Origin: Candidatus Effluviviaceae Genus I sp.
GTDB lineage: Bacteria > Joyebacterota > Joyebacteria > Joyebacterales > Joyebacteraceae
DNA: 64,000 nucleotides
Reading direction: 5' to 3'
NCBI GenBank assembly: GCA_016867725.1
Contig: VGIX01000001.1
Location: forward strand, 99,575 to 163,574
Notes under the pieces: model-generated
What the model was told of the DNA's origin: nothing
Seen by the model: the letters and a program-made list of their open reading frames with translations, nothing else
Database searches by the model: none
Program-made: the position numbers and the translations under genes
Part shown: positions 1 to 64,000 of the stretch, piece after piece
Layout of the letters: the number at the start of each line of letters is the position of its first letter
Position numbering within the stretch: the stretch's first letter is position 1

Positions 1-862
1 TCGCGCCCGCAGCCGCGCTCACCGATCTTCCGTAGTACTCGCGGTTCGTCGCCAGCCCGCCGGGGAACACGCCGGCGTCGAGGAACTCGCGGACGCCGCG
101 CAGGAGCGGCACGCTCGCGAGATCGATCTCGAGGGTCACGCGGCTCGCCCGCGCCATGGCGGACGCGTGCCCCGCGAGGCCGAAGCCCGTGACGTCGGTC
201 GCGGCCGTCGCTCCCGCCTCGACCATGGCCTCCGAGGCCGCGCGGTTCAGTCTCCTCATCACGGCCGTCGCCTCAGCGAGGCTCTCGGCGGAGAGCTTCC
301 CCTCCTTGAGCGCCGTCATGAGAATGCCCGTTCCGAGCGGCTTCGTGAGCGCGAGCGCCTGCCCGGGGCGCGCGCCGGCGTTCGTCACGACGCGCTTCGG
401 GTGGACCGTCCCCACCACGGCGAGCCCGTACTTGAGCTCGCGGTCGCTCACCGAGTGGCCGCCGACGATCGACACGCCGGCCTCGGCGGCCGTGTCCTCT
501 CCTCCAAGGAGGATCTCCGCCATCGCGTCCGGCGGAAGCTCCCCGTCGGGGAAGCACAGCACGTTGAGCGCCATCACGGGCCTTCCGCCCATCGCGTACA
601 CGTCGGAGAACGCGTTGGCCGCTGAGATCCTCCCGAAATCGCGCGCGTCGTCCACGACCGGCGTGAAGAAGTCCACTGTGAAGACGAGCGCGACCTCGTC
701 GTTCAGAAGGTAGACCCCGGCGTCGTCCACGGTGCCCTCGGAGACGAGCACGCGTGGATCCGCGATGGGCGGCAGCTTGGCGAGCACGGGAAGCAGGTCC
801 TCCGGACCCAGCTTCGACGCTCAGCCCGAGCAGCGCACCTTCTGTGTGAGCTTCCAGTCCAT
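1..862 (-). CDS. selD: Selenide, water dikinase SelD, 3' end truncated by the window edge. Predicted selenoprotein: in-frame TGA (Sec) at 821..823, codon 14.
   Basis: Minus-strand translation from ATG 860..862 (RBS GAGGGA 4 nt upstream) gives MDWKLTQKVRCSG-U-ASKLGPEDLL... then ...VDFFTPVVDDARDFGRISAANAFSDVYAMGGRPVMALNVL..., the AIR-synthase-like SelD fold. The TGA aligns with E. coli SelD Cys17 (GCGCK vs GUASK). The frame stays open for 287 codons to position 2. The ORF track missed it because of the TGA and the truncated end. Confidence 0.85.
785..823 (-). other. Sec (UGA) codon of selD at 821..823 plus a candidate bacterial SECIS stem-loop immediately downstream in the mRNA (lower coordinates).
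   Basis: mRNA: UGA GCGUCG AAGCUGGGUCC GGA GGACCUGCUU. The GGUCC/GGACC core extends with G-U wobbles to about 7-10 bp and starts about 7 nt after the UGA. Confidence 0.5.
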
Positions 863-928
863 CCGTCCCTCGTTCCGGGCGCCCGCCCTCGCGGGAACCG
901 GCGCCCGCGCCCCGGACCCGGCCGCCGC

Positions 929-2733
<1,805 letters not shown>

Positions 2734-2758
<25 letters not shown>

Positions 2759-4113
2759 GGGCGTGTTCCTTCCGACATCCGGGAGACGACGCCTTCGGCC
2801 GCGTCGGCGAGGGACCGTGCGTCCGCGGGACTCCCCGCCTCGGCGATGACCCGCACGACCGGCTCAGTACCGGACATCCTGACGTGAACCCACCTGCCGG
2901 GCCAGCACATCTTCACGCCGTCGGTGAGGTCCGGCGTGGCGCCCGAGAAGGCCGCCGCCATGGACTCCGTGAGCGCCTGCTGCGACGGCACGGCCGCCGC
3001 GACCTTCCGTTTGACCATCGAGTACGTCGGGAAACGCGCGACGACGGCCGACGCCGGCCCGGCGCCTGGCCGAGCGAGCGCGGTCATCACGAGGGCCGCC
3101 GCCGTCGCCGCGTCGCGCCCCGGGTGGACCGACGGCACGATGACGCCGCCGTTGCCCTCCCCGCCCACGACGGCGTTCACCTCGAGCATGCGCGCGACCA
3201 CGTTGATCTCACCGACCGCGGTCCGCCACAACGGCGCGCCGTGCGCCCGCGCGACGTCCTCGATCATGAGGCTCGTCGAGACGTTCGCGACGACGGGGCC
3301 CGGGCGGGCGGTCAGCACCACGTCCGCGGCGAGCGCGAGCGTGTACTCCTCGCCCACGGGTCGCCCGCGCTCGTCCACGATGGCGAGGCGGTCCGCGTCG
3401 GGATCGCACGCGAGCCCCGCGGCGGCGCGCTCGCGGACGACGGCCTCCGAGAGCGCCGCGAGGTGCTCGGGGACCGGCTCCGCACCCCGTGAGAACGGTT
3501 CCCCGGCCGCGCATGAGAGCTCCACGACGTCGCAGCCCAGGTCCCTGAGGAGCCCCGGCAGGACGACGGACCCCGCGGCGTTGACGCAGTCGAGCGCGAC
3601 GCGGGGACGCATCCGCGCGATCGCGTCGCGGTCCACGAACGGGCACGACGCCACGAGCCTGACGTGCTCGTCGGCTGCCCCGCTCCACGCCGACTCGGCC
3701 GGCCCGTCGCTGCGGACGGCCCCGCCACCGCCGTCGGCGAGGTCAAAGACGCGCTCGACCTCCTCGCGCGTGAGGAACACGCCGCGCGGCGAGAAGAACT
3801 TGAACCCGTTCCACTCCTCGGGGTTGTGGCTCGCCGTGACGGCGATGCCGCCGGCGAACCCGCGCAGCCGCGTCGCGACGCCCACGGTCGGCGTCGGCAC
3901 GACGCCGAGATCGATCGCTCCGGACCCGCTCTCCCGAACGCCGCGGCGGACCGCGGCGGCGAGGCGGTCGCCTCCCCGTCTGGAGTCGCGGCCCACGGCC
4001 ACGGCCCCGCGGACGGTCGCCCCGAAGGCCCGGCCGTACAGCGCCGCCGTCTCCTCCGTGATGTCCCGTCCGACGATGCCGCGGACTCCCGAAACGCCCC
4101 TGATGAGGCCCAT
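2734..4113 (-). CDS. glmM: Phosphoglucosamine mutase (phosphohexomutase family)
   Basis: 459 aa; MGLIRGVSGVRGIVG...TASHNP active-site serine loop; adjacent to glmS. Confidence 0.9.
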
Positions 4114-4161
4114 CCGGCGTCTCCATGCACATCGCGTGCCACCGGGCTTCCCGCCGCCGGC

Positions 4162-5682
4162 CTAGGGCCCGGGCGCCTGTGCGCCGCCGTCGCCGTCCGC
4201 GCCCAGCCGTTCGAGCGCGTCTTCCGCGAAGCTCGCGTAGTCCGTCGCCGGGTACGCGGCCGCGACCTCGGCGTACGCCTGCGCCGCGCCGACGGGGTCG
4301 CCCATGCGACGCTCGAGGATCCACGCCGCCGCGAGCCCGGCCTTCGGCGCGAACGCGCTCGAGGGATGGAGCGCCGCCACGTCGCGGTAGTATCCGAGCG
4401 CCTTCTCCGGCCGGTCCATGCTGAAGAGCAGGAGCTCGGCGGCGAGGAAGCGGGCCTCAGCCAGCTCGTCGTCCGGCGAGGCGGGACCCGCGTCGGGCTC
4501 CTCGGCGGACGGCAGAAGGCTCGTGTGGAGCGCGTCAGCGTGCGTCTCCTCAGGCGACGGCGGCGCGGTCGTCGTGTCCGCCGCGGCCTCCTCGCGTCCC
4601 TCGGACCGTCCGATGGCCTCGAGGTGCTTCGTGAGCGCGTTGAGGTCTTCCAGGGCGCGGGACGCGAGCCTGCTCGCCTCGCCGCGGGGCGACTCGTCGC
4701 GCGCCCGCGTGAAGACCTCGAGCGCCGCATCGACGTCGTCCTCTCGGTCCCGGCGGATGAGCCCGATGCGGTAGAGGGCGAGCGCCGAGCCTTCGGTGCG
4801 GGCGCGCGCCGCGGTGACGCTCTCGTACGCGGAGACGGCTGCACCGAGATCGCCGGCGAGCTCGTGCGCCTGTCCCTTGAGAAGCAGCACGCGATCGAGG
4901 GCGTCCCGGTCGGCGGTCCTGCGCTCGAGCTCCTCGAGAACGGCCAGCGCGCCGCCCGCGTCCCCGAGCCTGACGAGCGTGTCGGCAAGGCGCACCCTCG
5001 CCTCGAAGGCGACCTTCGGCGCCGCCGCCTCGCGACGGACCTGGTCGTACTGGTGCGCGGCCTCGGCCAGCATGCCGACGTCGGCGTAGTTCTCGGCCGC
5101 GAGGATCCTCACTTCGGCGCGGCGGTCGCTTCTCGGGAAGCGCTCGAGCGCCGCGAGGTACGTCTCGGCTGCCTCGTCGTGGTGCCTTCTCGCGTTCCTC
5201 GCCTTGCCGACGAGGACCATCGCGTCGTCCGACAGGTCGTTCGGCGGGGAGGCATCGGCCAGCGGACGCAGCGCCTCCTCGGCCCCGACCGGATCGCCCT
5301 TGCCGAGGAGCACCGCTCCGCGGAGATAGTCCGCCCTGTCTCTGAGCCCGCTTTCGGGGTGGTTCTGCCGGAGCTCCGCCAGGCGCGAGAGGGCGCTCTC
5401 GTGCTTCCCCTGCTGGTGGAGGGCCTCGGCCATGAGCACGAGGGCGTCGTCGGCCCACGACGAGTCCGGGTGATCCCTGAGGATCTTCGCGCACTTCTCG
5501 ATGACCCGATCGAGAAGCTCCTTCTCTCTGCTCGTCGGCGCGCCGTCGGGCGGCCTCGACTCCCTCAGGAGGGCCGCCTCCGACGCGGCGCTCCTCGCGT
5601 TGTAGAACGTGTTGTAGTACACGCAGCCGGACAGCGCGGGCAGGACGAGCAGGACAAGACAGACGAAGGCTCGCGTGAACAC
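4162..5682 (-). CDS. TPR-repeat lipoprotein
   Basis: 506 aa; signal peptide with lipobox LSGC; multiple TPR-like repeats rich in A/L/R/E. Confidence 0.75.
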   Translation of the reverse strand: MFTRAFVCLVLLVLPALSGCVYYNTFYNARSAASEAALLRESRPPDGAPTSREKELLDRVIEKCAKILRDHPDSSWADDALVLMAEALHQQGKHESALSRLAELRQNHPESGLRDRADYLRGAVLLGKGDPVGAEEALRPLADASPPNDLSDDAMVLVGKARNARRHHDEAAETYLAALERFPRSDRRAEVRILAAENYADVGMLAEAAHQYDQVRREAAAPKVAFEARVRLADTLVRLGDAGGALAVLEELERRTADRDALDRVLLLKGQAHELAGDLGAAVSAYESVTAARARTEGSALALYRIGLIRRDREDDVDAALEVFTRARDESPRGEASRLASRALEDLNALTKHLEAIGRSEGREEAAADTTTAPPSPEETHADALHTSLLPSAEEPDAGPASPDDELAEARFLAAELLLFSMDRPEKALGYYRDVAALHPSSAFAPKAGLAAAWILERRMGDPVGAAQAYAEVAAAYPATDYASFAEDALERLGADGDGGAQAPGP

Positions 5683-5749
5683 CGTGCGGCTCCTGTCGGC
5701 CCGCCTCCGGACGCCCGTCGGCGGTCCGCTCCCTGCCGGCGACCCGTTG

Positions 5750-7999
<2,250 letters not shown>

Positions 8000-8003
<4 letters not shown>

Positions 8004-8980
8004 GCCGGTTTCCCGTCACCCAGCTCGCTCGCGGCGCGCAGCAGCCTGGCCCGCACCGCGTCGCTTCCGTCGATGCGGACAAGCTCGGCCCGCAGTCCCG
8101 AGGCGCCGGGGAAGCCCCTCAGATATGCAGTGATGTGCTTCCTCATCTCGAGCACGCCCGTCCTCTCGCCCTTCGCGGCGACCATGAGATCCAGATGCTC
8201 GGCCGCCAGGCGAATGCGGTCGGTGAGCGTCGGAGGCTCCGGCGCCGGCAGCCCGGACCAGCGCGCGGCCGCGCCGGCGAAGACCCAGGGGTTGCCGACG
8301 GCCGCGCGCCCGATCATGACGCCGTCGCATCCGGTCTCGTCGCGCATCCGCGCGGCGTCGTCGGGCGTCCGGACGTCGCCGTTCCCGATGACGGGAACCG
8401 GCACGGCGGCCCGCACCGCGCGGATCACGCGCCAGTCCGCCGACCCGGTGAACCCCTGCCTGCCGGTCCGCGGATGCACGACGAGCGCGGCGACGCCGGC
8501 CTCGACGAGCGCCGCGGCGGCCTCCGGCGCGTTCACGTGACCCTCGTCCCAGCCGCTCCGGATCTTCGCGACGACGGGCCGGTCGGACGCCTCGACGACG
8601 GCGCGCGCGACCTCGGCCAGACGCCCGAGGTCTCGCATGAGCGCGGACCCGGCGCCCGAGCGCACGACCTTCCGCGCGGGGCAGCCGACGTTGATGTCGA
8701 GGAGGTCCGGCTTCAGGCGGCAGGCGGCCGCGGCGGCGGCGCCCATGGCCTCGGGCCGTGCCCCGAACAGCTGGAAGACGATCGGCCTCTCGTCGGGGTG
8801 AAACGCGAGGAGCCGCAGCGTCTTCGCGCCGCCGCGGACGAGGCCCTCGGCGCTCACCATCTCCGTCCAGACGAGCGACGCCCCCAGGCGCCTGCAGACC
8901 CTGCGCATGGGGCTGTCGGTGATGCCGGCCAGCGGCGCCAGCGCCAGCGGCGGAGTGACGGCAAGTCCCGCGATCGTCAT
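8000..8980 (-). CDS. dus: tRNA-dihydrouridine synthase
   Basis: MTIAGL..LAPLAGITD...FQLFG...INVGCPA...VVAKIRSGWD; TIM-barrel Dus family. True start placed at the internal Met 8978..8980; the Arg-rich extension is rejected. Confidence 0.85.
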
Positions 8981-9092
8981 CGGTCCCCCAAGGCCGGCGC
9001 TCCGCCCAACCCACGCAGCGCGCGGCGCCTCCGCGCAGAGGGGGCGGCGCGCCGCGCCGCCCCCCCATCCACGCCTGATCGACGGGCAGCCT

Positions 9093-10685
9093 CTACCGGC
9101 TCTGCGTCGCCGCCGCCGCCCGCGCTTCGGCCACACGCAGGAGCCCGGGGAGGTCGCCCGCCTCGCGGATCATCTCCGCCGCGGCCGCGATCTGGTTGTC
9201 CTCCTGAACGGCGGCGAGGTACGCGCTGTTCGGTCCCTCGAGCCTCCGCAGGAGCTCCCGCCTGATCCCGTACTCGATGCGCCCGCGGTGCCGCTCGAGC
9301 TCCCCGACATCGAAGGCGAAGCCGTCGCGCCCGAGGAACGCGACGAAGTCGGCCCACACCGCGCCGTCGACGGCCCCGGTCGCGCGGCGATGCGCCGGAG
9401 CGTACTCGACCGCGAACTCGAAGAACTCGCCGCGGCGCTCAAGATCGACGACGATCTCGGGAACGTCGTCCACCTCGACCACCACGTCCGGCGTGATGCC
9501 TCCGCCGCCGTAGACCGTCCGACCGGCGTTCGTCCTGTAGATCGGCTTCGGACGCTCGTCCGCGCCCGCGCCGGCGTCCGCCCGATCGCCCGCAGGGTCG
9601 CCGTTCCAGCGCTCGGGCTTCTCGATGAGCCGGCCGCTCGCGGTGTACCACTTGGCCGTGGTGATCTTCATCGCGCAGTCCTTCGTGAGCGGCCGCAGGC
9701 GCATGAGGGTCTGGACCGATCCCTTGCCGAAGGTCTCGGTGCCGACGACGATCCCGCGGTCCCAGTCCTGCACCGCGCCCGCGAGGATCTCCGACCCGCT
9801 CGCGCTGCCGCCGTTCGTCAGCACGACGATCGGGAAGTCGTCCGGATAGCGCGACGGCGTGCGGGCCTTGAACCGCTGGTTCTGGTCCTCGAGCCTCCCC
9901 TTCGTGCTCACGACGAGCTCCCCGGTGTCGAGGAAGACGTCCGAGAGATCGACGGCCTGGGTCAGGAGCCCCCCGGGGTTGCTGCGGACATCGACGATGA
10001 GTCCCTTCATGCCCCTGGACTCCAGCTCGGCGAGCCGCTTCGTGAGCTCTTCCGTCGTCGTCCTCGCGAACCGCGAGATCCTCACGTAGCCCACGCCGCC
10101 GTCGAGGACGAACGCGTAGGGAACGCTGTCGACCTTGATGATGTCGCGCGTCACGGTGTACTCGAGCAGATCGTCGATGCCCTGGCGCTGGATCGTGATG
10201 CCGACCTTCGTCCCGGGCGCTCCGCGCAGCTCCTTGATGGCGTCGTCCACCGTGATCCCCCGCGTGGGGCGGCCCTCGATCGCGACGATCCTGTCCCCCG
10301 ACTGGATCCCGAGATCGTACGCGGGCGTGCCCTCGATCGGGCTCACGACGGTCAGGACGCCGTCCCTCACGGTGATCTGGATGCCGAGCCCTCCGAACTC
10401 CCCTTCGGTCGTGACCTGGAAGTCCCCGAAGGCCTCCTCGTCGAGGAACATGGAGTACGGATCGAGCGACGCGAGCATGCCGCGGATCGCGCCGTACATG
10501 AGCTCCTTGGCATCGACCTCCTCAACGTAGGCGCCCTCGACCTTCGCGAGGGCGTCGTTGAAGAGATCGAGGTACGTGTAGATGTCGTTGGCGGCCCCGA
10601 CACGCTCGACCGCCCATCCCCCCAACACCATCCCGACCACAAGCGCCGTGATGATGGGGCCCCATCGCCTGAGACGCGCTGTCAT
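9093..10685 (-). CDS. ctpA: Carboxyl-terminal processing protease (S41 peptidase, PDZ domain)
   Basis: Membrane anchor, PDZ domain (GDRIVAIEG), S41 catalytic region (VVLTNGGSASGSEILAGAV, TFGKGSVQ). Confidence 0.85.
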   Translation of the reverse strand: MTARLRRWGPIITALVVGMVLGGWAVERVGAANDIYTYLDLFNDALAKVEGAYVEEVDAKELMYGAIRGMLASLDPYSMFLDEEAFGDFQVTTEGEFGGLGIQITVRDGVLTVVSPIEGTPAYDLGIQSGDRIVAIEGRPTRGITVDDAIKELRGAPGTKVGITIQRQGIDDLLEYTVTRDIIKVDSVPYAFVLDGGVGYVRISRFARTTTEELTKRLAELESRGMKGLIVDVRSNPGGLLTQAVDLSDVFLDTGELVVSTKGRLEDQNQRFKARTPSRYPDDFPIVVLTNGGSASGSEILAGAVQDWDRGIVVGTETFGKGSVQTLMRLRPLTKDCAMKITTAKWYTASGRLIEKPERWNGDPAGDRADAGAGADERPKPIYRTNAGRTVYGGGGITPDVVVEVDDVPEIVVDLERRGEFFEFAVEYAPAHRRATGAVDGAVWADFVAFLGRDGFAFDVGELERHRGRIEYGIRRELLRRLEGPNSAYLAAVQEDNQIAAAAEMIREAGDLPGLLRVAEARAAAATQSR

Positions 10686-10698
10686 GTCGCTGCCCTCG

Positions 10699-11355
10699 TC
10701 AAAGCCCGCGGCGTTCCAGAAGCTCGTCGATGCGCTGCGCCACCAGACGGGCGATCGCATCCGGGTCTTGCCCCGCGTCGATGACCACGAAGCGCGCGGG
10801 TTCGCGCTTCGCGGCCTCGAGATAGGCCGCCCTCACCCTCCGATGGAAGTCCAGCGCCTCGCTCTCGATCCTGTCCCGACCCTGCCGTCCGCCCCCCGTC
10901 GAGAACCTGGCCAGTCCCGACGCAGGGTCGAGGTCGAGCAGAAACGTGACGTCCGGTTGGACGCCCCCGGTCGCCATTCTGTTGAGCGGGTCGACGGTCT
11001 CCCAGCCGAGGCCTCTGCCGCCTCCCTGGTAGGCCACGCTCGCGTCCGCATACCGGTCCGAGATGACGACGGCGCCCCGCTCAAGGCCCGGCCGCACGAC
11101 CTGGCTCACGTGCTCCGCCCTGGACGCAAGATAGAGGAGGAGCTCGGTGAGCGGGAGCATCCCGGCCTGGGCGTGGTCGAGGAGGATGCGGCGGAGCTCT
11201 TCTCCGAGCGGCGAGCCGCCCGGCTCGCGGCTCACGACGACGGGCGTCCCGCGACGCCTGAGATGCGCCTCGAGCGCTCGCGCCTGGGTTGACTTGCCGG
11301 AACCCTCGACGCCCTCGAACGTCACGAAGAGCCCGGCGCGACCGAGCTTCGGCAT
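10699..11355 (-). CDS. tmk: Thymidylate kinase
   Basis: MPKLGRAGLFVTFEGVEGSGKSTQ P-loop, DRY motif; start at the internal Met 11353..11355 (219 aa); the Arg-rich extension is rejected. Confidence 0.9.
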   Translation of the reverse strand: MPKLGRAGLFVTFEGVEGSGKSTQARALEAHLRRRGTPVVVSREPGGSPLGEELRRILLDHAQAGMLPLTELLLYLASRAEHVSQVVRPGLERGAVVISDRYADASVAYQGGGRGLGWETVDPLNRMATGGVQPDVTFLLDLDPASGLARFSTGGGRQGRDRIESEALDFHRRVRAAYLEAAKREPARFVVIDAGQDPDAIARLVAQRIDELLERRGL

Positions 11356-11441
11356 GCGGACTCCGTGGGGGGTGCTCGCCGCATCGGTGAGGGAGCGGGA
11401 CGCCACCCGCCGACGCGGGACCGTTGCCCCCGTCCGTGTCC

Positions 11442-12602
11442 CTAGGGCTTCGCCGCCGCGGCGCCGGCAGGCTTCGTGCCCTGCCCCGCCTTCGCGGACC
11501 CGGCCGGGGCGGCGTCCTTCGCGTGCCGCACGATGAACTCCTCGGTGGCGCGGCGCGCCTCGTCGTCGGTGTACTGGACCGGCGGGGACTTGAAGAAGTA
11601 GGACGACGGCGCCTCGACGGCGCCGGAGAGGCCGTTGTCCAGCGCGAGCTTCATGCAACGGACGGCGTCGATCATGACGCCGGCCGAGTTCGGCGAGTCC
11701 CACACCTCGAGCTTGAGCTCGACGTTCAGAGGAACGTCCCCGAAGGTCCGCCCCTCCATCCTCACGTACGCCCACTTCCTGTCGGTGAGCCAGGCGACGT
11801 AGTCCGACGGCCCGATGTGCACGTTGTCGTGGCCGATGTCGTAGTCGAGCTGCGACGTGACGGCGTTCGTCTTCGAGATCTTCTTGGACTCGAGGCGCGA
11901 GCGCTCGAGCATGTTCAGGAAGTCGGTGTTGCCGCCGACGTTGAGCTGGCTCGTGCGCTCGAGCCGGACGCCGCGGTCGCGGAAGAGCCGCGTGAGTACG
12001 CGGTGCACGATGGTCGCGCCGACCTGCGACTTGACGTCATCGCCCATGACCGGCAGGCCCTTCCGCTCGAAGCGCTGCTGCCAGTAGCGCTCGCGCGCGA
12101 TGAACACCGGGATCCCGTTGACGAACCCGCAGCCCGCCTCGAGGATCTGCTCGACGTACCACTTCGTCGCCTCCTCGCTCCCCACGGGGAGGAAGTTGAC
12201 GACGACGTCGGTCTTCGTGTCCTTGAGGAGCCCGACGATGTCCTCGGTCGGCCCGGGGGCCTTCTCGATGATCTCGGAGAGGTACTTCCCGAGGCCGTCG
12301 TGCGTCATGCCCCTCGCCACGCGGACCCCCTGGTGCGGCACGTCGCTGAACTTGAGCGTGTTGTTCGGCTTCGTGAAGACCGCCTGCGACAGGTCCTTGC
12401 CCACCTTGTTCCTGTCGATGTCGATCGCCGCCGAGAACTCGATGTCGCCCACGTGGTAGCCGCCGAGGACCGTGTGCATGAGCCCCGGGATGAACTGGTC
12501 GGGCTGAGCGTTCCGGTAGTACTCGACACCCTGGACGAGCGACGAGGCGCAGTTGCCGACCCCGATGATGCACACCCTGACCTTCTTGCCCATGACGAAC
12601 AC
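11442..12602 (-). CDS. ino1: myo-Inositol-1-phosphate synthase (inositol-3-phosphate synthase)
   Basis: 386 aa; [23 protein letters not shown] Rossmann motif and overall similarity to bacterial/archaeal MIPS. Confidence 0.85.
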
Positions 12603-12625
12603 CCCCAGAGGCGCTCCGGTGAGCG

Positions 12626-13225
12626 CTAGGACCCGAGCTTACGAAGGACGTGACCGAGCCGATGGATGGCCGTCGCGTGCGACAGCACCGCGAGCAGCCA
12701 CGCGGCCCAGCGGAAGCGCGCGGGGCCGAGGAACGCGCCGACGATCAACAAGACCATGCGCTCGGGGCGTTCGGCGATCCCGACGTCGCACGTCGCGCCC
12801 ACGGCCTCCGCCCTCGCCTTCGCGTAGCTCACCAGAATGGAGCCGGAGACCGCGAGGAAGAGAGCCACGGCGGCGGACGCGTCCGGACCCGCGGGCCGCA
12901 GGAGGTAGTAGAGGAAGGCCCCGGCCAGCGCGACGACCTCCGAGTACCGGTCGAGCGTCGAGTCCAGGAACGCCCCCGACGCCGAGGCCCGTCCGCCTGC
13001 CCGCGCCGTCGCCCCGTCCACCATGTCGCAGACGCCCGCGAGGACGAGGAACCCGCCCGCGGTCCCGAACCGGCCGGCCCAGAAGGCCCACCCGGCCCCC
13101 GCCGACAGCGCGAGCCCGGCAACGGTGATGGCGTCCGGGGGTATCTTGAGCCTGACCGCGAGCGACGCGACGGGGTCAAGGACCTTCCGGATCCGGCTCT
13201 TCAGCCCGCCAGCGCCCATGCGCAC
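12626..13225 (-). CDS. CDP-alcohol phosphatidyltransferase family membrane protein; likely phosphatidylinositol-phosphate synthase given the ino1 neighbour (inference).
   Basis: 199 aa polytopic protein; CDP-OH_P_transf motif region DxxDGxxAR...G...D...D ([10 protein letters not shown]...[10 protein letters not shown]). Confidence 0.7.
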
Positions 13226-13306
13226 GCGCCCCGCACGCGATCGCCCTCACCTCTCCCCGGTATCCGACCGTCGGACCGCGCAGTCTAGCATCGCGGAAGA
13301 GAGGTG

Positions 13307-14068
13307 TCAACCTCCGAGGTCTGGAGCGTCGGCCTGGGCGCCGCCCCGCGCGCCCTCGCCGCCGCCGACGACGACCACGATCTCGCCCCGCCAGGCGGCG
13401 TCGGCCGCGACCCCGGCGAGCTCGCCCAGCGAGCCGCGGACGACCTCTTCGTGGACCTTCGTGAGCTCGCGCGCGACGGCGGCCGGGCGGTCGCCGAGGA
13501 CATCGCGCATGGCGGCGAGCGTCGCCGCGATCCTGTGAGGCGCCTCGTAGAAGACGAGCGTGCACGGAAGCGCGGCGACCTCCGCGAGCTTCCTCGCCCG
13601 CGCGCCGGGCTTCCTCGGGAGGAACCCGCCGAAGTAGAAGGGCATGGGCGGGAGCCCGGCCACCGAGAGCGCGGCCGCCAGCGCGGTCGCGCCGGGCACG
13701 GGCACGACGTCGAACCCCTCGCGGGCGCAGAGGCTCACGACGCGGTAGCCCGGATCGGCGAAAAGCGGGGTCCCCGCGTCGGTGACGAGTGCCACGTCGT
13801 CCCCGCGCTCCAGGCGCGCGAGCACGGCCGCGGCCGCGCGTTCCTCGTTGTGCTCGTGGTACGAGAGAACCGGCGTCCTGATGCCGTAGTGGGAGAGCAG
13901 CTTCCTGGTGTGGCGGGTGTCCTCGGTGGCGACCGCGGCGACGGCCTTGAGGACCTCGATGCCGCGGAGCGTCATGTCGCCGAGGTTGCCGATGGGTGTG
14001 GCGACGACGTGGAGACGGCCTCGCCGCGCGTTCGCCGTCACGAGGTCCTCCTGGCGGCGCCCCGTCAC
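13307..14068 (-). CDS. rsmI: 16S rRNA (cytidine1402-2'-O)-methyltransferase
   Basis: LHVVATPIGNLGDMTLRGIEVLK tetrapyrrole-methylase-fold RsmI signature; start overlaps the recJ stop. Confidence 0.85.
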   Translation of the reverse strand: MTGRRQEDLVTANARRGRLHVVATPIGNLGDMTLRGIEVLKAVAAVATEDTRHTRKLLSHYGIRTPVLSYHEHNEERAAAAVLARLERGDDVALVTDAGTPLFADPGYRVVSLCAREGFDVVPVPGATALAAALSVAGLPPMPFYFGGFLPRKPGARARKLAEVAALPCTLVFYEAPHRIAATLAAMRDVLGDRPAAVARELTKVHEEVVRGSLGELAGVAADAAWRGEIVVVVGGGEGARGGAQADAPDLGG

Positions 14069-15738
14069 CGGCGGCCGCCGGGCACCGTGTCCACGATGCT
14101 CGCCAGCGCCACGCCGTCCGACGCGCGCAGCCGGTAGACGACGCCCGCGGGTTCGGACGACGGGCGGAAGGGCGTCGAGAGGTGGACGCCTCGGGCGGCG
14201 GCGTCCCTCAGATCATCGCGCGCCACGCTCGGCGAGAGGAACGTCGCCGGCGGGTTCCCAAGCCCGAAGGGCCTCAGGCGATCGACCTCGGACGCGATGG
14301 CCGGCGCGGCCTCGCCGAGGGGCAGGACCGCGTCGAGCCTCCGGGGCTCCGGCATCGGCGGGTTCGCGCGCGCATACTCGAGCATCCGCTCGCGGAACGC
14401 GTCCGCCTTCGACGCCTCGATCGTGAAGCCGGCCGCCCTCGGATGGCCGCCGTACCCCGTGAAGAGCTCGTTCATCGCGTGGAACGCGGCGACGAGGTTG
14501 AAGCCCTGCGGTCCGCGCGCCTCGGCGGCCAGGAGGCCGTTGCGCGGCGCCATGACGACCGCGGGGCGGTCGCTCTCGTCGGCGATGCGCGACGCCACGT
14601 ACCCCATGACGTCGAGCGCCACGGGGAGCGCGACGACGATGACCGGTGCGTCGGGGTCCGGGGCCGCGTCCAGCAGGGGCCGCACGCTCGCCATCGCCGC
14701 GGCGGCCGAGTCCTTCCAGCGCGCCCGCTCGCCGACCAGCGCCCGGGCGCCTTCGCGGGCGGCCTCGGGGTCGGTCGAGAGCAGCACGCCGAGCGCCTCG
14801 TTGCCGCCGCGCCCGTCGGACACGCGTCCGAAGATCGGCCCGAGGGACTCCCGCACGTCGTCGGGGTCCGGCTCGCGCCCCCACAGCCTCGCCTCCTCGA
14901 GCAGCGCTCGGAGGCCCGGCCTCTCGGTGGCGGGCATCGCCCTGAGCCCTGCCGCCACGATGGACCGGTTGTCGCCGGTCATCGGCACCTTGTCCGCGAT
15001 GGAGCCGACCGCCGCGAGCGCGAGCGCCTCCTCCCTCCAGCGCGGCCCGTACCAGATCCGCCCGCCGGGAGCGGGCGCGAACCTCCCCCGCAGGGCGTCG
15101 AGCAGAAGGTCTGCGACCCGCAGCGAGACCCCCGTCCCCGCGAGATAGCGGTACGGGTAGGATGACGACGCCAGCTTCGGGTTGACGATGGCATGCGCTG
15201 CGGGAAGCTCGGGGGGGATCTCGTGATGGTCGGTGACGATCGTGTCGATGCCGAGGCCGTTGCCGTGCGCGATCGCCTCGCGGTCGCTCACGCAGCTGTC
15301 GACCGTGACCACGAGCCGCACGCCGGCGCCCGCGTGGTAGTCGAACTCGCGAGCGGAGAGACCGTGCCCCTCCGTCCGCCGGTCGGGGATGTAGGAGCCT
15401 GCCCGGATGCCGATCTGCTCGAGGGCCTCGACGAGAATGACCGTGGCCGTCACGCCGTCGGCGTCGTCGTGCCCGTGGACGACCACGCGCTCTCCCGACG
15501 ACGCGGCGGCCGCGACGCGCTCGACGACCTGGTCCGCCGCCGGCAGGAGCCGCGCGTCGGGCAGCGGGGCCTCCGCAGGGTTCAGGAACCGCGCGGCGTC
15601 GTCGCCCGACGCCACCTGCCTCGACGCCAGCACCTGCGCCATGAGCGACGAGACACCGGCGGCCCTCCGGATGTCATCCGTCAGTGCCGCCGGCGCTTCG
15701 TCGAACTGCCACCGGTACTTCCTGCCCGTCAGGGTCAT
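14065..15738 (-). CDS. recJ: Single-stranded-DNA-specific exonuclease RecJ
   Basis: 557 aa; DHH motifs (VVVHGHDDADGVTA, TVDSCVS, IVTDHH) and DHHA1 (GGHPRAAG). Confidence 0.9.
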   Translation of the reverse strand: MTLTGRKYRWQFDEAPAALTDDIRRAAGVSSLMAQVLASRQVASGDDAARFLNPAEAPLPDARLLPAADQVVERVAAAASSGERVVVHGHDDADGVTATVILVEALEQIGIRAGSYIPDRRTEGHGLSAREFDYHAGAGVRLVVTVDSCVSDREAIAHGNGLGIDTIVTDHHEIPPELPAAHAIVNPKLASSSYPYRYLAGTGVSLRVADLLLDALRGRFAPAPGGRIWYGPRWREEALALAAVGSIADKVPMTGDNRSIVAAGLRAMPATERPGLRALLEEARLWGREPDPDDVRESLGPIFGRVSDGRGGNEALGVLLSTDPEAAREGARALVGERARWKDSAAAAMASVRPLLDAAPDPDAPVIVVALPVALDVMGYVASRIADESDRPAVVMAPRNGLLAAEARGPQGFNLVAAFHAMNELFTGYGGHPRAAGFTIEASKADAFRERMLEYARANPPMPEPRRLDAVLPLGEAAPAIASEVDRLRPFGLGNPPATFLSPSVARDDLRDAAARGVHLSTPFRPSSEPAGVVYRLRASDGVALASIVDTVPGGRR

Positions 15739-15791
15739 GCGTCACCGATGAGGGTCCCGCGGTCGCGAGGGCGCCGCGCGGCCCGGCGCCC

Positions 15792-16547
15792 CTACTGCGA
15801 CGGCTTCCGCTTCGCGTCGAGGAAGTACCCGATGATGTCCACGGGGATCGGGAAGATGATCGTCGAGTTCTTCTCCGCGGAGATCTCGGAGAGCGTCTGG
15901 AGATACCGCAGCTGGAGAGAGGTCGGCTCGCCCGAGAGCACCTTCGCCGCGGACTGGAGGGTCTGCGAGGCCTGGAGCTCGCCCTCCGCGTGGATGACCT
16001 TGGCACGCCGCTCGCGCTCGGCCTCGGCCTGCCGCGCGATCGCCCGCTGCATGCCCTCGGGAAGGTCCACGTGCTTCACCTCGACCGCGGAGACCTTGAT
16101 GCCCCACGCGTCCGTCGCGCGATCGAGGATGGACTGCAGCTCCTGGTTGATCTTCTCGCGCTCGGCAAGAAGCTCGTCCAGCTCGGCCGCGCCGATGACG
16201 CTCCGCAGCGTGGTCTGGGAGAGCTGCGAGGTCGCGTAGCCGTAGTCCTCGACCTCGATGATCGCGCGCTCGGCGTCGAAGACGCGGTAGTAGACGACGG
16301 CGTTCACCTTGACCGAGACGTTGTCCTTCGTGATCACGTCCTGCGCCGGAACGTCCAGGGCGACGGTCCGAAGCCCGACCTTCACGATGCGGTCGATGAA
16401 CGGGACGATGAGGACGAAGCCGGGCCCCTTCACGCCCGCGAGTCGCCCGAGCCTGAATAGCACGGCGCGCTCGTACTCCCTGAGGACGTTGATCGCCCTC
16501 GTGACGAGAACGAGGAACACCAGCACGACGATGATGGCTGACGTCAT
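15792..16547 (-). CDS. SPFH/band-7 (stomatin-like) membrane protein
   Basis: 251 aa; N-terminal TM helix plus SPFH domain ([30 protein letters not shown]). Confidence 0.85.
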
Positions 16548-16557
16548 CGCACACCTC

Positions 16558-16896
16558 CTACTCCGCGCGTTCGACTCTGAGCCTCAGGCCCTGGACGGCA
16601 ACCACTCGGACCGCGCTCCCGGCCGGGAGCGGTTCGTCGGCCACCGCGTTCCAGTACTCGCTTCGCACGAACACCTTCCCGGAGGGGGCGAGCGGCGTCG
16701 CCGCCTCCCCGACCTTGCCGATCATGCCGGCCGGCCCCGTGCGCACGCGCTTCGCCTGCGCGAGAAGTCCCACGGGAACGGCGAAGACGAAGAAGACGAC
16801 GAGGAGCGCGATGGCCGGCATGAGCGCGGACTCGTCAAGCCCCAGGAGCCTCATGAGCGCTCCCAGAAGATCAACTACCCCCGTGAACTCGCCCAT
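16558..16896 (-). CDS. NfeD-like membrane protein (stomatin partner, YbbJ-like)
   Basis: 112 aa; TM segment plus C-terminal OB-fold-like beta region; directly upstream of the SPFH gene. Confidence 0.7.
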
Positions 16897-16935
16897 CCGA
16901 ACACCCTCCTGCCGGCGGCCCGCGTCGCCCGCACG

Positions 16936-18159
16936 CTAGACGAGATCCGCCCGTGTGAAGGTCCTGACCCCGAGCCGTGTCCGGCCTTCGATGACCTTCC
17001 CGGTCCGCACGAGGTCCGCGAGGACGCGGTCCAGCTCCGCCGGCGCGGGCTGCGCCCCGCGAAGGAGCAGCGTGTAGGGCGTCTCCACTCCGATGTCGGA
17101 CGCGATGTCCGCTGCGGGGTCGTCCGGGGGCGCCGCATCGAGCGCCGGCGCCGTCCTCAGGTATCGCTCGAACGCCCGCCCGTCGCGTTGGATGTTGGCC
17201 AGCGCCCTCGTGAACCGGTGCGGGTCCCGCCCCTCCGACTCGAACACCGCACGCTGGAAGTCGGCCTGCGTCTGCCGCTTCGCGATCATCTTGCGGATCA
17301 GCGCGAGGTCGTCGGGCGACGCCCCGATGCGCGTCATGCCATCCTGCGCGAGGTCCAGCATGTCTGTCAACACCGATTGGGCCGGCACGTCCTCGCCGTC
17401 CACGCGGAACACGGCCGCGAGCCCGTGCTTCGCGGCGCGCCAGCGGTTCAGCATGAGCTCCGCGTAGGCCTCGTCGCCGGGAGGCCGGCCGTCGCCGTGC
17501 TCGGCCGCGTGATGCATGATGCCCGCGGTGAGCGCGACGAGCTCGCACATGAGCCGCGCCGAGGTCGCGCCGTCGCACGCGCGAAGCTCGACGGTGGACC
17601 CGGAGGGCAGCTTGATGCAGACGTCGGTGCCCCACCCCGGCTGCGTGGCGCCCGGAGAGGCCAGCATCGGCGGCAACGAGCAGAACTCCGCGAACGAAGC
17701 GACCCGGTAGCTCTTGTAGCGGCCCCATCGGTTCCTGTACACGGGGCTGTTCGCCGCCAGGGCCACGAGGGGCGCCACGTACGCCGCCGCGCCGTTCTGC
17801 ACGCGGACGGCCGCGTCCCAGTCGCGCACGGTCCCCACGTGGATGTGCGCCCCGATCGGTTCGCGCTCGATCGGACGCGTGCCCGACCTCAGGAGCGACC
17901 ACCCCCTCGCCGAGAGCGCCTTCCGGAGGCGCTCGTCGAACCGCTCGGTGCGTTCAACGAGCTCCCGGAAATCCGAGAGCGGCCCCAGCCGGCTCTCGAT
18001 GAGCTCGAGGTCGGTTCCGGGGGCCGCCCACGGGATGCGGACCCGAAGCTCGTCGGCCAGCCGGTCGGCCTCCTTCTCGTCGATGTTCTCTCCCGTGTCC
18101 TTGAGAACGGCCATCTCCCAGTCGTACCCGACGGAGAGCGGCTCCAGTGCGCATCGCAT
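16936..18159 (-). CDS. Glutamate-cysteine ligase family 2 (GCS2) / YbdK-like carboxylate-amine ligase
   Basis: 407 aa; EPIGAHIHVGT motif and overall GCS2 architecture. Confidence 0.7.
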   Translation of the reverse strand: MRCALEPLSVGYDWEMAVLKDTGENIDEKEADRLADELRVRIPWAAPGTDLELIESRLGPLSDFRELVERTERFDERLRKALSARGWSLLRSGTRPIEREPIGAHIHVGTVRDWDAAVRVQNGAAAYVAPLVALAANSPVYRNRWGRYKSYRVASFAEFCSLPPMLASPGATQPGWGTDVCIKLPSGSTVELRACDGATSARLMCELVALTAGIMHHAAEHGDGRPPGDEAYAELMLNRWRAAKHGLAAVFRVDGEDVPAQSVLTDMLDLAQDGMTRIGASPDDLALIRKMIAKRQTQADFQRAVFESEGRDPHRFTRALANIQRDGRAFERYLRTAPALDAAPPDDPAADIASDIGVETPYTLLLRGAQPAPAELDRVLADLVRTGKVIEGRTRLGVRTFTRADLV

Positions 18160-18162
18160 CGT

Positions 18163-19551
18163 CTACTCCTCCACCACGCACGAGAGGCGCTCGGCTCCGA
18201 GCCTCACCGAGCACTCGATCGGGAAGTCCGACGCGCGCGCCGTCACCACGGCGGCGTGCACGGCGCCGGCGCCCGGGATCTCGCGCCGCCTGAGCGCGAC
18301 CGCCCGGCGGCCGCCCCCGGCCGTGGACAGCGCGGCGGTCGGACGCCCGACGGCCCTCGAGGTCCGCACCACGAGCGCGAGCGGGACCGCGCCGCCCCGC
18401 CGCCGTCCCAGCGCCGCGAGCAGGAGCGACGACCCGGTCGCGGCGAGGGCGTCCGCCGTGAGGAACGCGGCGCCGAGCTCCACCGACCCGCCCTTCCGGA
18501 CCGCGCGACGCCGCCCGCGCAGCATGATCTCCGGGCCCTCGAAGTCGCTGCGGACGCTCACGGCGCTCCCGCGCCCGTCCCCGAAGAGCACGGCCATGGC
18601 GTTCCCCTCGCGCTCGTTGCGCGAGACGAGGAACCCCGGGAAGAGGCCGAAGTGCTCGTCCTTCCAGTCTCGCCACCTCCAGCGTCGCCCGAACGCCGGC
18701 CTGTGGAAGCGCACCTTCGTGAGCTCGCCCCGGCTCGGGATCTCGACGACATTGACCGAGCCCGCCGGTCCCAGCACCGGCGTCGTCATCCTGATGCCGA
18801 TGGCAAGGTCCGCCGTGTCCTTCGCCGCGTGGCCCCCGCCGGCGCCGCGGTCGTCAGCGCTCCTGGCGGGCCGGCCCGCGTAGGACAGGCGCACGAGCTC
18901 GAGGACGCCCGGGAGATCGGCCTCGACAGCGACGGTCTTCGCGATGGTCACACCCTCGGGGGCCTTGAGCTCCCGGCGGTAGGTCGCGCGCGGGCCGTCG
19001 CCTTCCTCGCGGTCGAACGCCGCGTTCCAGATCTCCCCGGGCATGCTCCCTTCCGGCAGGAACTCCTCCGCGCCCCCGAGAAGCAGGTACTGCCCGGCCA
19101 TGATGTGGACGACCGGCGCGGCGAACCTGTCCCGGCCGTCGCGCCCGACGAGCGAGACCAGCCGGGCTCCGCGGTGCGGCTGCACGGCCGCCGAGACGAA
19201 GGCGTTCGAGAAGACGTCCTCCTCCCAGCCGTCGCAGTCCACGTCCCCCCTGAACAGGCGCGCCGCCGCGCCGGCAAGGCGCCTCGGCGCGGGGCCGTCC
19301 GGAGCCAGGAACCGCCGGCTCTCGGTCGGGTCGAGCACGAGCAGGTCCCCCCGCTTCGGCGCCCACGGCAGGACGGCCGCGCGGCGGATCTCCCCCCTCT
19401 TCCCGGTCACCGAGCCCGGGGCCTTGACCGCCCGCACGGCCGAGCCCAGGACCTCCACGCGCAGCCTGAACGGCTGCCGCATGATGCCCCCGGCCGCCGC
19501 GGGCCTCCCCGCGGCGCGGGCATCCAGCACCTTCGCCAAGAGCCTGTGCAC
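18163..19551 (-). CDS. Hypothetical protein (462 aa), function unknown; 3-nt gap to the GCS2 ligase
   Basis: Long ORF with coding-like periodicity; no family recognised by eye. Confidence 0.55.
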   Translation of the reverse strand: MHRLLAKVLDARAAGRPAAAGGIMRQPFRLRVEVLGSAVRAVKAPGSVTGKRGEIRRAAVLPWAPKRGDLLVLDPTESRRFLAPDGPAPRRLAGAAARLFRGDVDCDGWEEDVFSNAFVSAAVQPHRGARLVSLVGRDGRDRFAAPVVHIMAGQYLLLGGAEEFLPEGSMPGEIWNAAFDREEGDGPRATYRRELKAPEGVTIAKTVAVEADLPGVLELVRLSYAGRPARSADDRGAGGGHAAKDTADLAIGIRMTTPVLGPAGSVNVVEIPSRGELTKVRFHRPAFGRRWRWRDWKDEHFGLFPGFLVSRNEREGNAMAVLFGDGRGSAVSVRSDFEGPEIMLRGRRRAVRKGGSVELGAAFLTADALAATGSSLLLAALGRRRGGAVPLALVVRTSRAVGRPTAALSTAGGGRRAVALRRREIPGAGAVHAAVVTARASDFPIECSVRLGAERLSCVVEE

Positions 19552-19666
19552 AACCGCCTCCAGGCGCGACGACGAGGAGTCGCCGCCGAAAAAGACTGCG
19601 GGGGACCAGCGAGCCCTTGGACTCCCTGCTCCCCCGCAGAGTCAAGTACTCCCTGACGCGATCGAG

Positions 19667-19951
19667 CTACTTCACGTAGTCCTTCAGCGACTTGCCGGCG
19701 CTGAACTTCGGATAGTAGTGCGCGTCCACGTGCTTGGTCTTGTCCGTGCCCGGGATCCGCCAGTCGCGCGACGGCCTGTGCTGCGCGCTGAAGGTGCCGA
19801 AGCCGGAGAGCTGCACCCTGTCGCGCCCCTTCAGGGCCTTCGCGATGATGCCGCTGTCGGCATCGAACATCGCGTCGACGATGTCCTTCGCGGCCTTGTT
19901 CGTGAGTCCGGACCTCTTCACAACGGCCTCAATGAGCTCTGCCTTGTTCAT
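19667..19951 (-). CDS. hup: DNA-binding protein HU
   Basis: 94 aa; MNKAELIEAV...VQLSGFGTF...PKFSAGKSLKDYV HU/IHF fold. Confidence 0.9.
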   Translation of the reverse strand: MNKAELIEAVVKRSGLTNKAAKDIVDAMFDADSGIIAKALKGRDRVQLSGFGTFSAQHRPSRDWRIPGTDKTKHVDAHYYPKFSAGKSLKDYVK

Positions 19952-20017
19952 CCCGAACCCCCTCCTAGGCTGTGGCCTCCTGCCAAGAAGCTCCCTGCTG
20001 CCCCGGATTTGCGCGAC

Positions 20018-20046
20018 ACGCTACAGCACACCCCGCAACCTGTCAA
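20018..20046 (-). promoter_or_regulatory. Putative sigma70-like promoter for hup (TTGACA, 17 nt, TAGCGT)
   Basis: Minus strand: -35 TTGACA at 20041..20046, -10 TAGCGT at 20018..20023, about 60 nt upstream of the GGAGGGGG RBS and ATG. Confidence 0.3.
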
Positions 20047-20173
20047 TAGGATAATCCTGAAAGGCCCCAGCCCGTGGGCCTGGTAGCGCGACCGCCTCCG
20101 GAACGCCCTGCGGGCGGCGTCCGGTGAGCCCCGCCCGGGGCCCGTGTCCCGCGCTCCAGGCCGCCGCCGCCCG

Positions 20174-23100
20174 TCAGTTCACCCTTCTGTAGATGGTCTT
20201 CCGCCCGGTCTCGAGCTGCACGTCAGGAAGCGCCTTGATGTTGATGCGGAAGTAGTACTGCCACTCCCCGGCGTAGTAGCGGCGGACGAACTGGGCCTCC
20301 CAGCAGTGGAGATCGCGGTGGATGACGTACTCCTGGCTGGCCACCTCGCGCTCCCTGAGGTCGTAATGGACGGTCCAGTTGACCCGCCACTTCGCGGTCG
20401 GGGACAGCGCGACCGTCGCGTCTGCCCAGTAGGTCTCGTTGCCGGGGGCCGCTCCACGCGAGTACCTGAAGGCAAGAGAGGCGTCCCACGGACGCCGCGC
20501 CGGCGCGTCGGCGACCGACCGCGACGCGACCGCCCTCCTGAGCTCGTCGAGCGGGTCTCCGCTCCCGGCCGGCCCGCCGAGATCGCCCGCCGCGGCGTCG
20601 CTCCGCTCGCCGCGCAAACTCACGGAGGCCGTGATGCTCGATCCGCCCAGCCTGCCCGTGTACGGGTCGTGCCGCGCGTCCCAGCTCAACGACACGGCGT
20701 CCCCGGGCCGCATCTCGGCGCGCGACACGATGTCCGCCCAGGGCTCGTCGTCCGCGCGGAGGTCGTAGGCGCTGGACACCGAGAAGCGCAGGAAGTTGTC
20801 GAGCTTGCGGACCTCGCCGCCCGCCCGCTTGAGTTTGAGCTGGAGCTTGTTGACGAGCGACACGCTCACGGCCTCTCGGGCGCGCGGCGTGCTCCCGAAG
20901 CCGCCGAAGCTGTAGAACCGGTCCACGCCGTCGTCGAAGTACCGCGCGAACTCCGGGGTCCACGAGTACGTCGCCGACGGCTCGATGATGTGCCGGACGC
21001 CCTCCAGAGGCCCGACGCGCGGGAAGAACGTCCCGTAGATCGCGGTCGAGGCCGACACGCCCGCCCCGTACGTGAGCCTCGACGGGAAGCGGTTGCCCAG
21101 CTTGTCCCGGTCGTACCAGGCCTGCGCGACGGAAGCGTGGGGCGAGACCGTGAGCCACCCGAGGAGCTTCCCGGGCGCCCGGAGGCTCAGGCCGAGCCCG
21201 GCCGCCTGGCGGGACGTGGCCCCGCCGTCGGTGCGCGACCTGTCGTTCACCGCCCTGGCGTCCCAGCTGTAGGACACCTTCCCGAGCAGGCCGCGGAGGC
21301 CCCCCGTCCCCTCGGGAACGCTCAGGAGCGGCCTCTGGCTTCCCGAGACGTCGATCTTCGGAAGGAGCTCCGACACCGTTCCGAGGTCCAGCTCCTCGCG
21401 GCGGTCCAGCGTGACGCCGGTCGAGAGCCCGCTCCACCGCCCCCGCACCCACAGCTGCGAGCGCAGGCTCCTGTTCAGGCTCTCCTGGATGGACTGGTTG
21501 GCGTCGGTCGCGTACGAGGCGTCGCTTCGGAAGTCGCCCGAGGCGCCGGCGGTCCAGTTCCTCCCCAGCTCCTGCTTGTGATCGAGTGTGAGGTCCCAGC
21601 GCCGCCGCCCGGCGAGCGTCTCCTGCATGAACGAGGTCCTGACCGAGCCGGACAGGACGTACCGCAGGGCGTACCGCGCCTCGAGGTGTGCGATCCAGCG
21701 GGCCTGGTCGTAGTAGTCCGCCCATGCCATCGCGTCCCAGTAGTCGTTGGGCGCCCAGTAGTAGCCGAAGTTGCGGATGAACCTCCCCCGCTCCTCCGAA
21801 GCGCCGAACTCGATCTGCGGGATGAGGAACCCCGACTGCCGACCCTTGCGGATCGGGAAGACGTAGAACGGCAGCGCGAGCACCGGCAGGCGCCCGATGT
21901 GCAGGACCACCGGGCGCGCGATGACCTTGTCGTTGAGGTGGATCTTCATCTTGCGGGACGTGAGGTGGTAGTGCGGCTCGCTGGCGGAGCACGTCGTGTA
22001 CGAGCCGCCACGCACCCTGAGCGACCCGTCGGCGTCCCGCTCGATGCGGTCGCCGAAGCAGAGGCCGTCCTCGAACGTCGTCGCGCCCCCGTCGATGGAC
22101 CCGGTCTTGGCGCCGAGGTCGTACCACAGCCCGCTCCCGATGAGCCGCTCGCCCGCGTCCGTGAAGTCGGGGTTGCCGGACGCGGTCAGCACCTCGCTGT
22201 CGGGGTCGAAAACGACCTCCTCGGCACGCAGGACGGTGCCCTGGTACTCCACGGTCGCGCCGTCGGCGAGCACGATCCTGTTGTCCGGCACGTGGTAGGT
22301 GATCTCAGAGGCCCGGTAGTCCACCGTCTCGAGCTCGGCCGGCGGGGTCGCGGGCGGGACGCCGGACGCGTCCTCGCCGGGCACGGGCGCAGGGGGGACC
22401 TGGCGCCCGCCCTCCGGCGGGAAGACGTAGGAGCCGACCGCGCTGCCCCTGAAGACGGCCCGCTCGATCTTCCCGTCGGCGAAGGCCACGGTGAGCTCGC
22501 GCGCCGCCACGGTGTTGCGCTTCCCGGACGAGCCGATGGAGTGCTCGCTCTGCGCGCGGCCGCGGACGACGGTGAGGACCGGGTCGCCGCCTTCGAAGAA
22601 CATCGTGAGGCTGTCGCCGGCCACGCGTCCCCACTCGGGTTCGTCCTCGGGAGACTCAGGCTCGATCCGGTACGTCGCCGCGGCCCGCCCAGTGACCCTC
22701 ACCCTCGAGAGCGTGCCGTCCGGCGCGGCCACGAAGATCCGCTCGCCGGTGAGCTGGTCCCGCTCCCTCGAGACGAAGGGGTCCCCCTCGAGGAACGTCA
22801 CCTCGTCGTCGAGGAAGAGCGTTGCCGCCCGCGCGCCCGCCTTCACGTCCTCGCGCACGATCGCCACGGCGCCGAACGCGCGGAGCTCGCTCCTCTCCCG
22901 CGAGAGCTCGATGACGTCGGCGCGCACCGTGAGGTCGAGCTCGCCCTCGTCCGTGGTCGTCGTGATCACCGGCTCGCCCGACGCTCTGACCTCCGAGCGA
23001 TCGAAGTCGTACACGATGCGCTCGGCGGAGAGCTCCGACGACCCGTCGGCGTCCACGGCGACGGCGTCGCCGACGCAGACGGCCACGCGTTCGGCGCGGA

Positions 23101-23563
23101 AGAACCGGATCCGCCGCGCCGTGACCGTGGCCGACGTGTCCGCGTAGGACGCTCTGCCCGACAGGGTGACGACGTCCGAGTCCCGGTGGTAGCGGAGCGT
23201 CTCGGCCGCGACCGCCGCGCCGTCGTCCTCGCCGCTCACGCCGCCGTAGAGCAGGAACTCGCGCAGCGACTCACGGTAGACGCCGCGGCGGCCGACGAGC
23301 CGCGCGCCCTCCCGCTCGAGCACGACGCTGCCCTCGAAGAGCGCGATCCTGCCCCCGGGCCCCTCGCTCGCCTCGAACGCGTCGGAGCGGACCGTGAGAC
23401 CGTCCCCCGACGGCCACAGCGGGAGGGCGCGCGGCCCCGGCGCGGCCGCAGGCCGCGCCGCCGCGGTGTCCGCGGCGTCGGCCGCCGCCGGCACGCCCGG
23501 CTCCGCCTGCGTCAGAGCGACGACGGCGAGCGCGCGAAGAACGAAGGTGATGGCAAACGGCAT
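20174..23563 (-). CDS. lptD: LPS-assembly protein LptD-like (OstA N-terminal domain plus large outer-membrane beta-barrel)
   Basis: 1129 aa; signal peptide; OstA-like N-domain repeats (LTGERIFVAAPDG..., VFDPDSEVLTASGNP...); long beta-strand-rich C-terminal region. Confidence 0.75.
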   Translation of the reverse strand: MPFAITFVLRALAVVALTQAEPGVPAAADAADTAAARPAAAPGPRALPLWPSGDGLTVRSDAFEASEGPGGRIALFEGSVVLEREGARLVGRRGVYRESLREFLLYGGVSGEDDGAAVAAETLRYHRDSDVVTLSGRASYADTSATVTARRIRFFRAERVAVCVGDAVAVDADGSSELSAERIVYDFDRSEVRASGEPVITTTTDEGELDLTVRADVIELSRERSELRAFGAVAIVREDVKAGARAATLFLDDEVTFLEGDPFVSRERDQLTGERIFVAAPDGTLSRVRVTGRAAATYRIEPESPEDEPEWGRVAGDSLTMFFEGGDPVLTVVRGRAQSEHSIGSSGKRNTVAARELTVAFADGKIERAVFRGSAVGSYVFPPEGGRQVPPAPVPGEDASGVPPATPPAELETVDYRASEITYHVPDNRIVLADGATVEYQGTVLRAEEVVFDPDSEVLTASGNPDFTDAGERLIGSGLWYDLGAKTGSIDGGATTFEDGLCFGDRIERDADGSLRVRGGSYTTCSASEPHYHLTSRKMKIHLNDKVIARPVVLHIGRLPVLALPFYVFPIRKGRQSGFLIPQIEFGASEERGRFIRNFGYYWAPNDYWDAMAWADYYDQARWIAHLEARYALRYVLSGSVRTSFMQETLAGRRRWDLTLDHKQELGRNWTAGASGDFRSDASYATDANQSIQESLNRSLRSQLWVRGRWSGLSTGVTLDRREELDLGTVSELLPKIDVSGSQRPLLSVPEGTGGLRGLLGKVSYSWDARAVNDRSRTDGGATSRQAAGLGLSLRAPGKLLGWLTVSPHASVAQAWYDRDKLGNRFPSRLTYGAGVSASTAIYGTFFPRVGPLEGVRHIIEPSATYSWTPEFARYFDDGVDRFYSFGGFGSTPRAREAVSVSLVNKLQLKLKRAGGEVRKLDNFLRFSVSSAYDLRADDEPWADIVSRAEMRPGDAVSLSWDARHDPYTGRLGGSSITASVSLRGERSDAAAGDLGGPAGSGDPLDELRRAVASRSVADAPARRPWDASLAFRYSRGAAPGNETYWADATVALSPTAKWRVNWTVHYDLREREVASQEYVIHRDLHCWEAQFVRRYYAGEWQYYFRINIKALPDVQLETGRKTIYRRVN

Positions 23564-23593
23564 AGTGAAGACCCGTCGGCGCGGAGGCCCGCG

Positions 23594-24547
23594 TCAGGCG
23601 GGCGTCCGGAAGTGGTGTGCGGCGAGCAGCGCGGCGCCCACGACGCCGGCCGTCTCCCCGAGGAGAGCCGGCACGACCTTCGGGAGCCGCCACGGAGGGC
23701 CGGCGACGCGCGCCGCCATCTCCGTCCGCGCGGGCGAAAGGAGGCTCTCCCCGGCCGACGCGACGCCGCCGCCGATGACGATGACCTCGAGGTCCAGGAT
23801 CTCGACGAGGTTCGCAAGCCCCACGCCAAGGAGGCGCCCGGTCTCCTCCATCACGCCCAGGGCGGCGGCGTCGCCGCCCGCCGCGGCCTGGCCGACGTCC
23901 TTCGCGGTCAGCGCCCCGGCGCGCGCCGCGGCGGCCAGCGCCGACGACCCGCCGCGCGCGCGCTCCGCCGCCCGCGCCACGATGGCGTCCGCGCTCACGA
24001 GCCGCTCGAGGCACCCCGTGCCCCCGCACGCGCACGCCGGCCCGTCGAGGTCGATCGTCGCGTGCCCCACCTCGCCGGCGAAGCCGTGCGACCCGCGGTA
24101 CAGCCGGCCGCCCAGGATGAGACCGCCGCCGACCCCGGTCCCGATCGTGAGCACGGCGGCATTCCCGGCTCCGCGCGCCGCCCCGGCCCGGTGCTCCGCG
24201 TACGCCGCGGCGTTCGCGTCGTTCTCCACGAGCGTCCGCGCGCCCAGCGCCTCGGACAGCAGACGCGCGAGCTCGACGTCCCGCCACGACGGCAGGTTCG
24301 GCGACAGGCGGACGACGCCCCGCGCGCCGTCCACGAGGCCCGCGCAGCCGACGCCGCACGCGTTCGGCCGCGCTTCCCCGCCGGGCCGCTCGAGCTCCTC
24401 GACGAGGCCCGCCGCGGCCGCGACGGCGTCGGCGGGGTCCCCGCCGGACCATGCCCTGAGCAGGAAGGCGGCGACTGTCCCCTCGTCGGAAACGAGCGCC
24501 GCCTTCACGTTCGTGCCGCCGATGTCGATGCCCAGGCAGTGCGGCAA
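23594..24547 (-). CDS. glk: ROK-family glucokinase
   Basis: MPHCLGIDIGGTNVKAALV, CxCGxxGCxE zinc motif (CACGGTGCLE); no N-terminal HTH, so a kinase rather than a repressor. Confidence 0.85.
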   Translation of the reverse strand: MPHCLGIDIGGTNVKAALVSDEGTVAAFLLRAWSGGDPADAVAAAAGLVEELERPGGEARPNACGVGCAGLVDGARGVVRLSPNLPSWRDVELARLLSEALGARTLVENDANAAAYAEHRAGAARGAGNAAVLTIGTGVGGGLILGGRLYRGSHGFAGEVGHATIDLDGPACACGGTGCLERLVSADAIVARAAERARGGSSALAAAARAGALTAKDVGQAAAGGDAAALGVMEETGRLLGVGLANLVEILDLEVIVIGGGVASAGESLLSPARTEMAARVAGPPWRLPKVVPALLGETAGVVGAALLAAHHFRTPA

Positions 24548-24553
24548 GGCTGC

Positions 24554-25669
<1,116 letters not shown>

Positions 25670-25692
25670 CATCGGAACCTCCAGAACCCGGC

Positions 25693-27015
25693 TCACGCCT
25701 CCGCCGGCCGGCCGACTCCCAGGCTCGTGAGAACGTCGCCGACAGTGTAGTGCGAACCCGTGACCAGGACAAGGTCGCCCTCCCGCGCCTCGTCGAGCGC
25801 GCTCCTGAGCGCCGCCCCCGCCGAGGGGACCACGCGGGCCGGGATGCCGAGTTCGCCGGCGGCCGCCGCGACGTCCTCGGGCGCCGCGGCGCGCGGCGTG
25901 GACGGGCGCATGGCCACGAGGCTGTCCGTGATGTCCGCGAGCGCGCCGAGGAACCCCCGCGCGTCCTTGTCCGCCATGATCCCCAGCACGACGATGAGGC
26001 GGTCGAAGTCGAACACCTCGTCGACCGCCGCCGCGAGCGCGGCCGCCGCGTCGGGATTGTGCGCGACGTCGGCGACGACCGTGGGCCGTCGCTCGAGGAT
26101 CTGCAGCCTCCCGAGGACGCCGGCGTCCGACAGGCCGCGACGCAGCGCGGCCTCGGACAGGCGGAAGGCCCCGAGGCCGGCAAGCTCGTGGAGGGCGACG
26201 AGCGCGGCCCGCGCGTTCGCGATCTGATGCCTCCCGAGCATCGACACGCGGAGCGACTCGTACCGCGTCCCCAGGCACTCGACGTCGAAGACGCTCCCGT
26301 TCGCCCCGACGCGCGCCTCGCCCAGGCGCGACGCGGCCGCGATGTCCACGAGGCGCGCCCGCCTCGCCGCGGCCGCGCCGCGGATGACGTCCAGCGCGTC
26401 GCCCTCCGCGCCGCAGACGACGACGCCCCCGTCGCGGACGATGCCGGCCTTCTCCGCCGCGATCGACGCGAGGCTGCCCCCGAGGACGTCGGTGTGGTCC
26501 AGCGCGATCCTCGTGATGACCGACAGGGCGGAATCGAGCGCGTTCGTCGCGTCGAGCCGCCCGCCGAGACCGACCTCCGCGACCACCAGGTCCGCGCCCC
26601 GCTCGGCGAAGTGCACGGCGGCCGCCGCGGTCACGATCTCGAAGAAGGTCGCCTCGATCTCGTCGGCGGCAGGCTTGAGCCGCTCGACGATCTCGAGGAC
26701 GGTCGGAGGCGGTATCGGCGCGCCGTCCACCGTGATGCGCTCGGTGAAGTCCACGACGTGGGGCGAGGTGTACAGGCCCGTGCGCAGCCCGTGCTCGGTG
26801 AGCACGCGGGCGATCATGGTGGAGGTGGAGCCCTTCCCGTTCGTCCCGGCGACGTGGACGATGCGGAACGCGCGGTCCGGCCGACCCGCCGCCTCGAGCA
26901 GCCTCTCGACCCGCTCGAGGCCCGGCTTCATCACGAAGCGGTGGCGGGCGAAGAGCCAGTCGAGGCACGAGCGGTAGCTGTCAAAGGCCCTGCCGTCGCG
27001 CTTGGTCAAGCGCAT
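25693..27015 (-). CDS. folC: Folylpolyglutamate synthase / dihydrofolate synthase
   Basis: VAGTNGKGST P-loop, Mur-ligase central and C-terminal domains. Start chosen at Met9 by alignment with E. coli FolC; the 3' end of the upstream accD overlaps the folC start by 35 nt. Confidence 0.8.
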   Translation of the reverse strand: MRLTKRDGRAFDSYRSCLDWLFARHRFVMKPGLERVERLLEAAGRPDRAFRIVHVAGTNGKGSTSTMIARVLTEHGLRTGLYTSPHVVDFTERITVDGAPIPPPTVLEIVERLKPAADEIEATFFEIVTAAAAVHFAERGADLVVAEVGLGGRLDATNALDSALSVITRIALDHTDVLGGSLASIAAEKAGIVRDGGVVVCGAEGDALDVIRGAAAARRARLVDIAAASRLGEARVGANGSVFDVECLGTRYESLRVSMLGRHQIANARAALVALHELAGLGAFRLSEAALRRGLSDAGVLGRLQILERRPTVVADVAHNPDAAAALAAAVDEVFDFDRLIVVLGIMADKDARGFLGALADITDSLVAMRPSTPRAAAPEDVAAAAGELGIPARVVPSAGAALRSALDEAREGDLVLVTGSHYTVGDVLTSLGVGRPAEA

Positions 27016-27883
27016 CCTCCGCGCGGTCGCGCCCCTCATCGGCGAAGAAGGCGAGCACTCTCGATACGGTCCGCTTGAGGTCCTTGCGGCGCACGACCAT
27101 GTCCACCATGCCGTGCGAGAGCATGAACTCGGCCCGCTGGAAGCCGCCGGGCAGGTCCTGCTTGATCGTCTGCTGGATGACCCTCGGGCCGGCGAAGCCG
27201 ATGAGCGCGCCGGGCTCGGCGATGATGATGTCGCCGAGCGAGGCGAAGCTCGCGGTCACTCCGCCGGTGGTCGGGTGGGCCTGGATGGCGATGTGCAGAA
27301 GCCCCTCCTCGTGCAGCCTCGCGAGCATGGCGCTCGTCTTCGCCATCTGCATGAGCGAGAAGATACCCTCCTGCATCCGCGCTCCGCCCGTGCTCGAGAC
27401 CGTGACGAGCGGCACGCGCTCTTCGATGGCCATGCGCGTGAGCCGCGCGATCTTCTCGCCCATCACGGAGCCCATGCTCCCGCCGAGGAACGCGAACTCG
27501 AGGAGCGCGAGCATGGCGAGATGCCCGTCGATCCTGCCGCTCCCGGTGTGCACGGCCTCGTTGAGCCCGGACTTGCGCTTCGCCGCGTCGAGCCGGTCGG
27601 AGTATCGCTTGGAGTCGACGAAGCCCAACGGGTCCGTGGGCTCGATCCCCGAGAGAAGCTCAACGAAGCTCCCCTCGTCCACCAGGAGGTCGCGGTACTG
27701 CTCCGCGCCGATCTGGAAGTGATAGCCGCACCGGGCGCAGGTCCACAGGCCGCGCTCGAGCTCCTTGTGGTAGATGATCTCGCCGCACCCCTCGCACTTG
27801 CGCCACAGGCCGTCGGGCACCTCGCGCCTGGGCGCTTCCTTGATGGCGGGCTTCCTTCGCTTGAGCCACGGCACCTGGTCCAT
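26981..27883 (-). CDS. accD: Acetyl-CoA carboxylase carboxyltransferase subunit beta
   Basis: N-terminal zinc ribbon CEGCGEIIYHKELERGLWTCARCGYH plus the carboxyltransferase domain. Start at the internal Met 27881..27883; the Arg-rich extension is rejected. Confidence 0.9.
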   Translation of the reverse strand: MDQVPWLKRRKPAIKEAPRREVPDGLWRKCEGCGEIIYHKELERGLWTCARCGYHFQIGAEQYRDLLVDEGSFVELLSGIEPTDPLGFVDSKRYSDRLDAAKRKSGLNEAVHTGSGRIDGHLAMLALLEFAFLGGSMGSVMGEKIARLTRMAIEERVPLVTVSSTGGARMQEGIFSLMQMAKTSAMLARLHEEGLLHIAIQAHPTTGGVTASFASLGDIIIAEPGALIGFAGPRVIQQTIKQDLPGGFQRAEFMLSHGMVDMVVRRKDLKRTVSRVLAFFADEGRDRAEDALDQARRQGL

Positions 27884-27933
27884 AGCCCCTCCGGGAACGA
27901 GTCGGATCGCCGCGCACGCGGGCGCCTCGGCGA

Positions 27934-28731
27934 TTATAGCCGCTCCGCGACCCCCTCGACGAGCGAAAGGAGCTTCCTCGATCCGGCGCGGCCGGCCCTG
28001 AGGACCTCCCCGTGCGTCGTGCTCGTGAAGCGGCCGGGAAGCGGGACGTTCGTGATGAGCGAGAGGCCGAGCACCTCCATGCCGGCGCCCGCCGCGGCCG
28101 CCGCCTCGGAGACCGTCGACATGCCGACGGCGGAGGCCCCGAGCCTCCGGGCCAGCGAGATCTCCGCCGGCGTCTCGTAGGCCGGCCCGAGCGACCCGAG
28201 GTACACGCCCTCGCGAAGCGCGATGCCGCGCGCCGCGCCGACGTCCCGCGCGAGCGCCGCGAGGCGCGGCGAGTACGCGGGCGCGCGGCCCGTCGGCGCG
28301 CCGGCCGTGCGGCATCGCCCGCCGAGGAGCGATATCTGATCGACGATGAGCATCACGTCCCCGACCGAGAAGCCCGGGTCCACGCCGCCCGAGGCGTTCG
28401 TGAGAGCGAGCGCGACGACCCCGAGGCGGCGCAGCGCGCGCACGGCGAACACGACCTCGTCGGGGCCACGCCCCTCGTAGTGGTGCACGCGGCCGGAGAT
28501 CACGAGCGCCGGCTTCGACGCGATCGTGCACGAGACGACGGCGCCGTCGTGCCCCCCGACTCCGGGAACGGGGAAGCCGGGCACGTCCGCGCACCGCGCG
28601 CGGGCGATGACCTCGACACCGTCCAGGAACGACGAGAGCCCGGAGCCGAGCACGATGCCGAGCGTCGCGCCGCCGAACCCGGCCCGCCCCAGCCAGTCCA
28701 CGGACCGCGCGAGCCGGTCTCTCGAGGTCAT
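27934..28731 (-). CDS. Purine nucleoside phosphorylase (PNP / MTAP family)
   Basis: 265 aa; GSGLSS phosphate loop, ...SLGPAYETPAE..., MSTVSEA. Confidence 0.8.
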   Translation of the reverse strand: MTSRDRLARSVDWLGRAGFGGATLGIVLGSGLSSFLDGVEVIARARCADVPGFPVPGVGGHDGAVVSCTIASKPALVISGRVHHYEGRGPDEVVFAVRALRRLGVVALALTNASGGVDPGFSVGDVMLIVDQISLLGGRCRTAGAPTGRAPAYSPRLAALARDVGAARGIALREGVYLGSLGPAYETPAEISLARRLGASAVGMSTVSEAAAAAGAGMEVLGLSLITNVPLPGRFTSTTHGEVLRAGRAGSRKLLSLVEGVAERL

Positions 28732-29234
28732 GCCACGCCCTCCGCGCCCGGGCCGTCGGCCGCCTCGCCGAACTCGCGGAACATGACGAGCGCGTGCTCG
28801 CCGTTGTCCTCGTAGTACCCGCGGCGGATCGCGACGCCGCGGAACCCGCACCGCTCGTAGACGGCGATGGCGCGGGCGTTCGACACGCGCACCTCGAGCG
28901 CCGCGTGCCGGATGCCGCGCCCGGCCGCCGCGGCGAGCGCCGCCGCCACGAGCCGGGCGCCGAGGCCCTCGCCCTGTCTGTCCGGTCGGACCGCGAGATT
29001 GCCGATGTGGAGCTCGTCGACGACGTGCCAGGCGACGAGGTACCCCTCGACGCGACCGCCCTCCTCGGCGACGAACGACATGGAGCGCGTGTCCCCGGAG
29101 ACCTCGTTCTCGAACGACTGCCTCGACCACGGCATCGCGAAGACCGCCTGCTCGATCTCGCAGACGGCGTCGAGGTCGTCCGCGGTCATCGGCCTCACGG
29201 TCACGGGGTCCGACACGGCGCGCGCGTCCATCAC
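28728..29234 (-). CDS. rimI: Ribosomal-protein-alanine N-acetyltransferase (GNAT)
   Basis: GNAT motifs (NLAVRPDRQGEGLGARLV); directly upstream of tsaB, the conserved rimI-tsaB-tsaE neighbourhood. Confidence 0.75.
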   Translation of the reverse strand: MMDARAVSDPVTVRPMTADDLDAVCEIEQAVFAMPWSRQSFENEVSGDTRSMSFVAEEGGRVEGYLVAWHVVDELHIGNLAVRPDRQGEGLGARLVAAALAAAAGRGIRHAALEVRVSNARAIAVYERCGFRGVAIRRGYYEDNGEHALVMFREFGEAADGPGAEGVA

Positions 29235-29899
29235 ACGCCCCGGAGGTAGATGGGCTCGAGCGCGTCGAGGTCGGGCGGAGGAGCAGCCGAAGCGCCCTCG
29301 ACCATCGCCGCGATCGCGCGCGCCGAGGGCCTCTGCAGCTCCTCCGACGGGAAGCGCGCCGCGTCCCCGAGCGCCCGCATGAGCTCGTCGCGGTACGCTA
29401 CGGCCCCGGTGCCGACGAGGAGCACGGGCTTCCCGGCCGCCGCGCCGGCCACGCGCGCGGCGAAGGCGTCCGGCGGCTCGGCGGCGTCATCGAGAAGGCG
29501 CCGGGGCGCCCGCCCCAGCACGAAGAGCGCCCCGTAGACCTCGCCGCGCCTGGCGTCGAGCGCCGCGCCCACGAGCTCCCCCTCGTCCCGGGCGCTCCGC
29601 GCGAGGGCCTCGAGCGTCGGCACCGGCCGCACGGGCACGCCGGAGACCGCCGAGAGCCCCTTGGCCGTCGCGAGACCCACCCTGAGGCCCGTGAAGCGCC
29701 CCGGCCCGATCGAGACGCCGATGGCGTCGAGCGCCCTGAGGTCCGTCCCGGACTCGCGAAGCGTCTCGGCGATGGCGATGATGAGCTCCTCGGCGCGGCC
29801 GCGGCCGGCGGCGAGCCGTCGCGCGGCCAGGACCTCGCCGCCCTCGACGACGGCGACGTCCTCGACGGGTGTTGAGGTCTCGATCGTGAGCACGCGCAT
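29231..29899 (-). CDS. tsaB: tRNA threonylcarbamoyladenosine biosynthesis protein TsaB (YeaZ)
   Basis: MRVLTIETSTPVEDVAVVEGGEVL... inactive Kae1/YgjD-like fold. Confidence 0.8.
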   Translation of the reverse strand: MRVLTIETSTPVEDVAVVEGGEVLAARRLAAGRGRAEELIIAIAETLRESGTDLRALDAIGVSIGPGRFTGLRVGLATAKGLSAVSGVPVRPVPTLEALARSARDEGELVGAALDARRGEVYGALFVLGRAPRRLLDDAAEPPDAFAARVAGAAAGKPVLLVGTGAVAYRDELMRALGDAARFPSEELQRPSARAIAAMVEGASAAPPPDLDALEPIYLRGV

Positions 29900-29903
29900 C
29901 GCC

Positions 29904-30401
29904 CTACTCCCTCCCCCGTCCGCTCGCCCAGCGGTCAGCCGCCTCGACCGCCGGCGCGTGGGCCGGCCCCGTCGCCGTGAGGGTCACGCGGCGGACCTCC
30001 GCGTCCACGAGCTCGAGCGAGACGTCCAGCCGGTCCTTCGGCAGGAGCTCGGGGACGCGGTCCGCCCACTCGACGAGCGCCACGCCTTCGCCGTAGAAGA
30101 GCTCGCGATACCCGAGCTCGTGGAGCGGCCCGGCGTCCGACAGGCGGTACAGGTCAACGTGGATGACGGGCACGCGGCCCGCGTACTCGTTGACGATGAC
30201 GAAGCTCGGGCTCGACACGACCCCGGAGCAACCGAGCCCCAGCGCGATGCCCTGCGCGAGGACGGTCTTGCCGCTTCCCAGCTCCCCGAGGAGCCCCACG
30301 AAGCCGCCCGCCGGAAGGGCGCGGCCGAGCGCGCGGCCGAGCTCCCGCGTCTCGTCGGGCGACCGCGTGACGATCGCGTGAGGGCCGGCGCGGCGCGTCA
30401 T
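29904..30401 (-). CDS. tsaE: tRNA threonylcarbamoyladenosine biosynthesis ATPase TsaE (YjeE)
   Basis: GELGSGKTVLAQG P-loop; 165 aa; start at the internal Met 30399..30401. Confidence 0.8.
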   Translation of the reverse strand: MTRRAGPHAIVTRSPDETRELGRALGRALPAGGFVGLLGELGSGKTVLAQGIALGLGCSGVVSSPSFVIVNEYAGRVPVIHVDLYRLSDAGPLHELGYRELFYGEGVALVEWADRVPELLPKDRLDVSLELVDAEVRRVTLTATGPAHAPAVEAADRWASGRGRE

Positions 30402-30403
30402 CG

Positions 30404-31966
30404 TCAGGCCTTCGGAAGCATGACCGCGCAGGGAAGGACCATCTCCTCGAGCGAGATCCCGCCGTGCTGGAAGCTTCCCTTGTACTGGCGCTCGTAGCGG
30501 TGGAAATCGGTCGGGTACACGAAGTAGTAGTCCTCCTTCGCGATCGCGTACTGCTTGCTCGCCCCGTCGCTCGGCAGCTTGAAGCGGGCCGGGTTCGTGA
30601 TGAGGAACGTCTCCTTCTCGTTGCACCCCAGGTTGCTCCCGAACTTGTAGCGGAGGTTCGTCGAGGTCTCTCGGTTCCCGCGCACGAGCGCCGCGCGCCT
30701 GCCGAGCGTCACGCCGTGGTCCGTCGTGAGGACGACGGCCGCCTTGTGCCTGGCCATCTCGATGAGGATGTGATAGAGGGCCGAGTGGTTGAACCACGAC
30801 CGCACGAGCGAGCGGAACGCCGCCTCGTCGGGCGCGATCTCCTGGAGGATCTCCGACTCGGACCGCGAGTGCGAGAGGATGTCGACGAAGTTGTACACGA
30901 GCGACACGAGCGAGAGCCCGCGCATCGAGGACATCTGCCGCCGGACGTTGTCCGCCTCGTCCTTCTCGTAGATCTTCACGTACTTCGGCTCCGGCGTCAG
31001 GCGGACGCCGAGCCGATCGAGCTGCGCGTCCATGAGCTGACGCTCGTAGCGGTTCTTGCTGAACTCGTCGCGCGCGGGCGTGGCCCAGAGGTCCGGGTAC
31101 TTCTCGCCGAGCTGCGAGGGATAGAGCCCGCTGAAGAGCGCGTTCCGCGAGAACGGCGTCGCGGTCGGGAGGATCGAGTAGTAGTAGTGGTTCGTGATGT
31201 CGAAGAACGACTCGAGACTCGTCGCGATGCTCAGCCAGTGGTCCAGGCGCATGCAGTCGAGCACGACGAAGTAGACCTTCTCCCTGGCCTTGAGCCTGGG
31301 CGCCACGAACGTCCGCACGACGTCCACCGAGAGCGGCGGCCGGTCCTTCGCGTCGTTGACCCACCCTTCGTAGTTGGCGACCACGTAGCGCGAGAACTCG
31401 GCGTTGGCGCTGTGCTCGAGATCGTCGTGCGCCTGCCGGAGCCCCGGGTCGCGGAACCGGTCGAGCTCGAGGTCCCACGACACGAGGCGCGTGTACAACT
31501 GGATCCAGTCCCGCCAGCCGAGCGGGTCCATGATGCTGCCGCGCAGCTCGGACGAGTCCTGAGCGTACCGCTGGGCCAGCTGGTCCTGGAGGATGCGCTG
31601 GCCGTCGAGGAGCCGCTTGATGGCGAGGAACACCTGCGAGGGCTTCACGGGCTTGATGAGGAAGTCGTCGATGCGCCGGCCGAGCGCGTCGTTCATCAGC
31701 TCCTCTTCCTCGCTCTTCGTGACCATCACGACGGGAACGGCCGGGTCGATGGCCTTGATCTCGCCCAGGGTCGTGAGTCCGTCCATGCCGACCATCATCT
31801 CGTCGAGCAGCACGATGTCGTAGCGGACCTTCTTCAGAAGCTCGATGGCCTCGCCGCCGCCCGGCGCGGGCGTGACGTCGTAGCCCTTCTGCTCGAGGAA
31901 TATCATGTGCGGCCGAAGCAGGTCGATCTCGTCGTCGACCCAGAGGACCTTCCTGGAACCGTTCAT
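30404..31966 (-). CDS. porX: PorX-like response regulator: receiver domain fused to a PglZ (alkaline-phosphatase-like) domain
   Basis: KVLWVDDEIDLL...DIVLLDEMMVGMDG receiver domain; the C-terminal region has PglZ-type architecture. Start at the internal Met 31964..31966. Confidence 0.75.
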   Translation of the reverse strand: MNGSRKVLWVDDEIDLLRPHMIFLEQKGYDVTPAPGGGEAIELLKKVRYDIVLLDEMMVGMDGLTTLGEIKAIDPAVPVVMVTKSEEEELMNDALGRRIDDFLIKPVKPSQVFLAIKRLLDGQRILQDQLAQRYAQDSSELRGSIMDPLGWRDWIQLYTRLVSWDLELDRFRDPGLRQAHDDLEHSANAEFSRYVVANYEGWVNDAKDRPPLSVDVVRTFVAPRLKAREKVYFVVLDCMRLDHWLSIATSLESFFDITNHYYYSILPTATPFSRNALFSGLYPSQLGEKYPDLWATPARDEFSKNRYERQLMDAQLDRLGVRLTPEPKYVKIYEKDEADNVRRQMSSMRGLSLVSLVYNFVDILSHSRSESEILQEIAPDEAAFRSLVRSWFNHSALYHILIEMARHKAAVVLTTDHGVTLGRRAALVRGNRETSTNLRYKFGSNLGCNEKETFLITNPARFKLPSDGASKQYAIAKEDYYFVYPTDFHRYERQYKGSFQHGGISLEEMVLPCAVMLPKA

Positions 31967-32016
31967 CCACTCCTCCACCCTGACCCCGGATGCGGCATGG
32001 GAGGCGCCGCGCCCTT

Positions 32017-33294
32017 CTAGGTCGCAGGAAGCGAGATGACGAAGGCCGTGCCCTTCCCGGGCTCGGTCCACGCCACGTAGAGACGCCCCTTGTGGTACTC
32101 CTCGACGATCCTCCGCGAGAGCGCAAGCCCGAGCCCCCAGCCCTTGCGCTTCGTGGAGTAGCCGGGCGCGAACACCCGGCGACGGTCGCCCGGCGGCAGG
32201 CCGCGGCCGCTGTCCTTGATGACGACCTCGACCACGCCGTCCCTGGGCACGTGCCGCGCGGAGATCTCGATGCGACCGCCGTCCTCGCCGAGCGCCTCGG
32301 CGGCGTTCTTCACGAGGTTCTCGATGACCCACTCCATGAGCTCGCGGTTGATGTCCACGAGCGGCACGTTCTCGTAGTTCTCCTCGATGGTGATGCTCCT
32401 GCCGAGACCGTGCAGCCGCCGTCGGAGGTAGTCGAGCGCCTCGCGGAGCACCCCGACGACGTCCTGCCGCCTGGTCCGCGGCGTCGAGCCGATCTGGTTG
32501 AAGCGCAGCGAGATCTTCTCGAGGCGCTCGAGGTCGCGCTGCATCTCGTCGGTCATGCGGACGAGCGCGTCCGGGTCGCTGTCCGCGCGCGTGGACTCCC
32601 GGATGAGCTCCACCCAGCCCATGAGCGACGAGATGGGGGTCCCAAGCTGGTGCGCCGTCTCGCGCGCCATCCCGATCCAGATGGACCGCAGCTCCGCGAG
32701 CTTCGCGTTCCTGAACCCGAGGAACCCCAGGAGCACGACGATGCCGAACGCGGCGAGCTCGAGCGCCGGCACGTAGCGCATCTCGCGGATCATGCTGGAC
32801 TCGCCGTAGTGCACATATCCGAGGGCAGGCTGGTTAGGGTGATGGGTCATCGGAATGGGCTCGTTGATCCTGTCGATGTCGCGCGCGAGCGCCATGACCT
32901 GCCCGAGCCTCGTGGAGTCGGGGGTCGCCGGGTGGGCGCGCAGGTACTCCTCGTGCGTCACGTCGTAGGGATCGAAGCCCACCGGCAGGTTCTTCCAGGT
33001 GATGGGCACGCCGCGGACGTCGGTGATCACGATGGGGAAGTTGATGGTCTCGATGAGCTTGCCGAAGACGAGCCGGAGCTCCTCGTCCTCGCTCGCCGCG
33101 TAGGTCGCGCTCGCGCACAGGCTCGCGATCGAGCTCGAGAGCGTCTCGGCCTGGACCTCGAGGCGGCGGATGAGGCTGTTGGTGTAGAGGAAGATGGCGA
33201 CGGCGATGACGAGGATGCCGACGAAGATGTAGGCCCTCGATCGCTGGAGCGCCAGCTCGTCGGCGTCGAGCCGCCACTGCCCGCCCTGTCGCAT
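32017..33294 (-). CDS. Sensor histidine kinase (PorY-like), 2 TM helices
   Basis: H-box HQLGTPISSLMGWVELI, N-box ENLVKNA, G-boxes DSGRGL and GWGLGLALSRRIV; adjacent to the PorX-like regulator. Confidence 0.8.
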   Translation of the reverse strand: MRQGGQWRLDADELALQRSRAYIFVGILVIAVAIFLYTNSLIRRLEVQAETLSSSIASLCASATYAASEDEELRLVFGKLIETINFPIVITDVRGVPITWKNLPVGFDPYDVTHEEYLRAHPATPDSTRLGQVMALARDIDRINEPIPMTHHPNQPALGYVHYGESSMIREMRYVPALELAAFGIVVLLGFLGFRNAKLAELRSIWIGMARETAHQLGTPISSLMGWVELIRESTRADSDPDALVRMTDEMQRDLERLEKISLRFNQIGSTPRTRRQDVVGVLREALDYLRRRLHGLGRSITIEENYENVPLVDINRELMEWVIENLVKNAAEALGEDGGRIEISARHVPRDGVVEVVIKDSGRGLPPGDRRRVFAPGYSTKRKGWGLGLALSRRIVEEYHKGRLYVAWTEPGKGTAFVISLPAT

Positions 33295-33390
33295 CGCTGC
33301 CTCCGGACGCGGAACACGGCCGTTCGGGTCACAGCATACCACAGGAGCGGGCCGCGCGAAAGCGGGCGGCCCGCGACGGGGCGCGGGAGG

Positions 33391-34662
33391 CTACGCGATC
33401 TCGGAGAGGCCGCTCACGTACGGGCGCAGCGCGTCGGGGACGACGATCGTGCCGCGGTCGGTCTGGTAGTTCTCGATCACGGCGATCACCGTGCGGGGCA
33501 GCGCGACGCCGGAGCCGTTCAGCGTGTGCACGAAGCGCGCCTTGCCGCCGCCCGCCGGGCGGTACTGGATCCCCGCGCGCCGGGCCTGGAAGTCCTCGAA
33601 GTTGCTGCACGAGGAGACCTCGAGCCAGCGGCCGCAGCCCGGCGCCCACACGTCGAGGTCGTAGCACTTCGCGGCGGAGAACGAGAGGTCGCCCGTGCAC
33701 AGCGCCTTCACGCGGTACGGAAGGTCGAGGCGCTGGAGAATGGACTCGGCGCACGCCGTGAGCGACTCGAGCTCGTCGTACGAGGTCTCCGGCTCCACGA
33801 GCTTGACCATCTCGACCTTGTCGAACTGGTGCACGCGCACGAGCCCGCGTGTGTCCTTGCCGTACGAGCCCGCCTCGCGGCGGAAGCACGGCGTGTAGGC
33901 CGTGTAGCGGACGGGAAGCCGCTCGCCGGGCAGGATCTCGTCGCGATGGATGTTCGTGAGCGGCACCTCCGCGGTCGGGATGAGGAAGAGCTCGTCGCCC
34001 TCGCAGCGGTACATGTCGCTCTCGAGCTTCGGCAGCTGGCCCGTGCCGACCATCGAGTCGCGGTTGGCGACGAACGGCGGCGAGATCTCCGTGTACCCGT
34101 GCTCGGTCGTGTGGACGTCGAGCATGAACCGTATGAGCGCACGCTCGAGCAGGGCGCCCACTCCGACGAAGGTCACGAAGCCCGACCCCGCGATCTTCGA
34201 GGCGCTCCGGAAGTCGAGAATGCCCAGGGCCTCGCCGATCTCCCAGTGCGGCACGGGCTTCGCGGCGAGCGGGTGCGGGTCCCCCCACGACCGGACCGTG
34301 ACGTTCTCGTCCTCGGTGGCGCCGACGGGGACGCTCGCGTGCGGGACGTTCGGGATGGTGAGCTCGAGCGCGCGCACCTGCTCGCGCGCCGCGGCGATGC
34401 GCTCGTCGTGCTCCTTGATGCGCGCAGAGACGCCCCGCATCCTCTCGACGATCTCCGAAGCGTCGCCGCCCTCGCGCTTGAGCGCCGCCACCCGCTCGCT
34501 CGCCTCGTTGCGCTCGCGCTTGAGATCGTCGGCCGCGACGAGAAGCCCGCGGAGCTCGGCGTCCAGCTCGAGCAGACGGTCGAGGTCGGCCTTCTCCCCC
34601 TTGTCGCGGATCGCCGCGCGGACGACGTCGGGGTTCGCACGGATGAACCTGAGATCGAGCAC
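33391..34662 (-). CDS. serS: Seryl-tRNA synthetase
   Basis: 423 aa; N-terminal coiled-coil and class II catalytic motifs (FRREAGS, GSGVALPRTVIAVIENYQ). Confidence 0.95.
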   Translation of the reverse strand: MLDLRFIRANPDVVRAAIRDKGEKADLDRLLELDAELRGLLVAADDLKRERNEASERVAALKREGGDASEIVERMRGVSARIKEHDERIAAAREQVRALELTIPNVPHASVPVGATEDENVTVRSWGDPHPLAAKPVPHWEIGEALGILDFRSASKIAGSGFVTFVGVGALLERALIRFMLDVHTTEHGYTEISPPFVANRDSMVGTGQLPKLESDMYRCEGDELFLIPTAEVPLTNIHRDEILPGERLPVRYTAYTPCFRREAGSYGKDTRGLVRVHQFDKVEMVKLVEPETSYDELESLTACAESILQRLDLPYRVKALCTGDLSFSAAKCYDLDVWAPGCGRWLEVSSCSNFEDFQARRAGIQYRPAGGGKARFVHTLNGSGVALPRTVIAVIENYQTDRGTIVVPDALRPYVSGLSEIA

Positions 34663-34703
34663 GGGCGCATCCCCTGCGCGTCGCGACTCGCGCGACGGCG
34701 CGT

Positions 34704-35861
34704 TCAGCGCACTTCGACGGTCTCGCTGGGACGCCGAGAGCGCCGCCCGCCGGTATAGACCCGGTCCCGGGGCACGAGGATCGCGAGGTCGTCACGGTCC
34801 GGGATCCGGATCGCGACGCGGCGCGCGCCCGGGGCGGACTGCACCATGCCCGCGGTCACCGGAACGCGGAAGAGCCTGAGGCCTAGGAACGCCATGCCCC
34901 CCGCGGCCGCGATGGTCGCCAGGGGCAGGACCACGGGGCTCCGACCCATGAAGCGGGACACGACGACGGCCGTCGCGGTGAGCGACAGCGACATGATGTA
35001 GATGGCCAGGGCCGTCTGGCGCGAGCTCAGTCCCAGGCGCGCGAGGCGGTGCGAGCTGTGGTCGCGCCCGCCCTCGGAGAGCCTCCGCCCGTCCATGAGG
35101 CGGGACACGGTCACGAGCGTCGCGTCGAAGATCGGGTAGCCGAGCATGAGGACCGGCACGAGAAGGGACGACGCGCCCGTCCCCGCGTTCGCCACGGCGC
35201 GCAGGGACAGCCCGCCGACGACGTACCCGAGGAAGAGGCTGCCGGCGTCGCCGAGGAAGATCGAGGCCGGCGACGAGTTGTACCGCAGGAAGCCGAGCGC
35301 CCCTCCGGCCACGGAGATGGCCGCGATGGCCGTGGGCACGTGGCCGTTGCCGAGCGCCAGCGTGAAGATGCCGAACGTGGCGATCGCGGCGAGCCCCGAC
35401 GTGATGCCGTCCATGTTGTCGAGGAAGTTGAAGGCGTTCATGAGCCCGACCATCCAGAAGAGCGCGAGCCCGTAGGCCAGGGGAAGCGGCAGCGGGATGC
35501 CGTCGACCCCGCCCGACAGCAGCATCACGAGGGCGGCCGCGGACTGCCCGGCCAGCTTCGTGGCCGGCCGCATGCCGTTGGCGTCGTCGGCCAGCCCGAG
35601 CACGATGACCATGAGGCCGCCGGACATGAACCCGACGATCCTCGCGCTGTACGGGCACCGGATGAGGGCCAGCGCGGCCGAGGCGGAGGCCAGGCTCGCA
35701 AGCGCCACCGCGACGCCGCCCATGAGCGGCGTGGGGGTCGCGTGCACCTTCTGTCTGTTCGGGTAGTCGAGAAAGCGGAGGCGGGTCGCCAGGCTCCTGA
35801 CCGCCGGGGTGAGCGCGATGACGGCGAGCATGGACAGCCCGAAGGCGCAGAGGAAGACCAT
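34704..35861 (-). CDS. Undecaprenyl-phosphate N-acetylhexosamine-1-phosphate transferase (WecA/MraY family, GT4-type)
   Basis: Polytopic membrane protein; NAFNFLDNMDG and FLGDAGS motifs. Confidence 0.8.
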   Translation of the reverse strand: MVFLCAFGLSMLAVIALTPAVRSLATRLRFLDYPNRQKVHATPTPLMGGVAVALASLASASAALALIRCPYSARIVGFMSGGLMVIVLGLADDANGMRPATKLAGQSAAALVMLLSGGVDGIPLPLPLAYGLALFWMVGLMNAFNFLDNMDGITSGLAAIATFGIFTLALGNGHVPTAIAAISVAGGALGFLRYNSSPASIFLGDAGSLFLGYVVGGLSLRAVANAGTGASSLLVPVLMLGYPIFDATLVTVSRLMDGRRLSEGGRDHSSHRLARLGLSSRQTALAIYIMSLSLTATAVVVSRFMGRSPVVLPLATIAAAGGMAFLGLRLFRVPVTAGMVQSAPGARRVAIRIPDRDDLAILVPRDRVYTGGRRSRRPSETVEVR

Positions 35862-35984
35862 GACAGCTCCCTGACCTACGTGTCAGATGTCGAACGGCAG
35901 TATTGTCAGGACACACACAGCTGTCAACTTCTTTCTCCGGGCCCACCCTCCAGCCGGCGGCCCCGCGGCGCTGCCGCGGCGCGC

Positions 35985-36944
35985 TCAGCTCTTGAAGTGC
36001 TCGATCACGCGCTCGAGGAGTCCGTCGAGCGAGACCCGCGGCTCGTAGCCGATCGCCGCGCGGATCTTCGCGAGATCGGGGACACGCCGCCGCATGTCCT
36101 CGAAGCCCTGCTCGTACGCCTTCTCGTAGGGGATGTACTCGATCGGGGACGCGCTTCCGGTCATCCGCTTGACCTTCGTCGCGAGTTCCTCGATCGTGAC
36201 CTCCTCGTCGCTCCCGATGTTGAAGACGTTGCCGTTCGCCGCAGGCGTCTCGACGAGCCCCAGCACGCCGCGCACGACGTCCGACACGTCGCAGAAGCAC
36301 CGCGACTGCTTGCCGTCGCCGTAGATGGTGAGCGGGTGGCCCAGCAGCGCCTGCTTCACGAATCTCGGGATGACCATCCCGTACTGCCCCGTCTGCCTAG
36401 GGCCGCACGTGTTGAAGCAGCGCACGATCACGACGGGCAGCTGCTTCTCCCGGTGGTACGCAAGCGCGAGGAACTCGTCCACCGCCTTGGAGTCGGAGTA
36501 GCTCCAGCGCGAGATGGTCGTCGCGCCGAGGATCCTGTCGTCGTTCTCCTTGCAGGGCTGCGAGTTCGCCTTCCCGTAGATCTCCGACGTGGAGAAGACG
36601 ACGGTGGTGCGCTTGCTCTCGTTCGCGTGCTTGAGGACGATCTCCGTGCCGCGGATGTTCGTCTCGAGCGACTTGAGCGGGTTCTCGATGATGTAGGCCA
36701 CGCCCACGGCGGCGGCCAGGTGAAAGACCGTGTCCACCTTCGAGGTGAACTCGCGGACGACGCGTTCGTCGAGGATCGTGTCGATCGTGTAGTGGAACCT
36801 CGGGTGGCTCTCCAGGTGTGCGATGTTCTCGTACCGCCCCGTGGAGAGGTCGTCGATGACCCACACCTCGTCGTTCCTCTCGAGGAGAGTCTCGACGAGA
36901 TGGGAACCGATGAACCCGGCGCCGCCGGTCACGAGCGCCTTCAC
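35985..36944 (-). CDS. NAD-dependent sugar-nucleotide epimerase/dehydratase (SDR family)
   Basis: MKALVTGGAGFIGSHLV, YSDSK catalytic dyad. Confidence 0.85.
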   Translation of the reverse strand: MKALVTGGAGFIGSHLVETLLERNDEVWVIDDLSTGRYENIAHLESHPRFHYTIDTILDERVVREFTSKVDTVFHLAAAVGVAYIIENPLKSLETNIRGTEIVLKHANESKRTTVVFSTSEIYGKANSQPCKENDDRILGATTISRWSYSDSKAVDEFLALAYHREKQLPVVIVRCFNTCGPRQTGQYGMVIPRFVKQALLGHPLTIYGDGKQSRCFCDVSDVVRGVLGLVETPAANGNVFNIGSDEEVTIEELATKVKRMTGSASPIEYIPYEKAYEQGFEDMRRRVPDLAKIRAAIGYEPRVSLDGLLERVIEHFKS

Positions 36945-37366
36945 CCGAGCACCTCCACGGGGGTCGATGAGATCCGACGCCCCCGGCCTGGCCGACGGAG
37001 GCCGGAGACCGGGGAGCGACAGCGGTCCGAGTATACGCGGGCCCGCCGCGCCGAAGCAACCGGTTTTCCGTCGCCCCCATGACCCGTGAGCGCCGTTCGG
37101 TGCAAGGCCCGTGCCTCTCTTCGCGCCCGCCTCGCACCGACCGCCGGGCTCGGCCTGCTACGGCCCCTTCACACCTGGCGCGACGCCCTGTCGCAGGTGT
37201 CGCGAGTGGTCATACGACCCCGCGAACTGGAAGAGCGCCACGATGTGGTGCCACGCGCAGCCGTGCCTGTCAGCGCGCTTGACACTGCGCTCGAGAAACC
37301 CGAGTCCCTTCCGATCGAACACGCCACAGGCGCTGATCTCCCCGAGGTGCTCTCCCGCGTCGTGGC

Positions 37367-40300
37367 TCACGGTGATGACCTGTCCTTCGGTTCGATGCCT
37401 CCCATCGCCTCACGACCTTGGGCGCGGTGCTCGTCGCGGTCCCCCGTGAGTTCTTCGTAGACACCCTCCAGCTCACGGATCATCGCATCCTCCGTGAACG
37501 ACGGATCAAGGTCCTCGCGCGCTCTCCTTACCATCTCAGCACGAAGGGCGGTGTCCCGGGCGAGGAGCGCCAGCCTGTCGACCATGACGTCCACGGCCCC
37601 CTCGGGGACAAGATAGCCGTTCAGCCCGTCGTGGACGCACTCGTCGATCCCGGAGATGTCGTACGAGACAACGGGAACCCCGGTCGCGAGGGCCTGCGGG
37701 ATGACCCGCGGCAGTCCCTCCCACAGGGACGTCATGACAAGAACGTCCATGGCGCGCAGGAGATCCGGCACGTCGCCGCGAATCCCGGGAAGGAGCACAC
37801 GGTCCTTGATCCCGGCGTCCGCCACCGCCCTCTCGACCTCGGCGCGTAGCGGGCCGTCACCGACATAGAGGAAGCGCGCGTTCGCGTGGCGCTTGAGAAG
37901 GCCCTCCGCAACGCGCACGAAGTCGAGCGGGTTCTTCTGCGGCGAGAGCCTGCCGACCGAGCCGACCAGAAGCTCTCCGTCGCCCACGCCGAGACGCGCT
38001 CGCACCGAACGCCCGATCTCCCGGTCCGGCGAGAACGCGTCCATCGGGATCCCGCTCCGGACGAGGCGGTACGCCTCCGGCCGTCCGATGCCGTGCTCGA
38101 GCCCGATGCGGATCGTCCGGTTCGACACGGCCACGAGCGGCCTCGTCCATGGCTGCATGAAACGCTCCAGAAGGACATACAGCCGCCGCACGGCCGGTCG
38201 CATCCGATCGTGGAACCCCCATCCATGCACCGTGTGCACGATGTGCGGGACGCCGGCCAACCGCGCCGCCACGCGGCCCACGATGCCTGCCTTCGAGCTG
38301 TTCGTGTGGACGATGTCGAACGCCCCGCGCCTCATCTGGACGAGGAGCTCGGCCGTGACGCGCACGTCGTCCCAGGGACTCACCTCGCGCACGAGCCTCG
38401 GGAACACGCGCACGACGATGCCGCGAGACCTCGCGTCGGCGCGCAGTGATCCCTCGGGCCCTGTCTGGGGACCGATCCAGAGGTGCGACTCGAATCGCGT
38501 GGGGTCAACCCGCGCCACCGACGCGATGGTGTGCTCCTGGGCGCCCCCCACGATGAGTCGCGTGATGACGTACAGGACCCGCGTCTTGGCAGCCTGTCCC
38601 GCGGCCCGGAGGTGTGTCCCATACACGGTCGCCATGGCGGAGCCGTAGTCGGCGCGCCGCGTGAGCCAAGCGCGCCCGATGTCCACAAGCGCCAGGAAGC
38701 GCCTCGGATCGTCGCTCACCTCGAGGATCTTGCGCGCGATGTCCGCGGGCGCCGCGCTGTCGACGAAGCAGTCCTCGAGCGACGCAGGGAGCGCCTCGGC
38801 GGCCCCGCTCACCCGCCGCACGATCGGCACGCTCCCCCGCGCCAGTGCGTCAAGCACTGCGAGTCCGAGACCCTCGTGGTCCGACAGGAGAAGGACGATG
38901 TCCGCCCGGTCCAGCTCCGCGGCGACGTCATCGACCGCACCGGCAAAGCGGACCATGTGAGCGATGCCGAGGTCCCCGGCGAGCCGGCGGAGTCGCTCCC
39001 CCTCACGGCCCTCCCCGATCACGCTGCATGAGAAGGCGGCGGGCCTCACCCGTTCGAGCTCCGCGACGGCCTCGAGGAACAGGTCCACGCGCTTGACCGG
39101 ATGGAGCCGCGCGACCATCGCAAGCCGCACAGGCCTGCCTGGCACGAGCCTCTCGACCGGAGCGTCCGCGAACGGCACGGTCGGCGGGCTCTCGATGACC
39201 TCGGGGAGCGCTCCGCACCGCCCGAGGTAGGACTTCGCCTCCGCGACGGCGTCGGAGACGGCCAGGACTGCACAGGCGCGCCGAAGCACGAGCCACTCGA
39301 CGAGCCGCCCCCACCACGGGAAGGCCTCGTCCACCCCATGCTTCGTTGAGACGACGGGAGCCCGTCCGCGGAAGCCCAGGAACGCGGCGACGTCGCCCGG
39401 GAGGAGATGGGAGTGAACGAGATCGGCATCAAGAAGAGCGGCGACATCCGCCGCCACCATCCACTCCCCGGGCCTCCGCCATCCGGACATCCCGACGAGA
39501 TGGACCGGGACTCCGCGGCGCCTGAGACGCTCGCCGATCGGCCCGACGTGCGTGAGGCAGAGGATCTCGAACCTGTACGACTCGCGAGCCGGCCCCAGGA
39601 CGAGCGCCTCGATGAGCCTCTGCGAGCCGCCATACTCCATGTTCGGCGTGACCATGAGGACCGTGGGCCTGCGGTCATCGGGCGTCCGCGGCAGCTGGGC
39701 CGGAAGGTCGACGAGTCTCGACGGATGCCCCGGCTGTCCTTCCCACGGAGCGTCCCACCGGAAGCGTCCCAGCGCTCGCGAGAGCAGCCGGTAGATGGCC
39801 CCGCGCCGAGCGGAGGAGCGCCGTCGCCCCCTCGGCCCCAGGAAGGCGAGGGTCGCGTAGAGCCACGCGCGGAGCGCGGCGCGGGCGCGCCAGAGCGCCC
39901 TCACGCGGGACGCCGGCACACCCTCGCCGTCGCAGAAGTACCGGAAGTCGGAGAGAACGCGCGCCGTGAAGGCCTGCGCTTCGACCCCGGACGTTGACGC
40001 CCCTCCATCGTGCCTGAACGTCGCCGCCGGGACGACCGCCACGCGGAGGCCCTTCCGTCTGGCGCGCCGACACCACTCCACGTCCTCGCTGTAGAGGAAG
40101 AAGCCCTCATCCATCGGCCCGAGCGCGGTCAGGGTCTCGCGCCGCAGCGCCATGACGCTCCCGGACACGGCCTCGGTCTCAACCACACCGGCCGCCGTCG
40201 CGGCGCCGACAGGCGACCGGACGCCCCGACGCGGGGGCAGGAAGACGGCCTCTCGCAGGATGTCAATGGGCCGCGGAAGCGCGCGGAACGAGTTCGGATC

Positions 40301-40684
40301 CGGTCGTCCGGAGCGCGTGAGCGCCACGCCTCCGAAAAGCCCGAACCCGCGTTCGGCACGGACGGCGCGCGCAAGCGCTTCGAGAGAACCGGGCGTGGGC
40401 GCCACGTCAGCGTTCATGATGATGTACACGTCGCCACGCGCCGCTTCGAGGCCGCGGTTCACTCCGGCGGCGTAGCCGCGGTTCTCCTGCCCCCGGACGA
40501 GCCGAACGCCGGGGAGCGCCTCGGCAATGCGGTCGGGGCTCCCGTCGCCGGACGCGTTGTCCACGACGACGATCTCTGCGTCCAGGCCGTCCGCTTCGCG
40601 GACGATGGCCCGCAGCGTCTCAACGACCTTCCCACCGCCGTTGAAGTTGACGATGATGACGGAGACACCGACCGTCGCGCTCAT
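37367..40684 (-). CDS. Tri-domain glycosyltransferase (N-terminal GT2 domain plus two tandem GT4/group-1 domains), 1105 aa
   Basis: GT2: VSVIIVNFNGG...VVDNASGDGS...DVEWCRRA. Two GT-B group-1 domains with E-x7-E-like regions (LSDHEGLGLAVLDALARGSVPIV; TSLWEGLPRVIPQALATGVPVV). Confidence 0.75.
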   Translation of the reverse strand: MSATVGVSVIIVNFNGGGKVVETLRAIVREADGLDAEIVVVDNASGDGSPDRIAEALPGVRLVRGQENRGYAAGVNRGLEAARGDVYIIMNADVAPTPGSLEALARAVRAERGFGLFGGVALTRSGRPDPNSFRALPRPIDILREAVFLPPRRGVRSPVGAATAAGVVETEAVSGSVMALRRETLTALGPMDEGFFLYSEDVEWCRRARRKGLRVAVVPAATFRHDGGASTSGVEAQAFTARVLSDFRYFCDGEGVPASRVRALWRARAALRAWLYATLAFLGPRGRRRSSARRGAIYRLLSRALGRFRWDAPWEGQPGHPSRLVDLPAQLPRTPDDRRPTVLMVTPNMEYGGSQRLIEALVLGPARESYRFEILCLTHVGPIGERLRRRGVPVHLVGMSGWRRPGEWMVAADVAALLDADLVHSHLLPGDVAAFLGFRGRAPVVSTKHGVDEAFPWWGRLVEWLVLRRACAVLAVSDAVAEAKSYLGRCGALPEVIESPPTVPFADAPVERLVPGRPVRLAMVARLHPVKRVDLFLEAVAELERVRPAAFSCSVIGEGREGERLRRLAGDLGIAHMVRFAGAVDDVAAELDRADIVLLLSDHEGLGLAVLDALARGSVPIVRRVSGAAEALPASLEDCFVDSAAPADIARKILEVSDDPRRFLALVDIGRAWLTRRADYGSAMATVYGTHLRAAGQAAKTRVLYVITRLIVGGAQEHTIASVARVDPTRFESHLWIGPQTGPEGSLRADARSRGIVVRVFPRLVREVSPWDDVRVTAELLVQMRRGAFDIVHTNSSKAGIVGRVAARLAGVPHIVHTVHGWGFHDRMRPAVRRLYVLLERFMQPWTRPLVAVSNRTIRIGLEHGIGRPEAYRLVRSGIPMDAFSPDREIGRSVRARLGVGDGELLVGSVGRLSPQKNPLDFVRVAEGLLKRHANARFLYVGDGPLRAEVERAVADAGIKDRVLLPGIRGDVPDLLRAMDVLVMTSLWEGLPRVIPQALATGVPVVSYDISGIDECVHDGLNGYLVPEGAVDVMVDRLALLARDTALRAEMVRRAREDLDPSFTEDAMIRELEGVYEELTGDRDEHRAQGREAMGGIEPKDRSSP

Positions 40685-42120
40685 GCGGCTTCGCCTCCTC
40701 CCGCGGCCGTGGCCGTGCTCGCTTCCACCGCTCCTGGACCGCCGGGCGCCAGCCGAAGCGCCTCCGCCGCAGCATAGAAGAGCCAGAGCACGGAGTTCGT
40801 GCTCACGTTGGCGGCGGGTATGAGCTGCGCCTGCGCGAAGAAGACCACCGCGCCGATCAGCAGGGCTGTTCCGACACGCGCACGGTCGGGCGAGCGCGAC
40901 CGGTCGTTTCTCAGGGCGTGCACGTTGCGGATGAACCGGACAAGCAGCGCAACGTAGAGCGAAAGGCCGACCAGCCCCAGCGCGACGGCCCTCTGGAGGA
41001 AGTAGTTCTCCGCCGTGTAGGCGACCGGGTCAGCCCGCGTGATCCGGTACTCCCCCTGCATGGCGCTCCGGATCCCCCCCCAACCGACCCCGAGAAGCGG
41101 GTGGTCGCGGATGATCATGAACGACTGCTCATAGGTCACCAGACGAGCGGCCGTCGTGGCCGCGTCCCCCTTGAGCATACGCTCGAGCTTGGCCACGAGC
41201 GGCGGGGGTGCGAGCACCGCAAGGGCGATCACGGCAGCGACAAGCGCTGCCACCAGCCGCCGGGAGCGGAGCGCCAGCACGGCGGCGACGAACGATGCCA
41301 GGACGCCCACGACCCCGCTGGCGGAGTACGTGAGGAGGTTCGCGGCCACGGCGAGCCCTGCGAGCGCGAGGAGAACTCCTCGCCTCGCCGCGCTCCGCGC
41401 GCCGGCGGCGAGGCCCAGCGAGAGCCCGAGAGCGATGGACATGTAGTGGGAGAAGTGAAGCGGGTGGTCCATCGTCGAGAAGACGCGCAGGAACGGCGTT
41501 CCCCGCAGGTCGTACGCCGTGGCCCGGTATCCCCAGGCCGGCACGGGCGCCCCGTACGGAAGGGAAGCCTGGTAGAAGCCGTAGAGCGCCGGCACCACGA
41601 GACTCGCCGCGACGGCGGCGAGCGCGCGCAGAGCATCCTCGGGGGTCCTGATGATCGACGCCGCGAGGGCGAAGACCACGAGCTGCATGACGATGCGGTA
41701 GACGGAGGCCACGCCCCAGAACACGTTGGAGGCGGTGTAGAGACCTACGAGGGAGAGCAGCATGATGGCGCCGATGACCCGAAGCGACGCGCTCTCTCTG
41801 AGAGGCCGCGCGATCCCATCCCGTCGGATCACGGCCGCGAGGAGGATGATCGCCAGGAAGTCGATCGGGTACGCCGACACCGTGCCCGCGATACTGAACG
41901 ACAGAGGCTCCTTGAGCGGCAGCGTGAGCAGAACGAGGTACCACATGCCGCGAATCGCCCCGAAGCGCCAGACGAGGAACCCCGCGACCGCCGCGCCTCC
42001 CACGACGAGCGACACGGCGAACGGCGCGAACGCGACGCCGAGCGCGATCGCCGCGATGGCGACCGCGAACACGGCCCATGGGCATCCGAGGGCCCGCCGT
42101 GCGACGCCCCGCTCGATCAC
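40681..42120 (-). CDS. O-antigen ligase / Wzy-type polysaccharide polymerase family membrane protein
   Basis: About 10-12 TM helices with a large periplasmic loop (Wzy_C-like); GTG start 42118..42120 overlaps the wzx stop (GTGA). Confidence 0.7.
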   Translation of the reverse strand: MIERGVARRALGCPWAVFAVAIAAIALGVAFAPFAVSLVVGGAAVAGFLVWRFGAIRGMWYLVLLTLPLKEPLSFSIAGTVSAYPIDFLAIILLAAVIRRDGIARPLRESASLRVIGAIMLLSLVGLYTASNVFWGVASVYRIVMQLVVFALAASIIRTPEDALRALAAVAASLVVPALYGFYQASLPYGAPVPAWGYRATAYDLRGTPFLRVFSTMDHPLHFSHYMSIALGLSLGLAAGARSAARRGVLLALAGLAVAANLLTYSASGVVGVLASFVAAVLALRSRRLVAALVAAVIALAVLAPPPLVAKLERMLKGDAATTAARLVTYEQSFMIIRDHPLLGVGWGGIRSAMQGEYRITRADPVAYTAENYFLQRAVALGLVGLSLYVALLVRFIRNVHALRNDRSRSPDRARVGTALLIGAVVFFAQAQLIPAANVSTNSVLWLFYAAAEALRLAPGGPGAVEASTATAAGGGEAA

Positions 42121-43586
42121 CGCTCCCCTCCGTCCCCGCGCGGACCCCGAGCGAGGTTGGCCGGCGCCAGCCACTTCGCGCACTCCGTCCGCGCGACCCC
42201 ATCGATGCCGAGCCACACGGCGGCGTAGACGGCCGCGAGGAGGACCCCGAGCGCGACAACGGCGCCGACACCGACGTCCGGCGGGAGACCTCGGGCCGCG
42301 CCGGCCGCCAGCGGCGCCACCGCCGCAGCCGCAACGAGGGGGCGCGCCACCGCGCGACCGAGTTCCCGCGCGGGAGCGCCGAGGAGGCGGAGCGCCGCCG
42401 CCCATCCCGCGATGCTCGACGCGAGCATGGCGAGCGCCATGACGAGTGCCACCCCCAGGATCCCCGCCCACCGCGCCGCCGCCCACACGCCGGCAGCCGC
42501 GAGCGCGAAGCGAAGCGCCGAGATCCTGCGGAAGACGGCCGGGCGCCCGATGCCCACGACGAGATCCTCCGAGAGCGAGGAGAACGAGTGAAACAGGCCC
42601 AGAAACGCCAGGACCGTCAGCGCGCCCCGCGCGTCGAGCCACTTCTCACCGTACGCCGCCTCAAGGAAGCGGCCTCCGAGCGAGGCCACGCCGATGACGA
42701 AGAGAGACCCCAGGGCGCAGGCGTACGACGTCGCCCGCAGGAAGAGCGCCGTGCGGTCTCCGGCCGTCGCCTTCCCCGACGCATACGACGGCAGGAGCAC
42801 CGTGTTCAGCGCACGGACGGCATAGCTTGCCGGCACGCTGGCGAGCGTGAACGCGAACGCGTAGGTGCCAAGCTCCCGTGTGCTGAGGATCTTCCCGATG
42901 GCCACCCGATCGACACCCTGGTAGAGGAAGACGAGCAAGGTCCCCCCGAGCACCACCCAACCCACGCTCAGGTCCGCCCACGCCAGTGACCGATCGAAGC
43001 GGAAGCGCGGCCGCCACGGTGACTGGATCCAGTACGCGATCATCTCCCCGGCGGCGGCGGCGGCTTCCGCCCCGGCGAGAGCCCACACGCCGGCGCCCCG
43101 AGTGGCGAGCACGAGCGCCGTGGCGGCGTAGACGGCCGATCCGGCCAGTCCGGGCGCCAACTGCTTCGAGAAGGCGAGGTCCTTCTCGAAGCGCCTCGAG
43201 GGAACCGTCTGAAGCGCGCGAAAGAGAACGACGAGCGAACACAGGCGATACGGCCCCGCGAGGTCCGTCTGACCAAACACGACGCGGAGGAGCGGCGCGG
43301 AGACCCAGGCCAACGCCAGGAAGAGCACGCCGAGCGCGAGCGACAGGATGAAGATCGTGTCGCTCGCCTCGTCGACGCGCTCACGCCGGAGAAGGAGCGC
43401 CTGACCGAGGCCGAACCCCTGGAAGAGGGTGAACCCGTTGACAACCACGAAGATGGCCGCGAACTGCCCGAATTCCTCGGGGGCAAGCATGCCGCCGAGA
43501 AGGAGGAACGAGAGGTAGCGGGCGGCCCTTGCCAGGGCCATGGTGCTCACGACCCACAGGAATCCCCGTGCCACGATGCGCTTCAT
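42117..43586 (-). CDS. wzx: Polysaccharide flippase (Wzx, MOP superfamily)
   Basis: About 12-14 TM helices, typical Wzx N-terminal region; start at MKRIVARGF; could extend to 43610. Confidence 0.7.
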   Translation of the reverse strand: MKRIVARGFLWVVSTMALARAARYLSFLLLGGMLAPEEFGQFAAIFVVVNGFTLFQGFGLGQALLLRRERVDEASDTIFILSLALGVLFLALAWVSAPLLRVVFGQTDLAGPYRLCSLVVLFRALQTVPSRRFEKDLAFSKQLAPGLAGSAVYAATALVLATRGAGVWALAGAEAAAAAGEMIAYWIQSPWRPRFRFDRSLAWADLSVGWVVLGGTLLVFLYQGVDRVAIGKILSTRELGTYAFAFTLASVPASYAVRALNTVLLPSYASGKATAGDRTALFLRATSYACALGSLFVIGVASLGGRFLEAAYGEKWLDARGALTVLAFLGLFHSFSSLSEDLVVGIGRPAVFRRISALRFALAAAGVWAAARWAGILGVALVMALAMLASSIAGWAAALRLLGAPARELGRAVARPLVAAAAVAPLAAGAARGLPPDVGVGAVVALGVLLAAVYAAVWLGIDGVARTECAKWLAPANLARGPRGDGGER

Positions 43587-43613
43587 CGGCGTTCCCGTGT
43601 GCGGCGACAAGGG

Positions 43614-44819
43614 CTAGCGCCCGCCGCGCATGTGGGCCAGTCGGCGGGCCGCTCGGAAGAGCGCTGCCAGCTCGGGCGCAGCGCCCGCGCTTCGCGCCTT
43701 CCACTCGTCCTCCGAGCGGAGGATGACGTCGCAGGCGAACGCGATCCCGGCCCCTGCGATCGCGGCCAGGATCACGGTGAGCGCAACGATGAGACTTCTG
43801 CGGGGCCGCGACTTCCTGATCGGAGGCACCGCCCTGTCGACGACCTGGATCGTGCGGAGGTCCTTCGCCTCCTGGATGCGGGACTCCTCGTACTGCGCCG
43901 TCAGGTACTCGTGGACCTTCTCCTTGACCAGCACGTCTCTCGTGAGCCTCGCGTACTCGACGCCGAGCTTCGGGATCTGAGAGAGGGGAAGGAAGACGGC
44001 ACCAGATGCTTCGTCGCCGGACTGCGGTGTCGCACCAGCCAGGCTCCCGATCTTCGCGTCGAGCTCGCCGATCCGCGTCTCAAGCTCCACCATGCGAACG
44101 TGGGCCGGCGCCGCATAGTCGCCGAGGATGCCGCGCTCAACCTCGAGCCTCACGCGCTCGGCCTCCAGCGTTGCCGCGGCCTCCACGCTCACGCGAGTCT
44201 GCTCGGTCAGCTCGATCACGCCATGGCGTTCCTGAAACGACTGGAGCGCCGCAGTCGTTTCCCTGAGGAGCGCGTCATTCTCGTCGCGGCACCGGCTGAT
44301 GAACTCCGTCGTCAGGCGGGCCTGTTCGATGCTCGTCGTCCTGTTGTAGGCGTCCAGAAGATCCACGAGCGCGTTCGCCATCTCGGCCGCGCGGTCCTTG
44401 CTGCGATCCTCTACCCGGACCTCGATGAGGCCCTCCGGGGTGCTGTCCACCTTCACGTGCTGCGCAAGCCGGCGGATCGCGTGCTCCCTCGTCCGCGAGC
44501 GGTACACTCGCGCGAGGTCGAATCGGTCGACCAGCTGCTCGCGCAGTCGCCTGCTCTTCAGGATGCCGATCGTGACATCGAGCGACGGCGTGTCCGACGC
44601 CAGTCCCATTCCGGCGAGGTCAATGCCCAGGCGCGACGTGATCTGTACGAGGCTTGACCGTGCCTCGGACTCCTGCGGCGGGAGGATCGTCGAGCTCGCA
44701 GCATACCACGTGGGAAGGACGAGGCTCACCGCCACCGAGACGACCACCGCCGCCAGGACCAGTCGGTAGATGAGGGTCTTCCACTCGAGGAGCACATCGA
44801 GCATCGGCTTCGAGGTCAC
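43614..44819 (-). CDS. wzz: Polysaccharide co-polymerase / chain-length determinant (Wzz-like)
   Basis: N- and C-terminal TM helices flanking a coiled-coil periplasmic domain. Confidence 0.7.
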   Translation of the reverse strand: MTSKPMLDVLLEWKTLIYRLVLAAVVVSVAVSLVLPTWYAASSTILPPQESEARSSLVQITSRLGIDLAGMGLASDTPSLDVTIGILKSRRLREQLVDRFDLARVYRSRTREHAIRRLAQHVKVDSTPEGLIEVRVEDRSKDRAAEMANALVDLLDAYNRTTSIEQARLTTEFISRCRDENDALLRETTAALQSFQERHGVIELTEQTRVSVEAAATLEAERVRLEVERGILGDYAAPAHVRMVELETRIGELDAKIGSLAGATPQSGDEASGAVFLPLSQIPKLGVEYARLTRDVLVKEKVHEYLTAQYEESRIQEAKDLRTIQVVDRAVPPIRKSRPRRSLIVALTVILAAIAGAGIAFACDVILRSEDEWKARSAGAAPELAALFRAARRLAHMRGGR

Positions 44820-44862
44820 GCTTCCTGCCTTCCTCCACGCTCGGGCACGCGGCAGTGACCTG

Positions 44863-46464
44863 CTACTTCGTGGCCTGGTTGATGAGAAGGTACGCGGTCG
44901 CCAGCGAGCCGGCGAAGGACGCGATGTCCCTCGCGGTCCTCCACCAGTCGGACTCCGGCCGCTCGGGGACCCAGACCTCGTCGCCGGGCAGGATCGGGCC
45001 GGCTTCCCGCGCGGTCAGACGCTGCCCCGTGGCCGCCCGCACGACGCGAGTTCCGGTCCTCTTCGCCTGGGACGCGAACCCGCCCGCCCGTGCCACGTAG
45101 TACCGAGCGTCCTTCCCCGGCGCGAAGGCAACGTGCCCGGGGCGCGTGACGCGCCCGCTCACGGTCACGGTCGTGATCGCTCTCGGCACGAGGATCCGAT
45201 CGCCGTCCCTCAGGAGGGGGTCGTTGGACGCGCCGGCGACGAGCAGGCCCTCGAAGTCGGCCACGACCGTTCCCTCGAGCTCGGTCGACTTCGCCTTGAA
45301 GTAGGCGTACTCGGTCTCCGTCATGTCGCCGGCGGTCATCGTCTTGAGCCGCTCGAGCTCGGCGTCCATGTCCGCCGCCCCCTGACGGCGCACGAGTCTC
45401 GCGTTGCGCAGGGATGCCGCCGCCGTCGGCCCGCCGGCCCGGGCAAGAACGTCGGACAGGCGGTCGATCCCCTCGTTGATGCCATACACGCCGGGGTGGA
45501 CGAGTTCGCCCTCCGCGGAGACGAAACGAACGACCCGCCACTCGCTCCGCTGCTGCACGTAGACCTGATCGCCGTCCACGAGCGGGACCGCGGCGCCGTC
45601 CGAGCCTGTGAGGTCCACGACGCGGGCACCCGTCTTCACGTCGTCCCTGAACGTCCTGAGCTCGACGGTCTCAGTCACCGCGCCTCGGACGAAGCCTCCT
45701 GCCAGGGCGATGAGCGACCCGACGGTCTCTCCGTCGGTCAGCTCGTACCGCCCCGGTCGGGCAACGCCCCCATAGGCGTGAACGAACAGGGTGGCGAAGG
45801 GCACGAAGATGACATCGCCGTCCAGGACCGGCGGGTTTGACTTGATGTCACCGGTGTTCCTGTATCTCGCGAGGTCGGCTCGTGCGGTGGAACCGTCCCG
45901 ACGGGTGATGACGATGTTGCGGTCGCTCCCGCCGCTCAGCAGGCCGCCGGCCTTCCCAACAAGCTCGCTCGTGAGATCGAGGGCCGTTGCGGAGTACTCC
46001 CCCGGCGCCGCAACGGCCCCGAGGACGTTGACCCACATGGTCCTGAGCCCGACAAGCGACACGCTCACGTCCATGCCGTGGTAGAGCTTCCCCAGACGAG
46101 CCTCGACGTCGGCCTTGAGCGCCGCGAGCGTCCGTCCCGCCGCGGGAATGGGAGCGACCCCCGAGAGGATCAGATCTCCCTCCGGGGTGATCGTCTCGCG
46201 CCAACTCAGGACGGTTCGTCCCCAGAGCGCGATGGAGATACCGTCGCCCGGCCCGACGATGTAGGTGTCGGGATCGACCGGTCCGCGGAGCGCCGGCGGC
46301 TCCTTCAGCGGAGAGGCCGCCGAGGCTGCGGGCGAGATGCCTGCGGCGCTCGCGCCCTGCGCGGCAGCCAGGCCGAGAGCCGCGGCATCCCTGCTGCCGT
46401 CCACGCCGTGTCCTGCCGACGCGGCAAGCGCGATCGTGAGGACCGCGACTGCGATCACGTGCAT
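44863..46464 (-). CDS. wza: Polysaccharide export protein (Wza/OPX family with SLBB domains)
   Basis: Signal peptide; Poly_export motif (YIVGPGD); repeated SLBB-like beta domains. Confidence 0.7.
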   Translation of the reverse strand: MHVIAVAVLTIALAASAGHGVDGSRDAAALGLAAAQGASAAGISPAASAASPLKEPPALRGPVDPDTYIVGPGDGISIALWGRTVLSWRETITPEGDLILSGVAPIPAAGRTLAALKADVEARLGKLYHGMDVSVSLVGLRTMWVNVLGAVAAPGEYSATALDLTSELVGKAGGLLSGGSDRNIVITRRDGSTARADLARYRNTGDIKSNPPVLDGDVIFVPFATLFVHAYGGVARPGRYELTDGETVGSLIALAGGFVRGAVTETVELRTFRDDVKTGARVVDLTGSDGAAVPLVDGDQVYVQQRSEWRVVRFVSAEGELVHPGVYGINEGIDRLSDVLARAGGPTAAASLRNARLVRRQGAADMDAELERLKTMTAGDMTETEYAYFKAKSTELEGTVVADFEGLLVAGASNDPLLRDGDRILVPRAITTVTVSGRVTRPGHVAFAPGKDARYYVARAGGFASQAKRTGTRVVRAATGQRLTAREAGPILPGDEVWVPERPESDWWRTARDIASFAGSLATAYLLINQATK

Positions 46465-46594
46465 CTCGCGCAGGTTCAGGGTCTTGCCTCCCTCGCGCAC
46501 GGGCGCCCCTCGGGGCGACCGAGTATGGTGGACGCGTCTCGCCGCGGTCAAGGTCGTTCGCCGCGCGGATCCGCTTCGCCGCGGTCCGCCGTTC

Positions 46595-47119
46595 CTAGCC
46601 GTCCTTCGCCGTCCAGTCGTACGGCACGCTCGGGTCGTGCGGGTCCACCCGGTACTCGTCCGGCGAGCCGTAGTCGTACGGCTCCGTCGGGCAGTTCACG
46701 AGGAACCCGGGCTCCGCGCCCACGGCCTTCATCCCGTGCAGCACGCCGGGCGGGATCGTGATGAGGAGCGGGTTCGTCTCGCCCATGAAGAACTCGTTGA
46801 CCTCGCCGCGCGTGGGCGAGTCGGGACGGTCGTCGTACAGCACGACCTTCACCATGCCCTTCACGATGACGAAGTAGTCGGTCTGCACCTTGTGGTAGTG
46901 CCACCCCTTCACGACGCCCGGATAGACGACCGACAGGTACACCTGCCCGAACTTCCTGAAGATCGCGTCGTCCGCCCTCAGCATCTCCATGAGGTACCCG
47001 CGCTCGTCCGGGATCGGCCGGAGCGCCTTGTGCTCCACGCCGTGGATGAGCCGCTTCGCCCTGACGCCGCTGGGGAGCCCCCGCGGCCCCGAGCCCGCGC
47101 CCCGGTTGTCGGCACCCAT
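46595..47119 (-). CDS. Cupin-fold sugar-nucleotide epimerase/isomerase (RmlC/WxcM/FdtA-like)
   Basis: 174 aa; KGWHYHKVQTDYFVIVKG cupin motif. Confidence 0.65.
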   Translation of the reverse strand: MGADNRGAGSGPRGLPSGVRAKRLIHGVEHKALRPIPDERGYLMEMLRADDAIFRKFGQVYLSVVYPGVVKGWHYHKVQTDYFVIVKGMVKVVLYDDRPDSPTRGEVNEFFMGETNPLLITIPPGVLHGMKAVGAEPGFLVNCPTEPYDYGSPDEYRVDPHDPSVPYDWTAKDG

Positions 47120-47128
47120 CGTACCTCC

Positions 47129-48456
47129 CTATCGTCCGCCGACGGGCGGTCTACCCCGGCCGACGCCCACGTAGACGAACCCGTACGGCTCGACGTCCTC
47201 CGGCCGGTAGACGTTCCGAAGGTCCACGAGCACGCGCTCGGCCATCGCGCGGCCCAGCCGCTCGAAGTCGAGCCGCCTGAACTCGTTCCACTCCGTCACG
47301 ATGACGAGCGCATGCGCCCCCACGGCCGCCTCGTGCCGGTCGCCGACGTACGTGACGTCCGGCAGGACGGCGCGCGCGTTCTCCATCGCCACGGGGTCGA
47401 ACGCCCGGACCGTCGCGCCCCGGGCGACGAGGCCGTCGGCGAGCACGATGGACGCCGCGTAGCGCATGTCGTCCGTGTTCGGCTTGAACGCAAGCCCGAG
47501 GAGCCCCACGGTCTTCCCGCGGACGTCCCCGCCCACGGCGGCGACGACCTTGTCCACCATGCGCTCCTTCTGCGACTCGTTGACCTCAACGGCCGCCCGC
47601 ACGACGCGCGCGTCCTCGCCGGCGGCCTCCGCGATGCGCACGAGCGCCTTCGTGTCCTTCGGGAAGCACGAGCCGCCGAACCCGGCTCCGGCGTGCAGGA
47701 ACTTCGAGCCGATGCGGTTGTCGAGGCCCATGGCATACGCGACGATGCGGACGTCGGCCCCGGTCCGCTCGCAGAGGTTCGCGATCTCGTTGATGAACGA
47801 GATCTTCGTCGCGAGGAAGGCGTTCGACGCGTACTTCACGAGCTCGGCGGTCTCGGGCGTCGTCTCGACGATCGGCGTGTGGATGAGGTACAGCGGCGCG
47901 TAGATGCCGCGGAGGAGCTCGAAGGCGCGCTCCGTGTCCGCGCCGACGACGACGCGGTCCGGGCGCATGAAGTCCTCGACGGCCGAGCCCTCGCGCAGGA
48001 ACTCCGGGTTCGACGCCACGTCGAACTCGTGCCGCGTCGTCTGGGCCTGCTCGATGATGGCGCGGATCCTCCGGGCGGTCCCGACCGGAACCGTGCTCTT
48101 CTGCACGACGAGCCGGTAGCCGGTCATGTGCCGGCCGATCGCGTGGGCCGCGGCGTCGACCTGCGACACGTCCACCGCGCCGCCCTCGCCCTCGGGGGTC
48201 CCGACCGCGATGAAGACGACGTCGTGCTCCCTCACCGCCTCCGCGAGGTCCGTCGTGAACGAGAGCCGCCCCTCGCGCACGTTCCGCACGACGACCTCCT
48301 GGAGCCCCGGCTCGTAGAAGGGGATGCCGCCCTCGCGCAGCCGCGCGATCTTCTCCCCGACCTGGTCGACGCAGACCACCTGGTTGCCGAGGTCGGCAAG
48401 GCCGGCGCCCCCCACGAGACCGACGTATCCCGTCCCGATCATCGCGATCCTGTGCA
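47129..48456 (-). CDS. ugd: UDP-glucose 6-dehydrogenase
   Basis: MHRIAMIGTGYVGLV Rossmann motif; catalytic GFGGSCFPKD; start at the internal Met 48454..48456. Confidence 0.9.
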
Positions 48457-48459
48457 TCG

Positions 48460-49275
48460 TCACTCCATCCCTAGAGGCGCGTCGGCGGTCCGCCGTGCGG
48501 CCGCGACCTCGATGGGGCCGACCGCGTCCGACGGCGCGCCGACGTATACGCTCACGTCGTCGCGCCCGGCGCGCGCCAGCGCCTCCGCGGCCGCCCCGAG
48601 CGCCAGGTCGGGCGTGTTGTTCCTGCGCGAGAGGTGCGCGAGCACGAGCGCGGAGAGCGGGCCGCCGGCCATCCGCTCGATCTCGCGCGACGCGGCGCCG
48701 TTCGACAGGTGCCCGGTGTCGGCGAGGATGCGCTGCTTCAGATGCCAGGGATACGGCCCGTCGAGCAGCATCCGCTCGTCGTGGTTGAACTCGAGCACGG
48801 CGCAGTCCGCGACCATGAGGTGCTCGCGGACCTCGTCCCCGACCGTTCCCAGGTCCGTCGCGACCGTCACGCGGCACGCGCCGTCGGAGACGGTGAACCC
48901 GACGGGCTCGGCGGCGTCGTGGCTCACGCCGAAGGCCGTGACCGAGAGGTCGCCGACGTCGAACGCGGCGCCCGGCGACACGGGCACTGCGCGGCACCCG
49001 CCGGTCATGAAGCGACCGATCTCGTCCAGCGTGCCTGGCGTGGCGTAGACGGGAATGTCCCCGTGCGCCCCGAAGGCCGGAAGCCCGCTCACGTGGTCGG
49101 AGTGACCGTGCGTGACGAGGACCCCGCTGACGGCGCGCGGCTCGGCGCCCGCGGCACGGACGGCCCGGGTCAGCCGGCGCGCCGAGATCCCGGCGTCCAC
49201 GAGGACGCGCGTGGAGCCCGAGTGCACGAGAAGCGAATTGCCGGAACTGCCGCTCGCCAGGAGCGTGATGCGCAT
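48460..49275 (-). CDS. MBL-fold metallo-hydrolase (YycJ/PhnP-like)
   Basis: MRITLLASGSSGNS..., HxHxDH motif THGHSDHVSG; start at the internal Met 49273..49275. Confidence 0.8.
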   Translation of the reverse strand: MRITLLASGSSGNSLLVHSGSTRVLVDAGISARRLTRAVRAAGAEPRAVSGVLVTHGHSDHVSGLPAFGAHGDIPVYATPGTLDEIGRFMTGGCRAVPVSPGAAFDVGDLSVTAFGVSHDAAEPVGFTVSDGACRVTVATDLGTVGDEVREHLMVADCAVLEFNHDERMLLDGPYPWHLKQRILADTGHLSNGAASREIERMAGGPLSALVLAHLSRRNNTPDLALGAAAEALARAGRDDVSVYVGAPSDAVGPIEVAAARRTADAPLGME

Positions 49276-49321
49276 CTGCGTCCCCGCGTGAGGTCCGCGG
49301 AATCCCGCGTGTCGGGGGGCG

Positions 49322-49618
49322 TCACCGCCCATCGCGCCCCCTGCCCCGTCCGTCGATGTACTGCGAGATGAGGCGCTCGAACCTGGCCTTGTAGATGACG
49401 TCGAAGCGGTCCATGAGATCGGGAATGAGCTCCTGGGCCTGCCGCCGCACGCGCTGCGCGAGGACGGTCGCCTCCTGCCGGTCGAGACGGCCGCCCCTGA
49501 TCTCCTCGCACGCGCTGTCCACAAGCTCGCGAAGTTGCGCAAGCTTGCCTTCCTCGTTCGCAAGGAGCTTCTCGATCTCGCCGTCGTCGACGTCGTGGTC
49601 AAAGGCCATGTGGGGCAC
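49322..49618 (-). CDS. Small hypothetical protein (98 aa, acidic, helical)
   Basis: ORF with coding-like composition upstream of the MBL hydrolase; no recognisable family. Confidence 0.4.
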   Translation of the reverse strand: MPHMAFDHDVDDGEIEKLLANEEGKLAQLRELVDSACEEIRGGRLDRQEATVLAQRVRRQAQELIPDLMDRFDVIYKARFERLISQYIDGRGRGRDGR

Positions 49619-49697
49619 GCTCCGGGCTCCGTGTCGTCCGCGATGGGGTTCCGAATTCTGCGATTGTAGGACGGCGCCGTGCGCAGCGTCAAGCGGC

Positions 49698-49727
49698 TTG
49701 ACAGCCGTCCCGGCCGGGTCGTAGCCT
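49698..49727 (+). promoter_or_regulatory. Putative sigma70-like promoter for the plus-strand gene pair (TTGACA, 18 nt, TAGCCT)
   Basis: -35 TTGACA 49698..49703 and -10 TAGCCT 49722..49727, about 65 nt upstream of the GAGGAGG RBS and GTG at 49792. Confidence 0.3.
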
Positions 49728-49791
49728 CAAACGCAGCGGGGCAGGGTGCCACCTCGGCGACCGCGCGCCCCTTGAGAACGAGGAGGCCGGC

Positions 49792-49980
49792 GTGAGATTC
49801 GCGTCGTTCGTGCTTGCCGCCGCGGCAGCGGTGGCGCTTGCGCTCTCGGTCGTTGTCAAGCTGGCTGGAGGCAGGTTCGTCCTGGGCATCGCGCCGACGA
49901 CGCTCTGGAGGCTCTCGCTCTCCCTGCTGGCGTTCGCCATCTACGCGGTGCTGTACAGCCAATCGCGCCGGGCGGCCTGA
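49792..49980 (+). CDS. Small hydrophobic membrane protein (62 aa), GTG start
   Basis: RBS GAGGAGG 5 nt upstream of GTG; two predicted TM helices; ends 19 nt before the downstream gene. Confidence 0.45.
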   Translation: MRFASFVLAAAAAVALALSVVVKLAGGRFVLGIAPTTLWRLSLSLLAFAIYAVLYSQSRRAA

Positions 49981-49999
49981 GCGGCGCAAGGGAGCGACG

Positions 50000-52252
50000 A
50001 TGCGTGGACTCATGGCCCGCGTGCTGGCCGTGACGGAGCGATTCGAAGACGCGCGCGTGAGCCTGGGAGCGTGGCTGCTCGGGCTCGTGTCGATCGTCGC
50101 GGTCCGGCACTTCCTCGAGCAGCTCGCGGGCGGCCGGAAGATCCTCTACTTCCTCGCCTACTTCCTGCACTACCCGCTGGCCTACGTCGCGCCGCTCCTT
50201 GGGCTCACGATCGTGCTCGCGGCGTTCGCGCGAGAGAGGGCCGACCGGGTCATCAGGCTCATGCTCTTCGCGTGGCTCCTCACGCTCCTGCCGCCGCTCC
50301 TCGACATGCTCGTCTCGCGCGGCGCGCCGGCGCCGGAGATCATCGGCTATCTCATCCCGAGGACGGGCACGCTGGGCCAGGCGTTCCTGAACCTCTGGAA
50401 CCCGTTGTACAAGGGCTTCCAGGGCCCGACCGCCGGCATCCGGATCGAGGCGGCCATCGGATGCGTCCTGGCCGCCTGCTACGTCCACCTGAAGACGAGG
50501 AGCGCGCTCAGGGCCGCCGCGGCGTTCGTCGCGATCTACGTCACGATGTTCTTCTTCTTCGCGCTGCCGGCGCTCGTCCTGGCCGTCGTTCGGATCTTCG
50601 GGGCGGACGTCGACGGCGTGCAGCGGCTCTTCTTCACGTCCGGGGCCGTGCACCGCGCCTACGCGGGGGCTCAGCCGTACGCGCTCTCGGACCTCTCGAG
50701 CGCGCTCGTGGACCTCTTCGTGACCGTCCCGCTCCTCGCCGTCTGGTGCCGGATGGCGGCTCCTGAGAGGTTCAGGTCGGTGGCGCGCCTGTTCGACCCC
50801 TTCGCCGCGGCCGTCCACGCGGCGCTCGCCGCGCTGGGCATCGCGCTTGCCCGGGGCGTCGTCGTGAGAGCGTTCGGGACGCCGGCCGTCACGCACCCGT
50901 TCGACCCGCTCGCGCTCGCAGGCATCGTCGTCGCCGCGGCGCTCATGCAGCCCGCGGCCGCCGCGATGGCGGCCGCCCACGCCGACGGCGACCGCCCCGC
51001 GGGTCAGCGCGAGGCGACCGCGGCCGACGGCGCCATCCTCTTCACCCTCGCCGCGCTCTTCGCGCTGAGCGTGAGCTACGTCGCCCTCACGTACGTGCTC
51101 GGGGTCGGCGCCGCGTGCGCCCTGCGCCACGCGCGGCCGTTCCGCCTGAGCCGCATCGTGCCGGCGTCCGCTCTCCTTGCGGGCGGGCTCGCCGTCTTCC
51201 TCGTCCAGCTCGGCTACGCGTCGTACGCCGGGGCGTCCGCCACGCTGTGGATGCCCCGAAGCGTCGTCGCCGCGGTGTTCGCCGCGGGCGCGCTCGCCGC
51301 GGCCGCCGCGGCCCTCCTGGGCCGCCGCCGCGCGGTGCCCGCAGGGCTCCGCGCGGCCGCCGTCGTCGGCGTGGCGGCCGCGGCCGTGTGGGCCTCGGGC
51401 GACCATCCCCGCCTCCGCGACGAGCTGCGGGGCACCGACTTCCCGAGGGTGGTGGCGGCGCGGAGGAGCGCCCCGGAGGCCGGATCGCCGGCCACCGCCG
51501 CGATGAGCGAGGGGCTTTCCCTCATGCAGCGCGGCGACATCGCGGGCTCGGCCGCCGCGTTCAGGCGCGCGATCGAGGCCGACCCCGAGTACGCCCCGGC
51601 CTACCTGGCGGCGGGCGGGGCGTACGTGAGGCTCGGGCGGGCCACCGAGGCGGCTCGCTCGTTCAGGAGAGCGCTCGCGCTCGATCCCGGGAACACGCGG
51701 GCGCGCATCGGCATCGCGCAGGCGCACATGCTGCACGCGAGGGCGGACAGCGCGATCGCCGTCCTCGACCGCGCCATCGAGCTGGACCCGCGCAGCGCCG
51801 AGGCCGCGTACACGCTCGCGTGCGTCTACCTCGAGACGCGCGACCTGGAGAAGGAGAGGCGCGCGCTCGAGAGGACGGTCGCCGCGGACCCCGCGCACAG
51901 CCTCGCGCAGGACCGGCTCGGCGACATCCGCATGGGCGAGAGGAGGTACGCCGAGGCCGTTGAGGCCTACAAGGCGGCCATCCTCGGGCAGATGCCCGTG
52001 CAGCACGCGCACTCGAAGCTCGCGCGCGCCTACCACGCGCTCGGCGAGCTCGACAGGGCCGTCGACGCGATGCGCAAGGAGATCCTCGCCTCGCCGAGGA
52101 TGGCGTCGCCGCACGCGGTGCTGGCCGGGCTCCTCGCGGAGCAGGGCAACACGGACGAGGCGCGCCGCGAGTACGAGACGGCGCTCTCGCTCACGAACGA
52201 CGGCGACCTCCGGGCGCTCTTCCAGAGGGAACTCGACAAGCTCCGGCGGTAG
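50000..52252 (+). CDS. Polytopic membrane protein with C-terminal TPR-repeat domain (PMT/TMTC-like architecture, inference)
   Basis: RBS AAGGGAG then ATG at 50000; about 12 TM helices over about 480 aa, then about 250 aa of TPR repeats (AAFRRAIEADPEYAPAYLAAGGAY...). Confidence 0.7.
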   Translation: MRGLMARVLAVTERFEDARVSLGAWLLGLVSIVAVRHFLEQLAGGRKILYFLAYFLHYPLAYVAPLLGLTIVLAAFARERADRVIRLMLFAWLLTLLPPLLDMLVSRGAPAPEIIGYLIPRTGTLGQAFLNLWNPLYKGFQGPTAGIRIEAAIGCVLAACYVHLKTRSALRAAAAFVAIYVTMFFFFALPALVLAVVRIFGADVDGVQRLFFTSGAVHRAYAGAQPYALSDLSSALVDLFVTVPLLAVWCRMAAPERFRSVARLFDPFAAAVHAALAALGIALARGVVVRAFGTPAVTHPFDPLALAGIVVAAALMQPAAAAMAAAHADGDRPAGQREATAADGAILFTLAALFALSVSYVALTYVLGVGAACALRHARPFRLSRIVPASALLAGGLAVFLVQLGYASYAGASATLWMPRSVVAAVFAAGALAAAAAALLGRRRAVPAGLRAAAVVGVAAAAVWASGDHPRLRDELRGTDFPRVVAARRSAPEAGSPATAAMSEGLSLMQRGDIAGSAAAFRRAIEADPEYAPAYLAAGGAYVRLGRATEAARSFRRALALDPGNTRARIGIAQAHMLHARADSAIAVLDRAIELDPRSAEAAYTLACVYLETRDLEKERRALERTVAADPAHSLAQDRLGDIRMGERRYAEAVEAYKAAILGQMPVQHAHSKLARAYHALGELDRAVDAMRKEILASPRMASPHAVLAGLLAEQGNTDEARREYETALSLTNDGDLRALFQRELDKLRR

Positions 52253-52258
52253 AACGAA

Positions 52259-52286
52259 GCGGGGCGGCTCACGCGAGCCGCCCCGC
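52259..52286. terminator. Bidirectional intrinsic-terminator-like hairpin between convergent genes
   Basis: Perfect inverted repeat GCGGGGCGGCTC-acgc-GAGCCGCCCCGC (12-bp stem), 7 nt after the plus-strand stop and 29 nt after the minus-strand stop. Confidence 0.6.
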
Positions 52287-52314
52287 CGTCGAACGCCGAT
52301 CCCCTTCGCAGACC

Positions 52315-54642
52315 CTACCTGATGAGCACGAGCTTCGCCGTGGACTCACCGTCCGCGCAGGCGACCCTGGCGAAGTACACCCCGGTCGCCACCTCAAGCC
52401 CCCGCTCGTCGCGACCGTCCCACACGGACTCGTGGGCGCCGGCCGGCCTGATCTCGCCGTCGAGCAGCGTCCGCACGAGCCGCCCGGACACGTCGTACAC
52501 CGCCAGGCGGACCTGCGTCTCCATAGGCAGGACGTAACGGACGCCGGTCCCCGCGCTGAAGGGGTTCGGATGCCCCGAGAGCGCGATCCTGCTCCGCTCC
52601 GTCCCCTCCCCCGGCACGCCGGCGGACGGCGCGTCGCGCGAGATCTGCACGTCGTCCACGTACCAGCCGTCCCGCGTGATCCAGCTGTCGGAGGTCAGGG
52701 CGAAGCGCACCTTGAACTGGCTCGTGGCGTACGCGGTGACGTCGAACGAGACCTCCGTCCACGCCGACTGCGTTCCGCTGTACGAGGCCACCTGCGTCCA
52801 GCTCGACCCGTTGTTCGCGCTCACGGAGACGCGGCAGAGGTCGTAGCCCGACTCCGTGTCGTAGCGGTGCCAGAAGGACAGGGTCGCGCTCGACGCGCCG
52901 CCCAGGTCCACGGGGCTGCCGAGCGTCATGACGATGTTGGCGTTGTTGCCGTAGTTGCCGCTCGGGCTGTCGGTCATGCTGGACGACGGGCTGTGGAACT
53001 GGCCGGTCGTGAGCCCCCACGCGCCGGTCCACCGCGACAGGCCCGACTCGAGGTCGTCGTAGAAGACGGGACTCGGGAGCAGGAAGCTCTCCGTCACGGT
53101 CGTCCCGTAGACGACCTGGACACCCGCCCGCGTGACCGTGGAGTAGCCCGCCTTCGTCACCCGCATGTCGTGCGCGCCGACGGGGACGTGGTTGATCTCG
53201 TAGTAGCCCGTCACGGGATCCGAGACCGCGGAGTATCCCCCGATGTCCGTGACCGTCACGGACGCCGAGAGAGGGTTCATGGTCTGATCGAACACGTAGC
53301 CGGCGATCGTTCCGCGGGGCGGCGGCTCGAGCGCGAAGTTGACCACGACGAACGTGTCGAGGTTCGCGACGACGTTGTACACGGTCTGGCTCTGGTACTC
53401 CGGCGCGCTCGCCGTCACCGTGTAGGTGCCCTGCTGGACCATCCTGTGGTAGTCCCCGACCGCCGGGTCGGTATACACGTCCTTCCCGATCTGCGGGATG
53501 CTGATCGTGGCGTAGAGCGGCTCGCCCGTCCCGGCGTCGGTCACGATGCCCCTGATGCCCTTGCCCGATTTCCGCGCCTGGTACAGCATCGCCGGGATGT
53601 TCGCGTTCACGATGCCGTCGATGTTCGAGGCCGGCGGGTTCTTCGAGGTCGAGACCTCGATGGTCGTCGCGATCTCGCCGCGCTGGTCGTAGCACCAGTC
53701 CTGGCAGGTGCCCTTGGCGACGTACCAGTCGGCCCCGTTCGTCACCGGGAGCCCGCTCCGCGACCCGTACCCGTTCGACAGCGTGATGATCATCGGCTCG
53801 TCGGGGGTCGGGTCGTACGAGTAGTCCCAGAGGTAGTTGACGTACACGGCGCCCGAGTGGAACTGGAGCGACGTCACGGGGTTCATGCCGACGCAGAAGT
53901 CCCTCAGGGCCTGCGTCTCCGGGGCGGAGAACGCCGAGCCGGCGTTGCTCCCGTCCGGGCAGAGGTAGTTGCGGTTCAGGTCTGTGCCTTGCGCGTTGTA
54001 CCGCGAGCCGTTCGTGTGGCCGTCCGGGTTGATCATCGGGATGACCCAGAACTCCCGGTTGTTCACGAGCCAGGTCACCTGCGGGTTCGTCCCGTGGTTC
54101 TCGAGCAGGTACTTCGCCGCGTAGTAGCAGGTCTCGACGGAGATGGTCTCGTCGCCGTGATGGGCCCCCACCCAGACGATCTCCGGCTCGGCCTCCTCGA
54201 TCCCCGGGTTGTCCGTGATCTTGAGGGCCCAGAGCTCGCGGCCCTGCACCGATCGCCCGATCGAGATGAGCTCGGTGATGGACGGATAGGCCGCGTGCCA
54301 CGCGGCGAGGTCGGCCGTGATCGCGCTGTAGTTGTGGTACACGCCGCGGTACGGGGCGCTCTGCGCGAGGAACGCGTCGCGCATGTTCTCGACCACGACG
54401 CGGGGCCGGAAGCCGTTCGCCCACAGCGCCTCGATCTCACCGGGGACGGCGGCGATCTCGGCGACCCCGTCCCGCACGTTCATGATGTCCATCCCAAGCT
54501 CGTTGAGCCTGTGGATGTCCGCGCGCGAGTAGACGTCCACCTCGACGACCGCGGCGTCGTCCCTCGGATACGCCGCCGCGCCGGTCGCGAACACCAGCGC
54601 GGTCATGAGCACAGCAAGGCATGTCGCGCTCCGGAGCACCAT
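52315..54642 (-). CDS. M14-family zinc carboxypeptidase with T9SS C-terminal sorting domain
   Basis: Signal peptide; HxxE zinc motif (GAHHGDE), NPDG, NRNY; C-terminus ...VRLAVYDVSGRLVRTLLDG...HESVWDGRDERG...GVYFARV...TAKLVLIR matches the Por-secretion tail pattern. Confidence 0.8.
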   Translation of the reverse strand: MVLRSATCLAVLMTALVFATGAAAYPRDDAAVVEVDVYSRADIHRLNELGMDIMNVRDGVAEIAAVPGEIEALWANGFRPRVVVENMRDAFLAQSAPYRGVYHNYSAITADLAAWHAAYPSITELISIGRSVQGRELWALKITDNPGIEEAEPEIVWVGAHHGDETISVETCYYAAKYLLENHGTNPQVTWLVNNREFWVIPMINPDGHTNGSRYNAQGTDLNRNYLCPDGSNAGSAFSAPETQALRDFCVGMNPVTSLQFHSGAVYVNYLWDYSYDPTPDEPMIITLSNGYGSRSGLPVTNGADWYVAKGTCQDWCYDQRGEIATTIEVSTSKNPPASNIDGIVNANIPAMLYQARKSGKGIRGIVTDAGTGEPLYATISIPQIGKDVYTDPAVGDYHRMVQQGTYTVTASAPEYQSQTVYNVVANLDTFVVVNFALEPPPRGTIAGYVFDQTMNPLSASVTVTDIGGYSAVSDPVTGYYEINHVPVGAHDMRVTKAGYSTVTRAGVQVVYGTTVTESFLLPSPVFYDDLESGLSRWTGAWGLTTGQFHSPSSSMTDSPSGNYGNNANIVMTLGSPVDLGGASSATLSFWHRYDTESGYDLCRVSVSANNGSSWTQVASYSGTQSAWTEVSFDVTAYATSQFKVRFALTSDSWITRDGWYVDDVQISRDAPSAGVPGEGTERSRIALSGHPNPFSAGTGVRYVLPMETQVRLAVYDVSGRLVRTLLDGEIRPAGAHESVWDGRDERGLEVATGVYFARVACADGESTAKLVLIR

Positions 54643-54719
54643 GGACCTCCCTCAAGGACCGGCCCCGGACGGCAGCGCCCGGAGGCACCGTGCCCCCGGG
54701 CGCCCGCCGCCGCTCTCGT

Positions 54720-56726
54720 CTACTTCAGAAGCGCCATCTTCGTCGTGCGCGTCTCGCCGGCCCCCGAGAGCCGCGCGAAGTACACGCCGGACGCCAGCGC
54801 GCGACCGCCGTCGTCCGTCCCGTCCCACGCGATCGCGTGCGGCCCGGCGGCAAGATCACCGTCCACGAGCGTGCGCACCGCGCGGCCGTTCACGTTGTGC
54901 ACGGCCAGCGTCACGCGGCCCGCGTCGGCCGGCACGGTGAAGGCCAGCGTCGTCGTCGGGTTGAACGGGTTCGGGAAGTTCTGCCTGAGCGCGAGCGTCG
55001 TGACCGGCGGCGTCTCGGGCACGCCGGTCGGGATCGGCCCGAACCAGTGCAGGATGCGGTTCATGAGCGTCCGCTGGTTGTTCGGGTCGGCCGCGGCCGT
55101 CTTCACGCACTCGAACGGGAACGACGTGAACACGACGCGGTGGCCGCGGCCCGCGGCCTTCAGCGCCTTGATGCCGTTCGCGGCCGTGAAGATGCCGTCG
55201 GCGGACGCGTTGAGTTCAACGCTCTCGCTCCCCGACACCGAGAACGGCCCGCCGGTGATCCCGAGGGACATCCCGTCGGAGATCGGATCCCCAGCCACGC
55301 CCGTCATAATGAAGCCGCCCGTGTTGTTCGACCACGAGGCGATGTGCAGGTAGTCGCTGGTGAAGGTCGTCGCCCCGGTGCGGCTGCTCAGATACCCCAT
55401 GCTCGAGAGGAACAGGTTCCCGCCGCCGTCCAGGTACGCGGCCATCGCGGCTTCGTTTGCCGCGTTGATGGCCGACCCGTCGGTGTTGGCGGTCGTCCAG
55501 AAGACCGCCCAGAAGTCGTTCAGGAGGAGCTGCAGCGGTCTCCCCTTCGCGCTCGCGTCCCACACGAGCGGCGTGTACCCGTTGTCGAGGACGGCCTGCC
55601 TGAGGTGGCTCTCGTACGAGGCACCTCCGTCGTCGTCCACGATGAGGATGGACGGGAGGTCCACGAACACGCCGAACGACGCGCTGGCCGTCTTCAAAGC
55701 GTTGGTTCTACTCGTCGCCGTCAGCGTCGCGGTCCCGAGCCCCCGCACGGTGCCGATGAAGTCCGAGATCTCCACGGAGAACCGCTTCTCCTCGCCTGCC
55801 TCGAAGTGGTAGGTCTGCGCCGTGATCCAGCACACGTCGTCCGGATCACACGCGATCGCGAGCCACTCGTATGGGCCGACCTCAGGCGGGAAGACCGACG
55901 AGAGGCTGACCCTGATCGAGTCGGCCACGGTGCCGGTGTTCTTGATCTTCGCGAAGAACTTCCTGCTCTCGAGGTATCCCATCTCCGCGGCGTACGATTC
56001 GGGCGACATGCCCACGCCGTACGGCTCGCGCATGCACTGCGCGTTCACGATGAGCCGCGGCGACTCGACCTTCTCGATGAACGCCGCAATCCACACGTTC
56101 GCGTGGTTCCACGACGAACTCAGGACAAGGCTACGGTAGACGGTCACCGAGTCGCCGACGGCCGAGAGCGTCACGTTCTCCGTCGGCAGCATCTTGCGCA
56201 CCGTCCATGGGTAGTCCGTCCCGATGTTCTCGTACACGACGAACTGGGCGCGGAGCGGACCGAGAGTGTGAGGTTCGACGGCCTTGAACGTGGCCTCGAT
56301 CCACGTCGTCCCGGGGTCGTCCACCACGAGGCCCTTCGTCCTCATGACGATCGGCGTCGAAGCTGCCTTTCGGGCCGCGTAAATGGGTTCGTAGGTATCG
56401 CGCACGGTCGAACCCGCTCCGATGACCTCGACCACCGAGTCCCAGTCGACCTCGGGGATGCCGCCCACCCCGTAGTAGGTGGCGCGCGCCTGCGTCTCGG
56501 TCGTGGAGTAGGCGTCGTTCAGGTGGTAGTAGAGGACGACGAGGTTGTCCTTGCCGTAGTCGTTCTGCATTGCCTGGAGCGCCGCACGGGCGTTCGGGCA
56601 GTACCCTCACCACGTGGCCCCGAACAGCTCCGCGAGGACCGCCCGCTCCGCCGGCACGGCCGTCACCGCGCCGCCGAGCAGCAGGGCCGCTGCGAGTCCG
56701 ATCATCGCCGAACGCTTCATCGTCAT
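54720..56726 (-). CDS. Predicted selenoprotein: secreted thioredoxin-fold protein with a UxxC motif (Sec40 encoded by TGA 56607..56609), central domain of unknown function, and a T9SS C-terminal sorting domain
   Basis: ATG 56724..56726 with RBS GGAAGGGAGA. Signal peptide MTMKRSAMIGLAAALLLGGAVTA, then ...AVLAELFGATW-U-GYCPNARAALQAMQNDYGKDNLVVLYYH... read straight through the TGA. The downstream paralog aligns as ...VVLAELLTTRP-C-ANCPNAEAGLHTVLGEYGAGNLCVIAYH..., with a Cys at the TGA position. The C-terminus QNFPNPFNPTTTLAF...LAVHNVNGRAVRTLVDG...AIAWDGTDDGGRALASGVYFARL...TTKMALLK is a T9SS sorting domain. The ORF track called only 54720..56570. Confidence 0.8.
56560..56609 (-). other. In-frame UGA (Sec) codon 56607..56609 and GC-rich region downstream in the mRNA that may hold the SECIS
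   Basis: mRNA: UGA GGGUACUGCCC GAACGCC CGUGC GGCG CUCCAGGC; short GC stems within 40 nt of the UGA. Confidence 0.4.
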
Positions 56727-56813
56727 GGTCTCCCTTCCTGGCGATGCGTTGGCCTTCTCTCGGGGTTCCGGCGCCGTGTGCGTGGGGTGTCGGCATCCCC
56801 GCTCTCGTGCCTG

Positions 56814-57872
56814 TTATCGTCCTCCAAGTCGCGCAGCCTGCAGGGCTTCCTTGGTCAGGTCGTCCTGCACGAACGCGATCACACTCAGATTGGCCGTGTT
56901 CCACGACGGACTCACGGCGAACGACCGCGTCACGACCGCGGAGTCGCCCACGGACGCAACGCTCAGCGGCTCGTCGTCGAGGAGGTCGCGCGCGACGAAG
57001 TCGTACACGCTCGACGCCACGACGACGTGGTCCTCGATGACGACGACCCTGAGCACGGCCTCGGTCGTCGTGAGCGCCTCGCGGACCTTCACGGTCACCG
57101 TCACGCTGCCCGACGCCGCGCTCCCCGCCATCCGCATCGAGACCGGCGAGCCGAAGGTCCTCCGGTGGTCGATCTCCATGCGGTAGGCCGCGGCCGCGGT
57201 GGACGGCGACCCGGCGCCCTGGACGATGCGCGCGACGTCCCCGTCGAAGATCACCGCGGGCCATGTGTTCCACGAAGGCCCCATGTACCAGTCGATCCTC
57301 GCATTCGTCTCGGGCGTCCCGAGCGGGTCGGCCGGCGGGAGAAGATCGTGATACGCGATCACGCACAGGTTGCCCGCGCCGTACTCGCCGAGCACCGTGT
57401 GGAGGCCGGCCTCGGCGTTCGGGCAGTTGGCGCACGGGCGCGTCGTGAGAAGCTCCGCCAGCACGACGCGCGGGACGAGCCCGCCCGCCGGCCCGACCGC
57501 GAACGAGCACGCGGCCGGCGTCGGGTCAAGGTCGCCGTCGTTGTCCAGGGCGGCGACCTCGAACAGGTAGTCTCCCTCGGCGACCGCCGGCAGCACGAGC
57601 TCTGTGGCCGTCGTCTCCCCGGTCAGCGTGTCGTTGAGGGACCAGACGTACTTCACCACCGCCCCGTCGGGGTCGCTGCCGCTCCATGCGATGAGCGCGT
57701 CCGCGCCCGCCACGACCGCGCCAGGCGCCGGGCACGCCTCCATGACCGTCTCCGGGAGGAGGTTCACCTCGGCCGGGGAGTGGAACCAGTCGCAGCCGGC
57801 GGCAAGCGCCAGCGCCGCGAGCGCGGCCGCGCCCGCCCGACCCCACCACCGTCCGGTCCGCGTCCTCGCCAC
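56814..57872 (-). CDS. Lipoprotein with thioredoxin-fold CxxC domain; Cys-containing paralog of the selenoprotein N-terminal domain
   Basis: GTG 57870..57872 with RBS GGAGGGGG. Lipobox LALAAGC; ...RPCANCPNAEAG... The C-terminal region ...SPSWNTANLSVIAFVQDD... parallels ...SSSWNHANVWIAAFIEKV... in the selenoprotein. The Arg-rich N-terminal extension of the ORF-track call is rejected. Confidence 0.7.
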   Translation of the reverse strand: MARTRTGRWWGRAGAAALAALALAAGCDWFHSPAEVNLLPETVMEACPAPGAVVAGADALIAWSGSDPDGAVVKYVWSLNDTLTGETTATELVLPAVAEGDYLFEVAALDNDGDLDPTPAACSFAVGPAGGLVPRVVLAELLTTRPCANCPNAEAGLHTVLGEYGAGNLCVIAYHDLLPPADPLGTPETNARIDWYMGPSWNTWPAVIFDGDVARIVQGAGSPSTAAAAYRMEIDHRRTFGSPVSMRMAGSAASGSVTVTVKVREALTTTEAVLRVVVIEDHVVVASSVYDFVARDLLDDEPLSVASVGDSAVVTRSFAVSPSWNTANLSVIAFVQDDLTKEALQAARLGGR

Positions 57873-57880
57873 GCCCCCTC

Positions 57881-59356
57881 CTAGAAGTACGCGCTCAGCC
57901 GAACGCGCACGCCCTCGAACTCCGGCTCGAACCAGCAGACGCCGCCGGCGCACTTCTTCCCGCCACGCTGCGTGCCCGCGCCGAACAGCACCTCGACGTC
58001 GTCGGAGAGCCGCTTCTTGAGCTCCGCCGAGAACCACGCCTCGCGCTCCTCGAAGTCGGCCGTGCTCCGCTCGAACACCGCGGACACGGTGAGGTCGGCG
58101 CGCGCGTACCATGTGAGCGACCCCATGTAGTCGGTGTAGGCGGAGCCGGTGACGTCGTCGGTCGAGCCGATCTCGATGCCGAGCTCGGCCCTCTGCTCGG
58201 CCGGAAGCTCCACGTCGAACTCCGCCGCGCCGATCAGATGCTCCGTGAACTTCCCCAGCAGATACTCGCGGGACCACGACCCCGCCACGGCCCCGCTCAC
58301 CGACGCGGCGAGCGAATGCGAGAGTTCGCCGAAGATCTCCCAGTGCGACAGGTTCCCGGAGTGCGTCCTCGCCTCCGACGCGCCCGCCGTGAGCGAGAGC
58401 GCGTCGCCGACCGGCAGCGTGCCCTCGCCGAGGAACCCGCGCTCGTCATCGAGGCTGATCTCGTACGTGGCCCGGTTCATGAGGGTCCACGGGTGCTCGC
58501 GCACGCACGTCGGCGGGTTGATCAGGTGGTGCGAGAAGAGGTCATAGTCCTTGAACTCGCCGAAGAGCGTGAGCAGCCCGAGGTCGAACGTCCCCGAGAG
58601 GTACAGAGCACGGCCCTCGCCCGCCTCCGCGCCCGTGACCGGGTTCTCGACGTCGCGCCTGGCGTACTCGCCGGACAGGGCGACGCGGCCGAGCCAGAGG
58701 TCCACGGCGCCGTCGAGCACGACGTCCTCACGGCGGGCCTGCGCGGGCGGAAGAACGAGGTTCGCGTCGGCGTCCTCCCACGAGCGCTCCACCGCGCGAG
58801 CGGAGAGCCGCACCCAGTCCCAGGGCGCGGCGGCAGCCTCGAGCCCCCGCACCGTGTGCTCGCGGGTGCGGACCCTCGAGAGCGGCTCGCTCACGACGCC
58901 GGAAACCGCCGTGAACGCGAGCGGCCCCGTCCCATAGCCGATGAGGACGCCATCGAGCGCCGTGTCGTGCTCGAGGTCGGTCTGCTCGTAGCTCCGGAGA
59001 GCGAGCCCCTTCCCGAAGGTGCAGAAGAAGCTGCCCGCGCGGGCCGACAGCGACTCGTTGCGGAACTCGGCGTACCGGTGCCTGACCTCCGAGCGGGGGA
59101 TGTCCTTCTGCGCCGGACTGTAGCCGGGGTCCGAGAGCTGGTACGCGCGATACGTCGCGCCGAGGAGGAACCGTCCGACCTCGATGCCGAACTCAACGCG
59201 CCCGTCGAACACCGAGCCGTCCAGATCGACGTTGTGGAGGTACTCGCCGTCGACCGATCCCCTCACGGTGACGTCGCCCGCGTCGAACGACGACGCGGGG
59301 AGCGCCCAGGCGAGCGAGGCTCCGAGGGCTGCGAGGACGGTCGCGATCCGCTTCAC
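57881..59356 (-). CDS. Outer-membrane beta-barrel protein (porin-like, unknown family) with C-terminal CxxxxC
   Basis: Signal peptide MKRIATVLAALGASLAWA; alternating amphipathic beta-strand pattern; C-terminal ...GGKKCAGGVCWFEPEFEGVRVRLSAYF with a terminal aromatic residue typical of OMPs. Confidence 0.65.
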   Translation of the reverse strand: MKRIATVLAALGASLAWALPASSFDAGDVTVRGSVDGEYLHNVDLDGSVFDGRVEFGIEVGRFLLGATYRAYQLSDPGYSPAQKDIPRSEVRHRYAEFRNESLSARAGSFFCTFGKGLALRSYEQTDLEHDTALDGVLIGYGTGPLAFTAVSGVVSEPLSRVRTREHTVRGLEAAAAPWDWVRLSARAVERSWEDADANLVLPPAQARREDVVLDGAVDLWLGRVALSGEYARRDVENPVTGAEAGEGRALYLSGTFDLGLLTLFGEFKDYDLFSHHLINPPTCVREHPWTLMNRATYEISLDDERGFLGEGTLPVGDALSLTAGASEARTHSGNLSHWEIFGELSHSLAASVSGAVAGSWSREYLLGKFTEHLIGAAEFDVELPAEQRAELGIEIGSTDDVTGSAYTDYMGSLTWYARADLTVSAVFERSTADFEEREAWFSAELKKRLSDDVEVLFGAGTQRGGKKCAGGVCWFEPEFEGVRVRLSAYF

Positions 59357-59359
59357 GCG

Positions 59360-59896
59360 CTACTCCTGCTTGGTCCGCTCGGGGCAGCCCGCCGGGAGGA
59401 GCGAGCGCACCGCCGCGTCGAGCTCGGCGTGGTTCTGCGGCCGGTATCCGGCCGTCGCGTAGACGATCTCCCCCTTCGTGTTGATGAGGACTGTGCGGGG
59501 GACCGCCGACACGTGGAACTTCCGGGCCACGTCCTGCGACGTGTCGAGCACGACGTCGAACGTGTGCCCCTTGGAGGCGATGAGCGCCCCGACGCGCGAG
59601 GCCGACTTCGGGCCGTCGATGGACACCGCGACGACGCGCAGGCCGCAGTCGGCATACTTGTCGAGCACCTGCTGCAGGTCCGGGAAGGCCTTGATGCAGG
59701 GCTTGCACCAGGTCGCCCAGAAGTCGACGACGACCGGCCCGCCCTTCAGAAGCTCCGACAGCGTGAGGGACTTGCCCTCGACGTTCGGCAGCGTGAAGTC
59801 GGGCGCCTTGGTCGGCGTCGCGCCGAAGGCGCACGTCGCCGCCACGAGCAACACGGCGGCCCAGCCGCTTGTGCCTACACCTCGCCTCTTGGTCAT
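59360..59896 (-). CDS. TlpA/ResA-like thiol:disulfide oxidoreductase (thioredoxin fold, membrane-anchored)
   Basis: 178 aa; signal/anchor; FWATWCKPC active site; 3-nt gap to the downstream OMP gene. Confidence 0.85.
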   Translation of the reverse strand: MTKRRGVGTSGWAAVLLVAATCAFGATPTKAPDFTLPNVEGKSLTLSELLKGGPVVVDFWATWCKPCIKAFPDLQQVLDKYADCGLRVVAVSIDGPKSASRVGALIASKGHTFDVVLDTSQDVARKFHVSAVPRTVLINTKGEIVYATAGYRPQNHAELDAAVRSLLPAGCPERTKQE

Positions 59897-59922
59897 GAGT
59901 TCCCCCTGACCTTTCCTAACTG

Positions 59923-59951
59923 ATTATACCACCATGAATAGCGTTGGTCAA
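59923..59951 (-). promoter_or_regulatory. Near-consensus sigma70 promoter for the tlpA, OMP, CxxC-lipoprotein and selenoprotein operon
   Basis: Minus strand, in an AT-rich island: -35 TTGACC (59946..59951), 17-nt spacer, -10 TATAAT (59923..59928), about 20-nt leader with RBS AGGGGGA before ATG 59896. Confidence 0.55.
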
Positions 59952-59974
59952 GGACGCTTCGGGGCGGTGACCGC

Positions 59975-60640
59975 TCAGGGTCCGGCTCCCACGGCGTGCG
60001 CGGGCTCGCATGCGGGCGCTCCGCCCAGGCGGCAGAGGATTCTGTCGAGCGTCTCCTCGATGGCGCCCTCGTCGGAGACGAGATCGACGCCGTCGGTCTC
60101 GAGCGTCAGCACGCTGGTCGCCCGGGCCGCACGCGCGCTCCAGTCGTCGTAGGCGGAGTTCAACGCGTCCAGGTAGCCCGCCGAGATCTCCTTCTCGCAG
60201 TCGCGCCCGCGGCAGCGTATCCGCTCGAACAGGCTGGGCACGTCCGCGCGAAGGTACACGACGAGGTCCGGAACCCTGAGGAAGCTCGTCATCGCGTCGA
60301 AGAGCGCCACGTAGTTGGCGTAATCGCGGTCGGCCATGAAGCCCTGGCGATGCAGTGTCGCCGCGAAGATCTCCTTGTCCTCGTAGATCGTCCTGTCCTG
60401 AATGCACGGCTCGCCGAGCCGGACCATGTCGCGGTGGATCTCGAAGCGCTTCGAGAGGAAGTACACCTGCAGGTGGAAGGCCCAGCGCGTCATGTCGGCG
60501 TAGAAGTCGTCCAGGTACGGATTGTCGATGACAGGCTCGTAGTACGCGCGCCAGCCGAGGCGGTTGGCGAGGAGCGTCGTGAGGTGCGTCTTGCCCACAC
60601 CGATGTTGCCCGCCACGGCAACGAACTGACCGGGTCGCAT
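59975..60640 (-). CDS. Deoxynucleoside kinase (dGK/dCK family)
   Basis: VAVAGNIGVGKTHL P-loop; ERS-like motif region; 221 aa. Confidence 0.75.
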   Translation of the reverse strand: MRPGQFVAVAGNIGVGKTHLTTLLANRLGWRAYYEPVIDNPYLDDFYADMTRWAFHLQVYFLSKRFEIHRDMVRLGEPCIQDRTIYEDKEIFAATLHRQGFMADRDYANYVALFDAMTSFLRVPDLVVYLRADVPSLFERIRCRGRDCEKEISAGYLDALNSAYDDWSARAARATSVLTLETDGVDLVSDEGAIEETLDRILCRLGGAPACEPAHAVGAGP

Positions 60641-60734
60641 GGAGGCGCTCCGGGAACGAGGGCTGCGTCTGTCGGGAGCCTCGCCGTCGAGGCGCCCAGA
60701 ATCTATTCCCGGCGCGCGCCAGTGTCAACGGCTT

Positions 60735-61127
60735 TCACGGGAGGACCGCGACGCGCGTGCCGGGACCGACCACGCTCGCGACAACGACGAGGTCCTCGTT
60801 CCGCAGACGGACGCAGCCGAGCGTGCAGCGCGTGCCGACGGTGTCCGGCTCGTCGGTCCCGTGGATGCCGATGCCGGTCCACGGCGGCGTCGCGAGTCTG
60901 ATGAAGAGGGGGCCGTAGGCGCGCCTGCCGTCGTGCTCCCAGTCGCTCGAGTCCTCGATCGAGACGACCTCGAACTCCCCCTCGGGCGTGCGGCAGTCCC
61001 CCTCGGCCTTCTTGTCCGCGCCGTCGGGGTTCGCGCCGATCGCCGCGGGGAACCTCAGCGTGCCCTCGGCCGTCTCGAGCTCGAGCACGAAGGCCGACTT
61101 CCGCACGACGACCCGCGGCAGCGTCAC
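60735..61127 (-). CDS. L,D-transpeptidase catalytic-domain protein (YkuD family)
   Basis: HGTDEPDTVGTRCTLGCVRL, the conserved His and Cys catalytic motif. Confidence 0.75.
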   Translation of the reverse strand: MTLPRVVVRKSAFVLELETAEGTLRFPAAIGANPDGADKKAEGDCRTPEGEFEVVSIEDSSDWEHDGRRAYGPLFIRLATPPWTGIGIHGTDEPDTVGTRCTLGCVRLRNEDLVVVASVVGPGTRVAVLP

Positions 61128-61198
61128 TGCCCTTTCCTCCCGCCGCCGTCCTTCTCAGCCTCGCTCGCCCGCTCCGCGGGCCTGCACGCGCCTCGCAG

Positions 61199-61294
61199 TC
61201 AGGTGGAGACGCCGAGGCGCGGGAGCACGACGAGCTGCAGGATGAGCCACGCCGCCAGGAAGACCACCGGGAACGCCACGTTCGACCATCTCAC
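61199..61294 (-). CDS. Possible small hydrophobic peptide (31 aa), GTG start
   Basis: GGAGG 8 nt upstream of the GTG; VRWSNVAFPVVFLAAWLILQLVVLPRLGVST; speculative. Confidence 0.2.
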   Translation of the reverse strand: MRWSNVAFPVVFLAAWLILQLVVLPRLGVST

Positions 61295-61323
61295 CGCACG
61301 ACCTCCGCCTGGGGCCGGCACCC

Positions 61324-61347
61324 GGGCGCGCCCGTCGGGGCGCGCCC
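61324..61347. terminator. Tandem self-complementary GC palindrome forming a 10-bp hairpin directly downstream of tlpA2
   Basis: GGGCGCGCCC-gtcg-GGGCGCGCCC, 26 nt after the tlpA2 stop (61373); no U-tract. Confidence 0.4.
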
Positions 61348-61372
61348 GTTCGCCCGGCCGATTGCCTCTCCC

Positions 61373-61978
61373 CTACACCTCCTGCGGCGCGCCCTCGATG
61401 AGCTTCACGACCTCCTCACGGAGCGCATTCCCGATGGCCGGGGTGAACCCCACGTGCTTCGCCGCGATCCTCCCGTCCGGGCCGATCACGAACGTCATGG
61501 GGATCGAGCTGACCTTGTAGGACGCCGCGACGGGCTTGTCTCCGACGAGCACAGGATACGAGACCTTGTTGGCCGCGGCGAAGGGCCTCAGCACGTCGGC
61601 TCCACCGTCGTCGAGTCCGATGCCGACGACCACGAGCCCCCGGTCCCTGAACTCCTCGTACAGCCCGACGAGGAACGGGATCTCCTGGCGACAGGGCGGA
61701 CACCACGTCGCCCACAGGTCCAGCACCACGACCTTGCCCTGGAAGTCGGACAGCGAGACATCCCGCCCGTCGACGTCCTTGAGCGTGAAGGGCGGCGGCG
61801 TCATCCCGACGTCAACGCCGACGGCCGCCGAGCCCGGAACAGCGGACCCGCCGCTCGCCTCGCCTTGCGTTGCTGCATCCGCGCCGGCCGGGGGCGTCTC
61901 CTGCCTTGAGCATCCCGCCGCGGCGAGGACCGCCACCGTGAGCATCCCGACCGCAAGCCACCTCAAGAACTGCGCCAT
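61373..61978 (-). CDS. TlpA-family thiol:disulfide interchange lipoprotein
   Basis: Lipobox LAAAGC; LWATWCPPC active site; 201 aa. Confidence 0.85.
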   Translation of the reverse strand: MAQFLRWLAVGMLTVAVLAAAGCSRQETPPAGADAATQGEASGGSAVPGSAAVGVDVGMTPPPFTLKDVDGRDVSLSDFQGKVVVLDLWATWCPPCRQEIPFLVGLYEEFRDRGLVVVGIGLDDGGADVLRPFAAANKVSYPVLVGDKPVAASYKVSSIPMTFVIGPDGRIAAKHVGFTPAIGNALREEVVKLIEGAPQEV

Positions 61979-62038
61979 GTCACTCCCCCTTCTTTGCTGT
62001 TGCGCCGAGCCCGCCGGCCTCGCAGCCGGCCCTTGCCG

Positions 62039-62371
62039 TCAACCCGCGATCGCGTTGATGCGCTTCTGGATGGTCTCCTTCGGGCCGGCACCGACCATCC
62101 TGTCGACCTCCGCCCCACCCTTGAAGAAGATGAGTGTCGGGATGCCCCGCACGCCGAACCGCTGCGCGAGCCCCGGGTTGTCGTCGACGTTGACCTTTAC
62201 GACCTTCGCCTTGCCCTGGTTCCCCGCCGCGATCTCCTCGAGCACGGGCCCCACCATCCGGCACGGTCCGCACCACGGGGCCCAGAAGTCCGCGACGACC
62301 GGGACCGCCGACGTCGCGACCTCGGCGTCGAACGTCGCCTCGCTCACATCCACGGTCTTCGCTGATCCCAT
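62039..62371 (-). CDS. trxA: Thioredoxin
   Basis: 110 aa; FWAPWCGPC; RBS AAGGGGG; start at the internal Met 62369..62371. The Arg-rich extension of the ORF-track call is rejected. Confidence 0.9.
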   Translation of the reverse strand: MGSAKTVDVSEATFDAEVATSAVPVVADFWAPWCGPCRMVGPVLEEIAAGNQGKAKVVKVNVDDNPGLAQRFGVRGIPTLIFFKGGAEVDRMVGAGPKETIQKRINAIAG

Positions 62372-62373
62372 GT

Positions 62374-62745
62374 TCACACCCCCTTCGCCTTGCGAGCGCC
62401 TCCGAGCGCGGCCGCGACGATCGCGGCCGCCGGACCTTCGTTCAGCCGATAGCACACGAGATGGCCGCGTCGCTCCGCCGAGATGAGCCCCGCGTACCGC
62501 AGCCTCGTCAGGTGCTGTGACACGGACGGCTGCGGAATGCCCAGGAGCTCCTCCATGCGCTTGACGCACAGCTCTCCGTCGCACAGGAGGGAGACGATCC
62601 GAACGCGCACCGGATGCGCCAGGGCCCGGAAGACGGCCGCGGCGTCATCGAGCTCCGCCGCGTTGCCGGGTCCCTCCTCGCCGACCTGTCCGAACCTCTT
62701 CGCCCCGGACCGCACCAGTACGGCTCCTCCCATGCAGGAGAACAT
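62374..62745 (-). CDS. ArsR/SmtB-family transcriptional regulator
   Basis: HPVRVRIVSLL...ELCV...QPSVSQHLTRLRYAGLI winged HTH. The start may instead be Met5 (62733), since the promoter leaves only a very short leader to 62745. Confidence 0.8.
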   Translation of the reverse strand: MFSCMGGAVLVRSGAKRFGQVGEEGPGNAAELDDAAAVFRALAHPVRVRIVSLLCDGELCVKRMEELLGIPQPSVSQHLTRLRYAGLISAERRGHLVCYRLNEGPAAAIVAAALGGARKAKGV

Positions 62746-62759
62746 TCAATAGTGCTGAT

Positions 62760-62788
62760 ATTATACTCATCGAATGCTGAGCTGTCAA
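62760..62788 (-). promoter_or_regulatory. Consensus sigma70 promoter for arsR-trxA
   Basis: Minus strand: -35 TTGACA (62783..62788), exact 17-nt spacer, -10 TATAAT (62760..62765), in a 54-nt AT-rich intergenic island. Confidence 0.6.
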
Positions 62789-62799
62789 GCCCTAGGCTG

Positions 62800-63282
62800 C
62801 TACTCGACCGAGAAGGGAAGGCGCATGAGCACAAGGCCAGCGCGGTCGGTGATGTCCACGCGCCAGGCGCCGCTCCAGCTGTCGCTGACGCTCTTGGCGC
62901 TCCAGGTCCTCCATCGCGGGGCCCTCACCTCGAGCGGGATCCTCAGCATCTCGCGCTCGCCCCAGTACCAGATGTGGAGCACGGTGTCGGACGCCGCGGG
63001 GAGGCCGATCTCACTGAAGCAGCACAGCCTGGAGGCGCCGGGATCGTCGCCGACGAACGAGGTGCCGGCCTGCACCGGTTGCCGCTCCTCGACGTCCTCG
63101 CAGATGTAGGCGCGGAGAACCTCGAGGCCGGCCGGCGAGACGACCATGCGCGGCTGGGTGGGTGGTGCCGGCGCCGTGGCGGCGCCGGGCTCTTCCGTGG
63201 ACGGCTCGTCGGCCGTCGCACTCGGCGTGAGGCACAGAGTCACGGGCATCAGCACTGCGAAGAGAACCGCACGAACAGCCAT
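62800..63282 (-). CDS. Exported hypothetical protein (160 aa)
   Basis: Signal peptide MAVRAVLFAVLMPVTLCLTPSATA; Pro/Ala-rich linker; conserved-looking C-terminal domain (HIWYWGEREMLRIPLEV...RWRTWS). Confidence 0.55.
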   Translation of the reverse strand: MAVRAVLFAVLMPVTLCLTPSATADEPSTEEPGAATAPAPPTQPRMVVSPAGLEVLRAYICEDVEERQPVQAGTSFVGDDPGASRLCCFSEIGLPAASDTVLHIWYWGEREMLRIPLEVRAPRWRTWSAKSVSDSWSGAWRVDITDRAGLVLMRLPFSVE

Positions 63283-63314
63283 CGTCGCTCACTCCGCGCC
63301 GCTCGCGGCGCCGG

Positions 63315-64000
63315 TCAGACCCCCGACAGCGTCTTCTCGATCTTCGCCCACGTGTCCTTGAGAGACACCGTCCTGTTGAAGACCGGTGACCCCGGCCTCG
63401 AGTCCTTCGTGTCAACGCAGAAGTAGCCGTGCCGCAGGAACTGGAAGCGCTCGCCGGGCAGCGCGCCGGCCAGAGAGGGCTCGACGCGGCACCCCGTGAG
63501 CCTCGTCAGGGAGCGCGGGTTCAGCCGCTCGATGAAGTCGGCCGGAGGCGGCGCGCCGGGATCGTCCTCGAGAAGCAGGTGGTCGAAGAGCCTCACCTCC
63601 GCCTCGGCGGAGTGCTCCGCCGACACCCAGTGCAGGGTGCCCCGCACCTTTCGCCCGTCCGGCGCCTCACCTCCCCGCGAGGCGGGGTCGTGCTCGCAGT
63701 GAAGCTCGACGACCTCGCCCGTTCGCTCGTCTTTCACCACGCGGGTGCAGGTCACAAGGTAGGCGTGCTTGAGCCTCACCTCGCGCCCCGGCGCCATCCG
63801 GAAGAACTGCTTCGGCGGGTCCTCGCGGAAGTCGTCCCGCTCGACGAACAGAACGCGCGAGAACGGCACGCGGCGCGTCCCGGCGTCCGGCAACTCAGGG
63901 TTGTTGACGGCCTCGAGCTCCTCGACCTTGCCGTCGGGGTAGTTGTCGATGACCAGGCGTAGGGGACGCAGCACCGCCATCGAGCGCGGCGCGGTCAGGT
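63315..64000 (-). CDS. glnS: Glutaminyl-tRNA synthetase, C-terminal anticodon-binding portion; the 5' end lies beyond the window
   Basis: ...[11 protein letters not shown]...[11 protein letters not shown]...[16 protein letters not shown] closely parallels the E. coli GlnRS C-terminus (FNRTVGLRDTWAKV); the frame stays open to the window end. Confidence 0.8.

Follow-up and report, generated by a model that had tools for sequence, protein, structure and literature searches.

A selD gene with an in-frame TGA lies at the left edge of the window

The leftmost gene of the window (the whole 64,000-nucleotide stretch of DNA that was analysed) lies on the minus strand, occupies positions 1..862 and continues past the left window edge. 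Its ATG start (860..862) stands five bases downstream of a Shine-Dalgarno-like GAGGGA (871..866). From this ATG the frame reads MDWKLTQKVRCSG, then TGA as codon 14 (821..823), then ASKLGPEDL. The sequence after the TGA (ASKLGPEDLLPVLAKLPP...) contains no further stop down to base 1, where the window ends after 287 codons of the gene, and the GC3 of the frame is 0.92, which is coding-like for a genome of 71% GC. The upstream neighbour on the same strand is glmS (929..2758), identified from the ORF list, from Pfam GATase/SIS domains on two other contigs (L161 and L162) and from the record MBM3306776.1, which NCBI names as coming from a Candidatus Eisenbacteria bacterium. We used glmS to retrieve L161 and L162: both encode an identical GlmS, and they have 3-4 mismatches relative to the window over 7 kb. 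Read on these near-identical contigs, the full gene has 342 codons and contains no other stop or frameshift. Between glmS and the minus-strand gene the intergenic hairpin has a z-score of +0.22, and no promoter-like or terminator-like site was found there.

The product belongs to the SelD family. With Cys put in place of the TGA, the 287-residue fragment scored 355.8 bits against TIGR00476 (the selD equivalog, cut-off 125) and 302.4 bits against NF002098 (cut-off 299), and the domains AIRS (PF00586) and AIRS_C (PF02769) are recorded on the called selD product. HMMER aligned the fragment over its full length to the SelDs of E. coli (3u0o, E 8.8e-65) and Aquifex aeolicus (2yye, E 3e-60). When aligned to 3u0o, residue 14, encoded by the TGA, falls on Cys17, and Lys17 (codon AAG, 812..814) falls on Lys20, which is essential in E. 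coli SelD; the D-rich motifs VDDAGVY, TVDFF, SDVYAMGG and TDVTGFGL are also kept. From these comparisons we consider it very probable that the window holds the 5' five-sixths of a selD gene in which Sec14 replaces the catalytic Cys of the N-terminal glycine-rich loop (S-G-U-A-S-K, within the motif R-C-S-G-U-A-S-K). An earlier sequence-only reading of this DNA had proposed a Sec14 SelD. Its coordinates for the ORF and the TGA were correct, and the SelD identity and the correspondence to Cys17 that it relied on were confirmed by the family score and the alignment.

The same codon is TGA in most SelD homologues surveyed

We compared the homologous codon in 159 loci, consisting of 80 species-representative genome loci and 79 usable metagenome loci. 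The codon was TGA in 140 of them and TGC or TGT in the other 19, across many phyla. TGA was present in 66 of the genome loci and in 74 of the metagenome loci, the remainder encoding Cys. With 140 TGA and 19 Cys codons at this one position, the in-frame TGA goes far beyond what chance would give. Conserved motifs flank the codon on either side, and the counterpart of Lys17 was invariant (159/159). Moreover, every one of the TGA loci encoded the (R/K)LT...G-x-G motif in frame 5' of the TGA, so that a start of translation downstream of the TGA makes no sense. The closest relative, L081 (79% identity), also has the MDW... start and carries the same TGA within MDW(H)LTQKVRCSG-TGA-ASKLGPEDL.

Two further features of this loop were seen. 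The window SelD has a Cys three residues before Sec (C-x-G-U), at codon 11 (832..830), and the same arrangement is found in L002, L005, L010, L013, L017, L029, L090, L094 and L109; this residue could act as a resolving Cys for a selenenylsulfide. Many Sec-type SelDs, that of the window included, lack a Cys at the position of E. coli Cys19.

A tRNA-Sec gene follows selD

On L161 and L162 a tRNA-Sec gene with the anticodon TCA is located 55 nt after the selD stop codon (L162:7321-7418; L161:12981-13078), which places it about 220-320 nt past window base 1. On these contigs it scored 76.6 bits against Rfam RF01852, for which the gathering score is 47. The selD-selC pair is also present in L081, with the tRNA-Sec at L081:1869-1967. 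We considered whether this adjacency reflects a general linkage and dropped the idea, as of the 140 TGA-type loci just two had a tRNA-Sec within the fetched flanks; the linkage is thus specific to the window's lineage.

Inside the window there was no tRNA gene and no Rfam match. A seryl-tRNA synthetase gene is present at 33391..34791. Neither selA nor selB was found in ~79 kb, made up of the 30 coding-like ORFs of the window, ~9 kb to its left and ~5.5 kb to its right. The sequence-only reading had named selA, selB and tRNA-Sec as genes often linked to selD, and had regarded a genome without selB or selC as evidence against Sec. The tRNA-Sec part of this expectation was confirmed, selC being present 55 nt downstream; selA did not turn up in the ~79 kb, nor did selB in the window and its ~15 kb of flanks.

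After selC comes a gene for a 322-aa PP-loop ATPase (L162:7449-8417; L081:1999-2967) with an SGGxDS motif, weak ThiI/MnmA-like matches and an NFACT-R_2 domain. We dropped it as a candidate selenium-linked gene: among the surveyed loci it was beside selD only in the window's lineage and in L081, and its place next to selD-selC is probably local synteny.

A hairpin downstream of the UGA fits the bSECIS model

Folding of the RNA downstream of the UGA gave a hairpin on the minus strand, GAAGC-U-GGGUCC-GGA-GGACCU-GCUUC (815..790). Its extended stem begins 5 nt after the UGA, its upper stem (809..795) 11 nt after and its GGUCC core 12 nt after, and the apical loop GGA (803..801) lies 17 nt from the UGA. 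The stem-loop noticed in the sequence-only reading is therefore present, but the start of about 7 nt that was given for it is wrong. The bSECISearch consensus is that of Zhang and Gladyshev 2005, as given in PMC13188914. According to the legend of Fig. 2 in that paper, the bSECIS model has an apical loop of 3-9 nt, an upper stem of 4-16 bp, a G in the first two loop positions, a distance from UGA to loop of 16-37 nt and an MFE of at most -7.5 kcal/mol. The 815..790 hairpin agrees with four of four criteria (3-nt loop GGA, 6+5 bp, 17 nt, -16.4 kcal/mol) and is the sole bSECIS-compliant hairpin in the range of 16-37 nt after UGA 823..821. In the Rfam searches no SECIS family matched, even at E up to 10.

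In a window of 71% GC, the hairpin alone is not beyond chance. Its MFE z-score was -1.05. Half (50%) of 350 random window TGAs precede a bSECIS-compliant hairpin; in 18% the compliant hairpin is at least as stable as the one after the selD UGA, and in 3.7% there is a hairpin that is equally stable and also has a GG loop. In 62% of trials, synonymous recoding of the peptide produced a hairpin of the same stability at some position. Because of these three results (the z-score, the recodings and the random TGAs), we rejected stability as a discriminator. A rise of predicted bSECIS-like structures with GC content has been described (PMC12013277). Recoding with the structure held fixed gave a P of 5e-5, the stem U's being provided by the rare codons GGT (5.3% of Gly) and CTT (7.3% of Leu). 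However, when 149 random coding sites were put through this test, the median P was 0.004, and 45% of the sites were at or below 0.002. We discarded this result as an artefact, since the structure had been derived from the sequence itself.

Compensatory changes were sought in 14 relatives that have the hairpin in the same register; none was significant and the core was invariant. Pairing in these relatives was 63.6% versus 60.9% in shuffled data and the covariation score was 0.117 versus 0.092, values that were reached by 20/500 and 54/500 shuffles, respectively. The RNAalifold consensus kept only three invariant pairs.

Synonymous sites around the hairpin are conserved

The hairpin draws its support from the conservation of synonymous sites, seen with one close relative and in phylogenetically related sequences. 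Between the window and L081, 36% of the 242 degenerate codons with identical amino acids differ synonymously, and the 60 nt after the UGA differ at a single base. Within codons 9-27 one of 18 degenerate codons was synonymously changed, versus 39% elsewhere in the gene (P about 0.002, for this one relative). The longest run without synonymous change in the gene is 15 codons long and begins at codon 16, just past the UGA.

A second signal comes from the sixth codon after the TGA, whose third base is the 18th nt past the UGA. We examined the Sec-type relatives with GAC at the ninth codon counted from the TGA, and the third base of the sixth codon was U in 38 of these 48 distinct sequences (kinship ignored). 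This U is found across codons for Ser (AGU), Gly (GGU), Ala (GCU) and Pro (CCU), in genes where U3 averages 12%. Its partner in the GUCC/GGAC core, which is common to Sec-type relatives, is the A of GAC. Seven of the 10 exceptions are P-K-D-L sequences (e.g. L004), which have a shifted hairpin, GCCCCAA-GGAC-UUGGGGC. In addition, across the family, Sec forms have a more stable fold downstream of the Sec codon than Cys-type homologues have downstream of the Cys codon (92 versus 19 distinct sequences, kinship ignored; Mann-Whitney P about 1e-5 to 2e-6).

Comparison of the first 50 nt after the selD Sec codon in L001-L160 revealed three positions of the hairpin. The loop is ~17 nt from the UGA in the window type and in delta-proteobacterial-like relatives, ~20 nt from it in the actinobacterial type (GCCCCAA-GGAC-UUGGGGC), and ~32 nt from it in the Gemmatimonadota and Chloroflexota types (CUGGCGCAG-GUN-CUGCGCCAG, with an fdhF-like GGUC/GGUG loop). 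This last hairpin is lost in five Cys-type Gemmatimonadales genes, where the mean MFE is -3.4 versus -9.6 kcal/mol. It is possible, although we offer it tentatively, that the Sec-SelDs of several phyla share a mini-SECIS (N-G-U-C-C / G-G-A-C with a G-rich loop of 3-5 nt at ~17 nt and the synonymous U), that other clades moved the hairpin ~15 nt downstream, and that selD-selC in Eisenbacteria is a self-dependent selenium module. If this were true, SelD would be a natural series for how far a bacterial SECIS can slide.

Could Sec be inserted with the help of an element other than the drawn 815..790 hairpin, either a larger or alternative fold or one that follows no model? We think this unlikely, while noting what speaks for it. 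A 48-nt structure whose lower helix takes in the UGA itself is an example of an alternative fold, the tests of stability and covariation do not single out the drawn hairpin, the compliant hairpins of relatives stand at three different distances (~17, 20 or 32 nt), and, according to reviews, not every bacterial SECIS conforms to a consensus (PMC13188914, PMC12013277). On the other hand, 815..790 is the one compliant hairpin at 16-37 nt, the run free of synonymous change covers exactly its region, and the GUCC/GGAC core with its third-position U is held in common with the Sec-type relatives. The 815..790 hairpin is thus the likely SECIS of the window selD, a rating that we keep at this level because the supporting tests ignore kinship. 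The SECIS-like hairpin of the sequence-only reading retains its fit to the bSECIS model, but its support is weaker than was implied there and comes from synonymous sites, not from stability or compensation.

Other readings of the TGA are improbable

We then weighed the readings in which no Sec is inserted. If the TGA were a true stop, the locus would comprise a 13-codon leader peptide and, from GTG codon 26 or 38 onwards, a SelD devoid of the glycine-rich loop. Both public annotations start in this way, in-frame GTGs are present at codons 26 and 38, and selA and selB were not seen in the window or its flanks. Nevertheless, this reading is very improbable. The shortened protein would lack both the Sec/Cys and the Lys that match Cys17 and Lys20, while an LTxxxxxxG motif is encoded in the 13 codons before the TGA throughout the 140 TGA loci and a Cys codon takes the place of the TGA in 19 homologues. 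Furthermore, the changes relative to L081 5' of the TGA include synonymous ones (CTC/CTG, ACA/ACG), as expected for coding sequence, a good Shine-Dalgarno precedes the ATG at 862, and tRNA-Sec adjoins the gene. The sequence-only reading had itself recognised that a start 3' of the TGA would speak against a Sec-containing SelD; the catalytic loop, kept in frame in 140 loci, argues against such a start.

A UGA read not as Sec but as Trp, Gly or Cys, be it under a reassigned code or by near-cognate read-through, is in our estimate highly improbable. Reassigned UGA codes do exist in some uncultured bacteria, and the failure to see selA and selB in the window or flanks would suit this reading as well. 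However, about half of the window's coding-like ORF segments end in TGA, and with so many ordinary ORFs terminated by it the genetic code is not reassigned. The tRNA-Sec that adjoins the gene is bona fide and has the anticodon TCA, and the homologues without TGA have Cys at this position, not Trp or Gly. Least credible of all are a pseudogene in decay and a TGC/TGT misread as TGA in sequencing or assembly. One base separates TGA from these codons and the source is a metagenome assembly, but the window shares this TGA with L081 and with L161 and L162, two assemblies made independently from other samples. The 342 codons contain no other stop or frameshift, GC3 is 0.92, and TGA is the majority codon in the family.

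We return to the reading of the gene as a Sec-containing SelD, which, taken as a whole, we hold with high confidence on the basis of the sequence comparisons. For the steps of Sec insertion we infer the following from the established bacterial pathway (PMC1794560, PMC9312934). Seryl-tRNA synthetase would charge tRNA-Sec with serine, and SelA would make Sec-tRNA(Sec) from the seryl form with selenophosphate as the donor. At UGA 823..821, SelB-GTP carrying Sec-tRNA(Sec) would bind the apical part of the 815..790 hairpin and deliver Sec at codon 14, and termination would be avoided. The finished SelD would then convert selenide and ATP to selenophosphate. As selenophosphate is the selenium donor for SelD's own Sec, the synthesis of SelD would depend on its own activity.

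The window contains a second candidate selenoprotein

Judged from the gene content, the predicted Sec14 SelD together with the adjacent tRNA-Sec indicates Sec decoding of UGA in this Candidatus Eisenbacteria population. This makes a second in-frame TGA in the window (56609..56607) credible, and the support that the sequence-only reading saw in selD for a second selenoprotein is borne out. The TGA is located in a minus-strand gene (54720..56726) for a candidate secreted thioredoxin-like selenoprotein. A signal-peptide-like N-terminus (MTMKRSAMIGLAAALLLGG...) precedes ELFGATW-TGA-GYCPNA, where Sec would give a U-x-x-C redox motif, and the C-terminus of the product carries a FlgD_ig domain. Aligned with the immediately upstream tandem paralogue (31% identity, E 1e-23), the TGA corresponds to the first Cys of C-A-N-C. 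In the JGI annotation the gene is broken into two calls, of 39 aa and 616 aa. This secreted protein would be the more interesting of the window's two selenoproteins.

Near this gene, on the same strand, is a thiol-redox cluster (59360..62745). It holds two AhpC/TSA-redoxin genes (59360..59923 and 61373..62038) and, according to JGI calls on contig L163, also a thioredoxin gene and an ArsR-type HTH regulator. It is separated from the second candidate selenoprotein by a DUF6029 gene and an Omp28-like gene. The only other window TGA with coding-like sequence on both sides in the same frame is at 24554..24556 on the minus strand. We rejected it as a Sec site, as it is an ordinary boundary at which the upstream gene ends and a ROK-family kinase (LGIDIGGTN...) begins just after.

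Public records omit the catalytic loop of this SelD

Both public calls of the window selD start after the TGA. The NCBI protein (MBM3306775.1, 317 aa) starts at GTG codon 26 and the JGI call (305 aa) at GTG codon 38. These starts are annotation artefacts, and they arise because the TGA is read as a stop. The sequence-only reading had noted that its list of open reading frames had no call at this locus; in the same way, the public records hold only N-terminally shortened calls. The main value of the locus thus lies in annotation, since the public records omit the catalytic loop and the Sec. With these left out, the lineage would be taken for one with a defective or Cys-less SelD, and its Sec-decoding trait would be missed. 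In our literature search no paper joined 'Eisenbacteria' with all three of the selenium terms used. Knowledge of SelD or of Sec insertion is unchanged by the window selD, and the new points are minor: the Eisenbacteria lineage, the rare selD-selC adjacency and the shortened public calls.

Comparison with known SelD proteins and SECIS elements

Sec-containing SelD is textbook material. FdhA and SelD have been described as "the most widespread selenoproteins", and Sec-SelDs were catalogued by Zhang et al. 2006 (PMC1794560). Like the window gene, the known bacterial Sec-SelDs have UGA at the position of the catalytic Cys and a hairpin directly downstream. The window gene differs from them in coming from the candidate phylum Eisenbacteria and in having tRNA-Sec immediately downstream. 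The SelD of Aquifex aeolicus (PDB 2yye/2zod, solved as the Cys form) belongs to the same TIGR00476 family and has the S-G-U-A-x-K loop; its chain reads SSGCAAKVGP where that of the window reads CSGUASKLGP. The Cys at -3 of the window SelD (C-S-G-U) is shared by some, but not all, relatives. E. coli SelD (3u0o) has the same AIRS/AIRS_C fold family, Lys20 and Asp-rich metal/ATP motifs, whereas its Cys17 and Cys19 correspond to Sec and Ser in the window SelD.

As for the hairpin, the minimal SECIS of E. coli fdhF, which has a bulged U and a GGUC-type loop, begins 11 nt past its UGA. In the window hairpin the upper stem likewise begins at 11 nt, and the base immediately 5' of this stem is an unpaired U. 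The two elements differ in the loop, which is GGUC in fdhF and GGA (3 nt) in the window, and the window hairpin has no covariance-model match. With the bacterial SECIS consensus it shares its form and its place, as both are stem-loops in the coding region just past the UGA.

Follow-up and report, generated by a model that had tools for sequence, protein, structure and literature searches.

An apparently undescribed three-part gene cassette, with a DUF6029 outer-membrane barrel at its centre, as a candidate envelope thiol-redox system

Results

Gene content and promoter of the locus

The window (the whole 64,000-nt stretch of DNA that was analysed, part of a Candidatus Eisenbacteria MAG) carries a run of five minus-strand genes encoding a TlpA-like reductase, an outer-membrane protein (OMP), a lipoprotein, a T9SS-targeted selenoprotein (gene 4) and an M14 peptidase, separated in this order by gaps of 3, 8, 87 and 77 nt (Table 1). 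Reading the sequence, we found all of the gene positions, cysteine motifs and the in-frame TGA claimed in an initial annotation at their places, along with its three gaps of 3, 8 and 87 nt in exact agreement, and its promoter ahead of the TlpA-like gene could be read directly from the letters. This sigma70-like promoter scores 11 of 12 matches in a sigma70 scan and harbours a TG directly 5' of the -10 hexamer, with the TlpA start codon about 26 nt downstream. Three sigma70-like sites were found in the 52-63 kb region versus 0.5 expected from shuffled sequences, and all three lie on the minus strand, each just 5' of a gene start.

Table 1. Coordinates of genes, motifs and regulatory features at the locus
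Feature	Position	Strand	Details	Basis
Sigma70-like promoter	59951..59923	minus	TTGACC-17 nt-TATAAT	sequence reading, scan
TlpA-like gene	59896..59360	minus	178 aa, WCKPC	
DUF6029 OMP gene	59356..57881	minus	491 aa, GTG start	
C-x4-C hairpin of OMP	57935..57952	minus	Cys469 to Cys474 (C-A-G-G-V-C)	alignments, DSSP
Lipoprotein gene (gene 3)	57872..56814	minus	352 aa, GTG start, lipobox LAAGC, C-A-N-C	
Lipobox Cys27	57794..57792	minus		
Thioredoxin-like motif of lipoprotein	57434..57423	minus	C147-A-N-C150	
Gene 4, T9SS-targeted selenoprotein	56726..54720	minus	668 codons	
In-frame TGA of gene 4	56609..56607	minus	codon 40, W-U-G-Y-C-P	
SECIS-like hairpin	56577..56595	minus	stem up to 7 bp, 5-nt loop CGUGC	consensus fold
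T9SS type A sorting domain of gene 4	about 54977..54723	minus	TIGR04183 27.7 bits, cut-off 23	
M14 peptidase gene	54642..52315	minus	775 aa	

A TlpA-like reductase and a DUF6029 barrel with an invariant cysteine hairpin

The TlpA-like protein matches Pfam AhpC-TSA (91 bits) and Redoxin (85 bits), while its score against NCBIfam ResA (96.5 bits) is under the cut-off of 170. Besides the W-C-K-P-C active site there is a signal peptide or anchor at its N-terminus, which may be a cleavable signal peptide instead of the inner-membrane anchor originally assigned to it.

Pfam/NCBIfam searches identified the OMP as a DUF6029 protein (86 bits versus a cut-off of 27), and the secondary structure of its AlphaFold2 model describes a barrel of about 24 strands. 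The protein has neither a plug domain nor a TonB box. In structure searches the barrel groups with transporters and with pores for translocation (ushers, TonB-dependent receptors, OprC), with MtrB among the matches. The cysteine pair sits in a hairpin (DSSP strands 466-470 and 473-477) between the last two barrel strands, and strand parity in the model makes this hairpin the predicted last extracellular loop; the three most conserved motifs of the barrel, the hairpin included, are all modelled on extracellular or lumen-facing loops. Both cysteines are invariant across the DUF6029 alignments A1, A3, A4 and A5, and C-x4-C was found in 138 of the 146 listed DUF6029 representatives, the remaining eight all being C-terminally truncated or frameshifted. 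The C-terminal cysteine pair noted earlier in the OMP is present, but it is a signature of the entire DUF6029 family and not special to this operon.

Paralogous HBP35/Omp28-like domains in the lipoprotein and in gene 4

Besides its lipobox cysteine the lipoprotein comprises a PKD/Ig-like domain, the thioredoxin-like domain with its CANC motif and a beta-sandwich. It scores 33.5 bits against Pfam Omp28 (cut-off 34.9), also matches DUF1223, and remains below the cut-offs of NF033782 and NF045500; its profile matches 2axo (DUF1223) with an E-value of 4e-10, and a structure search with its AlphaFold2 model (pLDDT 91) returned HBP35 (5y1a) as the top PDB match (E 1.9e-9). Over 207 residues it is 32% identical to the N-terminal domain of gene 4 (E 4e-22), with the CxxC aligned to the UxxC, and on sequence grounds the two are paralogous HBP35/Omp28-like thioredoxin-fold domains. 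Directly after the lipid-modified cysteine stands a conserved motif, CDWF in the alignment of window-type lipoproteins (A2) and CESND in Ignavibacteria. The lipoprotein, first described as periplasmic, may instead have an outer-membrane anchor or a location on the cell surface.

The gene 4 protein begins with a signal peptide followed by the Omp28/HBP35-like domain (U40-G-Y-C43), two middle domains, one of which includes 'ILIVDDDG', and the T9SS type A sorting domain, with further matches to FlgD_ig and NF045500 (44.7 bits). UxxC within a thioredoxin fold is usually the sign of a catalytic redox site, and the U/CGYC of gene 4 matches the CGYC found in the active site of DsbC, a reductase/isomerase.

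Several observations support the proposed reading of the gene 4 TGA as selenocysteine. At codon 40, nine distinct homologous sequences (gene 4 proteins 42-74% identical to the window protein) keep TGA and two have a cysteine codon (TGC/TGT), the reading frame is kept on either side among the homologs, and 5' of the TGA the signal peptide and a RAVLAELFG motif show in-frame conservation. TGA serves as the stop in 16 of the 39 window genes, indicating a standard genetic code. A SECIS-like hairpin begins 11 nt past the UGA: across the nine Sec forms its four upper pairs are invariant in the consensus fold, while compensatory changes occur at two basal pairs in some Sec forms, each of these pairs being broken in three. 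All nine have GCC-CGT-GCG/GTG-GCG after the UGA region (the third codon is GTG in L001), whereas the Cys form L084 has GCG-CGC. If the TGA were a true stop, gene 4 would be a pseudogene or encode a shorter protein from the Met at 56570, in line with a hairpin folding energy that does not surpass shuffled sequences, with the lack of an Rfam match to the hairpin (SECIS models included), with the absence of sel genes and tRNA-Sec from the window and with the way automated gene callers cut gene 4 in two at this codon. We regard this as extremely improbable, given the recurrence of TGA or Cys at exactly this codon and the in-frame conservation 5' of it, the loss of both signal peptide and active site that the shorter product would suffer, and the placement and GU-containing loop of the hairpin, which match the bacterial SECIS pattern.

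Obligatory linkage of three genes across phyla

In all 75 Ignavibacteria/Bacteroidota loci with room for an upstream ORF, DUF6029 is directly preceded by a TlpA-like ORF of the same strand, and in 66 of 74 loci from these groups an Omp28-like CxxC ORF (T9SS-tagged or lipoprotein) directly follows it. Only TlpA-like, DUF6029 and Omp28-like genes have a conserved position among all neighbours. Eisenbacteria possess two paralogous cassettes, and the same linkage holds in the second paralog clade, often with genes overlapping by 1-4 nt, as well as in Cloacimonetes (L100) and three further DUF6029 subfamilies; in every other subfamily examined the TlpA-like gene is again directly 5' of DUF6029. Thus, the co-occurrence that the initial annotation had suggested checking is borne out by adjacency of TlpA-like, DUF6029 and Omp28/HBP35-like CxxC genes in every DUF6029 subfamily examined, and the three-part cassette is real and widespread. 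Among 60 downstream Omp28-like proteins of the Ignavibacteria/Bacteroidota loci, 37 carry a T9SS sorting domain and most of the other 23 read, by inspection, as lipoproteins starting C-E-S-N-D (an automated lipobox pattern found three only).

At one distant cassette (L099), a single same-strand cluster holds DsbD, an Omp28-like lipoprotein, TlpA, DUF6029 and a 677-aa T9SS protein (L099_677) that shares the multi-domain architecture of gene 4 and has lost its CxxC; this is the one locus out of about 100 that DsbD adjoins. The M14 peptidase (Pfam Peptidase_M14, 175 bits; TIGR04183, 24.6 bits, cut-off 23), which has CarboxypepD_reg, MAM-like and T9SS sorting domains, had been listed with the candidate operon. 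Its gene comes after the cassette solely in the Eisenbacteria loci of clade 1, whose entire neighbourhood is syntenic, and is absent beside all other cassettes examined. With conserved adjacency limited to one syntenic clade, its membership is doubtful.

Discussion

We propose, with a probability of roughly 0.4, that the cassette is a conserved envelope thiol-redox system that works, most likely, as a relay; of the possible mechanisms, thiol transfer over the outer membrane has the best support, yet it is one that we infer. Its core would consist of (i) a TlpA-type CxxC reductase secreted into the periplasm, (ii) the 24-strand DUF6029 barrel with its invariant C-x4-C hairpin and (iii) an HBP35/Omp28-like thioredoxin-fold CxxC protein that reaches the outer membrane or cell surface as a lipoprotein or via T9SS. 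The Eisenbacteria lineage of the window has both forms of part (iii), the CANC lipoprotein and a T9SS-anchored UGYC paralog in which selenocysteine replaces the attacking cysteine. DsbD or CcdA would pass cytoplasmic electrons to the periplasmic TlpA, DsbD in the L099 cassette being the expected electron source, and TlpA would hand them on through or at the barrel. In DsbD, electrons pass the membrane via a cysteine pair embedded in the membrane protein, and the barrel pair could possibly act likewise. This step would keep the surface thioredoxin-like proteins reduced, ready to serve as reductases or isomerases for substrates outside the cell or on its surface. Several points argue against such a relay: an extracellular hairpin would be accessible to periplasmic TlpA through the lumen only, T9SS cargo and lipoproteins transit the periplasm, where TlpA could act on them once, and neither the rarity of DsbD beside the cassettes nor the lack of selenocysteine machinery in the window favours it. 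Moreover, hemin acquisition and not redox catalysis is the best-documented physiological role of HBP35, and the loss of CxxC from L099_677 indicates that this protein also has a thiol-independent role.

It is unlikely, though it ranks first among the alternatives, that the cassette serves biogenesis or docking, with DUF6029 as the dedicated anchor, plug-and-barrel partner (in the manner of LptD for LptE) or Slam-like translocon of the Omp28-like protein and TlpA confined to the periplasm, where it keeps the cargo CxxC/UxxC and the barrel cysteines reduced or correctly paired until export, no reducing power passing the outer membrane afterwards. The linkage is as strict for this function as a relay needs, a plugless 24-strand barrel has room for a protein domain to be lodged in it or to pass, Omp28-like proteins of both types transit the compartment of TlpA, the extracellular hairpin would be beyond the reach of TlpA once the barrel has folded, and motifs such as CDWF and CESND are expected of a sorting or docking signal. 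By contrast, a surface selenoprotein with a catalytic-type UxxC is useful only if continually re-reduced, T9SS-tagged versions have their own export route and anchor and should not need a private barrel, and DsbD within L099 suggests sustained electron flow instead of a one-time event.

Less probable still is ligand uptake, in which the HBP35-like protein would capture a ligand by its Cys/Sec pair, DUF6029 would import it and TlpA would release or process it by reduction, the candidates being heme, a thiophilic metal, and sulfur or selenium compounds bound as mixed disulfides or selenosulfides. TlpA serves ScoI and CoxB in the assembly of copper centres, an analogous task. Hemin binding by HBP35 is reportedly independent of the thioredoxin motif, no heme motifs were noticed at the CxxC sites, the barrel lacks a TonB box and a plug, and transporter, heme-handling and metal-handling genes are not conserved around the cassettes. 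Uptake is favoured by the structural neighbours of the barrel (ushers, TonB-dependent receptors, OprC) and the location of its conserved motifs, by the hemin binding of HBP35 and the need for it in growth under scarce hemin (PMC2907840), and by a 2026 preprint in which the thioredoxin-like proteins that Muribaculaceae place on their surface through T9SS are proposed to take part in the uptake of iron or nutrients (PMC13404670). That the genes are mere neighbours, DUF6029 being a generic or polysaccharide-export porin functionally unrelated to the redox genes, is strongly disfavoured: Wzi-like barrels near OPX genes resemble DUF6029 by HHpred (PMC9603273) and the window has a polysaccharide cluster with an OPX gene (44863-46695), but this gene is 11 kb away with unrelated genes of both strands between, polysaccharide-export genes are not conserved near DUF6029, and the invariable, often overlapping TlpA neighbour remains unaccounted for.

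Among the closest known systems is HBP35 of Porphyromonas gingivalis, a T9SS surface protein with CxxC-dependent thioredoxin activity in vitro (PMC2907840). It consists of a thioredoxin-like CxxC domain, then a beta-sandwich and a C-terminal T9SS sorting domain. However, sequence similarity is marginal (E 0.007), HBP35 has Cys in place of Sec, no TlpA or DUF6029 partner has been reported for it, gene 4 has about 350 additional residues, and gene 3, a lipoprotein, has a PKD-like domain in addition. NF045500 ('Omp28-related selenoprotein', whose redox motif, judging by the name, presumably carries Sec) and NF033782 ('Omp28 family outer membrane lipoprotein') belong to the same superfamily as genes 3 and 4, which score 42-45 bits against cut-offs of 150-200 and therefore form a distinct divergent branch; our literature search found no publications on these two families. 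The claim that no such system had been described thus applies to the whole cassette, which is apparently undescribed, but not to its pieces, since the Omp28-related selenoprotein and HBP35 were already known.

MtrCAB, which transfers electrons across the outer membrane, and LptDE are each likewise built on a large 26-strand barrel that pairs with one partner in the periplasm and another that is a lipoprotein or surface protein, all encoded together, but the window proteins lack hemes, are unrelated to these complexes in sequence and have a 24-strand barrel; the likeness is architectural only, the structural matches being generic for any large barrel. In Streptococcus pneumoniae, Etrx1 and Etrx2 are surface-exposed thioredoxin-fold lipoproteins that are reduced by CcdA and repair or reduce extracellular targets. 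They resemble the proposed system in being fed electrons by a membrane transporter, but with a single membrane the pneumococcus needs no outer-membrane step, and their target is MsrAB2, whereas no Msr gene is linked to the window cassette. The pathways from DsbD/CcdA to TlpA, CcmG, ResA and DsbC also use a TlpA-type periplasmic reductase dedicated to specific partners. These pathways end in the periplasm, whereas the acceptors in the cassette appear to be proteins of the outer membrane or surface, with a beta-barrel as obligatory partner. We know of no pathway that moves thiol reducing power over the outer membrane, and this cassette may bring such power out to the cell surface.

Gene order and promoters of the redox locus

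The cassette, comprising a TlpA-like reductase, a DUF6029 barrel and an Omp28/HBP35-like CxxC protein, lies in a region where five genes run head to tail with intergenic gaps of 3, 8, 87 and 77 nt, in that order. When the genes, gaps, promoter and internal TGA were re-read from the sequence, all coordinates of the initial annotation proved correct. Three sigma70-like sites were observed in the 11 kb of this region versus 0.5 expected, all of them on the minus strand and each directly 5' of a gene start, and terminator prediction on the minus strand across the same 11 kb returned no candidate. The window has a G+C content of about 70%; FJY74_00625, a protein from a Candidatus Eisenbacteria MAG, is identical to the DUF6029 protein encoded here.

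A second redox cluster is located directly upstream of the cassette (window 61373-62788, minus strand), followed by genes for a YkuD L,D-transpeptidase and a deoxynucleoside kinase in an order that is kept in two comparison loci, L001 and L002. The window also harbours a polysaccharide biosynthesis and export cluster (35985-49321) that includes a Wzx-like flippase and a UDP-glucose dehydrogenase. Gene orientation is very strongly biased: of the 40 ORFs predicted from third-position GC content, the minus strand holds 39, and nearly the entire window shows a negative GC skew. A 492-aa ORF (18163-19641) has coding-like composition and no Pfam match, while the adjoining 16936-18162 matches glutamate-cysteine ligase family 2 weakly.

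Features of the cassette region and its surroundings (coordinates in the window)
Feature	Position	Strand	Remarks
Sigma70-like promoter, TTGACC-17-TATAAT	59951..59923	minus	TG preceding the -10 hexamer
TlpA-like protein (gene 1)	59896..59360	minus	
Outer-membrane protein, DUF6029 (gene 2)	59356..57881	minus	
Lipoprotein (gene 3)	57872..56814	minus	GTG start, lipobox LAAGC
668-codon ORF (gene 4)	56726..54720	minus	Internal TGA at 56609..56607
Two middle domains of gene 4	54977-56000		Residues about 230-580; conserved in the distant L099 homolog
M14 peptidase (gene 5)	54642..52315	minus	
Perfect promoter, TTGACA-17-TATAAT	62788..62760	minus	Precedes the ArsR-thioredoxin-TlpA cluster
ArsR-family regulator	62745..62374	minus	
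Thioredoxin	about 62365..62039	minus	WCGPC
Second TlpA-like protein	61978..61373	minus	Lipoprotein, WCPPC
TPR-repeat membrane protein	49997..52252	plus	Sole plus-strand gene
Outer-membrane polysaccharide-export protein	46695..44863		SLBB domains
1220-aa glycosyltransferase fusion	41029..37367		One GT2 and two GT4 modules
LptD	23593..20174		1139 aa

The cassette is conserved across phyla

Within the window's own Eisenbacteria DUF6029 clade (clade 1) the entire neighbourhood is syntenic and therefore uninformative for co-occurrence, so we used a distant DUF6029 subgroup instead. Searching with a profile of the Ignavibacteria/Bacteroidota-type subgroup, which is ~20% identical to the window protein, gave 80 loci from species-representative genomes (Ignavibacteriales, Melioribacteraceae including a Melioribacter roseus MAG, Rhodothermaceae, Chitinophagaceae and others), whose neighbours were scanned with HMMs built on the window proteins. 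A TlpA-like ORF was found directly upstream of DUF6029 on the same strand in every locus with room for one (75/75), and an Omp28-like CxxC ORF directly downstream in 66/74, showing that the families grouped together in the initial annotation do co-occur. Clustering of the neighbours of these loci assigned a fixed position only to TlpA, DUF6029 and the Omp28-like protein, with the remainder varying. Among the 60 downstream Omp28-like proteins detected, 37 combine a signal peptide with a T9SS sorting domain, and most of the others are, by inspection, apparent lipoproteins starting C-E-S-N-D. Because of these T9SS domains or lipoprotein starts, the third component of the cassette is consistently outer-membrane- or surface-directed.

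The same triad also occurs in a second, paralogous Eisenbacteria DUF6029 clade, here in unrelated surroundings (QueG, DNA ligase) and with gene overlaps of 1-4 nt. The barrels of this clade score about 200-210 bits on the clade-1 profile, compared to 740-790 for clade-1 barrels, and its lipoprotein carries PEGA-like domains N-terminal to the CxxC domain. We found this TlpA-DUF6029-lipoprotein cassette in the comparison loci L003, L097 and L098. A word-based homolog search with distant DUF6029 representatives returned only this second clade and no other phyla.

Gene order differs in the Cloacimonetes locus L100 and in two further subfamilies, where the Omp28-like lipoprotein precedes TlpA and DUF6029. 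In the distant cassette L099 (L099:1722-11494), DsbD comes first, then an Omp28-like lipoprotein and the TlpA-DUF6029 pair, and next a T9SS protein of 677 aa, with a PhzF-family gene and another T9SS Omp28-like protein, bearing CPYC, further downstream. The TlpA-barrel pair was never separated in any locus examined, and the cassette is inherited as one unit. The M14 peptidase follows the cassette in the window's Eisenbacteria clade only, and its inclusion in the system is unsupported beyond this one syntenic clade.

Components of the cassette

Gene 1 encodes a Redoxin/AhpC-TSA thioredoxin fold (Pfam, 85-91 bits) with a WCKPC motif and a hydrophobic N-terminus. It has no equivalog match to ResA, TlpA or DsbE, the best being ResA at 96.5 bits versus a cut-off of 170; judged from its sequence, it is a separate TlpA/ResA subfamily that travels with the cassette.

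The product of gene 2 passes the gathering threshold of DUF6029 (Pfam PF19494; 86.4 bits versus a cut-off of 27) and has the outer-membrane beta-barrel fold of the family. Its C-terminus harbours a G-G-x-x-C-x-G-G-x-C...F-x-G motif followed by a terminal aromatic strand, and C469 and C474 are invariant in DUF6029 alignments. This cysteine pair does not set the operon apart but is family-wide: the C-x4-C motif is present in 138 of the 146 listed DUF6029 representatives, the eight without it being C-terminally truncated or frameshifted, in a family of 1309 clusters at 50% identity. The most conserved DUF6029 motifs are FGRGLxLRSxE...D..LDG, NPPxxxxEHxWxLxNR and the C-terminal GGKKCxGGxCxxEPEF hairpin, and strand parity together with the secondary structure of the model would place all three on extracellular-side loops.

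The model of the gene 3 lipoprotein (pLDDT 91) shows three domains, one PKD/Ig-like, one thioredoxin-like with C147-A-N-C150, and one beta-sandwich. A profile of the protein matches PDB 2axo, and the top structural hit is HBP35 of P. gingivalis (5y1a; Foldseek E 1.9e-9 and TM-score 0.49/0.55 across 252 aligned columns). Gene 3 lies narrowly below the Omp28 and DUF1223 thresholds; the Omp28 cut-offs of Pfam PF11551 (33.5 versus 34.9) and NCBIfam NF033782 (43.5 versus 150) were not reached.

The N-terminal domain of gene 4 is paralogous to gene 3 (32% identity, E 4e-22), its U40-G-Y-C43 aligning to C147-A-N-C150 of gene 3 and to the CGYC of Cys-form homologs. A T9SS type A sorting domain is present at its C-terminus (TIGR04183, 27.7 bits versus a cut-off of 23), as it is at that of the M14 peptidase. 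Gene 4 does not reach the Omp28 cut-off of NF033782 either (34.1 versus 150). On the NCBIfam model NF045500, "Omp28-related selenoprotein", gene 4 scores far under the cut-off of 200 (44.7 bits; gene 3, 42.1 bits). Selenocysteine at the first redox-motif position of an Omp28-like domain, as expected for the NF045500 type, is found in gene 4. By sequence comparison genes 3 and 4 are thus related to the Omp28 family and not members of it by threshold. The middle 350 residues of gene 4 have no match in Pfam or among PDB sequences, and one of the two domains there holds a conserved 'ILIVDDDG...FWTTA...GGNLFLSS' stretch. Since the 677-aa T9SS protein of L099 has kept this multi-domain architecture while losing the CxxC, the architecture of gene 4 is also ancient. 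In some relatives the T9SS Omp28-like gene occurs in tandem (L087:1782-4653, L091:1337-1672), and the second copy in L091 also begins with a W-U-G-Y-C-P selenocysteine motif.

Selenocysteine at the in-frame UGA of gene 4

Upstream of the TGA of gene 4, and in frame with it, are a ribosome-binding site, a signal peptide and the motif RAVLAELFGATW. Among homologs from MAGs and metagenomes, whose gene-4 proteins are 42-74% identical to the window protein, this codon is TGA in nine distinct sequences and TGC or TGT in two; the reading frame is conserved on both sides of the UGA, which is aligned to Cys in homologs. An alternative genetic code is ruled out, because TGA terminates 16 of the 39 window genes and the code is therefore standard.

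In all Sec forms a hairpin starts 11 nt past the UGA; its stem reaches at most 7 bp, its loop is CGUGC, and the spacing and the loop GU agree with the minimal E. coli SECIS. Compensatory changes occur at two basal pairs, but each of these pairs is also broken in three sequences. Synonymous sites in the hairpin are conserved, the stem being also constrained by the encoded conserved peptide NARAAL, and its rare CGT arginine codon is invariant among Sec forms and replaced in one Cys form. Since single-sequence folding of the UGA region gave a stability no better than that of shuffled sequences (z +1.6), the argument for a SECIS draws only on position and conservation. Rfam revealed no SECIS or other RNA family, either in the window as a whole at gathering thresholds or in the UGA region with E values up to 10, and the 64-kb window contains no tRNA. 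We regard gene 4 as almost certainly a selenoprotein. UxxC in a thioredoxin fold is usually the mark of a catalytic redox site, and CGYC is the active-site motif of DsbC. That selenocysteine occurs in the Omp28 superfamily was already known to curators, as NF045500 exists.

A possible thiol relay to the cell surface

The cassette unites a periplasmic reductase of the CxxC type, a barrel with a cysteine pair and surface-directed thioredoxin-fold proteins with CxxC or UxxC, and it is very probable that its three proteins work together. TlpA-family proteins are specific reductants that are kept reduced by DsbD or CcdA. In the boldest reading, to which we give a probability of roughly 0.3, DUF6029 would be an outer-membrane counterpart of DsbD whose Cys-x4-Cys hairpin passes electrons by thiol-disulfide exchange from TlpA to surface thioredoxin-fold or selenoprotein oxidoreductases. 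The explanation best backed by the evidence is a reducing pathway reaching the outer membrane and cell surface, which would lead from DsbD or CcdA via TlpA to or through DUF6029, and HBP35/Omp28-like proteins would be the final recipients of the electrons. We consider a sustained relay across the outer membrane, such as the initial annotation had proposed, possible at somewhat less than even odds.

As for a DsbD-like role, the cysteine pair is invariant and the partners are genetically linked, yet strand parity assigns the pair to an extracellular loop, and this predicted position of the hairpin counts among the chief weak points of the relay model. The expected electron source, DsbD, is co-encoded with the cassette in one lineage, L099, the only positive when all fetched loci and the window were searched for DsbD/CcdA. 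Of the main alternatives, one is that the barrel serves in biogenesis or docking, with TlpA acting once, in the periplasm, which we judge less likely than the relay. Somewhat less likely again is a ligand-uptake system on the model of hemin binding by HBP35, a T9SS protein of the cell surface whose thioredoxin activity depends on its CxxC (PMC2907840). The suggestion that DUF6029 is a polysaccharide porin (PMC9603273) finds no support in the gene neighbourhoods, as no polysaccharide-export gene is conserved near DUF6029, and was rejected for the cassette.

Should electron transfer by the barrel prove real, the cassette would represent a new category. Bacterial envelope reducing pathways are, to our knowledge, thought to stop in the periplasm; were DUF6029 the DsbD counterpart, a continuous DsbD-TlpA-DUF6029-HBP35/Omp28-like relay would run from the cytoplasm to the surface in Eisenbacteria, Ignavibacteria, Bacteroidota and Cloacimonetes, the first known route of thiol reducing power across the outer membrane. 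The cassette makes it testable how surface thioredoxin-like proteins such as HBP35 stay reduced outside the cell, as it links surface proteins to a dedicated periplasmic reductase and an uncharacterised 24-strand barrel, with the TlpA-barrel pair kept without exception in the phyla sampled. Through it, DUF6029 (>1300 clusters at 50% identity) and the Omp28-like proteins also gain a first functional context, and the occurrence of selenocysteine variants a rationale. The cassette is found in MAGs assigned to Melioribacter roseus, Ignavibacteriaceae and Rhodothermaceae, and experiments may be feasible because families such as the latter two have cultivated members.

In full-text literature searches DUF6029 appeared only in PMC9603273 and nothing tied Omp28 proteins to selenoproteins; judging by titles and abstracts, the papers that mention both TlpA and Omp28 do not treat this topic. 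A 2026 preprint (PMC13404670) reports T9SS surface thioredoxin-like proteins resembling HBP35 and does not describe the cassette. Thus, the parts belong to known families, whereas their assembly, a dedicated TlpA with a Cys-pair barrel and a surface thioredoxin or selenoprotein, is apparently an undescribed variant of envelope thiol-redox pathways. Like HBP35, gene 3 combines a thioredoxin-like CxxC domain with a beta-sandwich; the T9SS C-terminal sorting domain of the HBP35 type is present in gene 4, whereas gene 3 has a lipobox instead.

Follow-up and report, generated by a model that had tools for sequence, protein, structure and literature searches.

A putative T9SS-targeted UxxC selenoprotein with a thioredoxin fold, related to HBP35 and GOS_C, in Candidatus Eisenbacteria

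Known relatives with CxxC and UxxC motifs

The solved structure closest to the module described here is that of HBP35 from Porphyromonas gingivalis (PDB 5Y1A), a 344 aa protein of the Bacteroidota that combines a WCGYCP thioredoxin module with an Ig-like domain. HBP35 is a proven cargo of the T9SS (PMC3120885). It complements an E. coli dsbA mutant, and its thioredoxin (insulin-reduction) activity and hemin binding have been assayed (PMC2907840). GOS_C, a hypothetical selenoprotein with a UxxC motif, was reported by Zhang & Gladyshev in 2008 (PMC2398784), appears in Table 1 of PMC13188914 and corresponds to NCBIfam NF045500, the 'Omp28-related selenoprotein'; neither paper reports a secretion signal, a T9SS domain or a function for it. 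The Omp28 (PF11551/NF033782) and DUF1223 (PF06764; PDB 2AXO) proteins are thioredoxin-like proteins of the envelope, either lipoproteins or periplasmic, and have no T9SS tail.

The gene described here lies in a 64-kb stretch of DNA (the window, Table 1). We consider it highly probable that it encodes a 668-residue selenoprotein in which UGA-40 is decoded as Sec via a SECIS element, and that the product is a T9SS-exported thiol/selenol oxidoreductase with a UGYC motif in a thioredoxin fold. Position 40 aligns with Cys48 of HBP35, which differs in having as its first redox residue a Cys in place of Sec and in lacking both a second Ig-like domain and a GATase1-like domain. Identity between the two is only ~17–18%, and the relatives of the window protein are labelled Candidatus Eisenbacteria.

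NF045500 is the top NCBIfam match of the window protein (E=1.1e-11, residues 22–134), and U-G-Y-C is likewise a UxxC motif in a Trx-like fold, the fold being taken from an AF2 model. However, the score of 44.7 bits is far below the curated cutoff of 200 and the match covers only positions 33–156 of the 377 in the profile, so the protein is not a member of NF045500. The profile matched 18 of the 23 family members, and the best E-value among the 23 relatives (7e-16) is still far under the cutoff. As judged by profile and published description, the family appears to be a distant relative of GOS_C/NF045500. Pfam Omp28 did not match the Sec protein at E<=0.1, and NF033782 gave 34 against a threshold of 150.

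The initial annotation knew of no selenoprotein that is a T9SS cargo. This holds for the literature searched, in which no paper ties selenoproteins to T9SS, Omp28 or Eisenbacteria, but the claim to novelty is narrowed by the UxxC protein GOS_C, catalogued since 2008, and by the characterised HBP35.

Table 1. Features of the selenoprotein locus and of the selD gene in the window
Feature	Position	Strand	Details
selD (selenophosphate synthetase)	2..862	minus	TIGR00476 355.8 bits, cutoff 125; 3' end beyond window edge
M14 carboxypeptidase with T9SS sorting domain	52315..54642	minus	TIGR04183 24.6 bits; Pfam in syntenic loci
Predicted selenoprotein gene, complete	56726..54720	minus	668 codons including Sec40; stop TAG at 54722..54720 (translation)
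T9SS type A C-terminal sorting domain	54723..54977	minus	residues 584-668; TIGR04183, FlgD_ig
GATase1/ThuA-like alpha/beta domain	55041..55655	minus	~residues 358-562
Second Ig-like beta-sandwich	55662..56015	minus	~residues 238-355; AF2 model of P0003
HBP35/Omp28/DUF1223-like module	56031..56645	minus	thioredoxin fold ~residues 28-122 and Ig-like beta-sandwich ~residues 126-232
SECIS-like stem-loop	56574..56601	minus	nt +9 to +36 from U of UGA; folding and comparison
In-frame TGA, predicted Sec codon U40	56609..56607	minus	first position of UGYC redox motif
Putative signal peptide, residues 1-26	56649..56726	minus	MTMKR, hydrophobic core, AVPA/ER cleavage; by inspection
CxxC paralog lipoprotein	56814..57872	minus	lipobox LAAGC, PKD-like domain, Omp28/DUF1223-like thioredoxin module (PCANCP)
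DUF6029 protein	57881..59356	minus	Pfam PF19494 86.4 bits; ends ...SAYF; conserved cluster member (synteny)
TlpA/ResA-like thiol:disulfide oxidoreductase (WCKPC)	59360..59896	minus	NCBIfam ResA subfamily E=1.6e-27

The in-frame TGA and its Cys counterparts

Translation of the 668 codons revealed a single internal stop, the TGA at codon 40 (context ...VLAELFGATW*GYCPNARAALQAMQNDYG...), which occupies the first Cys position of the WCGYCP thioredoxin motif. The mechanical ORF list cuts the gene in two at this point, giving a 39-aa ORF (56607..56726) and a 616-aa ORF (54720..56570). The initial annotation had read the gene through the TGA, had remarked that the ORF track caught only the part 3' of it, and had placed the codon on the first Cys of a CxxC motif by comparison with the adjacent lipoprotein. 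All three points were borne out, the first by the lone internal stop and the homologues that share it, the second by the two ORFs listed, and the third by a BLASTP alignment with the lipoprotein that spans the TGA and meets the first Cys of PCANCP there.

Homologous DNA from other metagenomes and MAGs yielded 18 distinct sequences that share the TGA at exactly this codon; identity ranges from 75% (L086, over the N-terminal 235 residues) down to ~44%, with a homologue at 28% (L109) in addition. Retention of the same codon in 18 distinct sequences excludes a chance TGA. About 27 full-length orthologs have Cys (TGC or TGT) at codon 40; these are 662–679 aa long and align end to end, the ortholog P0003 being 68% identical. 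The comparison of homologues across the TGA that had been suggested at the outset thus yielded both Sec and Cys forms. Both flanks of the codon are conserved in the orthologs, with the signal peptide and VLAE(L/M)FG upstream and GYCPNAR downstream. Database entries that begin after the TGA include P0001 and about 30 others, and in each of the seven N-terminally truncated calls checked (7/7) the TGA is present at the DNA level. A homologue search limited to the N-terminal 210 aa was uninformative, with a single protein as its result, and a full-length-alignment search of genome contigs brought up 80 unrelated T9SS proteins, matched via the generic tail motif QNxPNPFNP. Sec looks to be ancestral in the clade and to have been replaced by Cys repeatedly.

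It is very hard to credit that the TGA is instead a true stop, whether in a split or decaying gene or between a 39-aa leader and a 616-aa protein starting at the ATG at 56570. Gene callers do annotate the family in this way, as P0001 and the similar entries attest, and that ATG lies only 36 nt 3' of the TGA. However, the downstream start is not conserved: the Met of MQNDYG, which the initial annotation had named as a possible independent start, is replaced in many orthologs by Leu, Val or Ala. The 616-aa product would also start too late to include the signal peptide, and its thioredoxin fold would be missing the active site and the first beta-strand. Lack of conservation in the upstream 39 codons, also considered from the beginning, was refuted, as they are conserved as protein across orthologs and align with the Cys orthologs and with HBP35. 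Unlike in a pseudogene, the TGA has been kept in 18 diverged sequences and the synonymous sites 3' of it are frozen (see below), and together these speak strongly against decay of the gene.

A SECIS-like hairpin and Sec machinery

In the bacterial SECIS model, a stem-loop is found immediately 3' of the UGA and carries a G or GU in the apical loop ~16–37 nt from the UGA. The stem-loop that follows codon 40 has a lower stem CUG/CAG and an upper stem (G)A-CGCC/GGCG-U(C), with the apical loop CGUGC in the window. Numbered from the U of UGA, nt +16 to +32 read ACGCC[CGUGN]GGCGU, the upper stem begins 13 nt past the UGA, and G23-U24 (56587..56586) fall in the apical loop, which we take to match the SECIS of E. 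coli fdhF in spacing. Both elements sit within the coding sequence just 3' of the UGA and have G23 and U24 in the apical loop, but the loop here has the five nucleotides CGUGN where fdhF has GGUC, and there is no evident equivalent of the bulged U17. Given this apparently fdhF-like spacing of G23 and U24, read-through could be assayed in E. coli, which would get round the lack of a cultured organism.

The hairpin is invariant in 17 of the 18 Sec forms, synonymous sites included. The four-fold sites in GCC-CGU-GNG-GCG are frozen in those 17 sequences while other four-fold sites vary freely, and CGU, the Arg codon kept in the hairpin, makes up just 4.8% of the Arg codons in the window. The hairpin is missing from the Cys forms, including a tandem Cys copy (in L084) that encodes the same PNARAAL peptide but with CGG-GCC codons. 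Across aligned cells, pairing was maintained in 89% overall and 96% in the upper helix. Two compensatory pairs were seen, one in the lower stem (C-G to U-A) and one in L107/L108 (A17-U31 to G17-C31), covariation being limited because the upper stem never varies. A covariance model, as the initial annotation had proposed, told the Sec forms (>=57.7 bits) apart from the Cys forms (<=45.6 bits) and found one site in the 64-kb window. The folding energy of the window hairpin was no better than that of shuffled sequences (z = +1.2 and -0.07, not significant, in a 71% GC context), so the support for a SECIS is comparative, not thermodynamic. A search of positions 54000..58500 against Rfam at E<=10 recovered no SECIS family, only two chance matches to lncRNA and miRNA models. 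Absence of a SECIS-like structure, a possibility raised earlier, is refuted by the conserved hairpin 3' of the UGA in the Sec forms, and the constraint on its synonymous sites points to selection at the RNA level.

The selD gene at the edge of the window is itself a selenoprotein gene, with an in-frame TGA at 823..821 (CSG-U-ASK in translation). On two contigs 99.96% identical to the window (L104 and L105), a tRNA-Sec follows 56 nt after selD, ~220 nt outside the window edge; it was called by ARAGORN (anticodon TCA) and by Rfam RF01852 (76.6 bits). The presence of selD and tRNA-Sec refutes the idea, also raised initially, of a genome without Sec machinery. Neither selA nor selB was found in the window and ~16 kb of extra flank, together ~80 kb of this genome.

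Some uncultured lineages reassign UGA, and the codon might in principle be read through other than as Sec, either by a reassigned code (UGA = Trp or Gly) or by near-cognate suppression. Nothing specific favours such read-through here, and we give it next to no weight. TGA terminates 14 of the 34 well-supported genes in the window, so recoding at codon 40 is site-specific. The only residue found opposite this codon in alignments is Cys, within a CxxC redox motif, and a conserved hairpin of the expected SECIS geometry comes after the codon, with selD and a tRNA-Sec of anticodon TCA encoded close by. A reassigned genetic code is rejected on these grounds. From the comparative evidence, the gene appears genuinely to encode Sec. 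UGA-40 would be decoded by the standard bacterial route, in which tRNA-Sec and SelB recognise the in-ORF SECIS hairpin right after the UGA, and Sec insertion would yield a U-G-Y-C redox centre in the thioredoxin-fold domain.

Export signals, the adjacent paralog and the gene cluster

The predicted precursor is made up, in order, of a signal peptide, an HBP35-like thioredoxin and Ig module, a second Ig-like domain, a GATase1/ThuA-like scaffold and a type A T9SS domain. A full-length AF2 model (pLDDT 86) of the Cys ortholog P0003 shows the second Ig-like domain and the thioredoxin fold, the latter a WCGYCP-type domain followed by an Ig-like domain. The GATase1/ThuA-like domain has no invariant Cys or His and is therefore probably non-catalytic; searches with it against Pfam and PDB sequences found nothing significant, with DUF2194 and DUF4159 at E ~0.02–0.08. 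On inspection, the N-terminus (MTMKRSAMIGLAAALLLGGAVTAVPA/ER) looks like a type I signal peptide, with n-, h- and c-regions visible. It is conserved in all full-length orthologs, and AF2 modelled the N-terminal helix with low pLDDT. At the C-terminus, the window protein matched NCBIfam TIGR04183 (Por_Secre_tail) with 27.7 bits (cutoff 23) and Pfam FlgD_ig with 50.1 bits (GA 27), and TIGR04183 was matched by 22 of the 23 family members. These matches, with the signal peptide seen by inspection, agree with the export signals noted in the initial annotation. The combination of an apparent signal peptide and a T9SS type A domain makes the periplasm, and then the cell surface or medium, the most likely destination.

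It is also conceivable, if unlikely, that the protein is a selenoprotein but not a T9SS cargo, its FlgD-Ig-like domain being just a structural beta-sandwich and its place of work the periplasm or the periplasmic side of the outer membrane, perhaps as a catalyst of the DsbA/DsbC kind that helps exported proteins to fold. The Pfam model Por_Secre_tail (PF18962) stays under its gathering score in the window protein (18.6 vs 27), searches of the window and its flanks turned up no gene of the T9SS machinery, and the Thermoanaerobaculales homologs P0090 and P0091 share the three N-terminal domains without a sorting domain. HBP35 can, moreover, work in the periplasm, as its complementation of the dsbA mutant indicates (PMC2907840). 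Against this stand the TIGR04183 scores above the curated cutoff in the window protein and nearly all of its relatives, the occurrence of this tail in the M14 peptidase encoded next door and in numerous further Eisenbacteria MAG proteins, called T9SS type A sorting proteins by NCBI, and the proven T9SS export of HBP35 (PMC3120885). Under the preferred reading, the Sec-type signal peptide would take the precursor to the periplasm, the T9SS would then move it to the cell surface or medium, and its role there, like that of the Cys-containing relative HBP35, would be that of a thiol/selenol-disulfide oxidoreductase.

The lipoprotein encoded next to the selenoprotein gene had been thought to be a recent duplicate that had undergone Sec/Cys exchange. 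This could not be upheld. The N-terminal 240 aa of the selenoprotein share 31% identity with the lipoprotein over 221 aa (E=2e-22), and the lipoprotein has its own PKD-like domain and lipobox and matches Pfam DUF1223 and Omp28, both below the family thresholds (Omp28 33.5 bits, GA 34.9). It is syntenic in five other loci (L081, L082, L084, L097 and L101), in the same position in Sec-form and Cys-form loci. The low identity and the conserved synteny in distant relatives rule out recent duplication, and the lipoprotein is best seen as an old paralog. The true Sec/Cys exchange is seen among orthologs and tandem copies, not with this lipoprotein.

The TlpA/ResA-like gene is the conserved first gene of the cluster, with AhpC-TSA/Redoxin matches in the syntenic loci, the DUF6029 protein is probably an outer-membrane beta-barrel, and the M14 carboxypeptidase gene is the conserved downstream neighbour of the selenoprotein gene. 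It is speculative that the TlpA-like reductase, the DUF6029 barrel, the CxxC lipoprotein, the Sec protein and the T9SS M14 peptidase form an envelope redox relay serving the Sec protein or drawing on it. The fuller proposal, that this is the first recognised T9SS-cargo selenoprotein, a UxxC oxidoreductase at the surface of Candidatus Eisenbacteria that is fed by an envelope redox cluster and in which Sec is ancestral and repeatedly lost to Cys, is put forward tentatively, at a little under an even chance.

Exported bacterial selenoproteins are already known and the recoding would be entirely canonical, so the advance is incremental; what is new is the predicted T9SS targeting of a selenoprotein, a solid but incremental addition to the bacterial selenoproteins. 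About half of the database gene calls in this family are wrong, cut by ~50 residues and thereby deprived of the signal peptide and the active site, and their correction matters for the annotation of MAGs from Eisenbacteria and related members of the FCB group. The family ties together the GOS_C/NF045500 UxxC proteins, the T9SS cargo HBP35 and a conserved envelope thiol-redox cluster, which suggests that some orphan GOS_C-type selenoproteins are cell-surface oxidoreductases. If this is true, the long-unexplained GOS_C-type selenoproteins would gain a functional anchor in HBP35, and bacteria would spend selenium on extracellular redox chemistry.

In-frame TGA and the orthologs of the Sec protein

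The gene at 56726..54720 (minus strand) translated as a single 668-codon frame, the sole interruption being the TGA at 56609..56607 (codon 40), with flanking residues MTMKRSAMIGLAAALLLGGAVTAVPAERAVLAELFGATW*GYCPNARAALQAMQNDYG... (asterisk, TGA). It very probably encodes a genuine selenocysteine (Sec) protein that was mis-called as two ORFs, of 39 aa (56607..56726) and 616 aa (54720..56570), the split described in the initial annotation. The claim made there that the TGA falls on the first Cys of the PCANCP motif in the adjacent lipoprotein was borne out when the N-terminal 240 residues, with C replacing the stop, were compared by BLASTP with the product of 57872..56814 (221 aligned residues, 31% identical, E=2e-22), as the alignment was uninterrupted over the TGA. 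TGA is an ordinary stop in the window, ending 14 of 34 confident genes (TAG ends 20), so the recoding is site-specific.

Approximately 58 orthologs were matched when the full-length protein was used as a database query; the named ones are all labelled Candidatus Eisenbacteria or just bacterium, and the set fell into two length classes. The long class (27 entries, 662–679 aa) spans the entire query and reads ...FG(A/S/G)(T/S)WCGYCP..., and the short class (about 30 entries, 600–631 aa) starts right past this motif at MQ.., LQQLQ.., VTLQ.. and similar. The DNA was checked for seven short-class calls (P0001, which is the window's own entry, P0002, P0007, P0023, P0053, P0054 and P0058), and 18 further loci came from a metagenome scan using the N-terminal domain as query. 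Every DNA-checked short call had an in-frame TGA at the exact codon seen in the window, with the upstream signal peptide and VLAE(L/M)FG conserved. In total, TGA was present at this codon in 18 distinct sequences, including the divergent loci L107 (W*GACPSAR) and L108 (W*GSCPSAR), and TGC or TGT was present in ten distinct sequences that are Cys forms or paralogs. The initial annotation raised an independent start at MQNDYG as a possible argument against recoding; this is ruled out because the Met of the downstream start is not conserved among the orthologs. One of the 18 TGA sequences is a 28%-identical homolog from another MAG (P0089, locus L109 at 2435; W*GYCPDARCGL, with the TGA at the CxxC position), and Sec use in the superfamily therefore reaches past the Eisenbacteria orthologs.

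SECIS hairpin and Sec machinery

Alignment of 17 Sec forms (all but L109) gave the consensus UGA GGN UAY UGY CCN A(A/G)C GCC CGU GNG GCG (U/C)U(G/C). Numbered from the U of UGA, the upper helix pairs 16–21 with 27–32, (A)ACGCC/GGCGU(U), around the apical loop C22-G23-U24-G25-N26, and the lower stem pairs 9–12 with 33–36, CUGC/GCAG. The loop G23/U24 has what we take to be the spacing of the Escherichia coli fdhF SECIS. In L109 the hairpin differs, GCCCG[GUG]CGGGC, with the GU displaced by one nt. Across the 17 sequences, standard pairs made up 89% of all cells and 96% of those in the upper helix, and pairing fell to 24–57% when the 3' partner was slid by 1–3 nt. Compensatory change was seen at two pairs: A17-U31 is G17-C31 in L107 and L108, and two sequences have U-A in place of C9-G36. 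With the four core pairs constant throughout, covariation is modest.

Invariance at synonymous sites is stronger support for the SECIS than covariation. The four-fold sites of GCC, CGU, GNG and GCG were invariant wherever shared (12/12 to 17/17 sequences), while other four-fold sites of the same alignment had three or four different bases. Of the Arg codons used by genes of the window, CGU accounts for just 4.8%. In locus L084, a tandem Cys copy (position 5242) has an identical PNARAAL peptide but encodes it by AAC GCC CGG GCC GCG CUC, a sequence unable to fold into the hairpin. The Cys forms nearest the Sec forms of L094 and L106 (P0028, P0033, P0039) read PNAC(E/A)AL rather than the Sec-form PNARAAL, a change consistent with decay of CGU to UGU after the SECIS constraint was lost. 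The 17 Sec forms were used to build a covariance model, which scored them at 57.7–80.2 bits and gave no Cys form more than 45.6 bits, a separation that is partly by construction; it found one site in the 64-kb window (next best, 10.5 bits). In this 71% GC setting, single-sequence folding energies of the hairpin were no better than those of shuffles, and no Rfam family matched it.

At the window edge, selD (selenophosphate synthetase) has its own in-frame TGA at 823..821, reading MDWKLTQKVRCSG-U-ASKLGPEDL (CSG-U-ASK), with a hairpin 3' of the UGA, and is itself a selenoprotein gene. Gene callers begin selD past its TGA (a 305-aa call in L104). Two public contigs, L104 and L105, are 99.96% identical to window positions 1..2758 and reach beyond the edge, where they carry a tRNA-Sec confirmed by Rfam RF01852 (76.6 bits; gathering score, 47). 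selD and selC form a small Sec locus adjoining glmS; neither selA nor selB was found in the sequence at hand for this genome.

Features of the Sec locus, the gene cluster and the Sec protein (domains are residues of the AlphaFold model of P0003)
Feature	Position	Strand	Remarks
selD	862..2	-	TIGR00476, 355.8 bits (cutoff 125); 3' end cut by window edge
tRNA-Sec (anticodon TCA)	L104 12981..13078; L105 7321..7418		about 223–320 nt beyond window position 1; follows selD after 56 nt
TlpA/ResA-like oxidoreductase	59896..59360	-	first in cluster order
DUF6029	59356..57881	-	second in cluster order
CxxC lipoprotein paralog	57872..56814	-	directly before Sec protein gene
M14 carboxypeptidase with T9SS tail	54642..52315	-	after Sec protein gene
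Signal helix	ahead of the thioredoxin fold		N-terminal
Thioredoxin fold	~28–122
Ig-like sandwich	~126–232
Second Ig-like sandwich	~238–355
Alpha/beta domain	~358–562
C-terminal beta-sandwich	584–668

Sec/Cys exchange and the gene cluster

The neighbouring paralog, initially read as a recent duplicate, recurs in Sec-form and Cys-form loci, so it is an old gene that has been maintained separately. At least the trio DUF6029, paralog and Sec-protein gene keeps its order in L081, L082/83, L084/85 and L106, and the paralog motif FTTxxC(V/T)xCP is also found in the Cys-form loci L097, L098 and L101. Exchange of Sec and Cys was instead seen between orthologs (the window and P0003, its 68%-identical Cys ortholog; P0020 and P0008/9) and between tandem copies in L084 (Sec at 2971, Cys at 5242); L092 (1779 and 3898) and L093 (3112 and 5234) have tandem Sec copies. 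In a neighbour-joining tree of 55 orthologs, Sec and Cys types were interspersed, with an inferred Sec root and approximately 10 changes by Fitch parsimony, a rough count because DNA confirmed only part of the "truncated" (Sec-type) entries. The near-identical SECIS across clades is in line with Sec being ancestral and having been lost to Cys repeatedly.

The TlpA-like gene precedes the trio in L081–L085, and the M14 peptidase directly follows the Sec protein in L081, L082/83 and L106. The DUF6029 protein, which had no NCBIfam match, carries a signal peptide and ends in ...SAYF, as is typical for outer-membrane beta-barrels. That the cluster acts as a redox relay is speculative. The same envelope redox set may further include a second lipoprotein of the AhpC-TSA/Redoxin type (61373..61978, minus strand), encoded some 1.5 kb away from the TlpA-like gene. 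Other envelope genes on the minus strand encode LptD (1129 aa, 20174..23563), a fusion of GT2 and two GT4 glycosyltransferase modules (1105 aa, 37367..40684) and a Wza-like polysaccharide export protein (Poly_export and SLBB, 44863..46551) adjoined by a 402-aa ORF (43614..44819); none of these is a T9SS component.

Protein architecture and known relatives

Pfam found a weak Thioredoxin match at the N-terminus of the Sec protein, FlgD_ig (50.1 bits) at the C-terminus and nothing else. The T9SS type A sorting domain (NCBIfam TIGR04183) scored 27.7 against a cutoff of 23 and matched 22 of 23 relatives, and the protein is likely to be exported as T9SS cargo. AlphaFold models of P0003, standing in for the window protein, were confident (pLDDT 85 for the N-terminal 235 aa and 86 at full length). 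The C-terminal approximately 430 residues (Ig-like, GATase1/ThuA-like, T9SS tail) recur on Eisenbacteria metallophosphatase and M6 metalloprotease proteins (P0060–P0071), which suggests a common scaffold for display of T9SS cargo in the phylum. Two 584-aa homologs from Thermoanaerobaculales (Acidobacteriota; P0090/P0091) share the order Trx, Ig, Ig, GATase1-like, with ATWCGYCP, and have a different C-terminus without the sorting domain.

The closest characterised relative is HBP35 of Porphyromonas gingivalis, experimentally a T9SS cargo anchored via A-LPS at the cell surface, which outperforms E. coli thioredoxin in insulin reduction, an activity that depends on C48/C51, and complements a dsbA mutant of E. 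coli (PMC2907840, PMC3120885). By homology, U40 would be the nucleophilic residue that opens the redox motif.

The top NCBIfam match of the N-terminus was NF045500, "Omp28-related selenoprotein", at 44.7 bits against a cutoff of 200 (residues 22–134, profile positions 33–156 of 377); among relatives the best E-value was 7e-16, still far under the cutoff. NF045500 is listed as "Hypothetical protein GOS_C", motif UxxC, in a 2026 review (PMC13188914). GOS_C was predicted in 2008 from Global Ocean Sampling data (74 Sec and 312 Cys sequences) as a Trx-like fold with function then not known (PMC2398784). It is the nearest catalogued selenoprotein family, yet the window protein falls below its membership threshold, and the weak match makes the window's family a distant relative. 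Exported bacterial selenoproteins have already been described, e.g. extracytoplasmic SaoB and SaoC (10.1101/2022.07.06.499078). In full-text searches, no paper joined selenoprotein with Omp28 or selenocysteine with Eisenbacteria, and the combinations selenoprotein and 'type IX secretion' or selenocysteine and T9SS turned up just three papers, in which each term occurs once. A Sec-containing T9SS cargo therefore appears undescribed in the literature searched. The mechanism, SECIS-directed UGA recoding in a UxxC thioredoxin fold, is canonical; what is new is that the protein has additional domains and is predicted to be exported by the T9SS.
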